In this document: one piece after another, positions 1 through 64,000 of the stretch | How positions within the stretch are numbered: position 1 is the first letter of the stretch | Layout: each line of letters starts with the position of its first letter | Assembly: GCA_964459325.1 (NCBI GenBank) | Contig: CAYWKU010000007.1 | Location: 83,422-147,421, forward strand | Direction of reading: 5' to 3' | Source: an uncultured bacterium | GTDB lineage: Bacteria; RBG-13-61-14; CAYWKU01 | Length of the DNA: 64,000 bases | The notes under the pieces: generated by a model | What the model was told of the DNA's origin: nothing | What the model saw: only the letters and a program-made list of their open reading frames with translations | Databases searched by the model: none | Program-made: the position numbers and the translations under genes

Positions 1-308
1 CGGATAACGCCGGCGAATGGCCCCTATGCGTTTCTCGCCGGGCTCGTTGGAAGGAGCCGGGCGCCAGCTTCTTTCAACTTTGAATTCATCCGCTGTCGGC
101 TCGGCCCCCGCCTTTGCGGTGAGTCGGAAGAAGCCGGACACGCTCCGGATGGCACGGCGGCGGATAACACGCGGAATGCCCCGATTAATCAGGATTCGCT
201 CGAAAGCCGCCTTCTGAGCCCGCTTCTGCACCCCTTGAAACTGGTTGACTATACGGTCCAAAATCACCTTAAACCCTTTTGCAGGGAAGGTTACTTGCGC
301 CCGGTAAA

Positions 309-420
309 AATGTCCAGAGGGGTTGTAAGGCGAAAACCCTCAATTGAGGGTGTGAAATAAGTTGACTTAAAATCTTGTCCTGAAATCCCGCAATGTCCAG
401 TGGGGTTGTAAGAGGAAACT
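309..420. repeat. Two imperfect 28-bp direct repeats upstream of the GMC oxidoreductase operon
   Basis: AATGTCCAGAGGGGTTGTAAGGCGAAAAC (309-336) and AATGTCCAGTGGGGTTGTAAGAGGAAAC (393-420), about 84 bp apart, just upstream of the start at 480. Confidence 0.55.
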
Positions 421-479
421 TCTGCGTTTATAGTCGTCCTGCACACTTTGAACCGTCCTTTTTGCGAAACGGAGGGAAA

Positions 480-995
480 ATGTTCTGGACAGGATTGATT
501 GTCGGAATAGTCGGCTCCTGGCTGGTCAGGGAGCTCTTTCTCGGGTATATCGCGCCTCCCACCGGCTTCAAGCGCCTGGGCAGGAAAGGCTATGCGGTAG
601 TCCGTGCGATAGGCGAAGCGTTGCTACCGGAAGGGGGGGACATTCCTTATTCTGCGGAGCAGGCCGATGTACCTCAGTTCGTGGACAACTACCTCGACGG
701 CGTGCCCACCCTCACCCGCCGGCTGATACACATGCTCTTCTTTCTTATGGAACACGCCACCTACATATTCGCCTTCACCACCCGCCGCCTTTCCGAGATG
801 GACGTGGACGCCCGGATACGCTACCTCGAGGGATGGGAAAACAGCCGCCTTTACGCGCGCAGGTTGGCCTTTACCAGCCTCCGGGCCATATACGGCATGG
901 CCTACCTGGCCCACCCGGATGTCGAGAAGGCCATGGGGATAGATATAAACCGCAGGTGCCGAGAAGCGCTTGTCGTTGAAAGGAAGCGCGCATGA
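480..995 (+). CDS. Small membrane-anchored protein, gluconate 2-dehydrogenase subunit 3-like; probable partner subunit of the downstream GMC oxidoreductase
   Basis: ORF 393..995; preferred ATG at 480 preceded by GGAGGG; N-terminal hydrophobic helix (FWTGLIVGIVGSWLV); stop overlaps the downstream start (ATGA at 992-995). Family assignment is from overall resemblance only. Confidence 0.5.
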   Translation: MFWTGLIVGIVGSWLVRELFLGYIAPPTGFKRLGRKGYAVVRAIGEALLPEGGDIPYSAEQADVPQFVDNYLDGVPTLTRRLIHMLFFLMEHATYIFAFTTRRLSEMDVDARIRYLEGWENSRLYARRLAFTSLRAIYGMAYLAHPDVEKAMGIDINRRCREALVVERKRA

Positions 996-2536
996 ATACC
1001 GAATCGCCCAATCCCCACGAGCACGTAAAAAGGTTCCGTGATTATGACCGGGATATGAAAGACAGTTGCGATTTCCTTATCGTCGGCTCCGGTCCCGCCG
1101 GCTCGGTGGCGGTTAAAGAGCTTTCGGAAGCGGGATACGACGTGGTGTTGCTGGAGGAAGGTCATCCCGTGGGGCCGGAGGATTTCGTCAGGGAAGGCTC
1201 CCGCTCCATGATGAGGCTGATGAAGGAAGCCGGCGTGCGCTCCACCCTGGGAAACATCGCCATGCCCACTATGCAGGCGATTTGCCTGGGAGGCGGTTCC
1301 CTCATCAACAGCGCCATTTGCATACGGGCGCCCGAGTTCGTGTTCGAAAGATGGCGCAAAGAATGCGGCATCGAATGGGCGAGCCGGGCCGAGCTGGACC
1401 CTCACTACGATAAAATCGCGGAATACTGGGGAGTTCAGCCCACCCCGGAAGACGTGCAGGGCCGCCGCAATCTCCTGTTCAAAGAAGCATGCGACAACCT
1501 GGGCATCGAAAGCCACCCCAACGACCGGAACGTGCAGGGGTGCAAGGCTTGCGCCGAATGCTTCACCGGTTGCCCCACCCGCGCCAAAAAGAGCACCGAC
1601 GTGGTGTTCATACCCGACGCCATACGCAACGGCGCCCGCGTCTATGCCAACATGCGGGCGGAAAAGCTGATAATAGAAGGTAACCGCGTGGCCGGAATAC
1701 ATGCCCGCGCGGCGGATAACTGGACAAAGCGCACCGGCCACTCGCTCGAAGTGCGTGCCAAATGCACCATCCTCGCCGCCGGGGTCGTTGGAACTCCCAC
1801 GTTGTTGCAGAAAAACGGCAATGCCGCCAACTCCTCCGGTTGGGTGGGCAAAAACCTCGTATTCCATCCCGGCGGGGCTATTATGGGAATTTTCGACGAG
1901 GAGGTCAACCCGTGGGACGGGGCGACTCAGGGGTACTCCTCCATCGAGTACCTCGAGCAGGGCTTCAAGCTGGAATCGTTGTGGGCGCCGCCGGCGGTGC
2001 TGGCCGTCAGGTTTCCCGACTTCGGCTATGACTTCAAATCCCACATAGCCAAGTACAAGCACATGGCGCCCTGGGTGGCGGTGATAAGCGGGCAGTCGCA
2101 GGGCCAGGTGCGCGCCCGAAAGAGAGGCTGGGACCCGCTGCTCAAATATAACCAGAGCCAGGAGGATGCTAATAGAATCAGGGAAGGCCTGTCCAAGGTG
2201 GCGCAGCTTTTCGAAGCCGCCGGGGCTCATTCGATGCTGCCCGGAGTGCACGGGCTGCCCACCGTCATGAAAACCGAAGGCGCTCCGAAAAAGATACTGG
2301 AAACAAAGTTGAAGCCGGCGGACATGGTCAGCGCCGCCAGCCACGTCTTCGGCACTACCAAAATGGGCGCCGACCCATCGAACAGCGTGGTGGACCCTTC
2401 GGGTAAAACTCACGACCTCGACGACCTGTACATAGTGGACACCGGCATCATGCCCATCTGCACCAGCGTTAACCCCATGTTCACCATCATGGCCATAAGC
2501 GATAAGATATGCCGGGGACTCAGGGAAAGATATTAA
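992..2536 (+). CDS. GMC-family FAD-dependent oxidoreductase (choline dehydrogenase-like)
   Basis: N-terminal Rossmann FAD motif DFLIVGSGPAGSVAVKELSEAGYDVVLLEEG; C-terminal GMC signature region (HVFGTTKMGADPSNSVVDPSGKTHDLDDLYIVDTGIMP); 514 aa. Confidence 0.85.
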   Translation: MNTESPNPHEHVKRFRDYDRDMKDSCDFLIVGSGPAGSVAVKELSEAGYDVVLLEEGHPVGPEDFVREGSRSMMRLMKEAGVRSTLGNIAMPTMQAICLGGGSLINSAICIRAPEFVFERWRKECGIEWASRAELDPHYDKIAEYWGVQPTPEDVQGRRNLLFKEACDNLGIESHPNDRNVQGCKACAECFTGCPTRAKKSTDVVFIPDAIRNGARVYANMRAEKLIIEGNRVAGIHARAADNWTKRTGHSLEVRAKCTILAAGVVGTPTLLQKNGNAANSSGWVGKNLVFHPGGAIMGIFDEEVNPWDGATQGYSSIEYLEQGFKLESLWAPPAVLAVRFPDFGYDFKSHIAKYKHMAPWVAVISGQSQGQVRARKRGWDPLLKYNQSQEDANRIREGLSKVAQLFEAAGAHSMLPGVHGLPTVMKTEGAPKKILETKLKPADMVSAASHVFGTTKMGADPSNSVVDPSGKTHDLDDLYIVDTGIMPICTSVNPMFTIMAISDKICRGLRERY

Positions 2537-2545
2537 ACTGTTAGT

Positions 2546-2619
2546 GGGAGCGACCTCCCGGCCTCGCCCGTAAGGCTACAGCCGGGGTCGCGACCTTCTT
2601 AATCGAGACCACAGGTCTC
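2546..2619. repeat. Dispersed hairpin repeat family, locus 1 (intergenic, after the GMC oxidoreductase gene)
   Basis: GGGAG-cgac-CTCCC hairpin, CCCGTAAGGCTACAGCCGGGGTCGCGACC (reverse complement of 21681-21707), GAGACC-aca-GGTCTC palindrome. Confidence 0.6.
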
Positions 2620-2854
2620 TCCAACTTTATAAGAGGGGCAACCACTGAACCGGGTTCATCAACGAGTTCGCCTCTACCCTTGCCCAAAAAGTTAAATTGT
2701 TTTAGTATTTTATACTTCGCGATAAATCAGGGTTATACTGTTGAGAATCGAAAAGAGGTGGATTTCCGGAAGACAAGGGGCTTAAGCCCCTTGTCCGGCG
2801 CACTCAAAAACTGTGTTGAATCAAAAACTATAATTAAAACAAGGAGTGGCAATA

Positions 2855-4894
2855 ATGGAATTGGCGCAAAGAATTCTGGTTTTCCTCATGTTGGTGGGCA
2901 GTGTGGTTTACTTTTTCTATCGTCTCTGGAAGCTGGAACTCAGGCTTGTTCTGCAGGGAGACAAGGAAAAGCGAACCGACAATATCGGAACGAGGATAAT
3001 ATCCCTGATTCGTGACGTTATTCTCCAGCGCAAGCTTTTCTTCAGACCCTACTCGCTGTCCGGCACCCTTCACGCTTTCGTCTTCTGGGGATTTCTGATT
3101 ATCGGCATACAAACACTTAACTTTCTTATCGAAAGCGTCGCCGGTTTCAACGTGGTGGCTCACACGCTCCCGCAGCTCAACGTCCTCTTCGACATAATGA
3201 CCGCGCTGGTTATCGTCTCGGTAATTTACTTCATCTACAACCGGCTGGTTAACAAGCCGCTGCGGCTGGAGCTGAGCAGCGACGCCCTGATAATCCTCGT
3301 CTTCATCGGCCTTTTGATGGTTACCGACGTCCTCATGGACGGCGCCGCTTACGCCTTGGGAACCACGGAACACGCCTGGACGACCGACCTGGCTTTCTTC
3401 GGAGGCGCAATCCGCGGCCTGCTTTCCGGGGTCGGCGATACCGGCAATTACGTGATATGGGCGGTAAACAAATGGGTGCACCTGGGCATTTTCTTGAGCT
3501 TCCTTATCTATCTTCCTTTCTCCAAGCACGGCCACCTCATGTTCGCGCCGTTCAACGGCTTCTTCCAGGAGCTTACCCCCAAGGGCCGGCTCCGCCCCAT
3601 CGAAAACATGGAAGAGATAATGGAATCGGACAACCCCACCTTCGGCAAGCACAAAATCGAAGAGTTCTCCTGGAAGCAGCTCCTGGACCTGTTTAGTTGC
3701 TCCGAATGCGGCCGCTGCAGCGACAATTGCCCCGCCCAGATAACCGGCAAGAAGCTGAGCCCCAAGTACCTGATGATAGACATGAAGCACCACCTCCAGG
3801 AGGTGGGTTACGTGGCCGACGGAAGCGGCGGCTCGGACGAAGAGGGCCTGACCAACTCCGACGGCAGCCGGCGCAAGGACCTGATTACCGAAGTCGTGGA
3901 CACCGACGTCATCTGGGCCTGCACAACATGCCGCGCGTGCCAGGAGTTCTGCCCGGTGCTCAACGAGCACATCATGGACATCGTAGACATGCGCCGCTAC
4001 AAGGTGCTCATGGAAGGCGACTTCCCCGCCGAAGCCCAGACGGCCCTGCGAAACATGGAAAACAACTCCAACCCGTGGGGCGTCGGATACAGCGAGCGGG
4101 CCAACTGGGGCCAGGACCTCGACATCCCCATCATGGGCGAGCTGGAAAACCCGCAGGAGGTGGAGTACCTGTTCTTCGCAGGCTGCGCCGCATCGTTCGA
4201 CGACGCCAACAAGAAAATCGCCCGGGCGGTGGTGAAACTGCTCAAGCGCGCGGGCGTCAGTTTCGCATACCTGGGCGTCGAGGAGCAGTGCTGCTTCGAA
4301 ACCGCGCGGCGTATCGGGAACGAGTACCTGTTCCAGGAAATGGCCAAGGCCAACATCGAGCTGTTCCAGAGCTACGGTGTGAAGAAGATAATCACCGCCT
4401 GCCCGCACGGTTATAACACCCTCAAGAACGAATATCCCCAGTTCGGCGGAAACTTCGAAGTATACCACCACACCGAAATACTGGACGACCTTATCAGGAA
4501 GGGGAAACTCAAACCCACCGAGCCGGTCAACGAGACCGTCACCATCCACGACTCCTGCTACCTGGGCCGTCACAACGACGTCTACGAGCAGCCGCGCAAT
4601 ATCCTGAAATCCATCCCCGGCTTGAAGCTGGTGGAAATGGACCGCAATCACCGGCGAAGCCTCTGCTGCGGCGCGGGCGGCGGGCGCATGTGGATGGAGG
4701 AGCACGAGGGGGTCAGGATTAACAATGTGCGTACCGAAGCCGCCCTGAACACCGGCGCATCGTGCGTGGCCACCGCGTGCCCCTACTGCGTGGCAATGTT
4801 CGACGAGGGGATAAAGAACTTCGAGAAGGAAGAAACATTCAAGCTCAACGACGTAGCGGAACTGCTGGAAAAAAGCCTCAAGCCCGAAGAATAA
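2855..4894 (+). CDS. Membrane-bound Fe-S oxidoreductase: polytopic N-terminal membrane domain fused to an HdrD/GlpC/DsrK-like domain with two ferredoxin-type 4Fe-4S motifs and two CCG-type cysteine-rich motifs
   Basis: ATG at 2855 with AAGGAG 8 nt upstream (ORF track begins at GTG 2846). Several hydrophobic helices in the first ~230 aa; CSECGRCSDNCP and CTTCRACQEFCP motifs; cysteine-rich motifs EEQCCFETARR and LCCGAGGG...ACPYC. Confidence 0.8.
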   Translation: MELAQRILVFLMLVGSVVYFFYRLWKLELRLVLQGDKEKRTDNIGTRIISLIRDVILQRKLFFRPYSLSGTLHAFVFWGFLIIGIQTLNFLIESVAGFNVVAHTLPQLNVLFDIMTALVIVSVIYFIYNRLVNKPLRLELSSDALIILVFIGLLMVTDVLMDGAAYALGTTEHAWTTDLAFFGGAIRGLLSGVGDTGNYVIWAVNKWVHLGIFLSFLIYLPFSKHGHLMFAPFNGFFQELTPKGRLRPIENMEEIMESDNPTFGKHKIEEFSWKQLLDLFSCSECGRCSDNCPAQITGKKLSPKYLMIDMKHHLQEVGYVADGSGGSDEEGLTNSDGSRRKDLITEVVDTDVIWACTTCRACQEFCPVLNEHIMDIVDMRRYKVLMEGDFPAEAQTALRNMENNSNPWGVGYSERANWGQDLDIPIMGELENPQEVEYLFFAGCAASFDDANKKIARAVVKLLKRAGVSFAYLGVEEQCCFETARRIGNEYLFQEMAKANIELFQSYGVKKIITACPHGYNTLKNEYPQFGGNFEVYHHTEILDDLIRKGKLKPTEPVNETVTIHDSCYLGRHNDVYEQPRNILKSIPGLKLVEMDRNHRRSLCCGAGGGRMWMEEHEGVRINNVRTEAALNTGASCVATACPYCVAMFDEGIKNFEKEETFKLNDVAELLEKSLKPEE

Positions 4895-4921
4895 TCCTTA
4901 AATTACAGCCGATTGAATCAA

Positions 4922-4951
4922 GGCCCGGTTCCCAATGAGCCGGGCTTTTTT
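4922..4951 (+). terminator. Rho-independent terminator candidate after the Fe-S oxidoreductase gene
   Basis: GGCCCGG-ttcccaatga-CCGGGC hairpin followed directly by TTTTTT, about 30 nt past the stop at 4894. Confidence 0.6.
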
Positions 4952-4960
4952 ACATGTGCG

Positions 4961-5088
4961 CCCGGCAGGGGCATGCCCCCGGACTTACTTCCGGGGTTTC
5001 CATAATGGTAGGCCCGACACTCCTGTCGGGCACACTCAAAGGCCACCGTGGAATGGGCGGCAAGAGTGCCGCCCCTACCGTGCCCGGG
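4961..5088. repeat. Dispersed hairpin repeat family, locus 2 (between the Fe-S oxidoreductase and acyl-CoA dehydrogenase genes)
   Basis: GGTAGGCCCGACACTCCTGTCGGG (5003-5031) and GGCAAGAGTGCCGCCCCTACC (5057-5082) are opposite-orientation copies of the unit seen at 21765-21826; GGGGCATGCCCC palindrome at ~4968. Confidence 0.6.
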
Positions 5089-5247
5089 AGTACGGAGTGC
5101 GGACAACCCCATCGTTATATGTCGGCCTGTCTGTAAGGACAACAAGAAACCTTGCCTTTCCCTTTCCCCCGCATCCCCTTGCGCCGCCCGTGCGATAAGC
5201 CTATACTGGACTTTCCTGAAAAATTAAATTTTCGATGGAGAGGGAAA

Positions 5248-6387
5248 ATGGAGTTTAGCGACGAGCTTAAGATGGTTCGCGACGAAACCCGCAAGTTCGT
5301 TGACCGGGAGATTATACCGAGGGAGATGGAAATCGAGGAGGCGGACGCGGTGCCGCCGGACATCGTAAGCAAGCTGAGGGAGCTTGGCTACTTCGGCATC
5401 AAAACCCCGCCCGAATACGGCGGCCTGGGGCTGGGACTGACCGGATACTGCGTGGTGCAGGAACAGCTCGGGCGAACTCACCCCGCCGTAAACCTCATCA
5501 TCAGCGGCAACAACTCAATAGGCGCAATGGGTATACTAAACGACGGCTCCGACGAGCAGAAGCGCCGCTACCTGCCGAAACTGGCCTCCGGCGAATGGAT
5601 AGCCGCCCTGGCGCTTACCGAACCCGGCGCCGGGAGCGACGCCGCCTCCATCAAAACAAGAGCCGAAAAGAAGGGCGACAAGTGGGTAATCAACGGCGCC
5701 AAGCACTTCATCACCCGCGCGGACATCGCCGACGTGTTCACGGTAATGGCGGTTACCGACAAGGAGAAAGGCCCGAAGGGCGGCATCACCGCGTTTGTGG
5801 TGGAAAAGGGAACGCCGGGCTTCGGCATCTCCAAGCCGCAACACAGCATGGGGTCGGATACGGTGCGCCAGTGCGAAGTTTATTTCGACGATTGCGAAGT
5901 TCCCGAAGAAAATGTTATCGGCGAAGTGGGGTTCGGGTTTCGCGTGGTGATGAAAGTGCTGGAGGATGGCCGCATCGGCCAGGCCGCGCGGGCGCTGGGC
6001 GCCATGAGAAGGCTGCTCGATTTGAGCACCGACTGGGCGAAGCAGAGGGTGCAGTTCGGCAAACCAATCTCCGAACGGCAGGCCATCCAGTGGATGCTGG
6101 CCGACATTGCCCGTGACATCTACGCTTCCGAGTGCATGGTCTACGACGCCGCCGGGCGAAAGGACGAAGGCGAGAGACTCCCGAAGCAGGCGGCGATAGC
6201 GAAGCTGTTCGCCAGCGAAGCCGCATTTCGCGCGGCCGACAACGCTTTGCAGATTCACGGCGGCACCGGCTACATGAAGGATTCGCCGGTGGAGTTTTTC
6301 TTCCGGGAGCTGAGGCTGCTCAGGATTATCGAGGGCACCAGCGAAATACAGCGGATGGTCATATCCCGGGAAGTTCTGAAAGAGTAA
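5248..6387 (+). CDS. Acyl-CoA dehydrogenase
   Basis: ATG at 5248 after a GGAGAGGG purine-rich stretch; typical ACAD sequence throughout (ALALTEPGAGSDAASIKTRAEKKGDKWVINGAKHFITRA, QIHGGTGYMKDSPVEFFFRELRLLRIIEGTSEIQRMVISREVL). Confidence 0.9.
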   Translation: MEFSDELKMVRDETRKFVDREIIPREMEIEEADAVPPDIVSKLRELGYFGIKTPPEYGGLGLGLTGYCVVQEQLGRTHPAVNLIISGNNSIGAMGILNDGSDEQKRRYLPKLASGEWIAALALTEPGAGSDAASIKTRAEKKGDKWVINGAKHFITRADIADVFTVMAVTDKEKGPKGGITAFVVEKGTPGFGISKPQHSMGSDTVRQCEVYFDDCEVPEENVIGEVGFGFRVVMKVLEDGRIGQAARALGAMRRLLDLSTDWAKQRVQFGKPISERQAIQWMLADIARDIYASECMVYDAAGRKDEGERLPKQAAIAKLFASEAAFRAADNALQIHGGTGYMKDSPVEFFFRELRLLRIIEGTSEIQRMVISREVLKE

Positions 6388-6444
6388 ATCGTTTGAGTCA
6401 CGGTATTCCCGCATGGGCGTAGCCATGCCCGGGGAAATGGGGGC

Positions 6445-8949
6445 TTACCGCAGGGAGTAGGGCGGAGCTTCGGGGCCGCCGTAGGCGCCCATGTCGTTGC
6501 GCGAGCCGTCGGGGTCGTCGTACTCGGCCGCCGGGTCGCCCGCATTTATGCAGGGTGAGTCGGGCGCGAGGCGGTAATCTTCGGTCAAATCGACGGCTCC
6601 CGCCCCCCAGTTTTCCACCGTCATGCGGGATGTGGTGGCGGCGGGCAACGCCGGGCTGAACTCCACCGTGTCCCCTCCGGTGATAGCAGTAACGGTTCGG
6701 GCCGTGCCGTCTCCCTCCAGCTCGATAACGTCACCCACCTTATAAAGCGAGGCGTCGTTGACTTTTATAGTGTTATCGGCGCCATCGGCCACAGTTCTAT
6801 CCCAGAAAATGGGAGCGTTGACAAACAACGGTGGCGCATCGATATTGCCTGACCCCCCATATCCCCCGGTGATGTCGCTATAAGCTACCTTGATGTCGCC
6901 GGTTCCCTCGATTTCCGCGGCGGCCGATGAACAGCCTTCCCAAAGGATGGAATTGCGCACCGACACTTCGGAATTCTCGGCGTATACGGCGTTTCCCCTG
7001 TTTTCGGCGAGGTTGCCGTTGAAGGTGCAGTTGGTGACCTCGACTTCACCTTTTATATCCGCCAGAGCCGCGCCTTCCCGCGATACGCCGTTTCCGGCGA
7101 AAACGCTGTTTTCGATTATCGTTCCGCTTCTGTAGCCGTAAATTGCCGAGCCGGATTGATAGGCGGAATTGCCAAGAAAATAACAATTGGATATTTTCAT
7201 TATACCCTTTTCATTGTAAACGGCCCCGCCCAAGCTGGTCCAGGATTGAGCGGATGCGCGGTTATTGAAGAAAGCGCAGTTGGCGACTTCCAGGCGCCTG
7301 CCTCTTACGTTCAACAATCCCGCGCCCTTATTTGCATAACTATAAGATATCCTTGCGTCGCCGTTTTTCACAATGAATCCGTCCAGCCGGGCATTTGAGG
7401 CTCCGTCGACGACGTGAAAGCTCCTGCCTTCCCCGTCGAGGACAGAAGGATACTCGAATGGATTTCCCCTTTCCGAAAGCTTCGTTTCGTTGCCTTCGAA
7501 TCCGCCGTAAACGTACACACCCTTATTCATCGAGACTACCGGCTTATTTTTCACGGGAGTGTAAACTCCCTCGGCAACCCAGATCTCATCGCCGGTAATT
7601 GCGGCGTCCGTCGCAAGCTGTATGCGGGTGAAGGCGTTATTCCAGGATTCGCCCGAGCCGTCTCCGGCCGCGTCATCGTCCACGTACCACACCTTCGAGC
7701 AATCGGTGGAGGATACGAATTCATCCCACCGGGTGTCTTCGGCGAATCGATGCCGGTTATAGTCTTCCATGTAAAAATCCGCCGGTGGAAAGTATATTGA
7801 AAGCCCGTTGGCGTCGGGGATGAAGCTTCTGTTATATAAAACCGCCTCGTCGATAGCCCGCATGGTGCTTTCGGCGCCGGTAAGCATTTGCGGGGGAATA
7901 TCCGAAGAAAGTAGCAGCGAGGCGAAGTGATACAAATCCATCACCGCGACGCTGCCGAAGCGCTGCACGCTGCGCCAGGCATTGCATATTTCGCCCGGAT
8001 AGTCGGTCTTTGCGAGCGATAATTGCCCGGCCATCGAATCCGCGCCCTCGGCCACCCGGTCGACTGCGGCCATATCCAGGGTGGATATCGTTAATATGTC
8101 GGGGGATTTATGATACTCGACGTAAGTATCGGAGATAATTCTCCCCAGCTCGGCCGTGCTCATCAGCGGGTCCAGCGCCAGCGGCCTGAGCCAGTTTTCG
8201 TAAGCCAGTCCCGGCACTTTGGGCAGGGATATGTAACCCTTGGCCTGCTTGGCCACCATGTATTCGGTGTAATCCTTCATGAAGTATACGTTCGCGGCCT
8301 GTTGTTGGGCGCATGCGCTGAATGCCACCAAATCCAGTGAATCCAGGCCGGTGCGGGTCAGGGCGCCATTAATCGCCGCTTCGGTCTCCTGAAAGTTGAG
8401 TATGTCGTAATCGCTGGTTTCGTCCTGCGAAGTGCCCCCCCAACCGAAACCGTGGTCCCAGATTACAAGGAGGTATCTGTTGGCGGGATAACTTATTACC
8501 GACCGGGCGATGAAGTCCTCCAGGGTTTGAGCCTCGGCCATATTAAGCTCACCCGCCTCCCGGAGCAGGGTGGAGTTGATGGTGTCCGGGAAGCCGTCCG
8601 GCTCGACGTAATAAAGCCTGGTTCCGGCCCAGTCGCCATTGGAGGCGTCGTAATCGTCTATCCGGTCGAAAAGGACAATTATGTTGATGTTGGAATCGCT
8701 ACCGACCCTTTCCATGAGGTTGAAGGCGTCTATTGCAAATGGCTCCAGGTCGTTGTCGCCGTCCATGTAGACCATCACGGTCCATTCCTTTTTGTCCGGG
8801 CTTTCGGCCTGATACGGGGTGACACGTTCGCCGTCGGAGGTATTACTCCATAAATTACCCACGGAATCGGAGCCGCACCCGAGGAAAATGAGGGTTTGAA
8901 AAATAAAAAAGAGGCCAAAGGCCCCTTTGATTCTGCCGCAAACGGCCAT
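6445..8949 (-). CDS. Secreted lipoprotein: clostripain-family (peptidase C11-like) N-terminal domain fused to a right-handed beta-helix repeat region
   Basis: Signal peptide with lipobox-like LIFLGC; WTVMVYMDGDNDLE and VIWDHGFGWGG motifs typical of C11/clostripain-like proteins; C-terminal repeated N-x-[ST]/G-N units (NCAFFNNRASA, NCYFLGNSAYQ, NCTFNGNLAENRGNAVYAENS) typical of parallel beta-helix. Confidence 0.6.
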   Translation of the reverse strand: MAVCGRIKGAFGLFFIFQTLIFLGCGSDSVGNLWSNTSDGERVTPYQAESPDKKEWTVMVYMDGDNDLEPFAIDAFNLMERVGSDSNINIIVLFDRIDDYDASNGDWAGTRLYYVEPDGFPDTINSTLLREAGELNMAEAQTLEDFIARSVISYPANRYLLVIWDHGFGWGGTSQDETSDYDILNFQETEAAINGALTRTGLDSLDLVAFSACAQQQAANVYFMKDYTEYMVAKQAKGYISLPKVPGLAYENWLRPLALDPLMSTAELGRIISDTYVEYHKSPDILTISTLDMAAVDRVAEGADSMAGQLSLAKTDYPGEICNAWRSVQRFGSVAVMDLYHFASLLLSSDIPPQMLTGAESTMRAIDEAVLYNRSFIPDANGLSIYFPPADFYMEDYNRHRFAEDTRWDEFVSSTDCSKVWYVDDDAAGDGSGESWNNAFTRIQLATDAAITGDEIWVAEGVYTPVKNKPVVSMNKGVYVYGGFEGNETKLSERGNPFEYPSVLDGEGRSFHVVDGASNARLDGFIVKNGDARISYSYANKGAGLLNVRGRRLEVANCAFFNNRASAQSWTSLGGAVYNEKGIMKISNCYFLGNSAYQSGSAIYGYRSGTIIENSVFAGNGVSREGAALADIKGEVEVTNCTFNGNLAENRGNAVYAENSEVSVRNSILWEGCSSAAAEIEGTGDIKVAYSDITGGYGGSGNIDAPPLFVNAPIFWDRTVADGADNTIKVNDASLYKVGDVIELEGDGTARTVTAITGGDTVEFSPALPAATTSRMTVENWGAGAVDLTEDYRLAPDSPCINAGDPAAEYDDPDGSRNDMGAYGGPEAPPYSLR

Positions 8950-9123
8950 ATTCCTTGCCTACAACCTCCCCACTCTTTAGGCTAATCATTTTATCCTGTA
9001 TTTTCAATGAAATTCCACAAAGTTGAGGAATATTCTACAGTCTTACTACAGCTTGTGTTGACATCCATCGGCCATCGATTACCCTAACCGCGACTTAACA
9101 AATCCGGCAGGGAGAGATTCATA

Positions 9124-10410
9124 ATGGAGTTGGAAAAAGCCATAGAGTTTCCTAAGGATTTCCTCTGGGGCGCCGCCGCCTGCGCTCACCAGGTGGAAGG
9201 CGACAACTTTTACAACGACTGGTGGGAATGGGAGCAGCAACCCGACAGCATCAAAAACGGCGACCGCTCCGGCAAGGCCTGCAACCACTACGAGCTGTTT
9301 GAAACCGACTTCCGCCTGCTCAAAGAAATGGGCGCCAACGCCCACCGGCTGGGCATCGAATGGAGCCGCATCTACCCTGAAGTGGACCGTCTCGACCCCA
9401 AAGCCGTCGACCATTACAAGAAGGTGCTCGAGACAGCGCGGGAAGCGGGCCTGGAGGTATTCGCCACCGCTCACCACTTCACAAGCCCCGCCTGGTTCGC
9501 GAAAAAGAACGGTTTCCTCGTCGAAAAAAACCTCGATTACTTCAAAAGGTACATCGAGCTTATCGCGAAGGAGCTGTCGCCTTACGTCACATACTGGAAC
9601 ACCATCAACGAGCCGGCGGTCTACGCCGTAATGGGCTGGATGGCGGGCGAATTCCCGCCCGGCCACCAGGACGTGGGCGACGCGGTGGACGTGCTCCGAA
9701 ACATCATACTCGCTCACGCAGCCGCATACCAGGGCCTCAAGGAATACTCCCCCAACGACGTAAAGGTGGGCATCGTCAAAAACATACCCCATTTCATACC
9801 CATGGACCCCGACGACCGGATGGACGTGGAAATGGCCGCCAGCCAGGACAAGTTCTTCAACGAATACCACCTGCACGGCATCGAGACCGGCGTGCTGCAA
9901 CTGGGCAAGGAAGAGGAGTTCCCCGAGCTGAAAGGCTCCACCGACTTCTTCGGACTGAACTACTACATGAAAATGATATGCGACAACGACCGCCCCATGG
10001 GCCCGATGACCGCACTGCCCGACGATAAAAAGACCCAGATGGGATGGGCGGTGCACCCGGACGGACTTTACGAGAGCATCATGAGGCTCAAAAAATACGG
10101 CCTGCCCATCTACATCACCGAAAACGGCATCGCCACCGACGACGACGCTTGGAGGGTCGAGTACATTACGCAGCATTTGCAGAAAACAAGGCAGGCCATG
10201 GACGACGGCGCGGACGTGAGGGGCTACTTCTACTGGTCGAACCTGGACAATTTCGAGTGGGCACAAGGATGGGAGCCGCGCTTCGGGCTTATCTCCTTCG
10301 ACCCCGAAACCTTCGAGCGCAAAATCAAGCCTTCCGGCCAATTCTACGGCGAATGCGCTCAAGCGGGCGCGGTAACGCCGGAACTGGTGGAAAAGTACTC
10401 CGAGGGTTAA
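9124..10410 (+). CDS. Glycoside hydrolase family 1 beta-glucosidase
   Basis: GH1 N-terminal signature FLWGAAACAHQVEGD, acid/base NEP motif (TYWNTINEP), nucleophile ITENG motif; 428 aa. Confidence 0.9.
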   Translation: MELEKAIEFPKDFLWGAAACAHQVEGDNFYNDWWEWEQQPDSIKNGDRSGKACNHYELFETDFRLLKEMGANAHRLGIEWSRIYPEVDRLDPKAVDHYKKVLETAREAGLEVFATAHHFTSPAWFAKKNGFLVEKNLDYFKRYIELIAKELSPYVTYWNTINEPAVYAVMGWMAGEFPPGHQDVGDAVDVLRNIILAHAAAYQGLKEYSPNDVKVGIVKNIPHFIPMDPDDRMDVEMAASQDKFFNEYHLHGIETGVLQLGKEEEFPELKGSTDFFGLNYYMKMICDNDRPMGPMTALPDDKKTQMGWAVHPDGLYESIMRLKKYGLPIYITENGIATDDDAWRVEYITQHLQKTRQAMDDGADVRGYFYWSNLDNFEWAQGWEPRFGLISFDPETFERKIKPSGQFYGECAQAGAVTPELVEKYSEG

Positions 10411-10536
10411 GAAAAAAGCCCGGACAAGCCGGTCATCGGTCATTTCTCCCTCCGGATAGTATCTGCGAGTCAGGACATTATCCATTTAACCGTAACAGAT
10501 TACAACAGTATACCTCGCCCTGCTCGAAAGATACCG

Positions 10537-10862
10537 GGTACCCCACCTTGCACGCAGTGCGAGGTGGGTAGCGAAGCTACAGGGAAATGTGGTATGAAGG
10601 ATTGCGGATTATCAATCGAGCAGTCTGCTATTTAATGAAGAGGGGAAAGGCGCCGGGGTATCGGTTTCGAAGCCGTCAATATTCCCTGCCCGTCCGGGCC
10701 CACCTGGAACCTTCGGGTCAAGGTGGGGTACCCGGTATCCCCGGGTTAAAACCCGGGGCTTAAAGATAAATGTGAAACTCCCCGGCTTAAAAGCCGGGGT
10801 TTCCGAGGGGTGAGCAAAATTGATAGCCCACACAACTTGCTTGTGTGGGTGAGCGAAGCTCA
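10537..10862. repeat. Cluster of stable stem-loops in a convergent intergenic spacer, including two copies of a hairpin-plus-GCGAAGC mini-hairpin unit and three GC-stem/TTAAAA-loop hairpins
   Basis: Unit 1 at 10537-10580 (ccaccttgcacgcagtgcgaggtgg + gtagcGAAgctac); unit 2 at 10827-10862 (cccacacaaCTTGCttgtgtggg + tgagcGAAgctca); between them ccccgggTTAAAAcccgggg and ccccggcTTAAAAgccgggg. Confidence 0.6.
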
Positions 10863-11040
10863 CGGGAGACAATTCCCTCCTGCGCCTTCGGCGCCGGGCT
10901 TACGCTTACGCTTTAAGCCCGGCTACCCGCTATCGAGCACACCATAATGTGTTCAAGCCATGACAAATTTTATACTTTGCGCCTTTGCGTGATGCTTCAA
11001 ATGACTTGGGTTGGGGTTGCATTTTGCTACGGTTTGGGGG

Positions 11041-11139
11041 TGTAGAATTCGAGGGTCGATTTTCTACAACATTTTCTACAGAATTGTAGAATATTCTACA
11101 ACGTTGTAGGATATTCTACAGGTGACAATTTTCGTCACC
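11041..11139. promoter_or_regulatory. Array of TTCTACA-containing palindromes (operator- or iteron-like), including an 18-bp perfect palindrome
   Basis: At least seven TTCTACA/TGTAGAA half-sites within ~80 bp; perfect palindrome TTGTAGAATATTCTACAA (11084-11101), near-palindrome TTGTAGGATATTCTACAG (11104-11121), inverted repeat GGTGACaattttcGTCACC (11121-11139). A related GGAATATTCTACAG copy lies at 9026-9039 upstream of the GH1 gene. Confidence 0.5.
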
Positions 11140-11193
11140 CGAAGCGTCGAACACCGGCGTGTATTCCACGAGCAGGGGATGAAAAAGAGGGGC

Positions 11194-12210
11194 TCAGACG
11201 GTCACCCTGCCCGCCTTTTCGGCCCGGTACCATTCTATAAGTGAAGGCAGGCCCTCCTTGATAGTCGGGTACCTCAACGGACCCGGCATGCGCGATTTCA
11301 TCCGCACGTTGGAGTAGACCAGGTCGGAGTGGGCGATGTCCAGCATCCCCCCTATGCCGAAGGGGAATCCCAGAAGGTCGCTGACCGCGTCCACCGGCAC
11401 AGCCAGCGTTTTCAAGAGAAACCGGGGCATGGAGCGGATTTTGAGCACTATCCCCAACTGCTGCGCGATGCGCTCCAGAAAATTCTTCACCGTTATCCGG
11501 TTGTCGTCCACCGCGTGGATTACCTTGGCGTGAGCCTTGGGGTCGTAACCGGCGCAAACCAGCAGGCGCGCCAGGTCTTCTGCGTGAACCAGCGGTATGA
11601 TTTTATCTCCCTTGCCCACGAACGGAAGGCCCAGCTTGCCGTACTTGTCCATGAAATCTATCAAGCCCTTGAGGTGGACGCTGTGAGGGCCGTATACCAG
11701 CGCGGGGCGGATGATGGCGTAGTCCAGGCCGTCTTCCAGGTGAGCCGCCCGCATTATCTGCTCGGACTTGTACTTGTAGGTGGTGTAGAGGTCGTGGAGC
11801 TTTTTAGACGGTGGAGTTTCTTCGGTGGCGGGGAATTCCGAAGGTATACCCGCCACGGATATGCTGGAGAGCAGCACCAGGCGCTTTCTGTGTTGATGCA
11901 ATGCCCTTCCGACCAGTCGCCGCACCAGCTCCATGTTGTGTTTAATGGCCCACTTGGTAGTGTTGGGCAACTCTCCCGCGTGGTAGATGACATCCACGCC
12001 GGCACAGGCTTCCTCCACCCTGACCAGGTCCCGAAGGTCGCCGTGAAATATTTCGACGCCCCGCTTTTTCCACGCGGCGGCCTTTTCGGGAGTGCGCACG
12101 AAAGCCCTTACCGGCACTTCGGCCCTGATAAGCTGCTCCACCAGGTGGGAGCCGATGAAACCGGTGGCGCCGGTTACGAGTACGGGATTTTTCTGCTGCT
12201 CGGATTCCAT
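11194..12210 (-). CDS. NAD(P)-dependent epimerase/dehydratase family protein (SDR superfamily)
   Basis: N-terminal Rossmann motif VLVTGATGFIGSHLVEQL; 338 aa typical of extended SDRs. Confidence 0.8.
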   Translation of the reverse strand: MESEQQKNPVLVTGATGFIGSHLVEQLIRAEVPVRAFVRTPEKAAAWKKRGVEIFHGDLRDLVRVEEACAGVDVIYHAGELPNTTKWAIKHNMELVRRLVGRALHQHRKRLVLLSSISVAGIPSEFPATEETPPSKKLHDLYTTYKYKSEQIMRAAHLEDGLDYAIIRPALVYGPHSVHLKGLIDFMDKYGKLGLPFVGKGDKIIPLVHAEDLARLLVCAGYDPKAHAKVIHAVDDNRITVKNFLERIAQQLGIVLKIRSMPRFLLKTLAVPVDAVSDLLGFPFGIGGMLDIAHSDLVYSNVRMKSRMPGPLRYPTIKEGLPSLIEWYRAEKAGRVTV

Positions 12211-12354
12211 TAGGGTCTATATTTAACCCGAAAGAAGCTCAAAAGGCAAGCGGGCGTGCCGCAAGTCGAGAAAAACACAAGAAAATCGGCAATTTATCGG
12301 GCAGGCGAAATGACCTTTGTTCGCTTTATACGGCCTTGCGCAATCAAGGCGGCG

Positions 12355-12669
12355 CTAATCGGAGGATTTTTCTCCGGCGGATTTTTTCTCCGCAGGCTTC
12401 GACGTATCCTTGGCCGCCTTGTCGGAGCTTGACTCGGCGGAAGTCGAGGCTTCGCTTTCGGAATTTTTGTCTGCGGCGCCGTTTCCGCCGTTTTTTCGCG
12501 CGTAGTCGGTGGCGTACCACCCGCTGCCCTTGAGGTGGAAATTATTTAGCGAAATCAATCGCTTAACCTTGCAGCGGCAGTTGGGGCACCGCTTCAGCGG
12601 GTCGTCGCTTATCTTTTGCATGACCTCCACCACGCCGCACCTGGGGCAGTCATATTCGTAAATCGGCAT
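12355..12669 (-). CDS. FmdB-family zinc-ribbon protein with a low-complexity Ser/Ala/Lys-rich tail
   Basis: [12 protein letters not shown]...CPNCRC arrangement (two CxxC pairs) at the N-terminus; C-terminal low-complexity tail. Confidence 0.75.
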
Positions 12670-12821
12670 CTTTACATCGCCTCCACAATTTTTGATGAAA
12701 AAACACGTACCTGAGGCTCAGTCATTAAGTAATATAATCTCCCGAACCGCCCCCGTCAAGAGAGGTGTTAGCACTCAAGGGAAATGAGTGCTAAGAACAG
12801 AAAGGGTTGATAAGCGCCGAT

Positions 12822-13937
12822 TCAGTTAGACCGGAAATACACCGGAATTGCCGCCAGTCCGAAGATTACCGGCGCCGCCCATGCGGCTATCCACGGCGTG
12901 TCGATGGCTCCCCCCCGCCCCAGGCTCAGCGTCCAGGCATGCAGTTCATAATAGGTGAGGCAAATTACAAGGGCCAGGACGATACCGCCGGCCACGCCGA
13001 CGCCCCTGCCGCTTCGCAAGCCCAGCGGTATAACCAGAACGAGCAGTATGAAGCCGCTGAGGGGGTAGCTGGTTTTGGCCCACAAATCCACCCGGAAGGG
13101 CGCCATGTCGCTGCCGGTGGCTTCCAGTTTCCCGATGTAGGCCAGCAGGTCGAACACCCCCATCTTATCGGGTTCCTTGTCCATGATTTCAAAGTTTTCG
13201 GGAGTTTCGGGGATGGCGATGACTTCGTTTTCCCCGTGCCGGGTGGTCATTTCGCTCCCTTCCGGGAATGAGCGGACGAGTAATCGCGAGGCCACCCATT
13301 TGTCGCCTTTCCATCTCACATCCTCGGCTTCCATGCGGCGGTTTACGCGGAAACCTTCTCCCGTTTCGTATAAGATAAGCCCTTCCATCCGTTGCTCGTT
13401 GATGACGTATTTCTTGACCCGGTAAATTCCGTTCGCTCCGCGATACCATCCGGCGGTGACGTTCAAAAAGGACTCGGTCGGCTCCTCGCCTTTAATGGCG
13501 GCTTTCTGCAATAGTTTGTACCGCTTAATCTTATCCCGTACAACTTCCTGTTGAGTGTTGCTGGCGGGGAGGAGTTGTTCCCCCATGATGAAAAGCAGGG
13601 CAGCTATCAGCAGGGAAAACAGAAAGACGGGCCGGAAAATCGCCCTGACCGGAAAACCCGCAGCCCGGACGGCAATCAGCTCCCTGCGGCGGTTCATTAT
13701 CCCCAGAGTTATCAGAGCCGCCAGCGGCAGGGTAAGCGGCATGATGTCGTACAAAATCCGGGGCAGCTTGTAAACCAGGTAAAGCAGCATCAGCTCGATG
13801 GGCGCGCCGCCTTCTCCCACGTAGCGCTGCACCCTGTCCAGGAAATCCACCATGAGAAATATGGCGGTAACGCCGACTATGCAGGCGGCGAATATACCCA
13901 GAAATTCGCGCAGCACCAGTCTTCGGAGGATTCTCAT
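12822..13937 (-). CDS. lptG: LPS export ABC transporter permease, LptG-like (YjgP/YjgQ family)
   Basis: YjgP/YjgQ-type topology and sequence (LREFLGIFAACIVGVTAIFLMVDFLDR); overlaps the upstream paralogue by 4 nt; second gene of an lptFG-like pair. Confidence 0.7.
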   Translation of the reverse strand: MRILRRLVLREFLGIFAACIVGVTAIFLMVDFLDRVQRYVGEGGAPIELMLLYLVYKLPRILYDIMPLTLPLAALITLGIMNRRRELIAVRAAGFPVRAIFRPVFLFSLLIAALLFIMGEQLLPASNTQQEVVRDKIKRYKLLQKAAIKGEEPTESFLNVTAGWYRGANGIYRVKKYVINEQRMEGLILYETGEGFRVNRRMEAEDVRWKGDKWVASRLLVRSFPEGSEMTTRHGENEVIAIPETPENFEIMDKEPDKMGVFDLLAYIGKLEATGSDMAPFRVDLWAKTSYPLSGFILLVLVIPLGLRSGRGVGVAGGIVLALVICLTYYELHAWTLSLGRGGAIDTPWIAAWAAPVIFGLAAIPVYFRSN

Positions 13938-15196
13938 GAGGGCTTATCTCCGCCGAATCTGCCCGCCACCCGGCCGGCGAACTCCGACATTCGCTCCAGC
14001 GCGGATGAAAGGGGTATGGGCCTGTCTCGTGAGACGCGGTACATGAACCACGAGCCGGTAATAACCACTATTGCGTCGGGGGCCCACATGGCAACGGCGG
14101 GCGATACGTACCCTCGTGCCGCTGCCATTCTGCCCCCGTTTATGAGGGCGTAATAAACGAGCGTAAGCCCGATGCTGGTGACTACGCCCTGGTTGCGGGA
14201 ACTGCGGGGGGGGCCGATTCCCAGCGGTATTCCCCACAGCGCCAGTATCAGGCACGCGAAGGGCAGGCTCAGGTTCTGATGCCGGGCGATACCTATCTGC
14301 CGCAGCGCCACCCGGTAACGCTGCATGGCCATTTGCGCCGATTCGTGGCCCGGGGCTGACGACTCATCCAGTTCCTTCAGTTTCTCCCTGATTTGCGTCT
14401 CCCGCTTTTTCAACTCCTTCATTCCCATCAGGTTGAACTGCGAGCCTCGCTCGAGGTCGTCTTCTTCGGATTCGTAAAGTTCCAGTTTCAGGTCGAAATC
14501 ATCGAAGGTGATGTAACGGAAGATGTCGGTATCCCTTTCGGCCAGATGTATCCTTCCGTTTCTGAGGTGAAGGTAGTTAACCATGTCTTGAGTATGGGAG
14601 GTGATTTCGCCTTCTTCCGCGAAAATCAATATATTCTCCGGGCCGCTTTCATCGCCCCCCCCGGAGCGGGATACCATTATACCCTTCAGTGTGCCGTCGC
14701 TTATCTCGTCCACGTAGATGGTAGTCCCCGAGCCTGCGTAAATAAAGCTTTTGGCGCTCACCAGCGACCGGGCGCTGCTCTGCAAAAGCTCGGCCTTTAT
14801 CCTTTCGGTCAATTGAGTGGAATGGGGTATGAGGTACAGGTTGAGGAAAGCGGTGGCCGCCGTGCAAAGGGCTCCCAGAAATATAACGGGTGGCAAAAGG
14901 CGGGAGATGCCGATGCCCGAAGCTTTCAGCGCCGTAATTTCGCCGTCGGCGCTCATGCGGTTGACCGCCAGCAGCGTTGCCAGTAACAATGCCGCCGGGG
15001 TAACAAGGGTGAAAAAGAAGGGGAGCAACAGCGCCATGAGCTTCATCACGTACTCCAGCGGCGCCCCTCGATTGACAATCCAGTCGGTAATTTTTATCAT
15101 GCGTTGAATCAGCATGATGATAATCATCGCCAGCATCGTCAGACCAAAGGGAACTGCGACTTCTTTCAGGACATATCTTTCAACAAGCAGCTTCAT
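13934..15196 (-). CDS. lptF: LPS export ABC transporter permease, LptF-like (YjgP/YjgQ family)
   Basis: N-terminus MKLLVERYVLKEVAVPFGLTMLAMIIIMLIQRM typical of LptF/LptG permeases; first gene of the pair. Confidence 0.7.
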   Translation of the reverse strand: MKLLVERYVLKEVAVPFGLTMLAMIIIMLIQRMIKITDWIVNRGAPLEYVMKLMALLLPFFFTLVTPAALLLATLLAVNRMSADGEITALKASGIGISRLLPPVIFLGALCTAATAFLNLYLIPHSTQLTERIKAELLQSSARSLVSAKSFIYAGSGTTIYVDEISDGTLKGIMVSRSGGGDESGPENILIFAEEGEITSHTQDMVNYLHLRNGRIHLAERDTDIFRYITFDDFDLKLELYESEEDDLERGSQFNLMGMKELKKRETQIREKLKELDESSAPGHESAQMAMQRYRVALRQIGIARHQNLSLPFACLILALWGIPLGIGPPRSSRNQGVVTSIGLTLVYYALINGGRMAAARGYVSPAVAMWAPDAIVVITGSWFMYRVSRDRPIPLSSALERMSEFAGRVAGRFGGDKPS

Positions 15197-15274
15197 TGCA
15201 CCCGCTCTGTCGGCCCGGCCGGCATTTTTTATATCATAAAAAGAATCCCTTTAACTACTTCGGGAAAAGGAATT

Positions 15275-16261
15275 ATGAAAATATTTCGTGGAGATGATGT
15301 TACACCCGGCGGCCCGGCACAACAAGCCTTAAAGGGCGGCTCGGTGGTGAGCATAGGGAACTTCGACGGAGTTCACCTCGGCCACCGGGAAATACTGGAC
15401 CGTGTTCACGAAAAAGCGGGACAAATGGGGCTGCCTTCCGTGGTCATGACTTTCGACCCTCACCCCCGGAAAGTTCTCTCCAGCCCGGAAAGCCTCAGGC
15501 TTATCACCGATGTCCGGGTAAAGTGCGCCATTTTCGAGCTGCTCGAGGTCGACGTGATGGCGATTATCAACTTTACCCGCGAGTTCGCTTCCGAAAGCGC
15601 CGAACAGTTTATCGACAAGTGGCTGATGATGCTCAGCCCGCGCCAGGTTATAGTGGGCTATGATTTCAACTTCGGACGGGGCGGCGCCGGAAGCATTGAT
15701 ATGCTGGAGACCGAGGGAGCCAGGCGCGGGTTCGATGTGGAGGTGGCGCCGGCCTTGCGGGCCGACGGGATGGTGGTAAGCTCCAGCCGCATCCGCAACC
15801 TGGTGGAAGGCGGAGAAGTGGCGCTGGCGGAAAAACTGCTGGGCAGACCCTACTCGGTATTCGGCCCCGTGATTAAGGGACACGGAAGGGGTAAAAGGCT
15901 GGGAATACCCACCGCGAACATCGGCGCCGAAGCCGAGTTGTTGCCGTGCGACGGAGTGTACGCGGGCGAGGTGGTTATCGAGGATGACCCGCTGCCGGCA
16001 ATGGTCAACGTGGGCGCCAACCCGACATTCGACGACATGCATCAAAGCGTTGAGGCATGCATACTGGATTTCGATAAGGACATTTACGGTAAGGAGCTTG
16101 AGCTGAGGTTCCGGCAGAGGGTGCGGTCGGAGATAAAATTTCCGGGGCCGGACGAGTTGGTCGCACAGATAGAGAAGGACAAGAAGTCCATTAGGAAGTT
16201 TTTTGAATATTACGGCGCCAGCTCGACTCCGAACCTTGCCAAGAGATGCCCGCCGGATTAA
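15275..16261 (+). CDS. ribF: Bifunctional riboflavin kinase / FAD synthetase
   Basis: ATG at 15275 (the ORF-track extension back to 15104 overlaps the divergent lptF promoter region); N-terminal nucleotidyltransferase motif SIGNFDGVHLGHREIL and C-terminal riboflavin kinase domain (GHGRGKRLGIPTANI). Confidence 0.85.
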   Translation: MKIFRGDDVTPGGPAQQALKGGSVVSIGNFDGVHLGHREILDRVHEKAGQMGLPSVVMTFDPHPRKVLSSPESLRLITDVRVKCAIFELLEVDVMAIINFTREFASESAEQFIDKWLMMLSPRQVIVGYDFNFGRGGAGSIDMLETEGARRGFDVEVAPALRADGMVVSSSRIRNLVEGGEVALAEKLLGRPYSVFGPVIKGHGRGKRLGIPTANIGAEAELLPCDGVYAGEVVIEDDPLPAMVNVGANPTFDDMHQSVEACILDFDKDIYGKELELRFRQRVRSEIKFPGPDELVAQIEKDKKSIRKFFEYYGASSTPNLAKRCPPD

Positions 16262-16441
16262 CCGCTTTTCCCGGGTGACCCGTCCGTCCGGACGGGTTGC
16301 GCAAACAACAGGAAATCCCGGGCGGCGCCGATAAATTTTTTATCGGTGCGGGCAGGCCATGCTGAAGGCACTGATAGTCGAGCTATCAGTGCGAGGCCAC
16401 CCGCCTCCCCCGCACTTGCGCGAACGAATGTGCACGTGGAG

Positions 16442-17869
16442 TTACTTCGTGCGTTGCGTGAGCGCAGAGGAAGGTGCAGGAACGAAGTTCCTGCCACCCA
16501 CGGTTATTTCGGGGATGCGAAGGGTAGGTTGAGCGTCGGCCACCGGGGCGCCCTGGCCGTCCTTGCCGCAGGTGCCTATGGCGTATCCGAGGTCTGTTCC
16601 CACCATGTCTATTTCCATGAGTATGCGGGGCCCGTTGCCCATGAGAGTGGCGTTCCTGACGGGCCGGCCGACTTGACCATTTTCGATGAGGTATCCTTCG
16701 GTAACCTCGAACACGAAATCGCCGTTGACTGTGTTGACCTGCCCGCCGCCCATTTTTTTCACAAAAAGCCCCTTATCGACGCTGCGAACTATTTCCTCCG
16801 GCGAGTTTTTTCCGGGCAGTATCATGGTGTTGGTCATCCTTACGATGGGGCGATGTCGGTAATCTTCGCGCCGCCCGTTGCCGGTGCTGTCGGCGCCCAT
16901 CTTTTTCGCTGAAATCCGCGACTGCATGTAGCCCTTCAACACTCCATCCTCGATGAGCACCGTTTTTTGAGCCGGCATCCCTTCGTCATCGTATCCGAAG
17001 GAGCCCCTTGCGCCGGGAATGGTGGCGTCATCCACCACCGTGATAAGCTCCGAGGCGAGTTTCTCCCCGATTCTGTCGCTGTACACGCTCAAGCCATCGC
17101 TCGCCAGGTCGCCTTCGAGTCCGTGCCCGACGGCTTCGTGTATCATTGTGCCGCCTGCCTCGCTGGAGAGCACCACCGGCATCCGCCCGGCGGGAGCGGG
17201 CGGGGAATCCAGCATGAGTATGGCTCTTCGGGCGGCGATTTCGGCGATAGTTTCCGGCGGGTATTCGTCGAAAATCTCCATACCCCGGGCGCCGCCGACC
17301 GGCTCGTAACCGGTCTGCACCACATCGCCGTCCGCGGCCACCACGTGCACCAGAAAGACCGTCTGGGTTCGGGTTTCCTCGACGAGTGAGCCGTCGCTGG
17401 TGGCTATCTGTATTTCCCTATGGCCGTCGCCGAAGTTGACCCTCACCTGCCGCACCCGCTCGTCGAGCTTGCGAGCTGTGTCGTTTGCTTTGACCGCAAG
17501 GGCCACTTTCTCCTCGATGCTTACCCCGGCGGGGTCGGTTTTTATTTCCCCCGGGGGGTTACCCTTGAGGGTTTTCAGCTTTTTCACCCCGGCATTGCCG
17601 CCTGATTCGAGGGCGGAAGAGAGGCTATCGGCAAGCTCCAGCAGCGAGGATTGGGTTATTTCGTTGGTGTATGCGTAAACGGTGCGCTCGCCCGACACCA
17701 GGCGAAGACCGGCTCCGGAGTCAATGCCCATCTGCGCCCGCTCTATCTTGTCGGCTTCGAGCTGAACGGCGGTCAGGGCGCTGGTTTCGATGAACAGGTC
17801 GGCGTAATCGCCGCCTTTTGAGAGGGTTGCCCTGAGTATCTTTTCGTGGTCGAGGCTGTAATCCTTCAC
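16442..17869 (-). CDS. tldD: TldD-family metallopeptidase
   Basis: HEAVGHGLEGD (HExxxH) motif that distinguishes TldD from PmbA; full-length similarity to TldD/PmbA family; 475 aa. Confidence 0.85.
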   Translation of the reverse strand: MKDYSLDHEKILRATLSKGGDYADLFIETSALTAVQLEADKIERAQMGIDSGAGLRLVSGERTVYAYTNEITQSSLLELADSLSSALESGGNAGVKKLKTLKGNPPGEIKTDPAGVSIEEKVALAVKANDTARKLDERVRQVRVNFGDGHREIQIATSDGSLVEETRTQTVFLVHVVAADGDVVQTGYEPVGGARGMEIFDEYPPETIAEIAARRAILMLDSPPAPAGRMPVVLSSEAGGTMIHEAVGHGLEGDLASDGLSVYSDRIGEKLASELITVVDDATIPGARGSFGYDDEGMPAQKTVLIEDGVLKGYMQSRISAKKMGADSTGNGRREDYRHRPIVRMTNTMILPGKNSPEEIVRSVDKGLFVKKMGGGQVNTVNGDFVFEVTEGYLIENGQVGRPVRNATLMGNGPRILMEIDMVGTDLGYAIGTCGKDGQGAPVADAQPTLRIPEITVGGRNFVPAPSSALTQRTK

Positions 17870-17999
17870 ATTCCACTCCTCTCGAACTGCACATTTGGAT
17901 AATTAAATTATTTTGCAGCGATGGTAAAAATAACGCAAATGTCAGCTAATAAAGAGGGGCTAAATGGGACTATATGCTTACTTAAAAAAGCCTCGAGAC

Positions 18000-18224
18000 T
18001 TATTTTTTCCATTCCTTTTGAGGAATTTCGGCGTTAACCAGGATGTTGCGCAATGTTCCGAGAGGAAGGTTGCGTCCCTTATGATACGGCACGATAACCT
18101 GTAACCCTGATTGAGAATGTCGCCACTTCCGATGACTTCCTTTTTGCGATATCATTTTAAAACCGTATTTTGACAGCAGAGATTCTACTTCTTTGGCCGT
18201 CATCCTTCTTATGCCGGAGCTCAT
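18000..18224 (-). CDS. hicA: Type II toxin-antitoxin system toxin, HicA family
   Basis: 74 aa; KGSHRKWRHSQSGLQVIVPYHKGRNLPLGTLRNIL matches the HicA fold signature; overlaps the upstream antitoxin gene by 4 nt. Confidence 0.8.
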   Translation of the reverse strand: MSSGIRRMTAKEVESLLSKYGFKMISQKGSHRKWRHSQSGLQVIVPYHKGRNLPLGTLRNILVNAEIPQKEWKK

Positions 18225-18445
18225 CCAATGACGACCTCACACGTAATCGCGTCATCACTTAACTCCAGGGGAGAAGGTTCCAGATATAATGCAATTGCTT
18301 CTTTTATATTTTCCAGAGCCTCCTCTTTGCTTTCTCCCGCCGAAATACATCCCGGCAATTCCGGGCACCATACCGCCCATTCCCCTGTTTCGCTATCCCG
18401 CTCCAATATAACTCGCCATTTCATTCTCCCATTCCTGCCTTTCAT
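18221..18445 (-). CDS. hicB: Type II toxin-antitoxin system antitoxin, HicB family (UPF0150)
   Basis: 74 aa; WAVWCPELPGCISAGESKEEALENIKEAIALYLE is characteristic of HicB/UPF0150; the real start may be the internal Met (MKWRVIL) at about 18424. Confidence 0.75.
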   Translation of the reverse strand: MKGRNGRMKWRVILERDSETGEWAVWCPELPGCISAGESKEEALENIKEAIALYLEPSPLELSDDAITCEVVIG

Positions 18446-18838
18446 AAGTTCTCTTTTTTATGGTAGCCTTTACCTCATTAATTTCAAATGCATCGGCGGA
18501 GCTGTGTCCGATATTCCCGGATAAGGAAGCGGACCGACTTCACACCTTGACCGCTCCCGGGGGTTTCATGAAATATGCTCATCACCAGGGAGGTGATGGC
18601 CGTTTTCGGGTTTTTTGCCCGCCATAAGCCGCCCTGCGGTCAAGATAGGTTACCCTTAACAAGGAATTTTGGAGAGCTGTGTGGTTTTGATTGTATGGCA
18701 ATATCATTGAGACCGGATATTCTTTCTTTATAGTGGGAGTGATATTCCTCGTTACCAAATACTGTTAAGAGGTTTCCACAGGTTATTGCCTTGTGCTATC
18801 TTTTTAATTAATAATTCCATCGAAAGGAGGGTTGATTG

Positions 18839-19615
18839 ATGTCTCCGCGATTCGTCGACCTGGCGATAGCCATAGAGAGCGACCTGCCGTCCGACCCGCC
18901 GAACATGATTCCGAAGATAAACTACATCGACCACAAGACCGGCGCCGAGCAGATGAAGATGTTCTTCCCGGGCGCAACCGACGACGACCTGCCCGGAGGC
19001 CTGGGATGGGCGGTGGAGGAAGTGACGCTGGCCACGCATTCCGGAAGTCACCTCGACGCCCCGTATCACTACCACCCCACGATGAACAACGGCGAGCGGA
19101 GCTGGACGATAGACGAAGTGCCGCTCGAATGGTGCATGGGCCCGGGGGTAAAGTTGGACTTCCGCGACAAACCCGACGGCCACAAGGTCACCGCCGAAGA
19201 GATGGAAAAGGCTCTGAACGACATAAATCATCCGCTCAACGAAGGCGACATCGTGCTGGTAAACACCGGCGCCGACAAGTACTGGGGAAAGCAGGAATAC
19301 CTGGTGAGAGGTTGCGGCATGGGCCGGGAGGCGACGCTGTGGCTGGCCGAGCGCGGGGTGAGGGTCGTCGGCACCGACGCCTGGAGCTGGGACAGGCCGT
19401 TGCCACTGATATCCAAGGAGTTCCAGGAAACCGGCGATTCCTCGATTATATGGGAAGGCCATTTCGCGGGCATCGAGAAGGCTTATTGTCACATAGAAAA
19501 GCTGACCAACCTCGACCAGTTGCCGCCGGACGGGTTCACTTTCTGCTGTTTCCCGGTAAAAATAAAGGGCGCCAGCGCGGGGTGGATTAGGCCGGTGGCC
19601 ATTATCTGGGAGTAA
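18839..19615 (+). CDS. Cyclase-family protein (kynurenine formamidase-like metal hydrolase)
   Basis: ATG at 18839 with AAGGAGGG upstream; HxGxHxDxPxH motif (THSGSHLDAPYHY) characteristic of the cyclase/arylformamidase family. Confidence 0.75.
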   Translation: MSPRFVDLAIAIESDLPSDPPNMIPKINYIDHKTGAEQMKMFFPGATDDDLPGGLGWAVEEVTLATHSGSHLDAPYHYHPTMNNGERSWTIDEVPLEWCMGPGVKLDFRDKPDGHKVTAEEMEKALNDINHPLNEGDIVLVNTGADKYWGKQEYLVRGCGMGREATLWLAERGVRVVGTDAWSWDRPLPLISKEFQETGDSSIIWEGHFAGIEKAYCHIEKLTNLDQLPPDGFTFCCFPVKIKGASAGWIRPVAIIWE

Positions 19616-19644
19616 ATAACGAACCATGTAAGTGAGGTGGAAGG

Positions 19645-20685
19645 ATGGAATTTATATCAAGGGAGCTTTTTTCCAGGTTTCGCCATCCGCAGAAAAACTT
19701 CGAGGAGATAGAAATCAGCGCCGAGGTGCGATGGGACCCGCTTACCGGTAGGGCGGGGCGAATTACGGCTCACAAGTCGGTCATGTTCCCCGCCGAAAAG
19801 GAGCAGCCCGACATATCGGAAGGCGTTGAGGCAAGCCGAAAGTTTTGCGTCTTCTGCTCCCCCAACGTTGACAACATGACGCCGAAACTTCCCGAGCAGA
19901 TTTTCGCGGAGGAAAAGCTCGAGTACAGGGGCACGATATTGTTCCCGAACATCTTTCCTTACGGCGCAGGCAGCGCCGTTCTTATCTACGGACGTGACCG
20001 CCATTACATCCCGGTGGGCGAGTTCGGTGTCGAGCTTCAGGTGGCGGCGCTTACCAACTGCCGGGAGTACATTTCCCGGTATCAGAAATTTAACCCGGCG
20101 ATGGTGCACTCGAGCATATCCCAGAATTACCTCCCGGCCAGCGGGGGCAGTCTTGTGCACCCTCACCTTCAGGTGCAGGTCGACGAGTTCCCGCCGCAGC
20201 ACCAACTGGACCTGGTGGAAAGCGCCCGCCGCTATTCACTGAAGACCGGCTCCAACTACTGGCAGGACCTGCTGTGGGAGGAAGAACAGAGGCAGGTGCG
20301 ATGGTTGGGGCGCATCGGCGAATGGGGCTGGTTCACCCCGTTTGCTCCGTGGGGCTTCAAGGAAGTGGCGGCGGCGCTGCCCGGCAAGAAGTGCGTCACC
20401 GAATGCTCGGAAAAGGAGTTGACCGAGTTGGCCGAAGGCATTGAAAACGTGCAGAGGTACTACCGCGCCGCCGGGGTGAACTCATTCAATTTCACCATAT
20501 ACTCCACCTCCACCGGCGAGGAGTCGTGGTCGCTCTTCTTCCGCATGATTTGCCGCGCAAGCTGGGAATCCTGGTACCGCAACGACCGGACCTTCCACGA
20601 AGTAATGCTCGGGGAGGCTGCGGTGTTCGAGCCTCCCGAGCGCGTGGCCGAGCAGGCTCGGCCTTACTTCGCGGGAGAGAAGTAA
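19645..20685 (+). CDS. GalT-like HIT-superfamily nucleotidyltransferase (galactose-1-phosphate uridylyltransferase family)
   Basis: N-terminal Cys pair (FCVFCSP) and HPH-x-Q active-site-like motif (SGGSLVHPHLQVQV); assignment by motif only. Confidence 0.5.
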   Translation: MEFISRELFSRFRHPQKNFEEIEISAEVRWDPLTGRAGRITAHKSVMFPAEKEQPDISEGVEASRKFCVFCSPNVDNMTPKLPEQIFAEEKLEYRGTILFPNIFPYGAGSAVLIYGRDRHYIPVGEFGVELQVAALTNCREYISRYQKFNPAMVHSSISQNYLPASGGSLVHPHLQVQVDEFPPQHQLDLVESARRYSLKTGSNYWQDLLWEEEQRQVRWLGRIGEWGWFTPFAPWGFKEVAAALPGKKCVTECSEKELTELAEGIENVQRYYRAAGVNSFNFTIYSTSTGEESWSLFFRMICRASWESWYRNDRTFHEVMLGEAAVFEPPERVAEQARPYFAGEK

Positions 20686-20712
20686 GCCCACTTCCCCCGT
20701 TTTAAAGCCGTT

Positions 20713-21555
20713 TTATTTGTTTCTGCCCAGCGTCTGCACCAGCGGTATGCCGTTGGTGCCGGCGGGTATGTATACCGTGGTGTGGTTCGGCGATTTGGCC
20801 ATGTCGAGTTGCGCCTGTATGGCCTCGTGCTGGAGATACAGCTCGCTCAGAGTCTCGTTGATAATACGCTGTGACTTGGCTATACCTTCGGCCTCAACGA
20901 CCCTTTTCTCGGCCTGTTTTCTCTCGATTTTAATCTCGATGTCCGTCTTTTCCAGTTCCTGGGTGGCGGCCATTTTTTCGCTGACGGCCTGGGTTACGTT
21001 CTTGGGATACTGGATGTTTCCTACCACCACCGACTCGAAAACGAAAGGCGTCCCCTCGTACTTCTCCCGGAGTCTGGCCAGGATATCGTCGCCGATTTTG
21101 GCGATGTTGTTTTTAATTTCCAGCGACTCGTACTTCTGGATTTCGTCCCGAACGGTTGTCCTGAAGACCTCTTTAACGGATTGCGAATACCACTGCTCGC
21201 CCATCCATTTTTCTACAACTCTTTTGGAGCCGTCTTCCTCGATGTGGCAGATAAGGTGGGCCTGAAACTCGATGCGCAGGTTGTCCTTGGCCAGCACCGA
21301 AGATTCGTTCATGAAGGGCTCGGTGTAAGTCCGCGTCCTCATGTCGATAATTTGTGCGAACTTCCGCCAGCTTATCCCAAGCTTTGCGGGGCCTTTGAGG
21401 GTGGTGACGTAGCCGCCCTGCCCGAAGTAATAGGGCCGGGAGTAGATGTAGCCCTCGTGCCCCGCGGGCACCTCGGGGTTGGTGATGCCCGTGCATCCCT
21501 GCAGCAGGGCAAAGCCCATTACCGCGACGATTGCGATGGTTAAAATGCGTCTCAT
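20713..21555 (-). CDS. SPFH/band-7 (prohibitin-like) domain lipoprotein
   Basis: Signal peptide with lipobox LLQGC; central region resembles SPFH domains with a C-terminal coiled-coil-like segment. Confidence 0.65.
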   Translation of the reverse strand: MRRILTIAIVAVMGFALLQGCTGITNPEVPAGHEGYIYSRPYYFGQGGYVTTLKGPAKLGISWRKFAQIIDMRTRTYTEPFMNESSVLAKDNLRIEFQAHLICHIEEDGSKRVVEKWMGEQWYSQSVKEVFRTTVRDEIQKYESLEIKNNIAKIGDDILARLREKYEGTPFVFESVVVGNIQYPKNVTQAVSEKMAATQELEKTDIEIKIERKQAEKRVVEAEGIAKSQRIINETLSELYLQHEAIQAQLDMAKSPNHTTVYIPAGTNGIPLVQTLGRNK

Positions 21556-21671
21556 GATTTCCTCCTTTCAGGAAACGGTTTAATCGGTTGTTGTTTGATT
21601 CTTTAAGATTTTACAAGCTTAGAGCATTAAAGGGTACCATGGTGTCGAAAAGCGCCCGATGCAAAGTACCT

Positions 21672-21826
21672 GATGGTAGGCGCGACCCCCGGCTGTAGCC
21701 TTACGGAGCCTGCCCGTCCGGGCGAAGCACTACTGTCGCGCACCCGCAGGCAGCTTCCGTGCTGCCCGGCAGGAGTGCCGGGCCTACCATCTTTATGCGC
21801 GGCAGGAGCGCCGGGCCTACCATTTT
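21672..21826. repeat. Dispersed hairpin repeat family, locus 3 (tandem copies of the CCCGGCAGGAGYGCCGGGCCTACCAT unit)
   Basis: 21765-21791 and 21798-21826 are tandem near-identical units with a CCCGGCA-GGAG-TGCCGGG hairpin; 21681-21707 is the reverse complement of 2567-2595; the same unit occurs at 5003-5031 and 5057-5082. Confidence 0.7.
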
Positions 21827-21858
21827 TCGACATCCTCGGAAAGCCCCCTGCTTACCTT

Positions 21859-24324
21859 TCATTTGTCCGAAAGCCTGAACACTCCGTCCCAGTCAGAGGG
21901 TGGTGGCTTTTCGAGGTAAAGCCGGCATCTTTCGAGGTAAGTGCGACTGGGACCGTCTTCCGGAATAAAGTTCAAAGCCGCTTCGAAACTGGAGATTGCG
22001 TCGCCCCAGTTCATCTTCCGGTAACTTACCACCCCGTCGTTGTAGGCTTTCAGCATCCGCACCCGCTTGCGGCTCAATGAACCTTTCCGGCCCATAAGCT
22101 CATATACCCTTACCGGCCGCTCCTTCCCCGCCACGGCCACCATGTCCAGGAATCTCACCTCGAAATGGTTTTTCACCTGCTTGTAGGTTTCGCGGGCAAT
22201 CATGATGTAGGTTCCGTACTGCTTGTTGGCGCCTTCGAGCCTGCTGGCCAGGTTCACCTCATCGCCCATGATGGTGTAGTTGAGCCTGCCCTCGCTGCCC
22301 ATGTTTCCCACCACCATGGGGCCGGTATTCAGCCCCATCCGGACGCGCATGTTCTTCACCAGGTCGGGCCGGTTACCTTCGCGTCGCCATTTTTCCCGAA
22401 GCGTACTCAGCGCCGCCTGCATCTCCAGGGCCGCGTTACATGCCCGGACGGCGTGGTCCTCAAAACTCAACGGCGCGCCCCAGAATGCCATGATAGCGTC
22501 CCCTTCGTACTTGTCGATGGTGCCGCCGTATTTTTCTATAACCCTGGCCATTGCCGAAAGGTACTCGTTCAATAACCCGACCAGCTGCCCTGCGTCGCCC
22601 AGCTTTTCGCTAATGGTGCTGAACTTTTCGATATCGCTGAAAAAGGCGGTAAGCTCCTTCTCCACTCCCCCGAGTTCCACCAGGGACGGGTCCTTGATAA
22701 TCTCATCCACCACGGTAGGCGCGAGATACTTGCCGAAAGTGTCCTTTATCCACGTCCTCTCGCGCTCGTGCAGTCTGGCCCTGTTGAACAGGCCGCCCGC
22801 ATAAAGGGCAACCACCGCCGACGCCGGAGCGGCTACGGGAATCCACAGACCGCCCCGAACGAAGCCTGCATACGAGCCGATTGCGACAGTCACCAGCAAC
22901 GCCGCCAGTATGGTTGCTCCCGCCGCCAGGGGCGGTCTCCAGAGCATGAATAAAATCATCGAAACCAGCCCCGCCAGAAAAACAATCCCTCCCTCGATAA
23001 TCTCCAGCCGCCATTTCCTTTGGCCGGGCATCTCAGCCATCTCGAGTAGGTCTTTGATTTTATTATCAAGAAACAGGGATAACGGAACGATAAAGTCCTT
23101 CGTGAGTATGGTGTCCAGGGTGTTGGCGTGAATTTCCAGTCCCGGAGTGTATCCCGTTTTTACGCCTTCCGCGGCGGTATCTTGGGAACTTATTTTCTGG
23201 CCGCCGAACGGGGTGGGGTATTCATCGTGGGCCAGTTGGTGAGTGTTTCCCACGAGCGCGATTTTGCCTTCTACTTTTTCGGGGTCGAAATCCCCCTTCA
23301 ATACGTCTCCAAAGGATATTCTCGGGTAAGTATCCCTCCCGCCGCGGTAGTTGATTAATATGTTTCCGTTTACGAGGGGAATTTTCAGCGCGTCCTCGTC
23401 TCCGCCCATTACAAGCTTCCAGTCGGTGCTTTGAATCAACTCTGGATGGGCCGGGTACCTGACCCTGATTGCGGTCTCCAGCGCCAGCGCTGCCCGCTTG
23501 TTCGGGTCTTCGGCCGAGCGCCCCACTATGGCGGGCATGCGCCTGACCCGAGCGTCCGGGTCTTCGATGATATTGACGGCGCCTTCGCCGAGGAGGGAGC
23601 CGAATCTCAACCCTTTAACGGCAACGTACAACTTCGTGCCCGCCGGTACGCCCTGCACGGTGAGCTCGAGGCTATCTTCATCCGCCGCCACGTCCACGTG
23701 ACCGCCCGAACCTTCTCTTACGGCGCCGGTGTCCTTGATGGGATTGAGTGAGTAAAATACCCGAAATCCGTTAATTACCCGACCGGGGCGCGGCTTCCAT
23801 CGGATGTCAGCCACGCCGTTTTCGTCCACCGTCACAATTTTTGAAGCGTCCACGACAGCCTCTTCGGTGACGCAGGGCACTTCGGTGTCCAGAAACATAT
23901 CCCTCGGCCGAACCCATCCGCCCATAGCGATGAAGCTGGAAAGTATCACATTCCCCGCGCAGGCTATTTCCCGGGCCAGTTTTTCATCTCCGGGCTTGGA
24001 AGTAGCGAAGTCCATGTCGAAAACCACCGCCATTGCGCCCGCTTCGTTGAGGGCTTCGAGAACCCGGGCGTGTTCGGCGCGGGTGATGGAGCCGATGGCC
24101 TTATCGAGGGTTTTGCGGGTGGATTCGTCTATGGTTACAAGCAGGACGTCCGAATGCGGAGCTTTTTGGCCCCGGATTAAAAAGCGCAGGTCGTAAGAAA
24201 GGCGCTCGAGGCCGTCGAAAGCGCCGGCGGCTTCCAGCGCGGTTATCGCCACAACGAGGGCAAGCCCCAGCCACAGGCCGGTCAGCCTGCCGGGAGGCTT
24301 CGAGGATTTTCCGGTATCAGCCAC
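21859..24324 (-). CDS. CHASE2 sensor domain-containing adenylate/guanylate cyclase (class III)
   Basis: N-terminal periplasmic CHASE2-like region, transmembrane helices, then cyclase catalytic domain (FFSDIEKFSTISEKL...YEGDAIMAFWGAP...RMGLNTGPMVVGNMGS...YTIMGDEVNLASRLE), C-terminal TPR-like tail. Confidence 0.8.
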   Translation of the reverse strand: MADTGKSSKPPGRLTGLWLGLALVVAITALEAAGAFDGLERLSYDLRFLIRGQKAPHSDVLLVTIDESTRKTLDKAIGSITRAEHARVLEALNEAGAMAVVFDMDFATSKPGDEKLAREIACAGNVILSSFIAMGGWVRPRDMFLDTEVPCVTEEAVVDASKIVTVDENGVADIRWKPRPGRVINGFRVFYSLNPIKDTGAVREGSGGHVDVAADEDSLELTVQGVPAGTKLYVAVKGLRFGSLLGEGAVNIIEDPDARVRRMPAIVGRSAEDPNKRAALALETAIRVRYPAHPELIQSTDWKLVMGGDEDALKIPLVNGNILINYRGGRDTYPRISFGDVLKGDFDPEKVEGKIALVGNTHQLAHDEYPTPFGGQKISSQDTAAEGVKTGYTPGLEIHANTLDTILTKDFIVPLSLFLDNKIKDLLEMAEMPGQRKWRLEIIEGGIVFLAGLVSMILFMLWRPPLAAGATILAALLVTVAIGSYAGFVRGGLWIPVAAPASAVVALYAGGLFNRARLHERERTWIKDTFGKYLAPTVVDEIIKDPSLVELGGVEKELTAFFSDIEKFSTISEKLGDAGQLVGLLNEYLSAMARVIEKYGGTIDKYEGDAIMAFWGAPLSFEDHAVRACNAALEMQAALSTLREKWRREGNRPDLVKNMRVRMGLNTGPMVVGNMGSEGRLNYTIMGDEVNLASRLEGANKQYGTYIMIARETYKQVKNHFEVRFLDMVAVAGKERPVRVYELMGRKGSLSRKRVRMLKAYNDGVVSYRKMNWGDAISSFEAALNFIPEDGPSRTYLERCRLYLEKPPPSDWDGVFRLSDK

Positions 24325-24341
24325 GGCGCCTTTAGAACCGA

Positions 24342-25832
24342 TTAGAAATCACGGTTATTCTTCCACGCCAACCGCCCGCCATCGGGTGGTGAAAGCTTCC
24401 CTTCGGTGGCTCCCACCATGGAGTCCATCAATATAATCACCCTTGCCTCGGCGAGGTAGTTGCTTTGGCGGTTTGTCATCCGGATTAGCCTGGCGACAGG
24501 GTCGGATACGATGATTCGGGCTTTTTTCTCGCCTGCGGAATCGTCGGCTTTGGTCTCCAAAGGCGCCTTACCCTGGCGGAGGGTAACCGTCGCCTCTGCT
24601 CGAAGCAGGAAAATGGGATTGGAAGGCGCGAAAAGGCTCGACCACGCGCCCATGCCCAGCGACGCCACGCGGACTTTCCTTTTTTGCCGCGCGGGGAGGG
24701 CCTTAATCCGCAACGGATTCGGCCCCAGCCGTGCGCCTTCGGGGTTTTTGCTCTTTTCAAGTGCATAAACCGCCGCGCCCCGACGTGAAAGGGCGCCGCC
24801 GGTGACCATTCCGGCGCCGTAAACCACGTTATCGTCCTTGTCGGCGATTACCGGAAACAGGGCGGGGTTAACCCCGGTGCCACGGGCGTCCACCACCAGG
24901 CCTGTGTAGTTTTCGGTTTTCTTTTCTTCCGGTTCTTCCTTCTCCTCCTCTCCCGGTTGAGGTCGAGGTTGCCGTTCTTGAGGTTCAGGAGCGGGCATCT
25001 GCCCGAAAATATCCCTGAACGCAATGGTCACGCCCTTGAGTCCCCACAGTGGCACGCGCACCGTTACATTAAATTCATCCCCTTTTCTCCGAGTATCCAC
25101 CACCTCGGCGCCCTGAACCAGCCCCCGGATGCGGTATTTCCTTTGCTTCTGTTTCTCCAGTATATTATCCATTCCCGAGTCGGGGTCGTAGTTGATGCCC
25201 TTTACGATTTCCATGGCCACGGCATAAGCGTCCACCCTGGCGGCGCGTTTGGCCATTTCTTCCGCATTCGGTTGTTCATTCGGTATTTTTCCCGTCCCCG
25301 TGGCTTCCAGGAACCCCTCCTCCCAGTTCACCTTACCTTTCGGGAAAGGTTGAATCGCCGCGGGGTAGCCTGTAGTTTCATCGGGTGGAGCGGGAGGCAG
25401 CTCCTTTTCGAGACCGGCGGGAATAACCACGTCCGCTTCAATTCTTACCACGTACAAGTCCCCCTGCCGCTCGTCGGTGACAACCTTTACGTTTTTCACC
25501 CTCCCCTGCAAAGTCGCGGTTACAGTGCGGCGTTTTTCGTCGGGAGCGGCCACCAGGTCGACAAACGCGCCCAGGGCCCTTTCCACCGCGTCGCGCTTTG
25601 CGAGGGCAAAAGCGGCCTTGCGGGACAGGCTCTCGCGTTTTCGCTCTATGGGCATTACCGCCGAGCCGGTGGTTCTTACGACGCGGGCGTCCTTTGAAAC
25701 GGCCTGCGCCTCGGCGGTGGAGGCGGTTGTTTCTTCCGACGCGGAAGAGTTGCCTTTATCGGGTGAAGAAACGATATACGCCGGAAAAATCACGACCACA
25801 GCAATTATCAGGCATATTATTTTCGATTTCAT
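24342..25832 (-). CDS. Secreted hypothetical protein with two internally repeated domains (possibly LPP20/FlgT-like)
   Basis: Start chosen at internal Met (MKSKIICLIIAVVVIFPAYIV signal peptide); two related segments (AAFALAKRDAVERALGAF... and AKRAARVDAYAVAMEIVKGI...). Domain identity is uncertain. Confidence 0.45.
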   Translation of the reverse strand: MKSKIICLIIAVVVIFPAYIVSSPDKGNSSASEETTASTAEAQAVSKDARVVRTTGSAVMPIERKRESLSRKAAFALAKRDAVERALGAFVDLVAAPDEKRRTVTATLQGRVKNVKVVTDERQGDLYVVRIEADVVIPAGLEKELPPAPPDETTGYPAAIQPFPKGKVNWEEGFLEATGTGKIPNEQPNAEEMAKRAARVDAYAVAMEIVKGINYDPDSGMDNILEKQKQRKYRIRGLVQGAEVVDTRRKGDEFNVTVRVPLWGLKGVTIAFRDIFGQMPAPEPQERQPRPQPGEEEKEEPEEKKTENYTGLVVDARGTGVNPALFPVIADKDDNVVYGAGMVTGGALSRRGAAVYALEKSKNPEGARLGPNPLRIKALPARQKRKVRVASLGMGAWSSLFAPSNPIFLLRAEATVTLRQGKAPLETKADDSAGEKKARIIVSDPVARLIRMTNRQSNYLAEARVIILMDSMVGATEGKLSPPDGGRLAWKNNRDF

Positions 25833-26002
25833 AATGTCCCCTCGATTTTTAAATGCGGCTGATACGGGTATACCGCTACCCGGGGTACAATTCCCCCTCA
25901 ATTCACCATAAGGACGGGTAAAAGATACCGGCTTTGGAGCATAATTTCAATATTCAGGTGTTAATGTTCTCCGGTGGGTAAATTCAATAGCCAAATGGAA
26001 AA

Positions 26003-27406
26003 TTACGGGCTCGGCTCTGCTTCCTCGTCTTTTTCCGAGAGCTTGCTCTGTTTTCTGTAGAGCGTGCGGCGGTTGATGCCCAGAATTTTGGCCGCCAGCT
26101 CCTTTTTGCCGCCCGTTTTTTTAAGAACTTCCCTGATGTATGTGTCTTCCAGCTCCTCCAGGGTCATGTCTTCGTTGACCGCTTTTTCCACCAGTTTCGG
26201 GGAATCCTCGGACGGCTCGAAAGCCAGCTCATCCGGGCCTATCACATCGGACTGGCAGAGCACCAGCGACCTTTCGATGAGGTTTTCCAGCTCTCTTACG
26301 TTGCCCTGCCAGTCGTGAGTCATCAACTTGGCCATGGCTTCCCGTGAGAGCCTTTTCAAGGAAGTATTCATTTGTTCGGAGTACTTGGTCAAAAAGTGTT
26401 CCGCCAGTAGAGGAATATCCTCCCTTCTTTCCCGAAGCGGAGGCAGGTGAATGGGAATGACGTTGAGCCTGTAATACAGGTCTTCGCGAAAGTTGCCTTT
26501 GGATATTTCTTCCCTCAGATTTTTCTGCGTGGCGGCGATTATCCTGACGTCGATAGTACGCGGCTCGCTGCCGCCCACCGGCCTGACTTCCTTGTCTTCG
26601 ATAACCCTCAGTATCTTCGCCTGCAGCGCCTGCCCCATTTCAGCGATTTCGTCCAGGAACACGGTGCCGTTCTGGGCATCCAGAAGCATTCCCCGGTGGC
26701 TTGCCACGGCGCCGGTGAACGCTCCCTTGACGTGCCCGAAAAGCTCGCTTTCCAGCAGTCCGTCAGGTATGGCGGCGCAGTTTATGGGTATGAACGGTTT
26801 ATCGTTTCGGGGGCCGTTGTAATGCACGGCCTTTGCCACCAGCTCCTTGCCGGTTCCCGATTCGCCGAGCACCAGCACGTTGCTGGATGTGGGCGAGACG
26901 CGGGATATGATTTCGAACACCCTCTTCATCGAAGGGCTTTTGCCTATTATGTTGCCGTAGCGGTACCGCTGGTGAACTTCATTGCGAAGTTGGATATTCT
27001 CGCGCTTGAGCCGGTACAACTGGGCCGCGTTGCGAACCCTGTTCCGTATTTCGTCGTTGTTGGTAAAAGGTTTGCTGAAGAAGTCGTAAGCGCCCTTCCG
27101 CATGGTCTCGACCGCCAGGTCTATCGACCCGAAGGCGGTAATCATGATAACGGCGCTTTCCGGGGATTTTTCGCGGGCGTAGGAAAGAACTTCCATGCCA
27201 TCCACATCGGGCATTTTTATGTCCGCGATAACTACGGGATAACTCTTTTCGGAAATTTTTTCTATTGCCGCACGGCCGCCGGTGACAACTTCCACCTCGT
27301 GCCCGTCCTTTTCGAGGATGTCCTTGAGCAGCGACCCCATTTCAACTTCGTCATCGACGACGAGAACGCTGGCGCTATGCTCCCGGTTATGTGCCTCTTC
27401 TTCCAT
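26003..27406 (-). CDS. Sigma-54-dependent response regulator (NtrC/Fis family: REC + AAA+ sigma-54 activator + HTH)
   Basis: Receiver domain (VLVVDDE...ADIKMPDVDG), Walker A GESGTGKE, GAFTGA sigma-54 interaction motif, C-terminal Fis-type HTH. Confidence 0.9.
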   Translation of the reverse strand: MEEEAHNREHSASVLVVDDEVEMGSLLKDILEKDGHEVEVVTGGRAAIEKISEKSYPVVIADIKMPDVDGMEVLSYAREKSPESAVIMITAFGSIDLAVETMRKGAYDFFSKPFTNNDEIRNRVRNAAQLYRLKRENIQLRNEVHQRYRYGNIIGKSPSMKRVFEIISRVSPTSSNVLVLGESGTGKELVAKAVHYNGPRNDKPFIPINCAAIPDGLLESELFGHVKGAFTGAVASHRGMLLDAQNGTVFLDEIAEMGQALQAKILRVIEDKEVRPVGGSEPRTIDVRIIAATQKNLREEISKGNFREDLYYRLNVIPIHLPPLRERREDIPLLAEHFLTKYSEQMNTSLKRLSREAMAKLMTHDWQGNVRELENLIERSLVLCQSDVIGPDELAFEPSEDSPKLVEKAVNEDMTLEELEDTYIREVLKKTGGKKELAAKILGINRRTLYRKQSKLSEKDEEAEPSP

Positions 27407-27409
27407 TTG

Positions 27410-29695
27410 TCAGGCCGATTTTTCCTCCAGTTTTGTCTGGATAACGGGCATGGTTATATTAAAGCTCGTACCCTTTCCGGAGTCGCTGTGCGCTTCGATA
27501 TTGCCCCCGTGGTCCCGGACTATCTTGGATACTATCGCCAACCCGAGGCCGGTGCCCTGGCCGGAGTCTTTGGTCGAGAAGAAAGGCTCGAATATCCGGG
27601 ACAGGTGTTCCTGCGAAATACCGGCGCCGGTATCCGAAATCGTTACCCGCACGGCATTATGGTCGATGGGCTTCATGTCCAGTCCCAATCTGCCTCCTTC
27701 GGGCATCGCCTGAATGGAGTTGAGGATAAGGTTCAAAAATACCTGCTGGAGCTGGTTATAGTCGGCTTCCACCGGCGGCAGGTCGGGCGACACGCTGAAA
27801 TCCACGTTTACACCGGTCTTTTCGAGCTGAGTTTCCAGGAGGTTCAATACTCCCTCCATCACCTCGGCCATCTCCAGTTTCGCGTAGTGCACCTTCTGGG
27901 GCCTCGAGAACTTGAGCAGGTTGTCGATGAGCTTGGTCATTCTTTCGGTCTGGTGAATGATTATCTGCAGCGATTCCTTCCGGGGGTCGCCTTCCGGCAG
28001 GTCGGAGAGCAGATACTCGGCCCTTCCGGAAACTATGTTGAGCGGAGTTCCCATCTCGTGAGCCAGCCCGGCGGTAAGCTGTCCGATTGCCGCCAGCTTT
28101 TCCGCGTGGATAACCTGTTGCTCCAGCTCCTTTTGTTCGGTAACATCCCGCAGGATGACGCTGTATCCGCGGGCTTTGCCCAGCTTGTCCCTCAGCAGCG
28201 TTATGGTCAGGTTGACCAGCACATTTTCGCCGTCCCGGGTAACCATTTCCGTCTCGTAGTTGGTCATGCTTTCCTTCTTTTCCACTACCCGGGAGATGTG
28301 CCCCACTTCCTCTTCGGCGGTGGAGTTGTCCGGCCACAGCGCATGGAAGGGGCGGTCGAGCACTTCCTTGGGGCGATAGCCGAAGACGTTTTCCGCGCCC
28401 ATGTTCCAGCTTACTATGTGGTAATCCACGTCCAGGCCGATGATGGCGTCGGCGCTTCCGTAAAGGACGGTTTCCAGAAACTCCTTGGTCTGCTCTTCTT
28501 CCGTAACGTCCCGTATGCTGCATATACTCTGCATGGTGCCCGGCACAAGTCCTACTGTGATGCTCGCCCTTCGCTCCTCGCCCTTCTTGTTGACGAAGGT
28601 GAACTCGTAGCTGGAGGGCGCTCCCACCGGGTTTATTCTTCGCCGCTCATGGTAACGCCCCATTCTTTCGCGCTCGGGCTCCGCCACCATCTCGAGAAAA
28701 CTCATCCTGCCTTCTATTTCCTCGCGGGTGAAACCGCTTATCTGGCAAAAGCGGCGGTTGACCCGGGATATGGTCTTGTCCGGCTCCAATACGCATACCG
28801 CGGTTCCGGAGTGCTCAAATAGAATCCTGTAATACTCCTCACTCTGGCGCCTTTCTTCGGCTTCCTGGAACTTGTGGGTAACATCCTGGATAATCTCGAT
28901 TACCTGCTCGACCTGCCCGCTTTCGTTCAATATGGGAAAGGCGGTAACCTCGTAAAACTCCCTGTATCTCCCGCGGGTGGTGGACACCATCCCCCGCTCC
29001 ATCACCCGGTTTCTTATGGCCCACGAGGCGGGGCAGTTTTCGCACACTCCTTCCGGCACTCCTCGAACCTGGCCGCATGTCCAACCCTTCACTTCACCCA
29101 CTTCCCTCACGAAATCCTCCCGCGCGGCGCGGTTGGCCCACAGCACCCTTCTCTTGTTGTCCAGGATTATCAGGTGTATTCCGAGGTTTCCGAGAGCTTT
29201 TCCGGCGCGCTCGACGTCGCTCATGCGGCGCCTCAGATGCCGCAGCTCTTCATTCTGCCGAACGGTTTTGACGGATTCTTCCTTCAGGCGGGCCTGTTCC
29301 AGGCGCGAATGGCTCTTGGCCAGGGCAATTTCAAAGGCCGAGTATATTTCGTCCAGGTCCCTCACCGCCTTGGCCATCGCGGCCCCGTTATCGGAAGCAA
29401 GCTCAAAAATCTGCTCCTGGACGGTTCTTTTACCCAACCGGAACGACTTGATAAGGTCGGGCAGGCGCAAATTCAATCCCACCGCGCGATGGGCCACTTC
29501 TTCCCCATACTCGGAAGCCTCTTCCGACTTGCCTTCCTTAAGCACGCGGACTGCCAGGCCCAATTGGTCCTGGGTTATCTCGTGGAGTTTCTTGCGCGAC
29601 TCGGCGCCGCCTTCTATGCCCTCGCGCGTAAGACCCTTACTCCACCGTTGAGTAATTTTATCCAGCCGCCCTTCAAGTTCTTTATGTAATTCCAT
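27410..29695 (-). CDS. Multi-PAS sensor histidine kinase (HisKA + HATPase_c), apparently cytoplasmic
   Basis: ATG at 29695 (ORF track begins at GTG 29704); H-box LAHEMGTPLN; ATPase G-boxes (DTGAGI, GQGTGLGLAIV); several PAS-like segments; cysteine cluster CGQVRGVPEGVCENC; no clear transmembrane helix. Confidence 0.85.
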   Translation of the reverse strand: MELHKELEGRLDKITQRWSKGLTREGIEGGAESRKKLHEITQDQLGLAVRVLKEGKSEEASEYGEEVAHRAVGLNLRLPDLIKSFRLGKRTVQEQIFELASDNGAAMAKAVRDLDEIYSAFEIALAKSHSRLEQARLKEESVKTVRQNEELRHLRRRMSDVERAGKALGNLGIHLIILDNKRRVLWANRAAREDFVREVGEVKGWTCGQVRGVPEGVCENCPASWAIRNRVMERGMVSTTRGRYREFYEVTAFPILNESGQVEQVIEIIQDVTHKFQEAEERRQSEEYYRILFEHSGTAVCVLEPDKTISRVNRRFCQISGFTREEIEGRMSFLEMVAEPERERMGRYHERRRINPVGAPSSYEFTFVNKKGEERRASITVGLVPGTMQSICSIRDVTEEEQTKEFLETVLYGSADAIIGLDVDYHIVSWNMGAENVFGYRPKEVLDRPFHALWPDNSTAEEEVGHISRVVEKKESMTNYETEMVTRDGENVLVNLTITLLRDKLGKARGYSVILRDVTEQKELEQQVIHAEKLAAIGQLTAGLAHEMGTPLNIVSGRAEYLLSDLPEGDPRKESLQIIIHQTERMTKLIDNLLKFSRPQKVHYAKLEMAEVMEGVLNLLETQLEKTGVNVDFSVSPDLPPVEADYNQLQQVFLNLILNSIQAMPEGGRLGLDMKPIDHNAVRVTISDTGAGISQEHLSRIFEPFFSTKDSGQGTGLGLAIVSKIVRDHGGNIEAHSDSGKGTSFNITMPVIQTKLEEKSA

Positions 29696-29875
29696 ATTCA
29701 CCACTAATTACCTTTTATGTTACATTTTGTCTCAAAATTGGAAAGAGTTCACAATTTTCATGTATAGTTTATCATCCACTGCTAATTATTTCAACGAGAA
29801 TTGGATGATTTTTCGTTGAGGTTCTTAACAATTGTCTCGTAACTACCCGAATGAACAATAGAAATTTGTTTTGAA

Positions 29876-30955
29876 CTATTTTCCCCCACCCAACACAACT
29901 TCTTGGAGGATTGAAGGGTAATGCCATACATCGAACAACACGCTGGCTCCTACGAAGCAGGAGTGAGTACAGGTGCAGCCTTTCCGGGATATACTTTTTC
30001 GGATGCTTTGAGCCTTTTCTCCGCGCCATATCGCGCGAAGATTGTATGATTCCTTCCTTAAGTCCCCCATCGGCTCCTCCAGCTCTTCGCAGGGGTAAAC
30101 CACCCCTTCCGGGTCTATGTAACCCACCACCCGGCCCGCCCTGCATGAGAAACGTTTCCCCTTCATCACCTCCAGCTCCAGCTTTCTGGCCCTGATTTTC
30201 GCACCCCGCAGCCATCTCCGGAAAGGCCCGCGATAAAACGGAAAATTCGACCAGTAAGTCTCAAGTTTCCCGAGCAGGTCCTCATATTCGTCAACCGAAG
30301 GCGGAGCGAGCGCCTTATCGGGAGCTTCTCCCCTGAAGAGCTCGAAGCCGTGAAAATCGGCATCCGGCATTCGAGACAACACAAATTCCATAAGCTTGCT
30401 CATGTTGTCCATGTTTCGATTCATGAGCACAGTGTTGAGGTTCAACGAAAGCCTCGGCTGCTCCCGCTTTTCTTTCGCCAAAACATCATAAGTGTCGAGC
30501 AGCCTATCGAAAGCGCCCTCAACGGCCCTGATTCGGTCGTGAACCTCACCCACCCCGTCAACGGCAAGGCTCACCGCTATCCGGGCTTTCGGGCATAATT
30601 TCAGAGTTTTCCGCACACAGTCCAGCGTTCTCTCCGGGAGCAGCCCGTTTGTGGGTATTGTAATCCGCCGCAATCCGCAATTTTGATAGTAACTCCGAGC
30701 CACCTCGGGCAAATCGTCGCGCATGACCGGTTCCCCGCCGGTAAACAAAAGCCATAACAGCGGCCCGGCGTTTCCGGCAACCAGTCGATGCTCATCGAGC
30801 GACAGCTCTTGGGTCGCCGTGTTGAGTTTCCGGTAGTTGAAGCAGGTTATGCACCGGGCGTTGCACCGCCACGTGGCGCCCAATATCAGGTAAACCGGGG
30901 GCAGGCTTTTCATGCCCAAAAGGTGTCCCGCCCCGACCGCCGCCGGTCTTATCAT
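29876..30955 (-). CDS. Radical SAM protein with C-terminal SPASM-like cysteine-rich domain
   Basis: CX3CX2C motif (CNARCITC) near the N-terminus; C-terminal auxiliary cysteines (FSCRAGR...YPCEELE...GCTCTHSCF); overlaps the upstream GT2 gene by 4 nt. Confidence 0.8.
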   Translation of the reverse strand: MIRPAAVGAGHLLGMKSLPPVYLILGATWRCNARCITCFNYRKLNTATQELSLDEHRLVAGNAGPLLWLLFTGGEPVMRDDLPEVARSYYQNCGLRRITIPTNGLLPERTLDCVRKTLKLCPKARIAVSLAVDGVGEVHDRIRAVEGAFDRLLDTYDVLAKEKREQPRLSLNLNTVLMNRNMDNMSKLMEFVLSRMPDADFHGFELFRGEAPDKALAPPSVDEYEDLLGKLETYWSNFPFYRGPFRRWLRGAKIRARKLELEVMKGKRFSCRAGRVVGYIDPEGVVYPCEELEEPMGDLRKESYNLRAIWRGEKAQSIRKSISRKGCTCTHSCFVGASVLFDVWHYPSILQEVVLGGGK

Positions 30956-31923
30956 CGCGGCCTCCTCAAAAGCTTGCCGTACTCACTCTTGGAAGGAAGG
31001 CGCAATATTCCCGTCAGCAGCCCTGCAAAGCTTACACCGTGAAGACAGGCGACGGCCCCGGCCCATTTGAGCCTGCCCGCCGATTTTGCTCCAAGGCTCG
31101 CTCTTGCCAGCAATATCGAATACGCCGCTATCGCCAACAATACAAGCGGCGGCCACTCAATCATCAGCCACAGAAGCACCGGAACCGCCGCAAGAGCCGC
31201 CCCCGACTTCCGGGTGACGTACATGCCGGGCCTCAGCCACAACAACCCCCCGTTCTGTTTTCGGAGCCGATAGCGTTGGGAAAAAAAGTCCCGCCCGAAC
31301 GGACGACGCTCATGTATGACGAAAAGGTCGGGGTCATAAATAAAATACCCCTTCGCCATTCGGCGGCAGAGGTAGATAAACTCACTGTCCTCCCCTCCGT
31401 ACCCCAGAGCTTCGTTAAAACCGCCGACGGCCTCGAAAACATCCCTGCGGACGAAGAAATTAACCAGGTGAATTTCGCCGATACGCGCCTCGTGTGACTC
31501 ACCTTTGTCACTATACGAATTTGAGCCGCTGCCGATTTTCGAGGAGAGGACGGCGTCGGTCAGCTCTTCGGCCCGAGTCTGCTCGACGGGCGCCAGATTC
31601 GGCCCTCCGCATCCCGCCGCCCGGGGGTGTTCTTCGAGCAACATCAATCCCTTTTTCAGCCATTTCCGGGGAGCGAGGGCGTCATCGTCTATAAAGGCAA
31701 GCATCTTTCCCCCGGAAACGGCCACTCCCGAATTCCTTTTGGCCGCCGGGTTCGGGCTTTCACATTCGACATAAATCACCCCCTCAGCCCGTCTCGACGG
31801 CGGGTTAGAGGCGTCATGCACAACGATTATCTCGTAATCGAAGTCCGCGTCCTGGTGGGTGAGAAACTCCAGCCGGTCATGTATGTCCTTCCGGCCGGAT
31901 GCGACTATGACGCTTGCATCCAT
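30952..31923 (-). CDS. Glycosyltransferase family 2 (GT-A fold)
   Basis: GT2-like D-x-D region (MLAFIDDDA), conserved acidic motif GYGGEDSEF, C-terminal membrane helices. Confidence 0.7.
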   Translation of the reverse strand: MDASVIVASGRKDIHDRLEFLTHQDADFDYEIIVVHDASNPPSRRAEGVIYVECESPNPAAKRNSGVAVSGGKMLAFIDDDALAPRKWLKKGLMLLEEHPRAAGCGGPNLAPVEQTRAEELTDAVLSSKIGSGSNSYSDKGESHEARIGEIHLVNFFVRRDVFEAVGGFNEALGYGGEDSEFIYLCRRMAKGYFIYDPDLFVIHERRPFGRDFFSQRYRLRKQNGGLLWLRPGMYVTRKSGAALAAVPVLLWLMIEWPPLVLLAIAAYSILLARASLGAKSAGRLKWAGAVACLHGVSFAGLLTGILRLPSKSEYGKLLRRPR

Positions 31924-31926
31924 CTA

Positions 31927-33333
31927 TCACAGCCTCAGTATCTTCAGCCCCGCGCGCGCCTGCCTGATAACTTCCCCCGGACTACGGATGGTTTTCAGCC
32001 TGCGCAGGATATATGCGGGGTTGCGATAAAAGCTTCGATACGCTCCCAGGGTAAGCTCTATCAACTCCTCCCGGGACAGGTTCTCCTCCCAAACCGGCGC
32101 CTGAAAATCCTCTCGCGGATTGAGGGCGAACTCCAGCCACGGGTCGCCGTTCCACAAACCCTTCTCCTTGCCCATCCGGTAAAGGTCGGTACCCGGAAAC
32201 GGCATAAGCAGCGAAAAATGCACGTAATCCGGCTTGAGCTCCCGAGCCAGCCGTACCGAGCGGCGCACGGTGTCGGAGGTTTCTCCCGGTGAGCCCACCA
32301 GGAAGTACGCCAGAGTGCGTATCCCGGCCTTCCGGGCGTTCTCAAAGCCGGCGCGGGCGTCGTCCACTGTTATTCCTTTCCGGAGGGTTTTCAATATTTC
32401 CGGGTCGCCGGACTCGACGCCCAGGTGTACCCGGTCGCAACCTGCCCTTTTTAGTGCTTCTGCCAACTTGATGTCGAGGTCGGTGACCCGAAGCCTTACG
32501 TCGAAAGTCACTTTCAACCCGCGCGACAATATAAGCTCGGCGATTTGCATGGCCCGCTCGCGGTCGGTGGCGAAATTGTCGTCGTAGAAAAGTATCTCCC
32601 GGATGCCAAGCCGCAGGCATCGCTCCATCTCATCCACCACGCTCTCCGGCGAGCGTGCCCTGAATTTCCTCCCCAAATGAGGCCGGTCGCAGAAAAGGCA
32701 GTTGTAGGGGCAGCCACGGCTGGACATCATGGTGGTAACCGGGTTGGCGCGGGCCAGCACCGAGGTGTAAACCCGAACATCGGTAAGTTCTCTTGCCGGG
32801 AACCGTAGCTCGTTGAGGTCTTCAATAAAGGACGGCGGAGGCCCTCTGTGTATCTCGCCATCCGCACTCCATACCGCCCCGGAAGCCTCATCGGGCCCGA
32901 CATTATTCCGAAGACAATCCACGAGTGCCGGAAGGGCCCTTTCGCCCTCTCCCGTAATCACGTAATCAACTTCCGGCAAAAATGCGGTTTCTTCCGGGTA
33001 GATGTGGGGGTGTGGCCCGCCCAGCACTGTCACCGCTCCGGCTTCTTTAGCCATCTCGCAGACCACCAACACGTCCGGCATGGTGAAGCTGAGCGCGGTA
33101 ACTCCCACGACATCGGGCGCGAAGGATGAGATTTTTTTCCGAATGGTCGCGTCGTCCAGGCCGGGCGCCTGGGCATCCAATATTGCAACCTCGTCCCGCC
33201 CGAGCCGCTCGAGTTCACCGGCCAGGTAAAGCAGGCCTAGCGGCGGATTCGCTCCCCGACCCGATTCGACCTTCTCGGGAAGAATGGACGGTATCATGCG
33301 CCCGGAGGGCGGATGTAGGAGAAGAACTTTCAC
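31927..33333 (-). CDS. B12-binding domain-containing radical SAM enzyme
   Basis: GTG start at 33333 overlapping the upstream stop (GTGA); N-terminal B12-binding-like region (VKVLLLHPP...PLGLLYLAG), radical SAM motif SRGCPYNCLFC. Confidence 0.8.
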   Translation of the reverse strand: MKVLLLHPPSGRMIPSILPEKVESGRGANPPLGLLYLAGELERLGRDEVAILDAQAPGLDDATIRKKISSFAPDVVGVTALSFTMPDVLVVCEMAKEAGAVTVLGGPHPHIYPEETAFLPEVDYVITGEGERALPALVDCLRNNVGPDEASGAVWSADGEIHRGPPPSFIEDLNELRFPARELTDVRVYTSVLARANPVTTMMSSRGCPYNCLFCDRPHLGRKFRARSPESVVDEMERCLRLGIREILFYDDNFATDRERAMQIAELILSRGLKVTFDVRLRVTDLDIKLAEALKRAGCDRVHLGVESGDPEILKTLRKGITVDDARAGFENARKAGIRTLAYFLVGSPGETSDTVRRSVRLARELKPDYVHFSLLMPFPGTDLYRMGKEKGLWNGDPWLEFALNPREDFQAPVWEENLSREELIELTLGAYRSFYRNPAYILRRLKTIRSPGEVIRQARAGLKILRL

Positions 33334-34187
33334 GGCTTGTAACGCTTGCCGATAAGGTCGGCCACCACGCCGATGGCCAGCACCTGCAGGGCCGCCACCA
33401 CCAGCCCTATGAATCCGACGCCCCAGCCTATGGCTCCAAGGTAGTGCCATGCTAAACCTACCGGTACGGCGGCGATAATGAGGATTACCGCCGCCGGCAG
33501 AAACACCCGCAGCGGGTTGAAGTAAACCAGCGTCCTTATTATCAAAACCAGCATGTTAAGAGTATCGTGGAAGGGGCGGAACTTGCTCCAGCCCTTGCGC
33601 TTGCGGTAGTTGATGGGAAGATACTCCACGTGAAACCCCTCGGATAGAAAAACCAGGGTGATGGTGGAGGTGAAAGAAAATCCCGACGGAAACAGGTTGA
33701 TATATTTGAGCGCCAAATCGCGGCGGAAAATCCTCAACCCCGAGTTAAGGTCGGGAATGTGAGTCTCACCCAGGTAATTCGCCATCCCGCCGATGGTTTT
33801 CTTAACCGCCCTTCGCAGCCACGATTCCTCCACGTGACGTCCCGTTCGCGCTCCAACCACCATGTCCGCCTCCCGGCTCATTTCGACCAGCTTCGGTATG
33901 GAGCCTTCGGGGTAGGAAGCGTCGGCGTCTATTATCAGCACCCGGTCGTAAGCGGCGCTCCTTACGCCAGTTTTCAACGCCGCCCCGTAGCCCTGGTTGT
34001 GGCCGTGGGAAATTACCCGCACTCCATCGGCGGTCGCGGCCACCGAGGCGGTGTCGTCGGTGGAGCCGTCGTCCACAACAAGAATCTCGTGCTCAATGCC
34101 GCCGAGGGCGGAATTTATCTCCTCCAGCACACCGACGATGCCGGAGGTTTCGTTGTATGCGGGCACTATGACGCTTACGCCTTCCAT
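33330..34187 (-). CDS. GT2 polyprenyl-phosphate sugar synthase-like glycosyltransferase (ArnC/GtrB/DPM1-like)
   Basis: ATG at 34187 with GGAGG upstream (ORF-track extension to 34241 overlaps the upstream gene); VSVIVPAYNE, VVDDGSTDDT, C-terminal two-helix membrane anchor. Confidence 0.8.
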   Translation of the reverse strand: MEGVSVIVPAYNETSGIVGVLEEINSALGGIEHEILVVDDGSTDDTASVAATADGVRVISHGHNQGYGAALKTGVRSAAYDRVLIIDADASYPEGSIPKLVEMSREADMVVGARTGRHVEESWLRRAVKKTIGGMANYLGETHIPDLNSGLRIFRRDLALKYINLFPSGFSFTSTITLVFLSEGFHVEYLPINYRKRKGWSKFRPFHDTLNMLVLIIRTLVYFNPLRVFLPAAVILIIAAVPVGLAWHYLGAIGWGVGFIGLVVAALQVLAIGVVADLIGKRYKP

Positions 34188-34188
34188 T

Positions 34189-36045
34189 CTATTTGCCTCC
34201 GGGGAGCTCGAAACGCGGGTTCTGCCAGAAAAACCGGTCATGGCCCGGGTATTTACGCGGCCCGACCTTAAAGGTTACCGTAGCCTTATTGAAAGATGCC
34301 GGAAGTTTTATCGTTATGGGCGTCGGATGGCAAACCCCTTCACCCGGCACGGCTTCCCCCCGGAAGGTCTCCGACCATTTCCCGGAAGAAAGGTTTACTG
34401 AAAAATCAACGCCGTCCGAAAGTGAAGGGTCGCATGACGAAGGCGCGAGCCGGGCGGCGGTTTTAAATGCCCTTTTGCCGTCCACGTGCATATCGGGGAA
34501 GCGGATGACCGACTCGGCTTTCTTCCTCGAATGATGAAGAATGCCGAACTCCGCCTCGCCGCCGAAATTTATAATCTCTGCGGTCGGGTTTTCCCACCGG
34601 CGGGTGGATTCCGGCGGCAGCTCGGCTTCATTCAGCATGTTCGCCAGAGGCATTGTTTTCGGAGGCCCGCCCCGTAACCACACCTCCGTGCCGTGCAACC
34701 GGTAGGCCGGAAACAGATTTTCGCCGCCGCTTCGCTTATTTATGGCGTCCTTAACGTAACCTACCTCCGGGTGGGATGTATCGAGTATGAATGCGCAAAC
34801 ATTCTCCGAATCTATAAATTCCCCCGGCGGCGGCTCGTTGGCCCCGACCGGGTGGAAGGTCTCGATGCCGTCGTAGTAGCGCAGGTATCCCACCGCTGCC
34901 GAGTTATAGGCTTTGCAATCGTCCTCTATCCTTTCGGAGACCATACGGGTAAGATTATAAAAGAAGGGGCTGCGCTTTTGCATGAAGCGGGCGTCGCTCC
35001 AGGCATAATAAGCGACAATAACAAGAATCAGCGCCCGGATGGCGTTTTTGCGGTACTCGTCCAGTACCGGCAGTCCCATCAGTATCGCGACGGGCGGGGC
35101 GAAGTAAAGCGCCGCCAGCGGATGAGTTTTTACCAGTTGCGGCGCAAGTATCAGGAAAAACAGCGGAATCAGCGCGTAAGCAATGAGCGCCGACGCGCTT
35201 TTCGGCGCCGCCCGCCAGGCCGCCGGGAGCCTGTGGACTCCCACGAAGACCAGCACCCATCCCGGACCGACTCCCACGAAGATGTTCGACAGAAAATCCA
35301 GCCACCCGCCCGGTTTCATGAAAGCCGCCGGGTCGCTGCGGGTTGCCGCGTGGCCCAGCACCGGTATGACCCCCACCACCGACTTCTGCCATATGAACAC
35401 GGCGGCAAGGGTTGCGGCGGCGGCAATGCCCGGCAGGAGGATGAACTTGAGGCTCCGCAGCTTCCTTTCTTCAAAAATCCCCGCCACCAGAACGGCGGGC
35501 AGGGCAAGGTATACCGTCCATTCGTACAACCCGCCGAGGGCTGCGGCGACTGTCATAATCGCCACTCCCTTCCGTGTAACCCGGCGGGTATAGCCGTAAA
35601 TCAACAGCGAGATGAAAAAGAGCGCCCCCGGCTCGTAATTGGTGGTACGCCCCGCCGTTACCGCCATGGTCATCATGGCGAAGAATATCCCCGCCGGAAA
35701 CGCCGCCCGCCGCGTGCCCGCTCTCACAAGTGCGCCCCATAGCAGCAGAGCCGTCCCAGCCCCGAAAAGGGCGCTTACCAGTCGCGAAACCCATTCGTGA
35801 ACGCCGAAAACCGAGTATAGGAAGGCATATACCAACTGAAGCAGTGGCGGATGAGCGGCGTGGTAGAGAAATTCACCCCTGAAAAACCCGAAGCCGGATA
35901 TGCCGCGGGTTACACCGAGGCCGTAAAAAAAATGAGACAGCGCCAGGGACTCCTGGAAAGCGCTGTCCAGCGGCAACACGAACGGGCCGGTCACATTCCA
36001 CAGTCTCAACAGCAGGCAGACCCCGGTAATCAGGAAGGCGCTCAA
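34189..36045 (-). CDS. GT-C fold membrane glycosyltransferase (family 39/83-like, ArnT/PMT-type) with C-terminal soluble domain
   Basis: About 10 predicted transmembrane helices in the first ~400 aa followed by a hydrophilic domain; placed next to an ArnC-like GT2. Confidence 0.6.
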   Translation of the reverse strand: MSAFLITGVCLLLRLWNVTGPFVLPLDSAFQESLALSHFFYGLGVTRGISGFGFFRGEFLYHAAHPPLLQLVYAFLYSVFGVHEWVSRLVSALFGAGTALLLWGALVRAGTRRAAFPAGIFFAMMTMAVTAGRTTNYEPGALFFISLLIYGYTRRVTRKGVAIMTVAAALGGLYEWTVYLALPAVLVAGIFEERKLRSLKFILLPGIAAAATLAAVFIWQKSVVGVIPVLGHAATRSDPAAFMKPGGWLDFLSNIFVGVGPGWVLVFVGVHRLPAAWRAAPKSASALIAYALIPLFFLILAPQLVKTHPLAALYFAPPVAILMGLPVLDEYRKNAIRALILVIVAYYAWSDARFMQKRSPFFYNLTRMVSERIEDDCKAYNSAAVGYLRYYDGIETFHPVGANEPPPGEFIDSENVCAFILDTSHPEVGYVKDAINKRSGGENLFPAYRLHGTEVWLRGGPPKTMPLANMLNEAELPPESTRRWENPTAEIINFGGEAEFGILHHSRKKAESVIRFPDMHVDGKRAFKTAARLAPSSCDPSLSDGVDFSVNLSSGKWSETFRGEAVPGEGVCHPTPITIKLPASFNKATVTFKVGPRKYPGHDRFFWQNPRFELPGGK

Positions 36046-36069
36046 TATAAGGTCGCGGGCGCTCGTTTC

Positions 36070-36987
36070 TCAATCCTCCTCGAAATATTCCTTCAGGCCT
36101 TCTTTCAAGGGTATCGTGGGCTCCCAGTCCAACTCGTTTTTCGCGCGGGTACAATCCAGTACGTTTTCTTTAACGTCCACAGGTCGGGAAGGTTGATAAT
36201 CAACCCGAGCCCGTATCCCCGAAACCTCCTCCAACAGTCCCACCAGCCTTATCAATGAGGTTCCTTCACCGGCGCCGATGTTGTAAATCGTCGAGGGCGG
36301 GGTGTCGATTATGACTTGCGCGTAAGCCCTTGCCACGTCGATAACGTGAATGTAGTCCCGTGTAATTTCCCCGTCCCCCCATATTGTGATGGTGTCCCCG
36401 CTATTTATGGCCTGTGCGAAGGCGCTTGCGGCTCCCAGCCCCTTACTTGGGTCTTGCCTTATGCCGTAAGGGTTTGAAGCGCGGAGGGCCACCCATTTAA
36501 GACCGTAAAGCTGCCCGCAAAGGGCTAGGTATTTTTCGACAGCCAGTTTATGCATCCCATACGAGCAGACCGGCTCGGTGGGATGATTTTCGACAATAGG
36601 CAATTTTCGCGCCGGGCCGTAGACCGTGCCTCCGCTGGAAGCATAGATTACTTTCTCAACACCCGCCTCGACGGCGGTCTTAAGCATGTTCACCGTTCCG
36701 GCCAGGTTGGTTTGAATGTCGGATACCGGGTCGATGTTGGATGTGGCGGGTATAGTCGAGCATGCCAGATGAACGGCGACGTCCATGCTTTTGAGGGCGC
36801 GAACCATATCGGCGGGGGAAGTGAAATCCCCTTCCATTATCTCGACTTTGCCTTTCAGATGCTCAATGCGCCACGGGTCGGCGTCCGGAAGGTCGAGTAT
36901 CCGCACCTTCACTCCTTCTTCCACCAGAATATCGGCCAGGTGAGAGCCGATAAAACCATATCCCCCCAAAATAAGAACGGAAGTCAT
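36070..36987 (-). CDS. NAD-dependent epimerase/dehydratase (UDP-sugar 4-epimerase-like)
   Basis: ILGGYGFIGSHLADIL Rossmann motif; catalytic YxxxK (CSYGMHKLAVEK). Confidence 0.85.
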   Translation of the reverse strand: MTSVLILGGYGFIGSHLADILVEEGVKVRILDLPDADPWRIEHLKGKVEIMEGDFTSPADMVRALKSMDVAVHLACSTIPATSNIDPVSDIQTNLAGTVNMLKTAVEAGVEKVIYASSGGTVYGPARKLPIVENHPTEPVCSYGMHKLAVEKYLALCGQLYGLKWVALRASNPYGIRQDPSKGLGAASAFAQAINSGDTITIWGDGEITRDYIHVIDVARAYAQVIIDTPPSTIYNIGAGEGTSLIRLVGLLEEVSGIRARVDYQPSRPVDVKENVLDCTRAKNELDWEPTIPLKEGLKEYFEED

Positions 36988-38255
36988 TAAATCCTCCGAT
37001 AAATACTTTCCATCTCGCTCGCGTGCTCTTCCATGCCGGGGACATGCATGGCACCAGGCTCCGGGGTTCCGCCGGTCAGCAGCTTTCGGAGCAGGTTGCT
37101 CAACGCTTCGGGGTCTCTTCTAGGGTAATAAAGACCCGCTTCTCCCGCGACTTCCTTTATTCCGGGCACGTCGGAAGCCACAAGCGCGGTTCGGGTCTCG
37201 AGCGCGTACAGAAGCACCAGCGGGGAGTTTTCTGCCCACAGGCTGGGCGCCGCCAGTATGTCGGTGTTTTCGTATATTCGGGCTATTTGTGTGGGGTCGA
37301 AGGTTTCCCGGTAATTCAGGGCATCGCCCAGAATTGACTTTACCTTGTCCAGGTACGCTTTTTCTTCTTCCGAACCTGTTGCGGCATACACGTTTAGCTC
37401 CCAGTTGCTCAAATCTTTCAATGCGCTCAATGCCTCGGCCAGAACGTGCAGTCCCTTGTGCCGCCTGAACTGGCCGATGAAGGTTATGCGAACCTTGTCG
37501 GAGGAACGTCGCTCAAAGCCCGAAAAAAGCGTTTTATCTATGCCGAAGGGCAGCTTTACGCCTTTCGGCCCCCATTTCGTGTACGGCCCGGCAAGGGCTC
37601 GGGTGGGAAATATAAGCCGGTCGGCCCGTTGAAGCACGCTCCGAAGATATTCAAGACGGTTTCGCATCCGCTTCAGCCCCGGGGATTTCAACTTCTCCAC
37701 CCTCTTTTCGGGTGGAAGCATCCTCAAGAAGGGTCGCTTCCAGCGCGAAATCCCTGCATAAGGGTCTTCGCCCGCAAAGCACGAAGCGCAGCGTATCCCG
37801 GCCATCGGCCCCGGGCATTCTTCGCCTTCCGGCGTGAATAATTGGCCCCATGCGCACATGTAGTGAAAGTCGGTGACGGTTACCACGGTTTTCGCCCCGG
37901 CGGATTCGGCAACCGGAAGCATTCCGGCACTCAAACCTCCCAGCAGGTAAGTGAAATGCGCCACCTCCGGCTCGAATCTGTTCACAACCTCCGCAAATCC
38001 CTCGTCAATCGTCGGGTTGCGGTAATGATGTTCGTAGTCGTTGTGGACGGAATAGGTGTTTCTGATTGTATGCACGGTCACATCGCCGTCGTAACGGGTG
38101 GATATTTCAAACTCCTTTCCCGGAGAATCCGTCCGGGTAAAGATTTCCACTTCATGACCCCTTTTCGCCAACGCTCCCGCCAGCCAGCGCGTATAAGTTT
38201 CTGTTCCCCCGAACTTTTCGGGCGGGTAACCGTGTACGGCGAGCATTACCTTCAA
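36987..38255 (-). CDS. Glycosyltransferase family 4 (GT-B fold)
   Basis: N-terminal MKVMLAVHGYPPEKFGGTETY typical of GT4; C-terminal domain with the conserved E-x7-E region; overlaps neighbours. Confidence 0.75.
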   Translation of the reverse strand: MKVMLAVHGYPPEKFGGTETYTRWLAGALAKRGHEVEIFTRTDSPGKEFEISTRYDGDVTVHTIRNTYSVHNDYEHHYRNPTIDEGFAEVVNRFEPEVAHFTYLLGGLSAGMLPVAESAGAKTVVTVTDFHYMCAWGQLFTPEGEECPGPMAGIRCASCFAGEDPYAGISRWKRPFLRMLPPEKRVEKLKSPGLKRMRNRLEYLRSVLQRADRLIFPTRALAGPYTKWGPKGVKLPFGIDKTLFSGFERRSSDKVRITFIGQFRRHKGLHVLAEALSALKDLSNWELNVYAATGSEEEKAYLDKVKSILGDALNYRETFDPTQIARIYENTDILAAPSLWAENSPLVLLYALETRTALVASDVPGIKEVAGEAGLYYPRRDPEALSNLLRKLLTGGTPEPGAMHVPGMEEHASEMESIYRRI

Positions 38256-39850
38256 CGCCGACCTCCCCGCGATGCTTCGAGCGCCTTACGGGCCTGCATG
38301 ATGGCTCTTCGTATTTGCGCATCGGGCGGGCTCAACCTGGAAGCCTCCTTGAAATTATCCAGCGCCTTTACGAATCTCCCCATCTTCAAATGTGCCAACC
38401 CCGCGTTTTCAAGCGGCTCCGCCCATCCCTGCCTGAGCTCGGAGGCTTTGAGGAAATAAAAAGCAGCGCCCCGGTAATCCTTGAAGCGGAAATGCAGCTT
38501 GCCGAGCGCATTGAAAGCGTTGGCCTGCTCGTAATCGGTAGGAGCGCCTATCTCTACCGCCCGGTTAAGGTGAGGCCAGGCGGAAACGTATCGCAGCTCG
38601 TCCTTGTACGCCAGGCCCAGGTCGTATCGGGCGCGGAACTTATCCGGCGATACCCGGACGCTTCGGCGGTGAACGGTTATCTTTGACGACCAGGTGGAAG
38701 CCACTTCGACGGCAGCCATGAGAAAAAGAGAGCATACCACGACAACTAAGGCAGGCGCCGCCTTTCGCTTGAAGGATGACGCCTCATTCCCGAAAAGCTC
38801 CCCCCCACCGAAAGCGATTATGCCCACTAACCCGACGGCGGGCATGTAAACCCTGTGCAAAAACGCAAGGTCCATGAGGGGAATTACGCCGGATTCCGGC
38901 CCGAGAGCCACCGGCATCCATATCATCAGAAACAGGGCCGGGCGGTTTTTGCGCAGCTTGTACGTCAAAATCCCCCAAACCGCTATTAACCCAACGCCCG
39001 AGATAATTACTTTCGCATCGAGCAGGCTTGTCCTCAGCACGGGATTCTGCTCAAGGGCCAAGCCCGTCGGCCACAGGAATTTTGCGATGTATCCCGGTAT
39101 GACTGTCAATTGGGTAAGGAAATACTCGTAAGCGCCGGGCAACTCCGATGAAGGGCCGAGGTACACCAGATGCCCCGAGCGCAAGACGGCGTAAATTACG
39201 AAAATTCCTCCCGCCGGAAGAACGGCTTTTATTCTTTCCCGTCCCTTCCCGTACAGAAAAGCGAGCACACATACCATTATCGGCGCCACCGCGCCGCTTT
39301 CCTTGCTCAATAGAGCGCCTACGCAAGCCAGCATCGAAATCCATAAGTACAGGTTCCTCCCCTTCCGGAGGTGCTCCAGGTATGCCAGCGCAGCTCCCAC
39401 CGTGAACATGGTGGCCAGCACCGCCGACCGGGCGGATATGTAAAACACTGAAAAGTTGATAAGCGGATTGAGGCAGAAAATCGCACTCGCCGCCAGCGCG
39501 ATTGCATCCGGGTTTTCGCGTTCGGCGAAAAGCGCCCTTACCAAGAGGAAAACCAGCAGCGAGGTTATCACGTGAAGCACGCCGTTTACCGCCTCGAAAG
39601 CCGGCGCATCGAAACCCGCGGCCTGAACGTTGGACCAGTTAAGAAGAACGGTTATCGCCCGGAAAGGACTTTGCAAAATAACGGAAACCGGAGAGCCCAC
39701 CAGCGCGGCGTTTTCGAGTATGGAAGGGTGGTCGTCCAGCACGAAAACGCCGCCCGATGCCAGGTGCACTATAAGGCCCGCAACCAGGGCGGCCAAAAGC
39801 GCGAGGTATGCAAATTTATCCCGAGGCGTCCTCACCGGCGCTTCCCGCAC
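38252..39850 (-). CDS. Polytopic membrane protein with C-terminal TPR repeats (TMTC/DUF1736-like, GT-C-type)
   Basis: About 10 N-terminal transmembrane helices followed by TPR-like repeats (YDLGLAYKDELRY, AFNALGKLHFRFKDYRGAAFYFLKASEL, ENAGLAHLKMGRFVKALDNFKEA). Confidence 0.6.
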   Translation of the reverse strand: MREAPVRTPRDKFAYLALLAALVAGLIVHLASGGVFVLDDHPSILENAALVGSPVSVILQSPFRAITVLLNWSNVQAAGFDAPAFEAVNGVLHVITSLLVFLLVRALFAERENPDAIALAASAIFCLNPLINFSVFYISARSAVLATMFTVGAALAYLEHLRKGRNLYLWISMLACVGALLSKESGAVAPIMVCVLAFLYGKGRERIKAVLPAGGIFVIYAVLRSGHLVYLGPSSELPGAYEYFLTQLTVIPGYIAKFLWPTGLALEQNPVLRTSLLDAKVIISGVGLIAVWGILTYKLRKNRPALFLMIWMPVALGPESGVIPLMDLAFLHRVYMPAVGLVGIIAFGGGELFGNEASSFKRKAAPALVVVVCSLFLMAAVEVASTWSSKITVHRRSVRVSPDKFRARYDLGLAYKDELRYVSAWPHLNRAVEIGAPTDYEQANAFNALGKLHFRFKDYRGAAFYFLKASELRQGWAEPLENAGLAHLKMGRFVKALDNFKEASRLSPPDAQIRRAIMQARKALEASRGGRR

Positions 39851-40181
39851 TTTTTTCGGCTTCCAATATGGCGATTGTCTGTGACAGGGATTTTACCTGG
39901 TCGGTCATCCGGGACATCCGCACCGAGAAGTGAATGTTAATTAACGCGAGGAACAACAGGGCAAACAGAAAAACGGTGGTGGAACTGGAGACCGCGCCTA
40001 TCAGGTGAGTCAGCCAGACCTGAAGGTCGTACCATGCGGCCAGCACAATTACGCCCGCTCCCACCGCCAGCCACAGTATGCTGAACTCCTCCTTCAGCTT
40101 CCTCCGGCGCACCAGCTCGACAATAGCCACCAGCAGCATCACTGCTACCGCCAGCGCAAATATCCTTTGTCTGGGCGTCAT
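39816..40181 (-). CDS. Small membrane protein, DUF2304-like (commonly paired with polyprenyl-phosphate GT2 genes)
   Basis: Start taken at internal Met (MTPRQRIFALAVAVMLLVAIV); 2-3 transmembrane helices; immediately downstream of an ArnC-like GT2. Confidence 0.5.
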   Translation of the reverse strand: MTPRQRIFALAVAVMLLVAIVELVRRRKLKEEFSILWLAVGAGVIVLAAWYDLQVWLTHLIGAVSSSTTVFLFALLFLALINIHFSVRMSRMTDQVKSLSQTIAILEAEKSAGSAGEDASG

Positions 40182-40194
40182 ATTCCACCTCCTT

Positions 40195-40887
40195 CTATTC
40201 CGGACGCCTGATGATAACAACCAGCACCGACAGGCTCATTTTAATTACGTAGTATAAAGGTACCAGCCCCGAGTGCATCCGCTTTCCCGGCGGCGGAGGT
40301 TTCATGTTCACCCCCACTTCCCCTATTCGGAACTTTTCCCTCAACATCATCACCAGTACGTCGGCGTCGGGAAAATCCTCCGGGTAAGCCCCCGATGCCA
40401 GCCGTTTCAGGGCCTTTCTGTTGATGGCCTGGAAGCCGGTGGTGGGGTCTGTGATTTTCTTGCGGGTGAGAATTCTGATAAGGGTTGAAAAAAAACGCAT
40501 CCCCGCTCTCCTGAGCAGGCCCGGCTTCCACTGCGAGTTCCCGAGAAACCGGCTGCCCATGCAAATGTCGCATTCCCCACCGGTCACCGGGCGAAGCAGC
40601 GACGGAATGTCGTCCGGGTCGTGCTGGCCGTCGGCATCGAGCTGCACCACCGCGTCGAAACCCTTTTCGAGGGCGTATATGTAACCGGTATGAATTGCGC
40701 CCCCGTATCCTATGTTGGCGGGCAGCCTTAGCACTTTAGCCCCGGCCATTTCTGCTACCCGTGTCGTGGCGTCTTCCGAGCCGTCGTCAACCACAACCAC
40801 CTCGTCGGCGTGTTTCGCGGCTCCGCGCACCACTTCGCCCACCCTGTCGGCTTCGTTTCGGGCCGGGATAAGCGCCATGACCTTCAT
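40195..40887 (-). CDS. GT2 polyprenyl-phosphate sugar synthase-like glycosyltransferase
   Basis: Start taken at internal Met (MKVMALIPARNEADR) adjacent to the upstream stop; the 90-aa Arg-rich ORF-track extension reads through the upstream gene; VVVDDGSED, DADGQHDP motifs. Confidence 0.8.
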   Translation of the reverse strand: MKVMALIPARNEADRVGEVVRGAAKHADEVVVVDDGSEDATTRVAEMAGAKVLRLPANIGYGGAIHTGYIYALEKGFDAVVQLDADGQHDPDDIPSLLRPVTGGECDICMGSRFLGNSQWKPGLLRRAGMRFFSTLIRILTRKKITDPTTGFQAINRKALKRLASGAYPEDFPDADVLVMMLREKFRIGEVGVNMKPPPPGKRMHSGLVPLYYVIKMSLSVLVVIIRRPE

Positions 40888-42101
40888 CCCGCCGACACCC
40901 CCACTTCGCTCCCCTGCAGGACTTTGAGGTATAGCTTTTCCGTGCGGGAAGCGATTTCGGGCCACGCCAGATTGCGGCGGATAAATTCCCGGCCCCTTTC
41001 TACTTTCTCGCGTGATTCTTCCGGGTTGTCCAGCACCGAAGCGATGGCGGCGGCCAGCTTTTCCGGTTCGCCGTAAGGCGTCACTTCGCCTATATCCGCT
41101 CCCCCTATAATTTCGCCGCAGCCGCAATCGTCGCTTACCACCACCGGGGCGCCGCACAGTATGGATTCAAACGGCACCAGCCCGAAGATTTCGTGCTCGG
41201 AGGGGTAAACCGTAACGTCGGCGTCGACGTAAAGCGCCCTCTTTTCAACGCCCCTGACCAGGCCGGTGTATGTTGTTATTTTATCCATTTTATTCGCGGA
41301 TACTTCCTCTTTCACCCTGGGAAGAAACCCCATGTCGTTACCCGCGATAACCAGCCTTACGGGGCGGCTCTTATTCAGGATGTTCACCGCCCTTACCAAC
41401 GGAATCAGGCCCTTGCGGGGGGTTATCTTACCCAGGTAGAGCACAATCGGGGTATCGTCGAGATGCCATTCGGAGCGGAACTTCCCCTTTTCGGGAATGG
41501 AAGCAAAAGCTTCGATATCCAGCCCGTTGGGGATAACGTTTATCTTTTCACGTGAAACACCCCTTTGCAGGTATTGCTCGACCTCGGAATTACTTACCGC
41601 TATCACTGCGGAAGCTCTTTTCAATGCCTTATTGAAAACGACCCCGTCCAGCGCCATCTTGATGCCCCTCTTGCGCTCGATGCGCGGGGCGGTGCCGTTG
41701 GCCGTTATTACGTAAGGGATGTTCCTCTTCCGGGCGAAAGCCGCGGCGGCAGTTTCCAGCCGATGGCGGTGCCCGTGAATGTGGATGACTTCGGCATCTC
41801 CGGCCAACTCCTCCAAAGCCTTTTTCATGCCCATCGGCAGGAAGAGTTGATGACGATAAGCGCCGCGGTTGGAAAAATTGCGCAGATAGCGAACCTTCAT
41901 CGTACCGCCTTCCATGCCGACGGTAAGTCCCCCCTCCGGGTGCCGTGAACGGGCCTGGAGGGCGTCGGTGGTTATCACGTTCACCCGGTGCCCGTCTCGT
42001 GCCAGTTGACGGCATAATTCGTAGGCCAGCCGGGGGATTCCACCGTATGCCCAGGCGGGCACGAAGTAGGGAACCACGTGTGTAACGTTAAGCTTTCGCA
42101 T
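40884..42101 (-). CDS. Glycosyltransferase family 4
   Basis: N-terminal VTHVVPYFVPAWAYGGIPR and C-terminal EIFGLVPFESILCGAPVVVSD motifs typical of GT4. Confidence 0.8.
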   Translation of the reverse strand: MRKLNVTHVVPYFVPAWAYGGIPRLAYELCRQLARDGHRVNVITTDALQARSRHPEGGLTVGMEGGTMKVRYLRNFSNRGAYRHQLFLPMGMKKALEELAGDAEVIHIHGHRHRLETAAAAFARKRNIPYVITANGTAPRIERKRGIKMALDGVVFNKALKRASAVIAVSNSEVEQYLQRGVSREKINVIPNGLDIEAFASIPEKGKFRSEWHLDDTPIVLYLGKITPRKGLIPLVRAVNILNKSRPVRLVIAGNDMGFLPRVKEEVSANKMDKITTYTGLVRGVEKRALYVDADVTVYPSEHEIFGLVPFESILCGAPVVVSDDCGCGEIIGGADIGEVTPYGEPEKLAAAIASVLDNPEESREKVERGREFIRRNLAWPEIASRTEKLYLKVLQGSEVGVSAG

Positions 42102-43059
42102 TCTTTTTACCGTGTTTGCCCGCCAGTATGGAGCTGGCTATCGGCCCTCCTACGAGCGCCACAGCCAACAGGAACACGCTGTCCACCACCGCCGCCCCGA
42201 GACCGCCCTGTACGGTATGCCCAAGTATTCCCGAGATGTAAGCCAGAAGCGGCTCCCGGAGCCCTACTCCCAGTGGAGTGAAATTTGCCATCTGTGTCAA
42301 ATATGCCGGAGGAGCCAGCAGAAATGCGCCGACAAGCTCGATGGGCTGGCCGAATGTCCTGAACACCACCCAGTAACGGGCAGCGAAAGTCGCCAGTATG
42401 CAAATTTCAAGCAAAATCAACCTGGTTATATTTGACCGGTCAGCCTTCAATACGTTCCATCCCTCGAACACGGCGGTTACGAACCGACCTATACGACCCA
42501 TGCGAAGCCGCAATCGGGGTAGGAGTATGATACCCAATGCCACAGCGGTTATGAGGCCGAACAAAAGGGGTATCTCCGGACGAACGGTCTCGGCTCCAGA
42601 CGCCAGATAGCCGGTTCCCGCCAGTCCGGCCACTCCCAGGGTCAGGGCCGTTATAACGAATCCGCCGCCGGTTATTACCGTGAACCGGTCTATGCCGAAG
42701 TTCTTTTGCTTGAAGAGATAATAAGCCAGCCCCACCGTTCCGCCCTTTATGGTGAGGGCGTTTCCGTAACCCTGCATGAGCGACAGACCGGCGCCTTCCG
42801 CGACGCCCATGTCTACCTTAAAGGACGACACCAGAAACTTAAGCCGCAAACCCAACAAGAGCCGGGTAAGGAGGTGGAGCAGGAGCAATAGCGCCAGGTG
42901 GGCCGGGTGGAAATCGAGCATTCGCGAAAAATTCTGCCGGTGGTGATAAAAGTACCAGCCCGCCGCAAGCGCCAGCACGACATAAATGGCAAGCGATATT
43001 ACCAGTCTGCGGGGTCGAGTCTCCTCCGCTCCGTCAGCTTTCGATTCGGGTTTTTCCAT
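42088..43059 (-). CDS. Flippase-like membrane protein (lysylphosphatidylglycerol synthase TM-region / UPF0104 family)
   Basis: About 8 transmembrane helices; resemblance to the LPG-synthase TM domain family often co-encoded with GT2 enzymes. Confidence 0.55.
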   Translation of the reverse strand: MEKPESKADGAEETRPRRLVISLAIYVVLALAAGWYFYHHRQNFSRMLDFHPAHLALLLLLHLLTRLLLGLRLKFLVSSFKVDMGVAEGAGLSLMQGYGNALTIKGGTVGLAYYLFKQKNFGIDRFTVITGGGFVITALTLGVAGLAGTGYLASGAETVRPEIPLLFGLITAVALGIILLPRLRLRMGRIGRFVTAVFEGWNVLKADRSNITRLILLEICILATFAARYWVVFRTFGQPIELVGAFLLAPPAYLTQMANFTPLGVGLREPLLAYISGILGHTVQGGLGAAVVDSVFLLAVALVGGPIASSILAGKHGKKNAKA

Positions 43060-43065
43060 GCGAGT

Positions 43066-43719
43066 TTATACCCAGTGGCGATATTCATGGGAGAGTATGC
43101 CCGTAACTTCCATCTGCGCCCGCTCGGGAAAGTTGGTGTCTATTATCCAGAAATCCCACCAATCCGTCATTTTCAGATAAGCGTCCCACCGCTCTTGGCT
43201 CTCTAGTTTATCGGTCGTTACTTCCTTTTTTATCAGGGGATTTTCCTTTGCCCTCAAAAGAAAGGCCACGTCCGGGGAGGGAAGGGAGCGAGCCTTGCGT
43301 TCCATGAATTTCTTGCCGCAGGCTCCGTTTTCGTAAAGCTCAGCCAGCGAATCATACAGGTAACGGTCGCAGATTACCGCCATCCCACGGTTTGAAAGTA
43401 TCTGTATGTAAGGTGTAAGCAGTAATATGCATATCCTGAAAAGAACTCTCTTCCAGATTGCGGTCAATGGATTGGAATAATCGGGAGGCGAGGTTCTTGA
43501 TTTACCCCTACCCGGCCGGAAAAGGGAAACCGTGACATTGCGCAGGCTGAGCGGATACACTTTTATCAACCGTACCGGATACCCCTTACCGACAAGGTCT
43601 TCGGCGGCCACCCTGGCCAGTCGGGTTGTACCCGAGCCTTCCACCCCGGAGAAGGTGATAACCGGCCCCCTCTTTTTCTGCACCGGCTGTCCTACCGCTA
43701 CATCGCTCAACTGTGCCAA
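43066..43719 (-). CDS. P-loop NTPase, thymidylate/nucleoside kinase-like
   Basis: TTG start; P-loop-like ITFSGVEGSGTT near the N-terminus; otherwise uncharacterised. Confidence 0.4.
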   Translation of the reverse strand: MAQLSDVAVGQPVQKKRGPVITFSGVEGSGTTRLARVAAEDLVGKGYPVRLIKVYPLSLRNVTVSLFRPGRGKSRTSPPDYSNPLTAIWKRVLFRICILLLTPYIQILSNRGMAVICDRYLYDSLAELYENGACGKKFMERKARSLPSPDVAFLLRAKENPLIKKEVTTDKLESQERWDAYLKMTDWWDFWIIDTNFPERAQMEVTGILSHEYRHWV

Positions 43720-43743
43720 TCACCCCGCGTTTTAAACATACTA

Positions 43744-45990
43744 TTACGGAACGCATCCCGGCGTGGCCTCAAAAAGCAGCCACGGCCCGGACGAACTCAA
43801 AGGTTGGAAATACTTTCCGGAATTCAAGATAGCTTTTACCGTTCGGGGATGCCACAAGTAGTATCCCCTTAGTTTGTAGCCCGGGGCCGCGTTTACCAGG
43901 AGCCGGCGACTGTCGTATTTCCGCATTATATTGCAGATAATTTCGTTGTTCCCCGCGGCCGTTACCAGCGCCGATGCGTCCCGCTCCCGCTCCGCCGAGT
44001 CCATAGCTCCTGTGGAAGGCTTAAGCCGGTCTATGACGTACACGTCCCGGTAAGCGGTCAGGCGATAACTGGTGAAAACGTCGGAAGTGACAGTGTGTCG
44101 CAGAGGCACGTCGTCCAGGAGCCCGGCGAACCTTTCGGTGTCCCATGTTACGTTTTCTTTCTTGTGAGCGTTCTCGTCGTGATGCCAGAAAAGCCCCTCC
44201 GTCGGCGCTTTGGTCATTATGAACCACGACTTGCCGGCGGCGCCCCTGAAGTAATCGGGCCGCACCGGGTACCAGGCCGCCGCCACGGCGAATACCAGCG
44301 CCGCCGCTATCAACGCGAGGCCCGCCCATCTTCGCGCCATGCCGGATAGCGCCCATATTCCCGCTCCCGCGCCGAGAGCGGCGAACATGGCCGAAAACCG
44401 CAAAGCCCGCCTCAAATACGCTACGTGAAGGGTCTTGCCGAAAATCCACGCCAGGTAGGGATGAAAAGCCACAAAACCCATGAAAAGCGTGCCCACTATC
44501 ACCACCAAGAGGGCCCGGTCACCTTTGGCGTACCTCAAAATCAGCCACGGCAAAGCCAACAGGCCAAGCACCGACCAGGGATACAGGGTCATGTCCGGGG
44601 CGGTATAAGAAAACGCCAGCGGGTGCAGCACGAAAAGCTTCGGGGTAATGAACCGGTTATACTCCCGCACCAGGCTGAACTCCTCCGGCCGCGCTCCCGT
44701 CGCTTCCATAACGCGCAATAGTGCAAATGGAGCGGATACCACTATGGCCGCGCCCACCAGGGCCGCAACTCGCTTTGCTTGCCGAGGATTGTTGGCCGCG
44801 CTTCGGTATAAAAAGGGCAACCACAAGGCGACCGGAATCATCACAAAAGCGGCGAACTCCCAGAACGACGGAGTGCCACCCACCCCCTGCACCGGGACGC
44901 CGACAAGCAGTTTATAAACGGCCCACACAACCGGGAGCACAAGCAGAAACCACCCGACCCTCCAGTTCCACCCGTATACCGGGCCGATATGCCCCCTGTT
45001 TGCCAGAAGGGTCACCACCGCCGTCATTGCAGCGGCGACTCCCGCCAGCACCCCCCACAACGGATGCACCAGGAAGGTTATCAGCACGGCGCCGGCGGAG
45101 CTTGCCAGCCTCCTCGATCCACCCTTCTGCATGTAATCATGCACAAATTTTATGCATATCGGGAAAAATATCAGCCACGCGGGGTCGGAGTTGTAGTAGC
45201 TGCACCGGCCCAACAAAATGAAACCCATCGCCGCGAAGTGGTATACTGAGTATATCACTGTAGAGGCCATCGCCGCCCGGCGCTCGAAGAAGGAGCCTGA
45301 CAAAGCGTAAAACGCCAGAATGGCCGCCGGTATGGTCAAAAAACCCGATTTTACGTACAGGGTAACCGGGTCCATCCTCAAGCCGGTGGAAATCGCGGCC
45401 CACATGAGCGCCCAGATGTTGTAGCTGTGTACCGGGTCGGAGCCTTCGTTGGCGAAAGCGATCGGAAAGTTGGCGGCAAACCCGCGAGTTACCAGCCTTC
45501 TGACCATCGTTATGTAGGTGTAGTAATCCCACTCCACCGCCCATCCGCGAAAGCTGCCCAGTTTCCAGGCGATTATTAAAGAAATGAAAACCACGGCCGC
45601 GAAGATTAACCCGACCCCGCACGGCTCCAGGTACCATCCCTTTTCCCACGTATGCTCCCGCTTTGAAAATACGAAAAACCACAAAAACAGCGCGAGCGCG
45701 ATTATCGGCATGACAATCAGCCCCGCATAAACCGGGGCCATTAATAGGAACATGGCCATCCCGACCAGCCCGAAAAGCAGGACTCCCATCACCAGGCTCA
45801 AGGGATAAGTCTCCCACGGGTCCAACGGCTCATAAGAAAGAAGTCGCAACAGAAGGTAGCCCGGAGAAACCACCATCCCGATGAAAACTATGGCTATGCC
45901 CGCCGTGCCGGACGGAAACCCGAAGAGGCATACCAGCCCCGCCAACGCGGACAGGCCGAGGGCGGCAAATATGTCGGTTTTTTTTCTCAT
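43744..45990 (-). CDS. Large polytopic membrane protein (~15 or more transmembrane helices), possible GT-C-type transferase or polymerase
   Basis: 748 aa, hydrophobic throughout with a C-terminal soluble domain; function unassigned. Confidence 0.45.
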   Translation of the reverse strand: MRKKTDIFAALGLSALAGLVCLFGFPSGTAGIAIVFIGMVVSPGYLLLRLLSYEPLDPWETYPLSLVMGVLLFGLVGMAMFLLMAPVYAGLIVMPIIALALFLWFFVFSKREHTWEKGWYLEPCGVGLIFAAVVFISLIIAWKLGSFRGWAVEWDYYTYITMVRRLVTRGFAANFPIAFANEGSDPVHSYNIWALMWAAISTGLRMDPVTLYVKSGFLTIPAAILAFYALSGSFFERRAAMASTVIYSVYHFAAMGFILLGRCSYYNSDPAWLIFFPICIKFVHDYMQKGGSRRLASSAGAVLITFLVHPLWGVLAGVAAAMTAVVTLLANRGHIGPVYGWNWRVGWFLLVLPVVWAVYKLLVGVPVQGVGGTPSFWEFAAFVMIPVALWLPFLYRSAANNPRQAKRVAALVGAAIVVSAPFALLRVMEATGARPEEFSLVREYNRFITPKLFVLHPLAFSYTAPDMTLYPWSVLGLLALPWLILRYAKGDRALLVVIVGTLFMGFVAFHPYLAWIFGKTLHVAYLRRALRFSAMFAALGAGAGIWALSGMARRWAGLALIAAALVFAVAAAWYPVRPDYFRGAAGKSWFIMTKAPTEGLFWHHDENAHKKENVTWDTERFAGLLDDVPLRHTVTSDVFTSYRLTAYRDVYVIDRLKPSTGAMDSAERERDASALVTAAGNNEIICNIMRKYDSRRLLVNAAPGYKLRGYYLWHPRTVKAILNSGKYFQPLSSSGPWLLFEATPGCVP

Positions 45991-47126
45991 CGGGTTCTGA
46001 TTATCTTTTGATAAAGCTCCAGCGTCCCCTCCACCATCCGGTCGGTCGTGTAAAGGGAAGCGGTCTCGAGGCCCTTCCGGATGAATCGCTCCCTCAACCC
46101 CTCATCATCCGCCAGTCGGAGGATTTTGGAGGCAAGCTCCTCGCTGTCGCCGGGGCGCACCGTAAAGCCGTTTTCGCCGTCGGTGATAAGCTCGACGGTG
46201 CCGCCGGTACGGCCACCGATGACCGGCGCCCCGGCCAGCATGAACTCCATGAAAACTATGCCGAAGCCTTCGATAAGCGACGGCATGGCGAAAATATCCG
46301 GCCTCATTCTCCTGACTTCTTCGTTCGGCTTACCGCCCATGAAGTTGACGTTTTCGACCACTCCCAACCGCCGGGCGTATTCTTCCATCGAGCCGCGCCT
46401 CGGGTCGTCTCCCACCACGTACAGGGCCACCCCCGGCTTCGATTGCTTAACCCGCGCCACCGCTTCCAACAGTGCCCCCAGGCCTTTTCTCTGAAAGTTG
46501 GCTCCCACGAAAAGTATGGAAGGGTCGCCGTCGAGCCGGGTCTCTTCGTTGGTGTCGACCCCGTCGATTCCGTAATTGACCACTTCCACCCGGGCGGGAT
46601 TAAGCCGGTAGGCTTTCGATATTATATCCTTCACGTAGCGCGAGTTTGCCGCCAGCCCGGCCAGTTTGCGGTAAGCCAAGGGTTCCACGAGCCTGACCGC
46701 GCGCCAGTATATCCACCGCGAGGGCCATTCGGAGTAATACGGTTTAAGCGCCGCGGGATTGAGGGGGCATGAGGCGGGGTAGTAGTCGTTTACGGTGCCC
46801 ACCAGCGGTATTATCCGCTTCGGCGAAAACAGCGCCTCCCGGGCGTCGGTGAAGTGAGCCAGGTCGAACCGCTCCCGGGCGCAAATCGACCTCAGCGCAA
46901 TCCCGAACCGCCACGCCAGCGGCGGCCAGTAGTTCACCTTCTTTTCCCACCCCTTCATCGCCACCTGCAACACTTCAATATCCGGGGTCTCGGCGCTCAT
47001 CCCTTCCGGGCAGACCACGGTTACCTCGACGCCCCGCTTTATGAGGCCGGCTACCAGGTTGGTGGCGTAAGTGCCCACGCCGCTCCACCTTTTCCCGAAC
47101 TGCTGGGTGAATATAAGTACCCTCAC
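45987..47126 (-). CDS. Glycosyltransferase family 4
   Basis: GTG start at 47126 overlapping the upstream stop (GTGA); VRVLIFTQQFGKRWSGVGTYATNL N-terminus and EGFGIVFMEFMLAGAPVIG C-terminal motif; the ORF-track extension to 47567 runs through the upstream methyltransferase gene. Confidence 0.8.
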   Translation of the reverse strand: MRVLIFTQQFGKRWSGVGTYATNLVAGLIKRGVEVTVVCPEGMSAETPDIEVLQVAMKGWEKKVNYWPPLAWRFGIALRSICARERFDLAHFTDAREALFSPKRIIPLVGTVNDYYPASCPLNPAALKPYYSEWPSRWIYWRAVRLVEPLAYRKLAGLAANSRYVKDIISKAYRLNPARVEVVNYGIDGVDTNEETRLDGDPSILFVGANFQRKGLGALLEAVARVKQSKPGVALYVVGDDPRRGSMEEYARRLGVVENVNFMGGKPNEEVRRMRPDIFAMPSLIEGFGIVFMEFMLAGAPVIGGRTGGTVELITDGENGFTVRPGDSEELASKILRLADDEGLRERFIRKGLETASLYTTDRMVEGTLELYQKIIRTR

Positions 47127-48046
47127 GGCGCACGCTCCGCGTATATCTCCATCACGTCCCCCAGCTTCACCAGGCTCAACACGTCGTTGGCGAAGCTTCG
47201 CAGGGCGGAGAGAAACGGGTATTTGAGAAAAATCCCCTTTACGGCGGATATGTTCTTCTGCCTCGACTCGAAACCGTATTCCTTTCGCCGGAATATGCCG
47301 GATACGATGTCCAGCGGGTTGATGTCCACGGTACGAAGCGCCACCGTCCGGCCCCCGGTTTGGGCTATCAGCCTTCTCGCGGTGCGGGGGCTGAAGACAA
47401 ACAGGTGCCGGGGCGGTATAAGCCCCTCCCACCTGCTGCCGAGAACGTACCGGGAGAAGGAGTTGTAATTGGGCGTGTTCATGGCCAGCAACCCTCCCGG
47501 CCTTAGTATCCGCCACGCTTCCTTCACCGCCGCAACCGGGTCGTAAAGGTGCTCGATGACGTCCCACATGGTTACCACGTCGAAGCTCTCATCTTCGAAC
47601 CCAGATTCCTCGAAGGAGCCGGCTCTTATATCGCATCCCAGCCTGCCGGATGCGACCTCGGCGGAGTGTGAAGCAAGCTCGCAACCCGCGATATCCCATC
47701 CCCGCCGGGCGGCGTATTCGAGGAAGTCCCCGGTTGAGCAACCCACGTCCAGCAGGCGGTTGAAGTAGCGATACCCCTCGGTGCGCCACATCCTGGGGCC
47801 GTAGATAAGCTCCTGCAGCCCGGGGTTGCCCTCCCATTTCAGCCGGTGCGCGCCCGCGTGATGTTTGCGGGCCCATTCTTCGGCCACATCTCGAAGCTCT
47901 CCGGGAGAAGGCGCGGGGTCGGTATACACCAGTGTGCACCGGCGGCACTTGACGTAAGAAGCGCCCTCCTTTTCAAATAGCTCCTCCCGACCGGGTTCGC
48001 CGCACAGCGGGCAGTTTTCGCGGTGTATCCAGCTTGCGCCTTCCAT
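47123..48046 (-). CDS. Class I SAM-dependent methyltransferase with N-terminal zinc-ribbon
   Basis: CPLCG...CRRC zinc-ribbon; SAM motif I LDVGCSTGDFL; acidic motif II (FDVVTMWDVIEH). Confidence 0.8.
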   Translation of the reverse strand: MEGASWIHRENCPLCGEPGREELFEKEGASYVKCRRCTLVYTDPAPSPGELRDVAEEWARKHHAGAHRLKWEGNPGLQELIYGPRMWRTEGYRYFNRLLDVGCSTGDFLEYAARRGWDIAGCELASHSAEVASGRLGCDIRAGSFEESGFEDESFDVVTMWDVIEHLYDPVAAVKEAWRILRPGGLLAMNTPNYNSFSRYVLGSRWEGLIPPRHLFVFSPRTARRLIAQTGGRTVALRTVDINPLDIVSGIFRRKEYGFESRQKNISAVKGIFLKYPFLSALRSFANDVLSLVKLGDVMEIYAERAP

Positions 48047-48051
48047 CTTTT

Positions 48052-48942
48052 TCAGTTTTCACTCCGTTTGAAAAATGCCCATACGCCCAGCGCCACGGCC
48101 ACCGAAACGATGGTAAGAATCCGGTAGGCGAAGGCGGCGGTGGCGGTGACGGCAATAGGAGCGCCGCCGATACTGGCGACGTAAGCCCACGTCACGTCCC
48201 TTACCCCCAGCCCTCCCGGCACCAGCGATATCAACCCCGCCACGAAACCCACGCTCAACGCCGGCAGAGTGATGAAAAACGGCTCCACCGTCTGGCCCGT
48301 GGCCCTTATCATGCAGTAAAAGCTTGCCGCTCCCATCGTCCATACGCCGGCGGTGCACAAAAAGTTCAATGGCATTCGGGACGGGGCGAACGCCGCCCGC
48401 AGCCCTTCCAGGAACCTCGCCCCGAAGCTTGTCACGCGGGCGGAGACGATAATCCCCAGCCCTACTATTACCGCCGCCACCGTAGCTATGATGAACACCA
48501 GCGGGTTGATTTCTCCCATTCCCGATTTTCCCCATCCCACGTACCAGGCGAAAACCGCCGTTACCAGGCCGGTGAAAATCAGGTCAAGTATCACTTCCCC
48601 GCCGGAAGCCGCCAGCGACCTGGTGGCGGGCACCCGGCGGCCCTTCATCAGGCCGATTTTGGCCCCGATGCCCACCCCCTGAACCATGGAGGCATAGTTC
48701 AGAAGGAACCCGGCCATCACCACCTCCAGCACGTGCCGGTATCTCATCTCAGGCGCAGCCAGCGACCGGAACCTGAGGGTGGCCATGGAAAGGTTGAAGA
48801 CCCAGAAGACCAGCGCCAAGCCCACCCACGCCGGAGAAAGACCCTTGACGGTATCCAGTATTTTCCGAGGGCCCACGTGATAAACCAGGTAAACCAGGGC
48901 CGCGATAACCACTACCATAAGGAACGGTCGAAGCCACTTCAT
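48052..48942 (-). CDS. Flippase-like membrane protein (LPG-synthase TM-region family), second copy
   Basis: Start taken at internal Met (MKWLRPFLMVVVIAALV); about 8 transmembrane helices. Confidence 0.5.
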   Translation of the reverse strand: MKWLRPFLMVVVIAALVYLVYHVGPRKILDTVKGLSPAWVGLALVFWVFNLSMATLRFRSLAAPEMRYRHVLEVVMAGFLLNYASMVQGVGIGAKIGLMKGRRVPATRSLAASGGEVILDLIFTGLVTAVFAWYVGWGKSGMGEINPLVFIIATVAAVIVGLGIIVSARVTSFGARFLEGLRAAFAPSRMPLNFLCTAGVWTMGAASFYCMIRATGQTVEPFFITLPALSVGFVAGLISLVPGGLGVRDVTWAYVASIGGAPIAVTATAAFAYRILTIVSVAVALGVWAFFKRSEN

Positions 48943-48988
48943 GGCCTGTTCCAGGAGGTTCGGTTTGCCGGTAGCTTCCTCGCTCAAT

Positions 48989-50140
48989 TCAAACCGCCCT
49001 TTTCCTTCGGAATCTCGATACAAGCTCCCGGGCCAACTCATCGCCGATGGCCCGCCTGTTGAAGCGGGTCTCGAAAGCCTCCCGCCCTCCGGCGGCCACC
49101 TTTTCCCTCAGCTCGCTTTCATTGTGGAGTTTCCTCACGGCATCCGCCAGCGCTTCAGGGTCGCCCGGTTTGACCAGCCACGCGCTTATTCCGTGCTCAA
49201 GGGCTTCCCGGGCGGCGGGTGTGTCGGCGGTTATCAGCGGCTTGCCCATCGCCAGCACGTTGAACACCTTGCAGGGAATAACACGGGACGCTTTCGGGCC
49301 GTCGGAAAAAATGCCCAGGCAGATTTCGGAGCGGGCTATGCGGTCGGCAAGCTCCGGGTAGTTTATCCACTGCCTTTCCAATGTCACCCGGGCGTTGCTT
49401 TCATCGGCCATCCTTTTGCAGTATTCCCATGTGGGGCCGTCGCCGATAAGGGTGAAGCTTATATCCTTTTCGTCTTCCAGAAGTTTTGCCGCCTCGATTA
49501 TAACCTCCGCCCCGTGCAGGGGGAGGAAGCTGCCGAAAAACAGCGCTTCCCCCGCGTTGATTTCAGGCGGCTCCTCGGGGAGGCTGAAATAATCTTCCTC
49601 CGCTCCTACAAACACCCTTATAAACTTGTCCGCCGGGACATTGAAATTACGGCTGTAATATTCGACGTGCGCCCCCGTGTCCAGTAGCACCGTGTCGGCG
49701 ACCCGGGAGGAGGCGCCGTCCAGGAATTTCAGAGCCTTTGCCTTTATGGAAGAGGAAGCGGCCAGCTCCCTGTCCTCCACCACCGCCTCGTACACCGAAA
49801 GAAACGCATCCAGCACCACGGGTTTTCCTTTCAAGGCGGCTAAAACCTTTGCGAGGAAAACGTCCAGGTGTCCGGGGTACCCCACTATTACCAGGTCGTG
49901 CGGCGGCATTTTCACCAGGTACTTCCACGAAAGCACTATCCATGCGATAACGAGCTTTACTCCGGCTTTTATCGCGCCCCACAGGCCGGTAACCGCTCCC
50001 GCCCTGGAGGCGGAATCTCCCCACGCCGGGCGGTGGCACTCGATAACCCGGCGCCCCGCATCTCTAAGGGCTGCGGAAACCACGTTGTTGCGGGGGTAGC
50101 CTTCGCCGGTGGAGTAAGTGCCGAAGTATACAATATTCAT
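48989..50140 (-). CDS. Glycosyltransferase, GT-B fold (GT4-like)
   Basis: MNIVYFGTYSTGEGYPRN N-terminus and overall two-domain GT-B-like architecture; weaker motif support than the other GT4 genes. Confidence 0.55.
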   Translation of the reverse strand: MNIVYFGTYSTGEGYPRNNVVSAALRDAGRRVIECHRPAWGDSASRAGAVTGLWGAIKAGVKLVIAWIVLSWKYLVKMPPHDLVIVGYPGHLDVFLAKVLAALKGKPVVLDAFLSVYEAVVEDRELAASSSIKAKALKFLDGASSRVADTVLLDTGAHVEYYSRNFNVPADKFIRVFVGAEEDYFSLPEEPPEINAGEALFFGSFLPLHGAEVIIEAAKLLEDEKDISFTLIGDGPTWEYCKRMADESNARVTLERQWINYPELADRIARSEICLGIFSDGPKASRVIPCKVFNVLAMGKPLITADTPAAREALEHGISAWLVKPGDPEALADAVRKLHNESELREKVAAGGREAFETRFNRRAIGDELARELVSRFRRKRAV

Positions 50141-50146
50141 GGCTTA

Positions 50147-50827
50147 TTAATCGAAAAAGCGATACCTGACTATGCACCATAATGCCGTTATGCCGTCTGT
50201 CCAGTGAATTTTCTTACCTTCTTCGTAATCCCTGCCGTAATAGGAAATGGGCACTTCGTAAATGCGAACCTTCCGGCGGGCGAATTTGGCGGTAAGCTCC
50301 GGCTCGATGCCGAACCTTTCCGAGCGCAACTTCATGTGCTTTATAACTCCCGTGCGGAAGCACTTGTAGCACGTTTCCATGTCGGTGAGGTTGAGGTTGT
50401 TGAGCACGTTGCTGAAAAGTGTAAGGAACCTGTTGCCCAGGTAGTGCCAGAAAAACATCACCCGGTGCGGCCCGCCCAGAAACCGCGAGCCGTAAACCAC
50501 GTCGGCGTAACCGTCCCTTATGGGGCCGAGGAGCTTTTCGTAGTCGCGGGGGTCGTATTCCAGGTCGGCGTCCTGGATGACGATAACGTCTCCCCTGGCC
50601 TGCTCGAAGCCGGTGCGGATGGCGGCGCCCTTGCCACGGTTCTTGTCGTGCCGGAAAGCCCTGATTCCCTCGATTTTTTCAACCACTTCCCACGAGCCGT
50701 CGCTGCTGGCGTCGTCAACCACCACGATGTCCATTTCATCCTCGATAGGACTTGACCTGACCCTGCGGATTATTTCCTCCACCGTGTTTCGCTCATTGTA
50801 GATGGGGATGATGACCGACACCAGCAT
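50147..50827 (-). CDS. Glycosyltransferase family 2 (soluble DPM1-like)
   Basis: Start taken at internal Met (MLVSVIIPIYNE), where stop and start overlap as TAATG; VVVDDASSDGS, QDADLEYDP motifs; no membrane anchor. Confidence 0.8.
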   Translation of the reverse strand: MLVSVIIPIYNERNTVEEIIRRVRSSPIEDEMDIVVVDDASSDGSWEVVEKIEGIRAFRHDKNRGKGAAIRTGFEQARGDVIVIQDADLEYDPRDYEKLLGPIRDGYADVVYGSRFLGGPHRVMFFWHYLGNRFLTLFSNVLNNLNLTDMETCYKCFRTGVIKHMKLRSERFGIEPELTAKFARRKVRIYEVPISYYGRDYEEGKKIHWTDGITALWCIVRYRFFD

Positions 50828-52377
50828 TACATCTTCTCCTTCTTGTAAATATATATGATTCTTCCCTCTTTTTTTACCATGGACGCCGGCTTCCAGCCCG
50901 GAGGCGCGTTGTGGGGATTCAAAAGCGGCGCCATTTGAGGATGAAACGCCCGGATAAGGGTGCTGTCCGCGATTAGGTAATCGACATCCCATCTTCGCGC
51001 GTATTCCAGCACCTTCCGCAGAGGCTCATCCGGCACCGGTACCCTTTCGGCGTTTGCGAAGAACGCCACGTAAGGCTCGCGGGTCATTACCTTCACGCTG
51101 CGACCTTCGGATTGGCGGGCTATGAATTCCGCCGCTGCCCGTTGAGGTTTCACCCATTCGGCGTCCGGGTCGGGGCCGTATTTTACTGAGGCGACGAGGG
51201 GTATCACCACGATTAATAACGCTGCAACCCCCGTTTTCTTCCCGGCCATATCGAAAGCATGGGCGATTCCCCTTCCGGCCACGATAGCTCCGAGCGGCAC
51301 CAGCGGAACGTAGTAGCGGGGGCTGGTGCCCGTCATCGCCTGCAGGCCTACGGCGGGTATCCACATGCTTAAAAGGTAGCCTATGGGTTTCCCTTCCCCG
51401 GCGCCTTTCCTGAGTATGCCGAACAGCCCCAATCCCATGGCGGCGGCAAAAACGGGCGGGAAAATGACGCTCAGGTCTCCGTAAGCGTCATCCAAGCGAG
51501 TGAAGGCGCGCCTTACAACCGCTCCGGCGTTATTACCGAGAAACTCGATTGTACCCATTTCTTCGGCGGCCACCTGAGCTTTCAGCCTGCCGGTTTCCGG
51601 GTCGATTTTACCTTTTTGCCGTTCATGTTTGTCGGGGTTGGATATGATGCGATACATCATCCCCTGCTGGCCGGTAAGCCGCCAGCTTCCCTGCTCAAAT
51701 TTCAGGTAGACAACGTAAGGCGCCGAAAATATCAACACGCCCGCAATGAAGGCCGCCGTTATGATAATCTTTCTTTTGCGTCCTTTAGACGACGCAAACG
51801 CCCATATCGCCGGGATGACGGCTTCGAATATTCCCGCCACCCGGGTCAGGTATGCCAGCCCCAGGGCTGCGCCGGAAAAGCTCCAGCGTCTTGCGGAATT
51901 TTTCTCCAGCGCCGACCACCCGATGAAAACCCCGCCCATCAATAGCGCCGTGTAAAGGCTTTCTGTAAGCGCCAAACCGCCGTAATGGACCATCTGTGGA
52001 TGGAAAGCCACGATAAGGGCCGCGCCCACGGCGGCTGTATCGCCGAAGGTGCGCCTTGCGAGCAATCCCGTCAGGACTATCGCCGCTCCCGCCGCCAGCA
52101 CCGACACCAGGCACCCCGCTATTTCCAGATTGCCGGTAAATATGCCAAAGAAAGAGCTTGCGGCGGCGAAAAGGGGTTGATAGTATCCCGTCTCGCTGCC
52201 CATCGGCACGCTCAGCCCGCCTTCGGCGATACGCCCGGCCAGAAGCAGGTAAAGGCCGCTGTCCGGGTGGTATATTTTCCAGGGGGAAGTAAGGGCGCGT
52301 AAAAAAACGCCCGCCGCCGTTATGGCGGCAAGCTTTCCCGGAAAGGAAAGCAGGAGGCTGTAAGCGCCTCTCCTCAT
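50827..52377 (-). CDS. GT-C fold membrane glycosyltransferase (family 39/83-like, ArnT/PMT-type)
   Basis: About 11 transmembrane helices with a C-terminal soluble domain; adjacent to two GT2 genes. Confidence 0.65.
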   Translation of the reverse strand: MRRGAYSLLLSFPGKLAAITAAGVFLRALTSPWKIYHPDSGLYLLLAGRIAEGGLSVPMGSETGYYQPLFAAASSFFGIFTGNLEIAGCLVSVLAAGAAIVLTGLLARRTFGDTAAVGAALIVAFHPQMVHYGGLALTESLYTALLMGGVFIGWSALEKNSARRWSFSGAALGLAYLTRVAGIFEAVIPAIWAFASSKGRKRKIIITAAFIAGVLIFSAPYVVYLKFEQGSWRLTGQQGMMYRIISNPDKHERQKGKIDPETGRLKAQVAAEEMGTIEFLGNNAGAVVRRAFTRLDDAYGDLSVIFPPVFAAAMGLGLFGILRKGAGEGKPIGYLLSMWIPAVGLQAMTGTSPRYYVPLVPLGAIVAGRGIAHAFDMAGKKTGVAALLIVVIPLVASVKYGPDPDAEWVKPQRAAAEFIARQSEGRSVKVMTREPYVAFFANAERVPVPDEPLRKVLEYARRWDVDYLIADSTLIRAFHPQMAPLLNPHNAPPGWKPASMVKKEGRIIYIYKKEKM

Positions 52378-53303
52378 CCGGTCTCGTCCTCGACCCGCTC
52401 GAACCGCAGCAGGCTTATCTGCTCGGCCACCAGCCCCAGCAGAAACACTATCACGCCGGTCACCAACAGCAGCAGGGCGAGGTTTGTGAACCGGTGCCAG
52501 AGAATGAAGGTGTAAAGGTAATAGAGCACTCCGGCCAGAACGAAAAATATGCTTATGGGAAGAAACACCCTCATCGGCGCAAACAAAGTCGCCACTCTCA
52601 AGAGAATGATGAGAAACCTCAATCCGTCCCGGAAAGGGCGAATCTTGCTCTGACCGATTCGGATGTCGAAAGTTAAAGGTGCGAAGTCCACGCTGTACCC
52701 GGCCCTTATCATGGACAGGGTGATGGTGGTGGGATAGCTGAAGGAGTTGGGCAAAAGATGCAGAAAGCCCCGGGCCACTTTGCGGCGCATGACCCGGAAA
52801 CCGCTGGTCAGGTCATATATACGCCTTCCGGCAATGTAGCCTGCGAAGGAGTTCATCGCCTTGTTGTAGAGTTTCCTGCCGCGCGTCTGCACCGTGGCGT
52901 CGTCGCGGGCGCCGACAATCATGTCGTATCTTTCAATCCGCTCCACCAGTTTGGGTATGGCCTCGGGCGGGTGCTGGCCGTCGCCGTCCATGAGTAACAC
53001 GAACTCCCGGTTAGCATGGCGAATGCCGGTTTTGACCGCCGCTCCGTTGCCTTTATTGTAGGGGTGTTTTATCAAGCGGATGTCGGCGTCTTCGAAAAGG
53101 GATACCGTGCTATCGGAGGAGCCGTCGTCCACCACGATTATCTCGGCCTCCGGCCCGACGACTTCCCTCACCCGCCGGATAACGCTGCCGATGTTTCCCT
53201 CCTCGTTGAAAACGGGCATCACGACGCTGAGCTTCTTATAGTCGAAACGACTTTTTTCGGGGGAGGTTTTTGCTTCGTTCACTTTTTCGTTTTTCTCATC
53301 CAT
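52374..53303 (-). CDS. GT2 polyprenyl-phosphate sugar synthase-like glycosyltransferase
   Basis: Start taken at internal Met (MDEKNEKV...), alternative at ~53219; LSVVMPVFNEE, IIVVDDGSSD, MDGDGQHPP motifs; C-terminal two-helix anchor. Confidence 0.8.
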   Translation of the reverse strand: MDEKNEKVNEAKTSPEKSRFDYKKLSVVMPVFNEEGNIGSVIRRVREVVGPEAEIIVVDDGSSDSTVSLFEDADIRLIKHPYNKGNGAAVKTGIRHANREFVLLMDGDGQHPPEAIPKLVERIERYDMIVGARDDATVQTRGRKLYNKAMNSFAGYIAGRRIYDLTSGFRVMRRKVARGFLHLLPNSFSYPTTITLSMIRAGYSVDFAPLTFDIRIGQSKIRPFRDGLRFLIILLRVATLFAPMRVFLPISIFFVLAGVLYYLYTFILWHRFTNLALLLLVTGVIVFLLGLVAEQISLLRFERVEDETG

Positions 53304-54667
53304 CCGGCCAGCTCCATTCCACGAGAGAGTAGATTGACGGCCCCCCCGGCTCCACCGGCCCGGGCAAGCCTTGAAACGACGTAAGAAGGCCTGGCGTAAA
53401 AACTGAAATGTGCGGCTCTCAGCGCCTTCCTCAACTTTTGCGGCGTCCAATATTCGTCCATCACTGCCGGTCGGGCCAGGTCGGCGTCGAAGGGGTTCAT
53501 GGCGTCGGTCATTCCGAGCCAACCTTTTTTTAGAGCCTCGTCGTAAAGCGGGGTTCCCTCCACCGGCGACAAAACGCTGAACTGGGCCCAAGTAACCCCC
53601 CACCTTGCCGCGAACCGGGCTGTTTCTTTAACGTGCTCCAGTCTTTCACCCGGTATTCCCACCAGAAAGTAAGCCAAAACGTCCATTCCCGCTTGCCGGG
53701 TCATGGTTATAGCCTTCCCGATATCGGACGAGGAAGTGCCCTTTCGCAGGAACCGCAGGCTTTTCTCGTGGATGCTTTCGATGCCGTAGGAAACTATTCG
53801 ACACCCCGCCCGGCTCATCCAATCAAGCATCTCCGGGTACACGTCATCTACACGGGCCTCGCACTTCCATCGGATGTTAAGTCCTTCTTCGATGATGCGT
53901 CGGCAGATTTCAATGACCCGCTCGGCGTCCAGCGTGAAAAGGTCGTCATAAATTATAACGGAACGTACGCCCGAATCGCAAGCAATTTGCCGCAGCTCCT
54001 CCAGCACCCTGTCGGCCGAATGAAGCCTCGGTGCGGAGCCAAAAACGCTTTTGTCGCAGAAGATGCAGGCATGAGGACAACCGCGACTCGTGAAAAGCGT
54101 GGTCGCCGCACCCGGCCCGAGAGGGGGATAAGAATACCGGGAGTGCTCCAGGAGTCCGCGGGCGGGATACGGGAGGCCGTCGAGGTCACCGGAAGGAGAC
54201 GCAGGCGGAGTGTGTCCTTCAGGTGTCACCACTCCGTGTAATGCGAAAAGGTCGCCGTTGTTTTGTAACGTTTCCAGCAGGTTTGCAATAACGCCCTCCC
54301 CTTCGCCCAGGACGACAGCGTCGGCGGGAAAATCGCCTTCGGTTGTGAAGAATTCCGCCCCCCGCATGGTAACATGAGGGCCCCCGATGACGACGGTTTT
54401 CCCCGCGTTTTTCGATATTTGTGCGGCACGGCAGGTTAAGTCCCATGTCGGGGTCATGCCGGTAAGCGCCGCGACCTTCGCGTTTGAAGACCGAACGCGG
54501 TTTTCAAATTCCTTCCAGCTCAGGCCGAGTGCCGGAGCATCGACCAGCTCGGCATCATGGCCCGCCTCCATGCAAACCCCTGCCAGATAAAGCAGTCCAA
54601 GAGGAGGCACAACGAAAGGCGGCTTGCGGCCTTCGCGGGCCGGAGGCACTGCAAAAAGAACTTCCAT
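53279..54667 (-). CDS. B12-binding domain-containing radical SAM enzyme
   Basis: N-terminal B12-binding-like domain (PLGLLYLAG, VVIGGPHVT), radical SAM motif SRGCPHACIFC. Confidence 0.8.
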   Translation of the reverse strand: MEVLFAVPPAREGRKPPFVVPPLGLLYLAGVCMEAGHDAELVDAPALGLSWKEFENRVRSSNAKVAALTGMTPTWDLTCRAAQISKNAGKTVVIGGPHVTMRGAEFFTTEGDFPADAVVLGEGEGVIANLLETLQNNGDLFALHGVVTPEGHTPPASPSGDLDGLPYPARGLLEHSRYSYPPLGPGAATTLFTSRGCPHACIFCDKSVFGSAPRLHSADRVLEELRQIACDSGVRSVIIYDDLFTLDAERVIEICRRIIEEGLNIRWKCEARVDDVYPEMLDWMSRAGCRIVSYGIESIHEKSLRFLRKGTSSSDIGKAITMTRQAGMDVLAYFLVGIPGERLEHVKETARFAARWGVTWAQFSVLSPVEGTPLYDEALKKGWLGMTDAMNPFDADLARPAVMDEYWTPQKLRKALRAAHFSFYARPSYVVSRLARAGGAGGAVNLLSRGMELAGWMRKTKK

Positions 54668-54802
54668 CTCAAGTCAAACATGGTAGAACAGGCGGCGTCC
54701 GTCGGCAATTGAAGAAGGAGGCTCACCCTCTTAATTTATCCCGGCATCTTGTTATTTCTTTCGCAGACATCCCCCAAAATTCATTTGAAAAAAAATACAT
54801 GC

Positions 54803-56317
54803 TCACTCGCAGATTTTTTTAACAAACTCATCATTCAGATATTTGGAGACAATCTTCTTTTGAGCTTCATCCGGAGAGTTCATGGGGTTAATGCAGGTAA
54901 AAAAATCGAGGAGCCGATTTTTATTCAACTTCAAGGCTGAGGAAAACAAGGATTTCACCAAGCCTCTGGAGAAATGTCTGGCGACGTAATTACGACTGAA
55001 AAATGAACCGATTAGCGATGCCATTTCGATGAACCGCCCGGGTCCCAATGTTTCCTTCGCATTTGCCTGCCTTCTGTTTTTATAGGTGTATGCCGACAAA
55101 AATCGCTCGTGATAAAACATATCCTTAAACTGTACGCCCATTTTCTCGAACTTGCTCAGCCCTTTTACTCCGCGCATCGGGATAAATATACTGACCGCAC
55201 AAGAGTCACAAATCTCCGATTTCGGAAGTTTATTTTTGTTTGGCGAGCTATATGCGAGCGGGTATCCGCCGAGGAACTGGGCAGATACGTAGACACCGGC
55301 GTCATAAAGGATTTCGTATACTCTTTTATAATCCAAAGGAAGGGTATTATTCTGCAAGCCTTTTTCCATGGTCTTCAAGGCCTCGGCTTCATCAGTTTCA
55401 TAGCCAATCGCTGCCAGCCTTAACCCCGCGCGCCCCGCCAATTTAAACAACTCCGGGTGTTTTAAAACATTATCCGCCCTGATGAAAGCAAAAAAGTTGA
55501 CGTCTATATTTTCCTGTAATAGCTTTTCGAATATTCTTGATTCAATCTCGGGATTTTCGCCGAAGTTGTCATCACTGATAAGTATTTGAGTTATTCCGAG
55601 TTTTCTCAATCTTGCGATTTCCTCGAACACTCTCTCCGGCGATTTGTATCTTTGTCTCATATACCACATGGTATTTGAAACGCAAAAATTACACGGATGA
55701 GGACATCCGCGGGATGATTCCACAACCCCGGCGTAACCATTCGAGTTCAGATAAGCATTATATAACCTGTAATTAATGAGTTCCCATTTTGCCAAGGGCA
55801 GGCTGTCCAGATTTGCTATCAATTCCCTGTCGGGGTTCACGCGGATTTCGCCGTCTTCTGTAGAATACGTAATCCCTGAAACGTCCGATAAGTCCGTTCC
55901 CCCGTCGAGAGCTTCTATCGTTTCCTTAAAAGTAATATCACCCTCTCTTCTTATAACTATATCCGCTCCTTTGTTTACCCATTCCCTGTCGTAAAATGTG
56001 GAGTGATGGCCTCCGAGAATAATTTTTGTTTCCGGGTTGATTTTCTTTATAATCTTGATTGTAAGCTCGCTGTTTAAGGCGTGAAACGGGGAAACAACGC
56101 TCAAGCACACGACATCCCGCCCTCGGAGCTTTTCCAGGTATTTCTTTTTGGAAATCGGGGACACCCTGGCATCTAATATTTCCATCTCATGGCCGGAAAC
56201 GGAGGCGGCGATTTGAGGGAATGTGGCGGAGCCTACGTGAAAAACCTCGTTAAGAAAGTCGCCCGGATAAGGCCATGTCGAATATAATACCTTTGGATAC
56301 AGAAAGAGTATTTTCAT
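54803..56317 (-). CDS. B12-binding domain-containing radical SAM enzyme (AT-richer codon usage than neighbours)
   Basis: MKILFLYP N-terminus, IILGGHHST, radical SAM motif SRGCPHPCNFC. Confidence 0.8.
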   Translation of the reverse strand: MKILFLYPKVLYSTWPYPGDFLNEVFHVGSATFPQIAASVSGHEMEILDARVSPISKKKYLEKLRGRDVVCLSVVSPFHALNSELTIKIIKKINPETKIILGGHHSTFYDREWVNKGADIVIRREGDITFKETIEALDGGTDLSDVSGITYSTEDGEIRVNPDRELIANLDSLPLAKWELINYRLYNAYLNSNGYAGVVESSRGCPHPCNFCVSNTMWYMRQRYKSPERVFEEIARLRKLGITQILISDDNFGENPEIESRIFEKLLQENIDVNFFAFIRADNVLKHPELFKLAGRAGLRLAAIGYETDEAEALKTMEKGLQNNTLPLDYKRVYEILYDAGVYVSAQFLGGYPLAYSSPNKNKLPKSEICDSCAVSIFIPMRGVKGLSKFEKMGVQFKDMFYHERFLSAYTYKNRRQANAKETLGPGRFIEMASLIGSFFSRNYVARHFSRGLVKSLFSSALKLNKNRLLDFFTCINPMNSPDEAQKKIVSKYLNDEFVKKICE

Positions 56318-56825
56318 ACACGGAACTCCTCAATCGTGTTCGATGAAGCCTCCAAGCACTCATTTTGAACGCGAAAAGTTGCCCATCCGATTGGATTATG
56401 CCGGGCGAGCCGAAAGCGGGTATTCTTTAAAGAACACCTGTTATCCAAAATGGCCGGCAATTGCAATTTTCTCGCGATTCCGAATAAAAACTTTTTTGTA
56501 AACAGAATTGTCAACTTCTTAAATCAAATAGTTCTTCTTGTTTTTTAATGATAACCGGGACATGCCGTGAATTCAACTTTCCGTAAATCGTTTGATTTCT
56601 CTATTCGAGTTCCGCCACAATTGCAGTGATTTTTTCAGTCCCCCGGCAATCAGCCGAAAAAGAAAAAAACAAAATTCCAGCCTATGTCGGTATTTGCCGG
56701 TGAAGTATATGATTGCTATACTGACAACAGTTAAAAGGTTACCACGTGTCTTTCAGACGGAAGAGGTGGAACAAAACTAATGTTTACCAATCCAATAATC
56801 AGATAAGCGAAACAATCCTTTTCTC

Positions 56826-58589
56826 ATGATGCCTCGAAACTTTTCCCGTCTAAGCTCATCCTCTCAGTCAGACAACTATATCACGCTGACATTGCTGACG
56901 TTGATAGGAGCATTCGCGTACTATATTTCCTACGTTCAATACGGTATGATTCAAGTGGACGAGGGTATTTTTCTGGATTTTTCCATCAGGATGATGCGCG
57001 GCAGGGAATGGTTCGTTGACTTTTTTCCACCGTACGGCCCTCTGAACTTCCTCCCACTGAGTGGAATTTTTTCCATTACAGAGCCAAGCTTTTTCTTTTT
57101 CCGATTGTTTTACATATTGTTCAGGCTTTGCGGTTTATGGGCGATGATTTCCGTTTCCAGACGCCTGATGCCCTCCAAATGGGCGGTGTTGGCGATTTTA
57201 CCCGTGATTATAGCTCCCGGCCATCTGTTTAAAAGCGTTTTCCTCCTGATGCCCATGTTGATTTTGTGGCTGGTTTTTCGGGCATGGGAATCGCGCCGGA
57301 TGTTCTGGCTGTTCGTGACCGGATTAGCCGCGGGCATTTCTTTGTACTTCCGCTACGAGATGATTTTTCCACTATCCGTTATCGCGCTCTTGGGACTCGA
57401 GCTAGACCATTTTCGCCGGCATTTTAAACATCATGAGCGCTGGATTCGGCGTTTGATTAGTATCACGGGCGTATTCGCCGGGTTGATGTTACCGGCGTTT
57501 TTTTTCCCCGGGGCAGTCAATGCTCCTAATATTTTGGGGCGTGCTTTCTTTGGAGGAAAAATTCCGGCTCTGGGAGTGCCGTGGCCCGGGTTTCCAACGA
57601 CCCATAGCCCGGACCAAACAGCCACGTTTCTGGTATTGTGGGGGGTGCTTGCAATTTACGCCGGGGTTGGAGCGGATATTTTGCGCACTCTGTTTCGGGC
57701 AAGGAGCTATCCCGCATGGGAACACAGGCTGCTGGTACTCGTGGCAGGGACACTGTTTCTTTACAATGTGCTCTTTCAAAGTAATCTTGGCCACATGCTT
57801 CAAGTCTCGGCCCCCGCCTTTCTGCTGCTGGCGGACATCGGGCGACGGGCCGTTGTATACGGCAAGAACACAATAATGAAAATAGCATCGGGAGCGGTTC
57901 TTGCCGGAATCCTAGCCGCCTTCCTGATTTACGCCGTCTTTTTAACCAACTTGCCCGGAGTCGCCGGCATCGCCCTTCGCCGGATGATGGACACTCCAAT
58001 AACTTCGCCCCTGGGCACGGTATATTTTCACGGGCCGAGAGCCGGCCAAATACAATCAACAATAAATTATATAATGTCTCACACCGAGCCCGATGACCCC
58101 GTGCTGGTAGTGCCCAGGGCCACTCTTATCTCGATAATGTCGGAACGACCGAACCTTAACCCATACGATACCGTAGAAACTTTTCCCACATTTGTATCTG
58201 GTTGGAAAACCGTTAACGATTTTTTTAAAGCCATTACCAAATCGGAGCTTATCGTTTATTTCGAGCGGCCGACGAGATTGGAACGGCCCCGTGCCCCGCA
58301 TCAAAGAATGCGCAGCAACGACTTTATATTCGAGACGATCCTTCGAAACTACACCTTCGAAAAGCGTTTTGGAGAGTATATAATCCTGAGAAAAGGAAAA
58401 GACGAAACCGGCGCCACAAGAGCCTTCATTGACGGCTGGGAGGCGTATAAATACGGTCATTGGGAAAAAGCGGAAGGTTCGTTGAAAAAAGCCGTCGAGG
58501 CCGGGCTTTCCGAGTCCGAAATACGACCTATTCTAAAAAATATCAAACATTTCAAATCATTAGGATTATCTCGTCCCCCGCAATTATGA
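56826..58589 (+). CDS. Polytopic membrane protein, GT-C-like, with C-terminal soluble TPR-like region
   Basis: About 12 transmembrane helices in the first ~400 aa; only plus-strand gene inside the cluster; function unassigned. Confidence 0.45.
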   Translation: MMPRNFSRLSSSSQSDNYITLTLLTLIGAFAYYISYVQYGMIQVDEGIFLDFSIRMMRGREWFVDFFPPYGPLNFLPLSGIFSITEPSFFFFRLFYILFRLCGLWAMISVSRRLMPSKWAVLAILPVIIAPGHLFKSVFLLMPMLILWLVFRAWESRRMFWLFVTGLAAGISLYFRYEMIFPLSVIALLGLELDHFRRHFKHHERWIRRLISITGVFAGLMLPAFFFPGAVNAPNILGRAFFGGKIPALGVPWPGFPTTHSPDQTATFLVLWGVLAIYAGVGADILRTLFRARSYPAWEHRLLVLVAGTLFLYNVLFQSNLGHMLQVSAPAFLLLADIGRRAVVYGKNTIMKIASGAVLAGILAAFLIYAVFLTNLPGVAGIALRRMMDTPITSPLGTVYFHGPRAGQIQSTINYIMSHTEPDDPVLVVPRATLISIMSERPNLNPYDTVETFPTFVSGWKTVNDFFKAITKSELIVYFERPTRLERPRAPHQRMRSNDFIFETILRNYTFEKRFGEYIILRKGKDETGATRAFIDGWEAYKYGHWEKAEGSLKKAVEAGLSESEIRPILKNIKHFKSLGLSRPPQL

Positions 58590-58668
58590 ACAAGAGGCCG
58601 TTGCAGAATTATGATTTTTCGTTTGGGATGTGTTGACCTTCATCGTGCCGAAAAAGAACCCCGAATGG

Positions 58669-58717
58669 ACAAGGGGCTTCAGCCCCTTGAATTTCAAGGG
58701 GTTAAAACCCCTTGTCT
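58669..58717. terminator. Tandem GC-stem hairpins between convergent genes (candidate bidirectional terminator; member of the GGGG-TTAAAA-CCCC hairpin family)
   Basis: GACAAGGGGC-ttca-GCCCCTTG followed by CAAGGGG-ttaaaa-CCCCTTGTC; further hairpins and T-runs up to ~58870. Confidence 0.5.
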
Positions 58718-58901
58718 GGAAAAGACATTCCCGGGGAGCTACAGAAAAAAAGCCTTCTCTCCCCCTGAAGCCTGTTTTGCAACGGTCTCAACAAATAAAA
58801 AACTCCCGGCCGTCTCTTTCGGCCCGCCCTTTTTTCGTGATTTATTTTAGAAAAACAGGCTGCGGCTTTTTGTTCGGGAGGGCGAAATGCCGGGGTTTAT
58901 T

Positions 58902-60269
58902 TCAAGGAAAAGTTCCCCGGCCAACAAAACCCAGTCTATGGGCGTTATAACTCGAAAAATCTATAAGCTTCTTGGTATAATTCAAAACACGATAATCCCT
59001 TTTCGTAGACCAATCGAGTGCTACACTGAGGGGATAATGAAACCGTGTATATCTTTCCGCTTCGATACTGTAACGCTTGAATTCAGAATCCAAATTGTCA
59101 GAACTGATGTTGGGGAGAGGAACGTCGGCGTAAAACGGTATATTAATTATCGAAAACGGATATTTTTTATGAAGTTTAATAATTTCTTTTACCACACCTC
59201 TACTTGGTCTGAGTCCCGAAAAGGCGATAAAAACTGAGATACTAATTTCGTCAACTCGCCGAGCCCACTCGAGAATACGAGCAAACTGACTTAAGTCGAA
59301 ACTCCGCATCCAATCTACCACCGGTTGAAAAATCAAATGAACACTTGTAAAACAAGAATTTATTATTTCCAACTCTTCGACTTTTGGAAGACGGTAAAAC
59401 ATGTATTCAAGGGAAAAATTTCGCTTTTTCGTAAATATCTTATCGACATATCCCATAGAGGGATATTCCAGCGGATCATGGGACACTATGTATACGTATT
59501 GTATTTTAGAATCGGCATGAAATCTATCAAAGTCAGAGGCCACGGCTTCCGGAGACCTGAATACCATCCCCCTTCCCATGAGAGCTTTTTGGTACTTGAA
59601 ATTTCCCATGCATTCGCATTTAAACTGACACCCCCTGAATACATTAAGATATGGATATACGAAATGAGAAAAAATGCTCCGTTGGGACTTGTAAATCCAG
59701 TTTTGCAGTGAAGGGAACCAATCAATGGTGATGAAATCCATGGAATCGAATTCTTCGCCGGATATAGTATATGTGACCTCTCCGGTCATATCGGCGCTGG
59801 TAACATTTGGGGGAAGACCTCCGTCGTCGCCGTCCAAAATACGCCCAACAAGCTCGGGAAACGGGCGGTCGGCATCTCCGATAACCACGTAATCCACTCC
59901 CCACTTGTCCACCAGTTGGCGGTGAAAAATGCCGGCGGTGTACCCGCCGATAATTATGCGGGCCCGGGGATTGATTCGCCTGATGCGCCTTACAAGACGT
60001 CCGGCCGAGGCAAGCGAGTAGAACCAGTGAACATCCATGGCTATTATCTTCGCCCGGGCTATATCGGAATCGGTTACATCAAAATCGAACCTGCCGAGTT
60101 TGGAGCCGGAAACGGCGTTTATGAGGGCAATCGCCCCCATGGGCACCACGCGACGAAACGAATGACCGCCATACGGATGAATGTAAAGTACGTCCAGGTC
60201 CCTTTCGCTCATAAAGACCTTCCCCTCTAAGCTGTTATTCCATTCTTGGAACTCAAGCGGAGGCGACAC
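58902..60269 (-). CDS. Radical SAM-like protein with B12-binding-like N-terminal region and a non-canonical CX3CXC cysteine motif
   Basis: FRGCQFKCECMG sits where B12-radical SAM enzymes carry SRGCxxxCxFC; N-terminal DVLYIHPYGG...IIIGGYTAG resembles a B12-binding domain. Confidence 0.5.
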   Translation of the reverse strand: MSPPLEFQEWNNSLEGKVFMSERDLDVLYIHPYGGHSFRRVVPMGAIALINAVSGSKLGRFDFDVTDSDIARAKIIAMDVHWFYSLASAGRLVRRIRRINPRARIIIGGYTAGIFHRQLVDKWGVDYVVIGDADRPFPELVGRILDGDDGGLPPNVTSADMTGEVTYTISGEEFDSMDFITIDWFPSLQNWIYKSQRSIFSHFVYPYLNVFRGCQFKCECMGNFKYQKALMGRGMVFRSPEAVASDFDRFHADSKIQYVYIVSHDPLEYPSMGYVDKIFTKKRNFSLEYMFYRLPKVEELEIINSCFTSVHLIFQPVVDWMRSFDLSQFARILEWARRVDEISISVFIAFSGLRPSRGVVKEIIKLHKKYPFSIINIPFYADVPLPNISSDNLDSEFKRYSIEAERYTRFHYPLSVALDWSTKRDYRVLNYTKKLIDFSSYNAHRLGFVGRGTFP

Positions 60270-60377
60270 GGCAAAACCTTACCACATATAAAATAGCTCA
60301 CAAAATCAGCCGGTAAATTGCAAGCATGCAGCCGGCCGGTTAACGGGCCACTCGCCGGCCAAAACGCCGTATTCGGT

Positions 60378-61913
60378 TTATGCATTATACCAGGAAGGTT
60401 TCCTGCTGCTCATGTACTGTTCGCCGCTACCGGATAAGAGACCTTTAAGTTGTGCCCATTGAAATTTCAGCGCCACTTTCCAGAACCACCAGTACAAGTT
60501 CCTTTTGAAGGGATAGGGACTTACAAGCCCCTTAAAAAAACCGCCTCCTCGAAAGATGAATTTCTTCATCATGTCGTTGTATAATTCCAGCATTTCATTC
60601 CGCGTCATGTTCTTGCACTCAATGATAGGATTAAACCAGTCATACTTGGAAAAATCCCTTTCCATTATTATTTTCGCTTCCTGAGCGTCTTCCCAGAATT
60701 TGGTGCCGGGCAGGGGGGTGATGAAATGAAACGCGGGGAAATTCACCTTGCTCTCCAACGCATAGTCCAGAATGGCCATCATGGACTCACGAGTCTCGTT
60801 GGGAAAACCTACCAGGTATGTGCATTGACACCACACCTGGGGATATTTTCTTGCCATAAGCTTGCATGCTTCCTTGGCTGTTTCGGATGTGTAGTTCTGC
60901 TTATGCAGCATTTGAAGGTCTCCGGTGGTAGCCCGTTCCGCGCCGATGAGGATCATTTTCATCCCGGACTTCACCTGTTTTTCGAGAATGCCCAACTTTT
61001 CATCCCTCAAAAGCATGTCCGCCCTCATGAAAGCGAACCACCCTATGTCCCAATTGCGGCGCAATATTTCCGTCGCCCACTTATCATTCCACTCAGGATT
61101 CATATTCCAAGTGCCGTCCACCCAATTGAACTGCCGACTGCCGTAATCGGTATACAGCCGTTCCATTTCCTCGATGGTTTTTTCCACGCTCTTGGTGCGG
61201 TACATTGGGCTAGCAACGGGTTTGTCGCCTTCCATGTGCCAGGGACTCTCCTGAGGCCAGAAAGAACAATATGTACAACCGGAAGTGCACCCGCGAGAAT
61301 GCTGAACCGGAATGCTCTTTTTGAAAGCCCACAATCTGCCGCGCTGCCCGTATATCTCGTGATTCATAAGGTCATAGGCGGGCAACGGCAGGTCATCGAG
61401 ATTTTTTACAGGCTCGCGGAACGGAGTCCGAACCAGCTTTTCTCCGTCATGGTAGATCAACCCCTTAACCGTATCCGGGTTCGGCTCGGACCTCATCAAT
61501 TCCTTGAGCAACTCCGGTAAAGTGTCCTCTCCCTCACCGAATACCAGATAATCAAAAGGAGCATCATTTCCCAGGTACATATCCGGCAGGAAAGGATAAT
61601 GTCTCCCCCCACCTATTACCACACAGTCGGGATTGGCGCGCTTGGCTATCCTTGCCACCCTTTCCCCTTCGTTGGCGTACATTGTCTCTTCGCCAATACC
61701 TACGAAATCGGCCCTCTCATCATTTATCATCTTCTCCAGAGTTCTCCAACCCGTTCGGAGAGCGCAACAATCAATAATCTTGATATCCAGGTCGGGAATA
61801 CGTTCCCGGACAGTCGCCGCAAGATAGGGATAATTAAGCGGCATCCAGAAATTGTCGTCCATGTTTACGAATTGCCAATAGCGACGCGGGGACCTGACGA
61901 ATAATAACTTCAT
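60378..61913 (-). CDS. B12-binding domain-containing radical SAM enzyme
   Basis: Start taken at internal Met (MKLLFVRSP); VVIGGGRHYP B12-domain-like segment; radical SAM motif SRGCTSGCTYC. Confidence 0.8.
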   Translation of the reverse strand: MKLLFVRSPRRYWQFVNMDDNFWMPLNYPYLAATVRERIPDLDIKIIDCCALRTGWRTLEKMINDERADFVGIGEETMYANEGERVARIAKRANPDCVVIGGGRHYPFLPDMYLGNDAPFDYLVFGEGEDTLPELLKELMRSEPNPDTVKGLIYHDGEKLVRTPFREPVKNLDDLPLPAYDLMNHEIYGQRGRLWAFKKSIPVQHSRGCTSGCTYCSFWPQESPWHMEGDKPVASPMYRTKSVEKTIEEMERLYTDYGSRQFNWVDGTWNMNPEWNDKWATEILRRNWDIGWFAFMRADMLLRDEKLGILEKQVKSGMKMILIGAERATTGDLQMLHKQNYTSETAKEACKLMARKYPQVWCQCTYLVGFPNETRESMMAILDYALESKVNFPAFHFITPLPGTKFWEDAQEAKIIMERDFSKYDWFNPIIECKNMTRNEMLELYNDMMKKFIFRGGGFFKGLVSPYPFKRNLYWWFWKVALKFQWAQLKGLLSGSGEQYMSSRKPSWYNA

Positions 61914-62340
61914 GGTATCCTCCCGTTCCCGAAACATCTATCTCGTAAATACGAAGCTTAACAATTGAAAATAACAATCCGGCCCGCGAAATAAAAGCGG
62001 ATTTTCCACATTTCCGTCAGCTCTACGTAACTCCGAGCCGCCCCTCCTTGGAGTCCATGCTCCCAAGAAGGTTCCAAAGCCCCATCCGCCCCACTCTTGA
62101 CGCGAGTCGTGACAGTCCACCTGCTTGAAATTATACAATATCCTGCCCCTCAATTCAACTGAAACCCACCGGGGGGCTAACGTTTCGTATTGTGTGTAAA
62201 AGTAAGGACTTTTTATGTACCCTCCGCTTTTTGTTGTCAAATAAAAAGGCATTATTTCATCCCAGAATTTGATATTCTCAGCCCGATTTTGTTATGGCGG
62301 TTTGCATAAATCCGGCTTGGCAAATAGTTTAAATTGTATC

Positions 62341-63381
62341 ATGAAATCCATAGATATCAGAAGCGACACGGTAACGGTGCCCACCCCCGGCATGCGGGAG
62401 GCTATCTGCAACGCCGAGGTGGGAGACGACGTTCACGGCGAAGACCCCAGCATCCGCCGGCTGGAGCAGATGAGCGCCGAAATTTTCGGCAAGGAAGCGG
62501 GCCTGTTCATGGCATCGGGCACCATGGCCAACCAGGTGGCCCTGCTGGCTCATACCCGCCCCGGCGACAACGTCGTCATCGGCGAGGGGGCTCATAACTA
62601 TTTCTACGAGTCGGGAGGAGGCGGTGCTCTGGCGGGAGTCCTGTTTACCGTGGTGGGCCGGGGCGGCACTTTCAACGCATCCGAAATGGAAAGCGGTTTC
62701 ACCCTTCCCGACCATCATTTCGCCCCCACCACGCTCGTTTGCGTTGAAAATACCCACAACCGCGCGGGCGGCAAAATATTCCCGCTCGAAAATATCGAGG
62801 GAATATCGAGAATGTGCACGTTGTGGGGGATAAAAACACACTGCGACGGCGCAAGAATATTCAACGCACAGGTGGCCACCGGCGTGCCGGTAAGCGAATA
62901 CGCCCGGCATTTTGACTCAATCAGCTTCTGTCTGAGCAAGGCGCTGGGAGCACCCGCCGGGTCGGTGCTCTTGGGAGACAGGGAATTTCGGGACAGGGCC
63001 CACAGGTACAGGAAAATGCTGGGAGGCGGTATGAGGCAGGCGGGATTCCTGGCCGCCGCCGGAATCTATGCCCTGGAACATCACGTCGAAAGACTGGCCG
63101 AAGACCATGAAAATGCTAAGGAGTTGGCGAAATCAATAGCCCGAAACCCCGGCTTCGAGATTGACCTCGAAGGCGTCGAGACCAATATCGTTAACGTAAG
63201 GATTGCCAATGATGCCATAAACGCCTTCCAATTCGTATTCAAGGCCTCCGAAAACGGCGTGCTGGTCTCGCCCCGGGATATGGGGTCTTTCAGGATAGTC
63301 ACTCATCTGGATTTTCAAGGGGAATGGATACCCGAAGCGGTGGAGCGTTTGAACAAAACACTGGAACAAATGGAGGCCTAG
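62341..63381 (+). CDS. ltaE: Low-specificity L-threonine aldolase (PLP-dependent)
   Basis: ATG at 62341; N-terminus MKSIDIRSDTVTVPTPGMREA typical of threonine aldolases; PLP-lysine region (FCLSKALGAPAGSVLLG). Confidence 0.85.
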   Translation: MKSIDIRSDTVTVPTPGMREAICNAEVGDDVHGEDPSIRRLEQMSAEIFGKEAGLFMASGTMANQVALLAHTRPGDNVVIGEGAHNYFYESGGGGALAGVLFTVVGRGGTFNASEMESGFTLPDHHFAPTTLVCVENTHNRAGGKIFPLENIEGISRMCTLWGIKTHCDGARIFNAQVATGVPVSEYARHFDSISFCLSKALGAPAGSVLLGDREFRDRAHRYRKMLGGGMRQAGFLAAAGIYALEHHVERLAEDHENAKELAKSIARNPGFEIDLEGVETNIVNVRIANDAINAFQFVFKASENGVLVSPRDMGSFRIVTHLDFQGEWIPEAVERLNKTLEQMEA

Positions 63382-63390
63382 GAGGAAAAA

Positions 63391-64000
63391 TTGTCGGAGT
63401 CCGGCGCCGAAGTAACGCTGAGGTTGTGCGACGATTACCGGGAAGATTTGGTTTGCAACGCGGTAACCTCCGCCCTCGCGGACCTGGGCGGCATGGAGCG
63501 GTTTGTTAAAAAAGGTCAGAAGGTGTTGATAAAGCCGAACATGCTGCTGGCCAGGGAGGCGTCCCGCATGGTCACCACCCATCCGATGGTAATGCGGGAA
63601 GTCATGTCCATGGTGGCGGATTCGGGGGCGTCCATGATAGTTGGCGACAGCCCGGCAATGGGCGGCGCAAAAGGCGTGGCACGTAAGTCCGGGTTGATGG
63701 AAGTAGCCGAACACTTCGGAGCGGATGTTATCAACTTCCGGGAAGTATGCCGCCCCCAAACCCCGGAAACATGTACCTACAAGATGCTGGAGCTGGCGGG
63801 AGAAGCCCTCGGAGCGGACGCCATTATCAACCTGCCGAAAGTAAAAACACACGGCGCCATGACCCTGACCGCCGGGGTCAAAAACATGTTCGGATGTATA
63901 GTGGGAAGAGCCAAGACCCAGTGGCACCTCAAAGCCGGCAGGGACGCCCTGGCTTTCGCCAGAATGCTTGTGGACGTCTATTCGACCGCCGGGCCGGTGC
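63391..64000 (+). CDS. DUF362-family protein, 3'-truncated by the window edge
   Basis: Open frame from TTG 63391 (GGAGG 5 nt upstream) to the window end, not in the ORF track because it has no in-window stop; translation contains the DUF362-like N-terminal pattern (LRLCDDYREDLVCNAVTSALADLGGMERFVKKGQKVLIKPNM). Confidence 0.45.
   Translation, partial: MSESGAEVTLRLCDDYREDLVCNAVTSALADLGGMERFVKKGQKVLIKPNMLLAREASRMVTTHPMVMREVMSMVADSGASMIVGDSPAMGGAKGVARKSGLMEVAEHFGADVINFREVCRPQTPETCTYKMLELAGEALGADAIINLPKVKTHGAMTLTAGVKNMFGCIVGRAKTQWHLKAGRDALAFARMLVDVYSTAGPV

Follow-up and report, generated by a model that had tools for sequence, protein, structure and literature searches.

The question raised by this locus is whether a run of AT-rich genes at the edge of a larger gene cluster arrived from outside, and what such genes might do there. 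The locus lies in a stretch of 64,000 nucleotides (the window), for which the first-pass annotation had proposed, from the sequence by eye, that a later-acquired radical SAM cassette was appended to the cluster.

Composition and limits of the island

Sliding-window analysis upheld the lower GC that had been noted at ~54.7–62 kb. In 1-kb and 200-nt windows GC is 0.43–0.52 across 55–62 kb, compared with ~0.54–0.61 elsewhere in the window. The drop begins at ~54.7 kb, as had been stated, and ends at ~62.3 kb rather than at 62.0 kb. Nucleotide homology with a relative contig, L008, ends at 54711 and restarts at 62298. The variable low-GC segment, here termed the island, is thus window positions 54712–62297 (7,586 nt), with a GC of 0.466 against 0.569 ± 0.009 (lowest 0.554) for native windows of the same size. 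The features of the island and its flanks are as follows.

53279–54667, minus strand: first core gene, a 462-aa B12-rSAM; flank outside the island, native composition, GC 0.580
54668–54711, minus strand: core-cluster leader (left flank), 44 nt, conserved, promoter-like TTGCCG-17-TACCAT
54803–56317, minus strand: rSAM-A, a 504-aa cobalamin-domain radical SAM protein with canonical CPHPCNFC
56318–56825, no strand: divergent intergenic region between rSAM-A and the GT-C-like gene, 508 nt, AT-rich, GC 0.375–0.405
56826–58589, plus strand: GT-C-like integral membrane protein, 587 aa, Pfam PMT_2
58808–58824, both strands: terminator-like GC hairpin and T-run, GGCCGTCTCTTTCGGCC, between the convergent GT-C-like and rSAM-B genes
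58902–60212, minus strand: rSAM-B, 436 aa, with a B12 domain; member of a divergent radical-SAM-like family, motif CQFKCEC (CX3CXC)
60378–61913, minus strand: rSAM-C, a 511-aa cobalamin-domain radical SAM protein with canonical CTSGCTYC
61914–62297, no strand: right-end non-coding part of the island, with a promoter-like site for the rSAM-C/rSAM-B pair
62298–62331, no strand: right-flank conserved intergenic element, 34 nt, TTTGC-N14-GCAAA, 91% identical to L008 2220–2253
62341–63381, plus strand: threonine-aldolase-like PLP enzyme; right flank, native composition, Pfam Beta_elim_lyase 327 bits
63391–64000, plus strand: 5′ part of a DUF362/4Fe-4S gene; conserved far-side flank, from the L092 gene map

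The four island genes (GC 0.441, 0.494, 0.453 and 0.492) are the lowest 4 of 44 by GC, the other 40 having 0.574 ± 0.020 (z = −3.9 to −6.5; Mann-Whitney p = 1.5e-5). Their GC3 is 0.48–0.60 against 0.70 ± 0.05 in the others (p = 2.9e-5), and their synonymous-codon distances are raised (z = +1.4 to +4.4; p = 2.7e-4). The proteins had been described as rich in Lys, Asn, Ile, Phe and Tyr, and the summed fraction of these residues is indeed 0.26–0.31, compared with 0.214 ± 0.025 (p = 1.8e-4); the peptide quoted as an example, MKILFLYPKVLYSTWPYPGDFL, is the N-terminus of rSAM-A. The tetranucleotide z-score correlation with the rest is 0.58 for the island and 0.836 ± 0.028 for native chunks (z ~ −9). 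GC and codon usage had been chosen beforehand as the refutation test, and in both, as in GC3 and tetranucleotides, the segment differs strongly from its flanks. Moreover, its codon positions are out of equilibrium (GC1 48.5 vs 55.9 expected; GC3 53.8 vs 47.4 expected, on regression lines that reportedly go back to Lawrence and Ochman, 1997), in the direction expected of low-GC DNA drifting toward a higher-GC host.

Gene arrangement sets the segment apart as well. The larger intergenic gaps that had been remarked upon are real: they measure 135, 508, 312, 165 and 427 nt, compared with the core cluster, where 21/21 junctions overlap or have a gap of ≤24 nt. The GT-C-like gene is, as claimed, the sole plus-strand gene, there being no other between 29.8 and 62 kb.

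Flanks, relatives and origin

Both island flanks are shared with L008 at 78–91% nucleotide identity. The 44-nt leader is 88% identical to L008 5741–5798, and L009 has a similar TTGCCA-17-TACTAT; going by its match to consensus, the leader may be a promoter. On the far side the DUF362 flank is 83% (aa) and 78% (nt) identical to the L008 gene. The intervening threonine-aldolase-like gene (GC 0.56; 346 aa on L092) has no match in L008 at the corresponding place. Homologues of the 462-aa rSAM are 81, 80, 64, 63, 61 and 60% identical, and the genes that follow it (GT2, PMT_2, GT2, GT1, LPG_synthase_TM, MTase, GT4) keep the same order in at least four other lineages (L008, L009–11, L095 and L096–98). 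Core proteins are 75–86% identical to those of L008 and 47–80% to those of the other lineages.

The cassette was found in none of these four lineages. L009–11, L095 and L096–98 have the same core with unrelated genes upstream. The L008 slot contains a different 3.5-kb segment, comprising a 488-aa rSAM and a 590-aa membrane protein. This membrane protein is the only island-type protein common to L008, at 34% identity. It is intact, and the L008 core PMT_2 is reduced to a remnant.

Could the abrupt change in composition be an assembly or binning chimera, in which DNA of a lower-GC organism was misjoined? The source is a metagenome-assembled contig, which invites the suspicion. However, in an independent assembly of SRR7048220 one Logan contig (L001 = window 51977–58621) spans the left junction and another (L092, 58761–64000 and beyond) spans the right junction, both at 100% identity. 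Moreover, the orthologues of both flanks lie on one L008 contig, on either side of a slot that has a homologous membrane protein. A chimera is very unlikely because a double misjoin would have to land exactly at the L008-equivalent slot.

Alternatively, the island may be a module of rSAM and membrane-protein genes that occupied this slot in the last ancestor shared with L008 and was inherited vertically, with no foreign transfer; it would have diverged very fast because of diversifying selection on surface structures, and would also have drifted to lower GC, expanded and undergone partial inversion. The homologous membrane protein in the equivalent slot fits such a history, as does the finding that the L008 accessory genes too (GC 0.53–0.57) lie below most of its core (0.56–0.64). 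No integrase or transposase was found, the whole window has no tRNA, and junction repeats do not exceed chance. Furthermore, the island tetranucleotides are nearer to the host (0.58) than to any candidate donor locus (0.19–0.32), and every homologue is below 40% identity. Against this, 34% and 75–86% identity between the same pair of contigs would imply an extreme difference in rate. The island rSAMs share 22–31% identity with one another and with the resident rSAMs and are therefore not recent duplicates; nor are they paralogues of the L008 488-aa rSAM (all ≤31%). The shift reaches beyond GC3 to GC1, GC2 and amino-acid composition, and the next-closest lineages lack any such module. We consider vertical descent distinctly unlikely.

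Composition, synteny, homologues and the exclusion of artefact thus support the cassette as a late addition to the cluster, and it is probable that the island was acquired or replaced and is no artefact. Specifically, 54712–62297 would be a lineage-specific accessory cassette that either arrived by horizontal transfer or took the place of an older accessory module. The slot it fills is variable and is bounded on one side by the DUF362/threonine-aldolase flank and on the other by the opening gene of a ~25-kb conserved, operon-like cluster for a putative envelope glycoconjugate. The event may have been a replacement rather than a pure insertion, because L008 has, at the same position, a membrane-protein homologue of 34% identity.

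Gene content of the island

All four island ORFs are full length against their homologues. The first-pass annotation counted three radical SAM genes, a description that fits rSAM-A and rSAM-C and applies to rSAM-B in part: it has the non-canonical CX3CXC motif, a Radical_SAM Pfam match below threshold and a shortened core. None of the three reaches the cut-off of any curated NCBIfam family, so their chemistry is a class-level guess.

rSAM-A (Pfam B12-binding 48.6 bits, Radical_SAM 44.2 bits) has no relative above ~40% identity among 5.8 billion proteins. Its closest homologues (37–39%) come from tandem B12-rSAM arrays of Omnitrophota, Elusimicrobia and other contigs. The 508-nt region upstream contains promoter-like sites at 56694–56722 (plus) and 56576–56548 (minus) and presumably holds divergent promoters; it has short ORFs only, without evident function, and no Rfam match.

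The corrected start of rSAM-B is 60212, which gives a 436-aa product identical to sequence P0247. About 135 representatives at E ≤ 1e-30 are 33–38% identical to it, with nothing above ~40% among 1.84 billion cluster representatives. Nearly all of these relatives have CX3CX2C, and CX3CXC is common only to rSAM-B and P0261; the motif may be incapable of cluster binding. Across 29 aligned relatives, rSAM-B carries the majority residue at 39/39 positions with ≥80% agreement. rSAM-B-type modules are also found fused to canonical B12-rSAMs.

For rSAM-C (Pfam Radical_SAM 61.8 bits, B12-binding 51.7 bits) the corrected start is the ATG at 61913, giving 511 aa with GGGAGGA 6 nt 5′ of the ATG, and the product is present as an exact sequence on the Logan contig L092. 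Its top homologue among the fetched loci and earlier match sets is 39.5% identical over its full length and lies in Omnitrophota locus L068, a sugar-modifying cluster that also encodes a DegT aminotransferase, a methyltransferase and further B12-rSAMs. TTGAAT-17-TATAAT, the strongest promoter-like site for rSAM-C and rSAM-B, runs from 62158 to 62130 on the minus strand (10/12 matches). A 104-aa ORF at 61938–62252 has no family match.

The GT-C-like label of the membrane protein comes from one Pfam match, PMT_2 over residues 75–210, barely above threshold (29.4 bits, cut-off 26.1). The GT-C assignment is weak; it has an hhalign probability of 3.8%, and the ~11 predicted TM helices, which precede a ~200-aa C-terminal part with a TPR-like end, are counted from low-confidence AF2 models that cannot be used as support for the fold. 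No homologue came up when 5.8 billion proteins were searched by word index, and comparison with the three resident PMT_2 proteins shows no detectable similarity in sequence. Local comparisons found two homologues only, at L008 3943–5715 (34–35% over ~560 aa; no Pfam match) and on L093 (36%, partial). A B12-rSAM gene adjoins every one of the three known family members, and D45-E46-G47 after TM1 is kept in the L008 homologue. The hairpin downstream scores on both strands, as a consensus match only.

Possible function

From sequence, we tentatively suggest that the island consists of two units. The first would be rSAM-C followed by rSAM-B on the minus strand, ending at the hairpin that faces the convergent membrane-protein gene. 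The second would be the divergent pair of the GT-C-like gene (plus) and rSAM-A (minus), with rSAM-A reading into the core cluster. The three rSAMs might tailor unactivated carbons by radical chemistry, most commonly C-methylation in this class, on a sugar or lipid-linked intermediate from the cluster, and rSAM-B might work as the partner of a canonical enzyme, for example rSAM-C. The GT-C-like protein could transfer a polyprenyl-phosphate-linked sugar to the glycoconjugate at the periplasmic face. Since the island has no polyprenyl-phosphate GT2, the donor would come from the GT2 enzymes of the core. The net outcome would be a strain-specific decoration of the envelope glycan.

A competing possibility is that the cassette was acquired and yet works independently of the glycan cluster, its position being incidental; it might then make or modify, for example, the tail of a membrane lipid, a cofactor, a tetrapyrrole or a ribosomal peptide. 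The nearest rSAM-A relatives sit in tandem arrays of 4–6 B12-rSAM genes, and the stretch fetched for L005–L007 has no called glycosyltransferase. A role in a cofactor pathway has been suggested for radical SAM arrays of Elusimicrobia (bioRxiv 10.1101/765248), lipid-tail modification is proven for the B12-rSAMs GrsA/B and Gmm (PMC11214058), and the island proteins show weak NCBIfam similarity to RiPP C-methyltransferases and lipid B12-rSAMs. However, a precursor-peptide-like ORF, a protease and an exporter are all absent from the island, and it has a PMT_2-type membrane protein. rSAM-A is co-oriented with the first core gene, 135 nt away, with no predicted terminator between them. In addition, sugar enzymes and PMT_2 are found in the clusters around the rSAM-C relative and the Omnitrophota relative of rSAM-A, and in the L008 slot, too, an rSAM and a homologous membrane protein immediately precede the core. 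An independent role therefore seems rather unlikely. Taken as a whole, the data are best explained by an acquired or replaced accessory cassette that decorates the envelope glycan, to which we assign a probability of roughly 0.6.

Comparison with known systems

O-antigen rfb and capsule loci are low-GC, horizontally exchanged variable regions, and gtrABC is a serotype-converting modification cassette. The island resembles them in that its tailoring and transfer genes are compositionally atypical, lineage-specific and border a conserved glycan cluster, in that the content of the slot differs between relatives, and in that it encodes a polytopic, glycosyltransferase-like membrane protein for which a polyprenyl-phosphate sugar would be needed. 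It differs in having neither a phage, IS or integrase context nor its own GtrA/GtrB, and in that its tailoring genes encode three cobalamin-domain radical SAM proteins rather than acetyl- or glycosyltransferases.

Three-component periplasmic glycosylation systems (ArnC/ArnT, GtrB/GtrC, CsbB/YfhO) combine a polyprenyl-phosphate GT2, a flippase and a GT-C enzyme. The core cluster supplies ArnC/AglJ-like GT2 enzymes, LPG_synthase_TM flippase-like proteins and three PMT_2 GT-C proteins, and the island protein has a PMT_2 match, numerous TM helices and, after TM1, a conserved Asp-Glu. It differs in that its family has three known members and its GT-C fold is putative.

The class B (cobalamin-dependent) radical SAM enzymes include GenK, Fom3, TokK/ThnK, TsrM, MoeK5, the GDGT ring synthases GrsA/B and the GMGT methylase Gmm (PMC11214058; PMC8950095). 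The island proteins share the order of an N-terminal B12-binding domain and a radical SAM core, with the canonical CX3CX2C in rSAM-A and rSAM-C. However, rSAM-B departs in its CX3CXC motif and shortened core, and the best scores to named families are BchE-like, at 136–165 bits against a cut-off of 481. Radical SAM suites also adjoin nitrogenase paralogues in groundwater Elusimicrobia (bioRxiv 10.1101/765248). The Omnitrophota and Elusimicrobia arrays (L003, L005–L007, L068) that hold the nearest rSAM-A and rSAM-C relatives have several divergent B12-rSAM genes side by side, sometimes with large Pfam-less membrane proteins and PMT_2. They share single genes with the island, not the cassette, and have no homologue of the membrane protein or rSAM-B.

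Lastly, the segment resembles classical genomic islands in being atypical in composition and missing from relatives, and differs in lacking their tRNA, integrase, transposase and junction-repeat signatures; at 7.6 kb, islet or replaced cassette is the more fitting term. The island was probably acquired horizontally; such events are familiar, and it is the gene content that is unusual.

Composition of the low-GC segment

A lower GC content, and proteins rich in Lys, Asn, Ile, Phe and Tyr, had been proposed by eye in the first-pass annotation for the stretch from about 54.7 to 62 kb, and calculation bears out both. In 1-kb windows GC lies between 0.52 and 0.61 across nearly the entire 64-kb window outside the island, and from 55 to 62 kb it is 0.44, 0.43, 0.52, 0.46, 0.44, 0.49 and 0.50. 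At 200-nt resolution the drop starts at ~54.7 kb and ends at ~62.3 kb. The segment 54712–62297 (7,586 nt) has a GC content of 0.466, compared with 0.569 ± 0.009 for all native windows of the same size (minimum 0.554). It carries four genes.

Genes of the island (window coordinates)
54803–56317, minus strand, rSAM-A: 504 aa, B12-binding domain and radical SAM core, motif CPHPCNFC
56826–58589, plus strand, GT-C-like protein: 587 aa, polytopic, PMT_2 match, TPR-like end
58902–60212, minus strand, rSAM-B: 436 aa, B12-binding domain, sub-threshold radical SAM match, motif CQFKCEC
60378–61913, minus strand, rSAM-C: 511 aa, B12-binding domain and radical SAM core, motif CTSGCTYC

Composition was assessed gene by gene on a 44-gene map, with the 64-kb window as reference. 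The four island genes have the lowest GC of the 44 (0.441, 0.494, 0.453 and 0.492, against 0.574 ± 0.020 for the other 40; z −3.9 to −6.5; Mann-Whitney p 1.5e-5), and their GC3 is 0.48–0.60 compared with 0.70 ± 0.05 (p 2.9e-5). The fraction of F+Y+N+K+I in their products is 0.26–0.31 against 0.21 (p 1.8e-4); the peptide originally quoted as an example is the N-terminus of rSAM-A. The island is also an outlier in the two further tests suggested at that stage, codon usage (synonymous-codon distance z +1.4 to +4.4 relative to the other 40 genes) and tetranucleotide composition, where its z-score profile correlates with the remaining window at 0.58, compared with 0.836 ± 0.028 for native chunks (z about −9). 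Judged against the 64-kb window, the segment thus shows the departure from host composition and codon usage by which genomic islands are recognised. Moreover, codon-position GC is out of equilibrium when compared with regressions on total GC that reportedly go back to Lawrence and Ochman in 1997: GC1 is 48.5 where 55.9 is expected and GC3 is 53.8 where 47.4 is expected. Core genes deviate in the same way but less than half as much. This is the direction expected of low-GC DNA drifting toward a higher-GC host, and is suggestive only.

Gene arrangement sets the segment apart as well. Between 29.8 and 62 kb the 587-aa gene is indeed alone on the plus strand. The intergenic gaps of the stretch, among which two larger ones had been noticed, measure 135, 508, 312, 165 and 427 nt, whereas at 21/21 core junctions the genes either overlap or lie no more than 24 nt apart. 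An apparent 663-nt gap within the core was rejected, as it holds a GT2 gene.

The core cluster and its flanks

To the left of the island lies a tightly packed cluster of ~25 kb (29.9–54.7 kb), all on the minus strand. It encodes the following.

Content of the core cluster and right flank
Glycosyltransferases: five GT2 (two of ArnC/AglJ polyprenyl-phosphate type), four GT4/GT1, three PMT_2 GT-C
Other enzymes: epimerase/dehydratase, methyltransferase, thymidylate-kinase-like protein
Membrane-related: two LPG_synthase_TM flippase-like proteins
Other: DUF2304
Radical SAM: two resident B12-rSAMs and one SPASM rSAM
43744–45990, minus strand: 748-aa protein with ~14 TM segments by hydropathy scan and no Pfam or NCBIfam match
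62341–63381: threonine-aldolase-like gene, right flank, native composition
Beyond it: DUF362/4Fe-4S gene, right flank

The core is an envelope-glycoconjugate cluster of a Gram-negative organism; LptF and LptG are encoded at 12.8–15.2 kb. A stretch of ten core genes (43744–54667) is conserved in at least five lineages at 47–86% identity. Their order in the relatives is that of the window: rSAM(462), GT2, PMT_2, GT2, GT1, LPG_synthase_TM, methyltransferase, GT4, ~750-aa membrane protein, TMK-like. The closest relative, L008, shares core proteins at 75–86% identity and the other loci with this core (L009-11, L095 and L096-98) at 47–80%. The 748-aa protein, conserved at 47–77% in all related clusters, may serve the core pathway as a polymerase, ligase or transporter.

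The window's only other GC dip (18001–19000; GC 0.476) contains a HicA toxin gene (18000–18224; PF07927, 62.5 bits) and a HicB-like antitoxin gene (18221–18445; PF15919, 42.2 bits), both on the minus strand and probably another small acquired module.

A variable slot beside conserved genes

Upstream of the 462-aa radical SAM gene, the first gene of the core, gene content differs in every lineage compared.

Genes upstream of the core radical SAM gene in relatives
L009-11: FHA-domain protein
L095: divergent 250-aa gene, and a PMT_2-TPR protein whose relative in the window is a different gene
L096-98: small divergent ORF
L008: 488-aa B12-rSAM and 590-aa membrane protein

The cassette is absent from L009-11, L095 and L096-98, whilst L008 has a different 3.5-kb segment between the same flanks; the island is therefore absent or different in relatives between conserved flanks, a second hallmark of genomic islands. 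L008 is decisive here because it has both flanks in common with the window genome. On the right, its DUF362 protein is 83% identical to that of the window (78% at the nucleotide level). On the left, the 44 nt before the 462-aa rSAM gene together with its first codons are 88% identical, up to window position 54711. Between the flanks nothing is alignable at the DNA level. As alignment ends at the conserved flanks, the variable slot can be set at 54712–62297 in the window (7.6 kb) and 2254–5740 in L008 (3.5 kb). The sole protein-level link across it is the membrane protein, and no fragments of a replaced module were recovered when the intergenic DNA of the island was searched by tblastn with the L008 proteins. 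Moreover, the threonine-aldolase-like gene is missing at the equivalent position in L008, which points to a second gain or loss event at that intergenic spot.

The right-hand edge carries a 34-nt intergenic element (window 62298–62331; L008 2220–2253) that is 91% identical between the two and contains the inverted repeat TTTGC-N14-GCAAA. The element precedes the threonine-aldolase start codon by 9 nt in the window, is ~130 nt away from the DUF362 start codon in L008, and may be a regulator binding site. At the left-hand edge a promoter-like site, TTGCCG-17-TACCAT, just upstream of the 462-aa rSAM gene is conserved between the window and L008, and L009 has one that resembles it. This suggests that the core retains its own promoter and, at the level of consensus matches, that the cassette is an add-on outside the ancestral operon. 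Within the island, consensus searches matched promoter-like hexamers both ahead of rSAM-C and within the divergent region of 508 nt, and a GC hairpin with T-runs on both strands (58808–58824) between the convergent GT-C-like and rSAM-B genes.

Such a segment could be produced by a chimeric assembly. In this case, however, a separate assembly of run SRR7048220 gave two contigs that together span both junctions at 100% identity: L001 equals window 51977–58621 and crosses the left one, and L092 covers 58761–64000 and crosses the right one, continuing beyond the window into DUF362, ACT, glutathione synthetase and a two-component pair. The orthologous flanks of L008 agree. An artefact was thus rejected, its likelihood being next to nothing.

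Origin of the segment

Among matches with a named source, the best for rSAM-A come from Omnitrophota and Elusimicrobia and those for rSAM-C from Omnitrophota; none reaches 40% identity. The named matches of the flanking 462-aa rSAM are Nitrospirota, Schekmanbacteria, Planctomycetota and also Omnitrophota (42–47%). Homologues of this flanking protein reach 81, 80, 64, 63, 61 and 60% identity, and more than 800 were found at E≤1e-20. All eight window proteins looked up are singleton clusters at 90% identity.

Marks of mobility were sought without success. There is no tRNA gene in the window, and therefore none as a target for the island, and no Rfam family either; no island ORF has an integrase, transposase or other mobility domain. 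The longest word shared by the two junctions is 7 nt, which equals chance expectation, and neither direct nor inverted repeats of any significance are present. PADLOC and PHROGs gave no phage or defence family, only generic rSAM-level matches of 26–30 bits, and the viral contigs searched held no relatives. In a search for a donor by tetranucleotide signature, none of the fetched loci was closer to the island than the host is.

This lack of mobility marks, together with the homologous membrane protein in the same slot of L008, would fit vertical descent of a slot module that has diverged to an extreme degree. Against this, the membrane proteins of the window and L008 are 34% identical where their core proteins are 75–86% identical, the radical SAM proteins of the two slots are unrelated and the next lineages are without the module. 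We therefore regard vertical descent as quite improbable.

Taken together, the segment is foreign in composition, has conserved flanks that bound it precisely, is lineage-specific and consists of intact genes whose nearest relatives are distant. From this we infer that it was horizontally acquired, or that it took the place of an older accessory module, in a slot whose content varies in relatives as well. The original suggestion of a later-acquired radical SAM cassette appended to the cluster is hence supported by the outlying composition, the different slot content in relatives and the distant homologues.

Radical SAM genes of the island

All three island radical SAM proteins exceed the 32.1-bit cut-off for the N-terminal B12-binding domain PF02310 (rSAM-A 48.6, rSAM-B 36.4 and rSAM-C 51.7 bits). 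The CX3CX2C [4Fe-4S] motif of class B radical SAM enzymes is present in rSAM-A (PF04055, 44.2 bits) and rSAM-C (61.8 bits). In rSAM-B the motif is CQFKCEC, that is CX3CXC, and PF04055 scores 17.4 bits against a cut-off of 29.5. The starts of rSAM-B and rSAM-C were corrected on the basis of exact 436-aa and 511-aa products in public collections and of GGGAGGA 6 nt upstream of the rSAM-C ATG at 61913. None of the four island proteins reaches an NCBIfam curated cut-off, and the three radical SAM proteins fall short of every named B12-rSAM equivalog (BchE, HpnJ, HpnR, PhpK, GenK-like, ladderane rSAM and others). The best scores are 135.6 (rSAM-A) and 164.8 bits (rSAM-C) for BchE, with a cut-off of 481, and 68.1 bits for TIGR04190 (rSAM-B), with a cut-off of 500. 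The three are 22–31% identical to one another and to the two resident B12-rSAMs; recent tandem duplication is ruled out by the low identity among them.

Among 5.8 billion proteins, the best match to rSAM-A is 37% identical over the full length and comes from an Omnitrophota MAG; ~8 proteins score at E<1e-79 and the next at ~1e-36. These relatives occur in tandem arrays of 4–6 divergent B12-rSAM genes on contigs of GC 0.39–0.73, the nearest being in L003, L005, L006 and L007 (Omnitrophota GCA_043806135.1, Elusimicrobia GCA_026388125.1 and two ENA contigs). Such arrays may relate to radical SAM suites reported beside nitrogenase paralogues in Elusimicrobia. For rSAM-C, which forms a two-gene unit with its neighbour rSAM-B, the closest relative in the fetched loci shows 39.5% identity over the full length. 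The Omnitrophota locus of that relative (GC 0.40) carries three further B12-rSAM genes, together with those for a DegT sugar aminotransferase, a methyltransferase and a membrane protein of 565 aa.

Searched exhaustively with HMMER, 1.84 billion representatives yielded ~135 proteins related to rSAM-B at E≤1e-30, all 33–38% identical to it. The rSAM-B motif lies at residues 195–201 (window 59610–59630), where nearly all relatives, including those in an alignment of 29, have CX3CX2C; among the 150 best matches just one, P0261 (CDFDCDC), shares CX3CXC. rSAM-B has the majority residue at each of the 39 of its positions on which 80% or more of the 29 aligned relatives concur, and thus it has the appearance of a maintained protein and not of a wreck. 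The sequence is identical in the independent assembly. Judged by these alignments, rSAM-B is a family member with an atypical motif. Some members of the family are fused to a canonical B12-rSAM, or to a radical SAM protein and a methyltransferase, which hints that proteins of this type may work with a canonical partner.

One member of the rSAM-B family, P0249, adjoins an IS66-type transposase fragment on a 2.7-kb contig (L094 1868–2308), which is a faint sign that members of this family may be mobile.

The GT-C-like membrane protein

The 587-aa protein scores 29.4 bits against PF13231 (PMT_2), just over the 26.1 cut-off (E 1.1e-6). A profile-profile comparison (hhalign) with the resident PMT_2 proteins aligned the same region weakly (E 0.011, probability 3.8%), and no match was found among PDB sequences. 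A hydropathy scan and low-confidence models place ~11 helices before residue ~390, followed by ~200 aa without TM segments. Residues D45-E46-G47 follow helix 1 and are kept in the L008 homologue. The predicted architecture resembles that of GT-C enzymes, with many N-terminal helices, an acidic motif in the first, presumably extracytoplasmic loop and a C-terminal soluble part. AlphaFold2 gave a pLDDT of 43.7 from the single sequence and 41.3 with the window paralogues, too poor for a fold search. On this basis the GT-C label is weakly supported.

The family is small. A word-indexed protein search returned 0 homologues. Local comparison identified the 590-aa membrane protein of L008 (34–35% identical over ~560 residues), which has no Pfam match even at E≤5, and a metagenome scan with a profile of these two sequences found one further, partial member (L093; 36%). 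All three known members adjoin a B12-rSAM gene.

Proposed function

Unactivated carbons are the targets of class B radical SAM enzymes, which typically methylate them, and at the level of the class the island's enzymes would do likewise. Among the substrates documented for the class are isoprenoid lipid tails, sugars and peptides (PMC8950095; PMC11214058). The GT-C-like protein would move a polyprenyl-phosphate-linked sugar at the periplasmic face, and the donor would come from a core GT2, since there is no GT2 on the island. In L008 the core PMT_2 has decayed (8075–8601) to remnants of 126 and 49 aa, corresponding to residues 168–265 and 465–516 of the 516-aa window protein, whilst the accessory 590-aa GT-C-like gene is intact, and it is possible that the latter has functionally replaced the former. 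This, together with the B12-rSAM neighbour of every known family member, suggests that the accessory membrane protein acts in the core pathway.

Conversely, the acquired cassette could be independent of the glycan cluster and act on lipids, a cofactor or a RiPP. The tandem arrays in which its relatives are found would fit such a role, as would the literature on Elusimicrobia (bioRxiv 10.1101/765248). However, the island includes a membrane transferase-like gene, and rSAM-A is tightly linked to and co-oriented with the core. A RiPP role in particular found no support, as the small ORFs of the 508-nt and 312-nt gaps include nothing precursor-like. We consider an independent function unlikely.

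In a more far-reaching reading, to which we give a probability of about one in five, the 587-aa protein would found a new and very rare family of transferases that depend on polyprenyl phosphate and work in functional partnership with class B radical SAM enzymes. With rSAM-A, rSAM-B and rSAM-C it would equip the envelope with a sugar or lipid unit that has been C-methylated or cross-linked by radical chemistry, which has yet to be reported for envelope glycoconjugates of bacteria, and rSAM-B would show that CX3CXC spacing can still support radical SAM chemistry. The literature searched offers no direct precedent for cobalamin radical SAM enzymes associated with polysaccharides or ArnT. If the functional model as a whole holds, envelope glycans or the lipids that carry them would be decorated by radical C–H chemistry. 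The related loci would then offer a tractable natural comparison of three states: the core only (L009-11), the core with a two-gene module (L008) and the core with a four-gene module (the window).

Bacteria diversify their envelopes through variable, horizontally exchanged edges of surface-glycan clusters, and the segment provides a well-delimited instance in an uncultured lineage. At the level of annotation the finding is at present solid and holds no surprise. Its type is familiar: an accessory block of low GC, specific to one lineage, at the edge where a surface-glycan cluster varies. The content is unusual. Unlike the usual set of glycosyl- and acetyltransferases, the exchanged module comprises three divergent cobalamin-type radical SAM proteins, one of them with CX3CXC, and a GT-C-like protein of a nearly orphan family that is always found beside such enzymes.

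Follow-up and report, generated by a model that had tools for sequence, protein, structure and literature searches.

A shortened CX3CXC cysteine motif in a member of an uncharacterised family of proteins with a B12 domain and a predicted radical SAM fold

The three-cysteine site of radical SAM proteins, canonically CX3CX2C after the first strand of the barrel, is known to tolerate altered spacing. OxsB (CX4CX2C), HmdB (CX5CX2C) and QueE (CX14CX2C) have a longer first spacer and keep the CX2C, while in ThiC (CX2CX4C) and PhnJ the motifs lie near the C terminus (PMC4389238, PMC9204698). We found no report of a one-residue second spacer (CX3CXC or CxxxCxC) among published radical SAM enzymes. Ligation of a [4Fe-4S] cluster by a C-x-C pair, as in ferredoxin:thioredoxin reductase, may offer a precedent, for which our literature search yielded no paper. 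Here, we describe a gene of an uncultured bacterium, found in a stretch of 64,000 nucleotides (the window), in whose product the three cysteines stand at the homologous place after barrel strand 1 but are spaced CX3CXC, so that the second spacer is shortened to one residue, whereas in OxsB, HmdB and QueE it is the first spacer that is lengthened. Since functional radical SAM members with other spacings are known, a missing CX3CX2C alone does not exclude this protein from the superfamily.

Apart from these variants of spacing, four kinds of system come closest to it. TsrM (PDB 6WTE), a cobalamin-dependent, non-radical tryptophan C2-methyltransferase, is its best structural match at 14% identity, but its cysteine motif is the canonical CX3CX2C, its C-terminal domain differs in size, and its substrate (tryptophan, for thiostrepton) is unrelated to the genomic context found here. 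The GDGT ring synthases GrsA and GrsB, class B radical SAM enzymes that act on membrane lipids, are described from AlphaFold models as a Rossmann-like domain, a partial TIM barrel and a C-terminal helix (PMC13459092), which is also the layout of our target, and the genomic context of the target likewise points to membrane lipid or envelope chemistry; both synthases have the canonical CX3CX2C, unlike the target, and the likeness is a resemblance by description only. TIGR04190, a Ta0216-type B12-binding/radical SAM domain protein of unknown function, has the domain order and an RGCxxCxxC(Y/G)G-type cysteine loop in common with the target, whose family is about 120 aa shorter and has motifs of its own (MDxHW, GGYTA, DWFP). 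Finally, four BchE/HpnJ/HpnR-like genes in the window (31927-33450, 53279-54667, 54803-56317 and 60378-61937) share the two-domain layout and the gene cluster with the target, but, unlike it, pass the Pfam Radical_SAM threshold (44-111 bits) and carry canonical SRGCxxxCx[FY]C motifs.

The open reading frame at 58902-60269 on the minus strand was confirmed, and counted from its GTG it encodes 455 aa. The ATG at 60212-60210 is the likely true start, as judged from the sequence: the N-termini of homologues line up with it, and the resulting 436 aa, unbroken throughout, are also the length given by public gene callers (Table 1). The codons at 59630-59610 read GGG TGT CAG TTT AAA TGC GAA TGC ATG GGA (G-C195-Q-F-K-C199-E-C201-M-G), so that the motif FRGCQFKCEC keeps all three cysteines, whose columns are 100% conserved across the family, with one residue fewer between the second and the third. 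Where the family has CX3CX2C followed by [YM]G, the target has CX3CXC-MG. In the homologue alignment the frame is kept on either side of the motif (RGCxxxCx-C[YM]Gxxx Q...GR...RSPE), which makes the difference a clean loss of one codon rather than a shift of frame. An earlier note on this DNA had described the third cysteine as shifted by one residue, which the DNA and the alignment both bear out, and had pointed to SRGCxxxCxFC motifs in the neighbours, three of which do have a motif of this kind (SRGCPHACIFC at 53279-54667, SRGCPHPCNFC at 54803-56317 and SRGCTSGCTYC at 60378-61937). It had also held that canonical orthologues would suggest a local sequence or frame problem. The homologues are indeed largely canonical, in that every one found except P0016 has its second and third cysteines at least two residues apart, nearly always as CX3CX2C; the implied error is not borne out, given the in-frame flanks and an identical independent assembly. 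The shortened motif is real, but it is an isolated variant in its family and does not make the protein a new type of enzyme.

Table 1. Features of the target gene and its surroundings (positions in the window; strand given as + or -, or as a dot where the feature is bidirectional).
Feature	Position	Strand	Basis
Bidirectional terminator-like hairpin, interval between target and convergent PMT_2 gene	58808..58824	.	
Target gene (P0001), 436 aa: N-terminal B12-binding-type Rossmann domain, radical-SAM-type partial barrel, C-terminal helices	58902..60212	-	
Two long C-terminal helices, residues 371-426	58935..59102	-	DSSP on AF2 model
Radical-SAM-type partial (beta/alpha) barrel, about residues 185-360	59133..59660	-	PF04055 17.4 bits, AF2 model, hhalign
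W301, His in 79% of family	59310..59312	-	Conserved-column comparison
D246, GGE-like position, end of barrel strand 2	59475..59477	-	99% conserved in family; hhalign
Variant cluster motif C195-QFK-C199-E-C201 (CX3CXC)	59610..59630	-	Sequence; one-residue gap vs family
B12-binding-type Rossmann domain, about residues 5-140	59793..60200	-	PF02310 36.4 bits, above GA 32.1; conserved columns
Upstream extension of mechanical ORF (GTG start), probably untranslated	60213..60269	-	Homologue N-termini and public gene calls
Shine-Dalgarno-like GAGGGGAAGG, ends 5 nt before ATG	60218..60227	-	Sequence reading
Canonical class B radical SAM gene (SRGCTSGCTYC), upstream of target	60378..61937	-	PF04055 61.8 bits, PF02310 51.7 bits
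Promoter-like site TTGAAT-17-TATAAT, upstream of two-gene unit	62130..62158	-	Consensus match only, no evidence of function

Relatives of the target are numerous but distant. A word-index search with the single protein returned only the target itself and one relative at 28% identity, and the family became visible through an exhaustive search of 1.84 billion cluster representatives, which yielded 881 relatives with phmmer E-values from 1e-65 downwards. Of these, 134 family representatives, each standing for a cluster at 50% identity, fall below 1e-30. No relative more than 37% identical to the target was found among about 15 billion proteins. The target aligns end to end with proteins of about 430 aa (P0003-P0041 type) at 30-37% identity and matches its neighbours in the window at 16-20%, and it is therefore not a recent paralogue of those neighbours, which had been suggested as one possibility; this alignment places it in an uncurated family of proteins, about 430 aa long, that combine a B12 domain with a predicted radical SAM fold. 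The family signature comprises YIHP, MDxHW, IIxGGYTA, DYVVxGDAE, IPN, DWFP and RGCxxxCxxC(Y)G..Q...GR....RSPE, and all near-invariant residues are present in the target, both in the N-terminal part (H62, W63, G89, G90, A93, D107, G112, D113, L121, N136 and F166) and beyond it (P187, G194, C195, C199, C201, R214, R219, D246, P276, F288 and P365).

Curated models largely fail to name this sizeable uncharacterised family. TIGR04190, its nearest curated though distant relative, is the top NCBIfam match of the target and of all family members tested, which score 58-99 bits, all under the cut-off of 500; archaeal and Anaerolineae relatives reach only 222-265 bits. We considered the target as a member of TIGR04190 (the Ta0216 family) and rejected this, its score being 68 bits against the equivalog cut-off of 500. 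Of the curated models that match the target, PF02310 scores above its threshold, and PF04055 and TIGR04190 score below theirs. One relative is named just 'cobalamin-dependent protein' by NCBI, and our literature searches turned up no papers on this family, TIGR04190 or Ta0216. In uncultured bacteria and archaea, members of the family recur within gene clusters that also encode glycosyltransferases and several radical SAM proteins.

The AlphaFold2 model of the target, built on an alignment of 31 sequences (pLDDT 88.5, pTM 0.90; 81-90 over the blocks that include the cysteine loop), runs from a Rossmann domain through alternating strands and helices to the two long C-terminal helices, a region that is hydrophobic in many homologues. 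The radical SAM fold, whose absence from a structure prediction would have counted against the earlier note, is present in the model: the cysteine loop of the modelled protein is carried on a partial (beta/alpha) TIM-barrel fold. Foldseek against the PDB matched the model to TsrM (E 2e-12), TokK, MiaB and OxsB. TsrM was also first, and the sole significant match, in a profile search of PDB sequences (E 3.9e-4, partial), while a search of PDB sequences with the single target protein found nothing meaningful. By hhalign, the family aligns with the canonical neighbour at 53279-54667 over 303 columns with a probability of 96.9%.

As in class B enzymes, the target has an N-terminal B12-binding Rossmann domain, in which the family motifs YIHP (H12), MDxHW (D60, H62, W63), GG (G89, G90) and GDA[DE] (G112, D113) are all found. 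In class B proteins, the cobalamin-tail motifs are described as Gly-Gly on strand 4 together with Gly-Glu at helix 5 within the B12 domain (PMC9204698); placed by sequence and secondary-structure position, their counterparts here are G89-G90, 99-100% conserved, and G112-D113, 99% conserved. PF04055 gives the target 17.4 bits, below GA 29.5, and covers model positions 2-73 of 166. At E <= 0.01 only 8 of the 31 family members match it, the target among them, and 23 do not, so the weak score is a family trait and not decay of this copy. D246 aligns by hhalign with the DD of IIYDDLF in the neighbour at 53279-54667, at the end of barrel strand 2, which makes it a putative GGE-like residue; the GGE position reads D-S-E in TsrM and D-A-N in TokK (PMC9204698). 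The ribose, GxIxGxxE and beta6 SAM-binding motifs were not recognisable by sequence in the target family.

To place the shortened spacer among its relatives, we compared the motif across the family. CX3CX2C is found in 62 of the 70 short-family members with a motif match, and strict CX3CXC in two, the target and P0016. Two further members have C-x-C-C, for which both readings are possible, and the rest have CX4CX2C (1/70), CX3CX3C (1/70) or CX8CX2C (2/70). In all, about 250 relatives were inspected, again with strict CX3CXC in two. A set of 150 matches added further insertions in the first spacer, as long as about CX10CX2C, and a single CX3CX6C (P0143), and all 80 genomic loci of relatives, found with an 11-sequence alignment among species representatives that do not include the source genome, have canonical or longer spacings. 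P0081 has lost the third cysteine, and one relative of 609 aa has a serine in that place. A clade of proteins of about 590 aa (P0145, P0147, P0148 and P0172; 33-71% mutual identity) has CX3CX3C in common, and the second spacer can therefore change and persist in this branch. No clade that conserves CX3CXC was found among the relatives, both cases being singletons, which answers in the negative the check for conservation of the variant in orthologues that the earlier note had proposed. Nor is the lost aromatic residue before the third cysteine the anomaly that the earlier note took it for, because only 14 of about 70 family members have F, W or Y there, and its absence in the target means nothing.

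We propose a real, lineage-specific deletion of one codon in an enzyme that still functions and that comes from an uncharacterised, class-B-like family, a reading in which our belief and our doubt are about equal. The codon before the third cluster cysteine would have been lost in the lineage of the target, turning the CX3CX2C of the family into CX3CXC, and the protein would most likely still hold a [4Fe-4S] cluster by C195, C199 and C201 on a tightened loop. A bolder version, which we consider somewhat less likely than not, has CX3CXC functioning as a radical SAM [4Fe-4S] site whose second spacer would be the first known to consist of one residue, and which would have arisen at least twice independently in a widespread uncharacterised family acting on envelope glycans or lipids.

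The strongest competing explanation, which we consider unlikely though it deserves serious weight, is that the deletion breaks the enzyme: the loop could no longer hold the cluster or position SAM, and the protein would be in recent decay or serve as a non-catalytic partner or scaffold of the enzyme encoded upstream. More than 95% of relatives have exactly two residues between the second and third cysteines, and CX3CXC in two unrelated singletons, one of them with canonical kin, is the pattern expected of sporadic deleterious mutations. As no clade conserves the spacing, it may not be viable in the long term, and the deletion could be a recent, harmful one. The loss of the third cysteine in P0081 means that degenerate copies exist in the data, and a canonical enzyme of the same putative operon could carry the chemistry. 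The target also has a second deviation, a tryptophan at position 301 in place of a histidine conserved at 79%; this is its only notable substitution, and several family members with the canonical motif also lack the histidine. Against inactivation, the frame of 436 aa is intact, all near-invariant residues are kept along with the three cysteines, and every column conserved at >=90% in the family is retained. The target matches 42 of the 52 columns conserved at >=70% (family range 41-51, median 45), and its root-to-tip distance in a neighbour-joining tree is 1.04 compared with a family mean of 0.99 +/- 0.13, an overall rate that is normal, its long terminal branch being due to the lack of close relatives. 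The catalytically diverged scaffold put forward earlier thus finds no positive support, considering the retained residues, the normal rate and the GGE-like aspartate, but keeps some probability because no clade conserves CX3CXC.

Because the target has no relatives closer than 37% identity in the collections searched, we took P0016, the second CX3CXC protein, as a natural control. P0016 is only 27% identical to the target, and its CX3CXC is therefore an independent event. It is identical in five samples, whose five contigs are clonal (0 CDS differences), and its relatives, 83%, 57% and 53% identical to it, all have the canonical motif. Compared with the canonical sister at 83%, pairwise dN/dS is 0.19 at a dS of 0.50, and Tajima relative-rate tests with three outgroups revealed no acceleration (p 0.18-0.64). 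Though the comparison leaves the deletion itself undated, it argues that a carrier of CX3CXC can stay under purifying selection, and the analogous history of P0016 speaks against decay in the target.

A less probable alternative is that the whole family, the target included, uses its cluster in the manner of TsrM, without cleaving SAM reductively at the unique iron, so that the cysteine loop would be less constrained and its shortening tolerated. TsrM is both the best structural match and the sole significant PDB profile match of the target, and it blocks the unique iron with the Glu of its GGE motif and performs no radical chemistry (PMC9204698); the ribose and GxIxGxxE motifs escape recognition in the family, PF04055 mostly fails on it, and the second spacer is unusually variable in this branch (X1, X3, X6). 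However, SAM-binding motifs are notoriously variable in sequence (PMC9204698), which makes failure to recognise them weak evidence, and the true radical enzymes CysS, MgmA and TokK match the target almost as well as TsrM does. Least credible, and very improbable, is a sequencing or assembly artefact that introduced a 3-nt deletion into the MAG of a gene that really encodes CX3CX2C: although the target protein is a singleton in public data and only P0016 among the homologues shares so short a second spacer, the window agrees at 100% identity with an independent Logan assembly of SRR7048220 along 5240 nt that include the whole gene, the site has no homopolymer or simple repeat, an exact in-frame loss of 3 nt is atypical of short-read errors, and the comparable variant of P0016 recurs in five different samples.

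If CX3CXC is functional, as we propose, radical SAM searches that rely on the motif (CX3CX2C, PF04055) miss such proteins, and the CX2C turn between the second and third cysteines is not geometrically fixed, the structural rule being looser than assumed. Should the deletion merely inactivate the protein, there is nothing remarkable in it. In either case, the entire family of about 430 aa deserves study more than a motif anomaly in a single sequence that no clade conserves.

The gene neighbourhood adds to this picture. The target begins 165 nt downstream of the canonical class B gene on the same strand, with no terminator-like site found within that gap, and the bidirectional hairpin lies 78 nt past its stop codon; the two genes are probably co-transcribed, to judge by this arrangement. 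In two MAGs, one of a Nanobdellota (L009) and one deltaproteobacterial (L029), homologues of the upstream gene adjoin family members, with 2 nt between the genes in L009, and the L009 protein (P0026) falls within the target's own 10-member clade. The part of the window from about 30 to 62 kb contains the target and four canonical B12-domain/radical SAM genes, five in all, together with four PMT_2 (GT-C) genes, several GT2 and GT4 glycosyltransferases, two LPG_synthase_TM genes and one SAM methyltransferase. Comparable clusters surround relatives at three other loci (L083, L084 and L085), the one in L084 combining methyltransferases and glycosyltransferases with several class B radical SAM genes. 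This context points to a cluster that tailors a membrane-linked glycan or lipid. A still functional target would then cooperate, as a SAM/cobalamin enzyme of the class B type, with the canonical class B enzyme encoded directly upstream, and its likely substrate would be a membrane-linked product, glycan or lipid, of the surrounding GT2, GT4, GT-C (PMT_2) and LPG_synthase_TM cluster. As a separate observation, the four genes from 54.8 to 61.9 kb have a GC content of 0.44-0.49 compared with 0.56-0.59 in the flanks, a difference in composition that suggests that this low-GC block was acquired.

Outside the target, the radical SAM-type protein with a CX3CXC motif, the only other family member with this strict spacing is P0016 (L087:2596-3927), which can be set against a canonical sister 83% identical to it (L012:4823-6157). 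Around the motif, which reads CDFDCD-CYGA in P0016 and CVFNCDSCEGS in the sister, 4 of 12 residues differ in addition to the deletion, a density of differences above the 17% average for the pair that may reflect local compensation. Among longer relatives, four proteins of the ~590-aa type (P0145, P0147, P0172 and P0148, the last a 216-aa fragment; mutual identity 33-71%) share a CX3CX3C motif (RGCxxxCxGRC), which is a change to the second Cys spacer conserved at clade level. In P0081, a 609-aa relative, the third cluster cysteine is replaced by Ser (RGCPLRCANSYGS).

The target lies in a single very large envelope-type cluster spanning ~30000-62000 of the window, which holds five B12-domain/radical SAM genes, the target included, and four PMT_2 GT-C genes (see the table), together with one Methyltransf_23 gene, two of the LPG_synthase_TM type and glycosyltransferase genes of the GT2 and GT4 families. 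Four successive genes within it have a GC of 0.44-0.49 and a GC3 of 0.47-0.60, whereas the genes flanking this run have values of 0.56-0.59 and 0.63-0.71, respectively, and the block looks like an acquisition from a lower-GC donor.

Coordinates of the radical SAM and PMT_2 genes of the envelope-type cluster and of the hairpin beside the target
Feature	Position in window	Low-GC run (54803-61937)
B12-domain/radical SAM gene	31927-33450	
PMT_2 gene	34189 (at)	
PMT_2 gene	38252 (at)	
PMT_2 gene	50827 (at)	
B12-domain/radical SAM gene	53279-54667	
B12-domain/radical SAM gene (class B)	54803-56317	member
PMT_2 gene	56826-58589	member
GC-rich hairpin, T-runs on both strands, between convergent PMT_2 gene and target	58808-58824	
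Target (minus strand)	58902-60212	member
B12-domain/radical SAM gene (class B)	60378-61937	member

The pairing of the target with the last of these genes recurs in a Nanobdellota (DPANN archaeon) MAG, where a homologue of the latter is followed 2 nt on by a family member (L009:1-2758), which suggests a mobile two-gene module common to bacteria and archaea. Tandem pairs of genes resembling TIGR04190, the nearest curated family, with distinct motifs (ARGCKYECSYCGGC... then ARGCDFECSYCGG...), are recurrent across many Anaerolineae and Chloroflexota MAGs (L035, L037, L038, L041-L043, L046-L048 and other Anaerolineae loci).

Among the long ORFs of the window, one of 748 aa (43744-45990) had no Pfam match at a threshold of 1e-3, nor did a 468-aa ORF (9079-10485) at 1e-5. 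The mechanically called GT2 ORF (52374-53603) shares ~325 nt with the 3' end of the radical SAM gene next to it (53279-54667), and its true start probably lies further downstream than the GTG at 53603. The hairpin beside the target looks like a bidirectional terminator.
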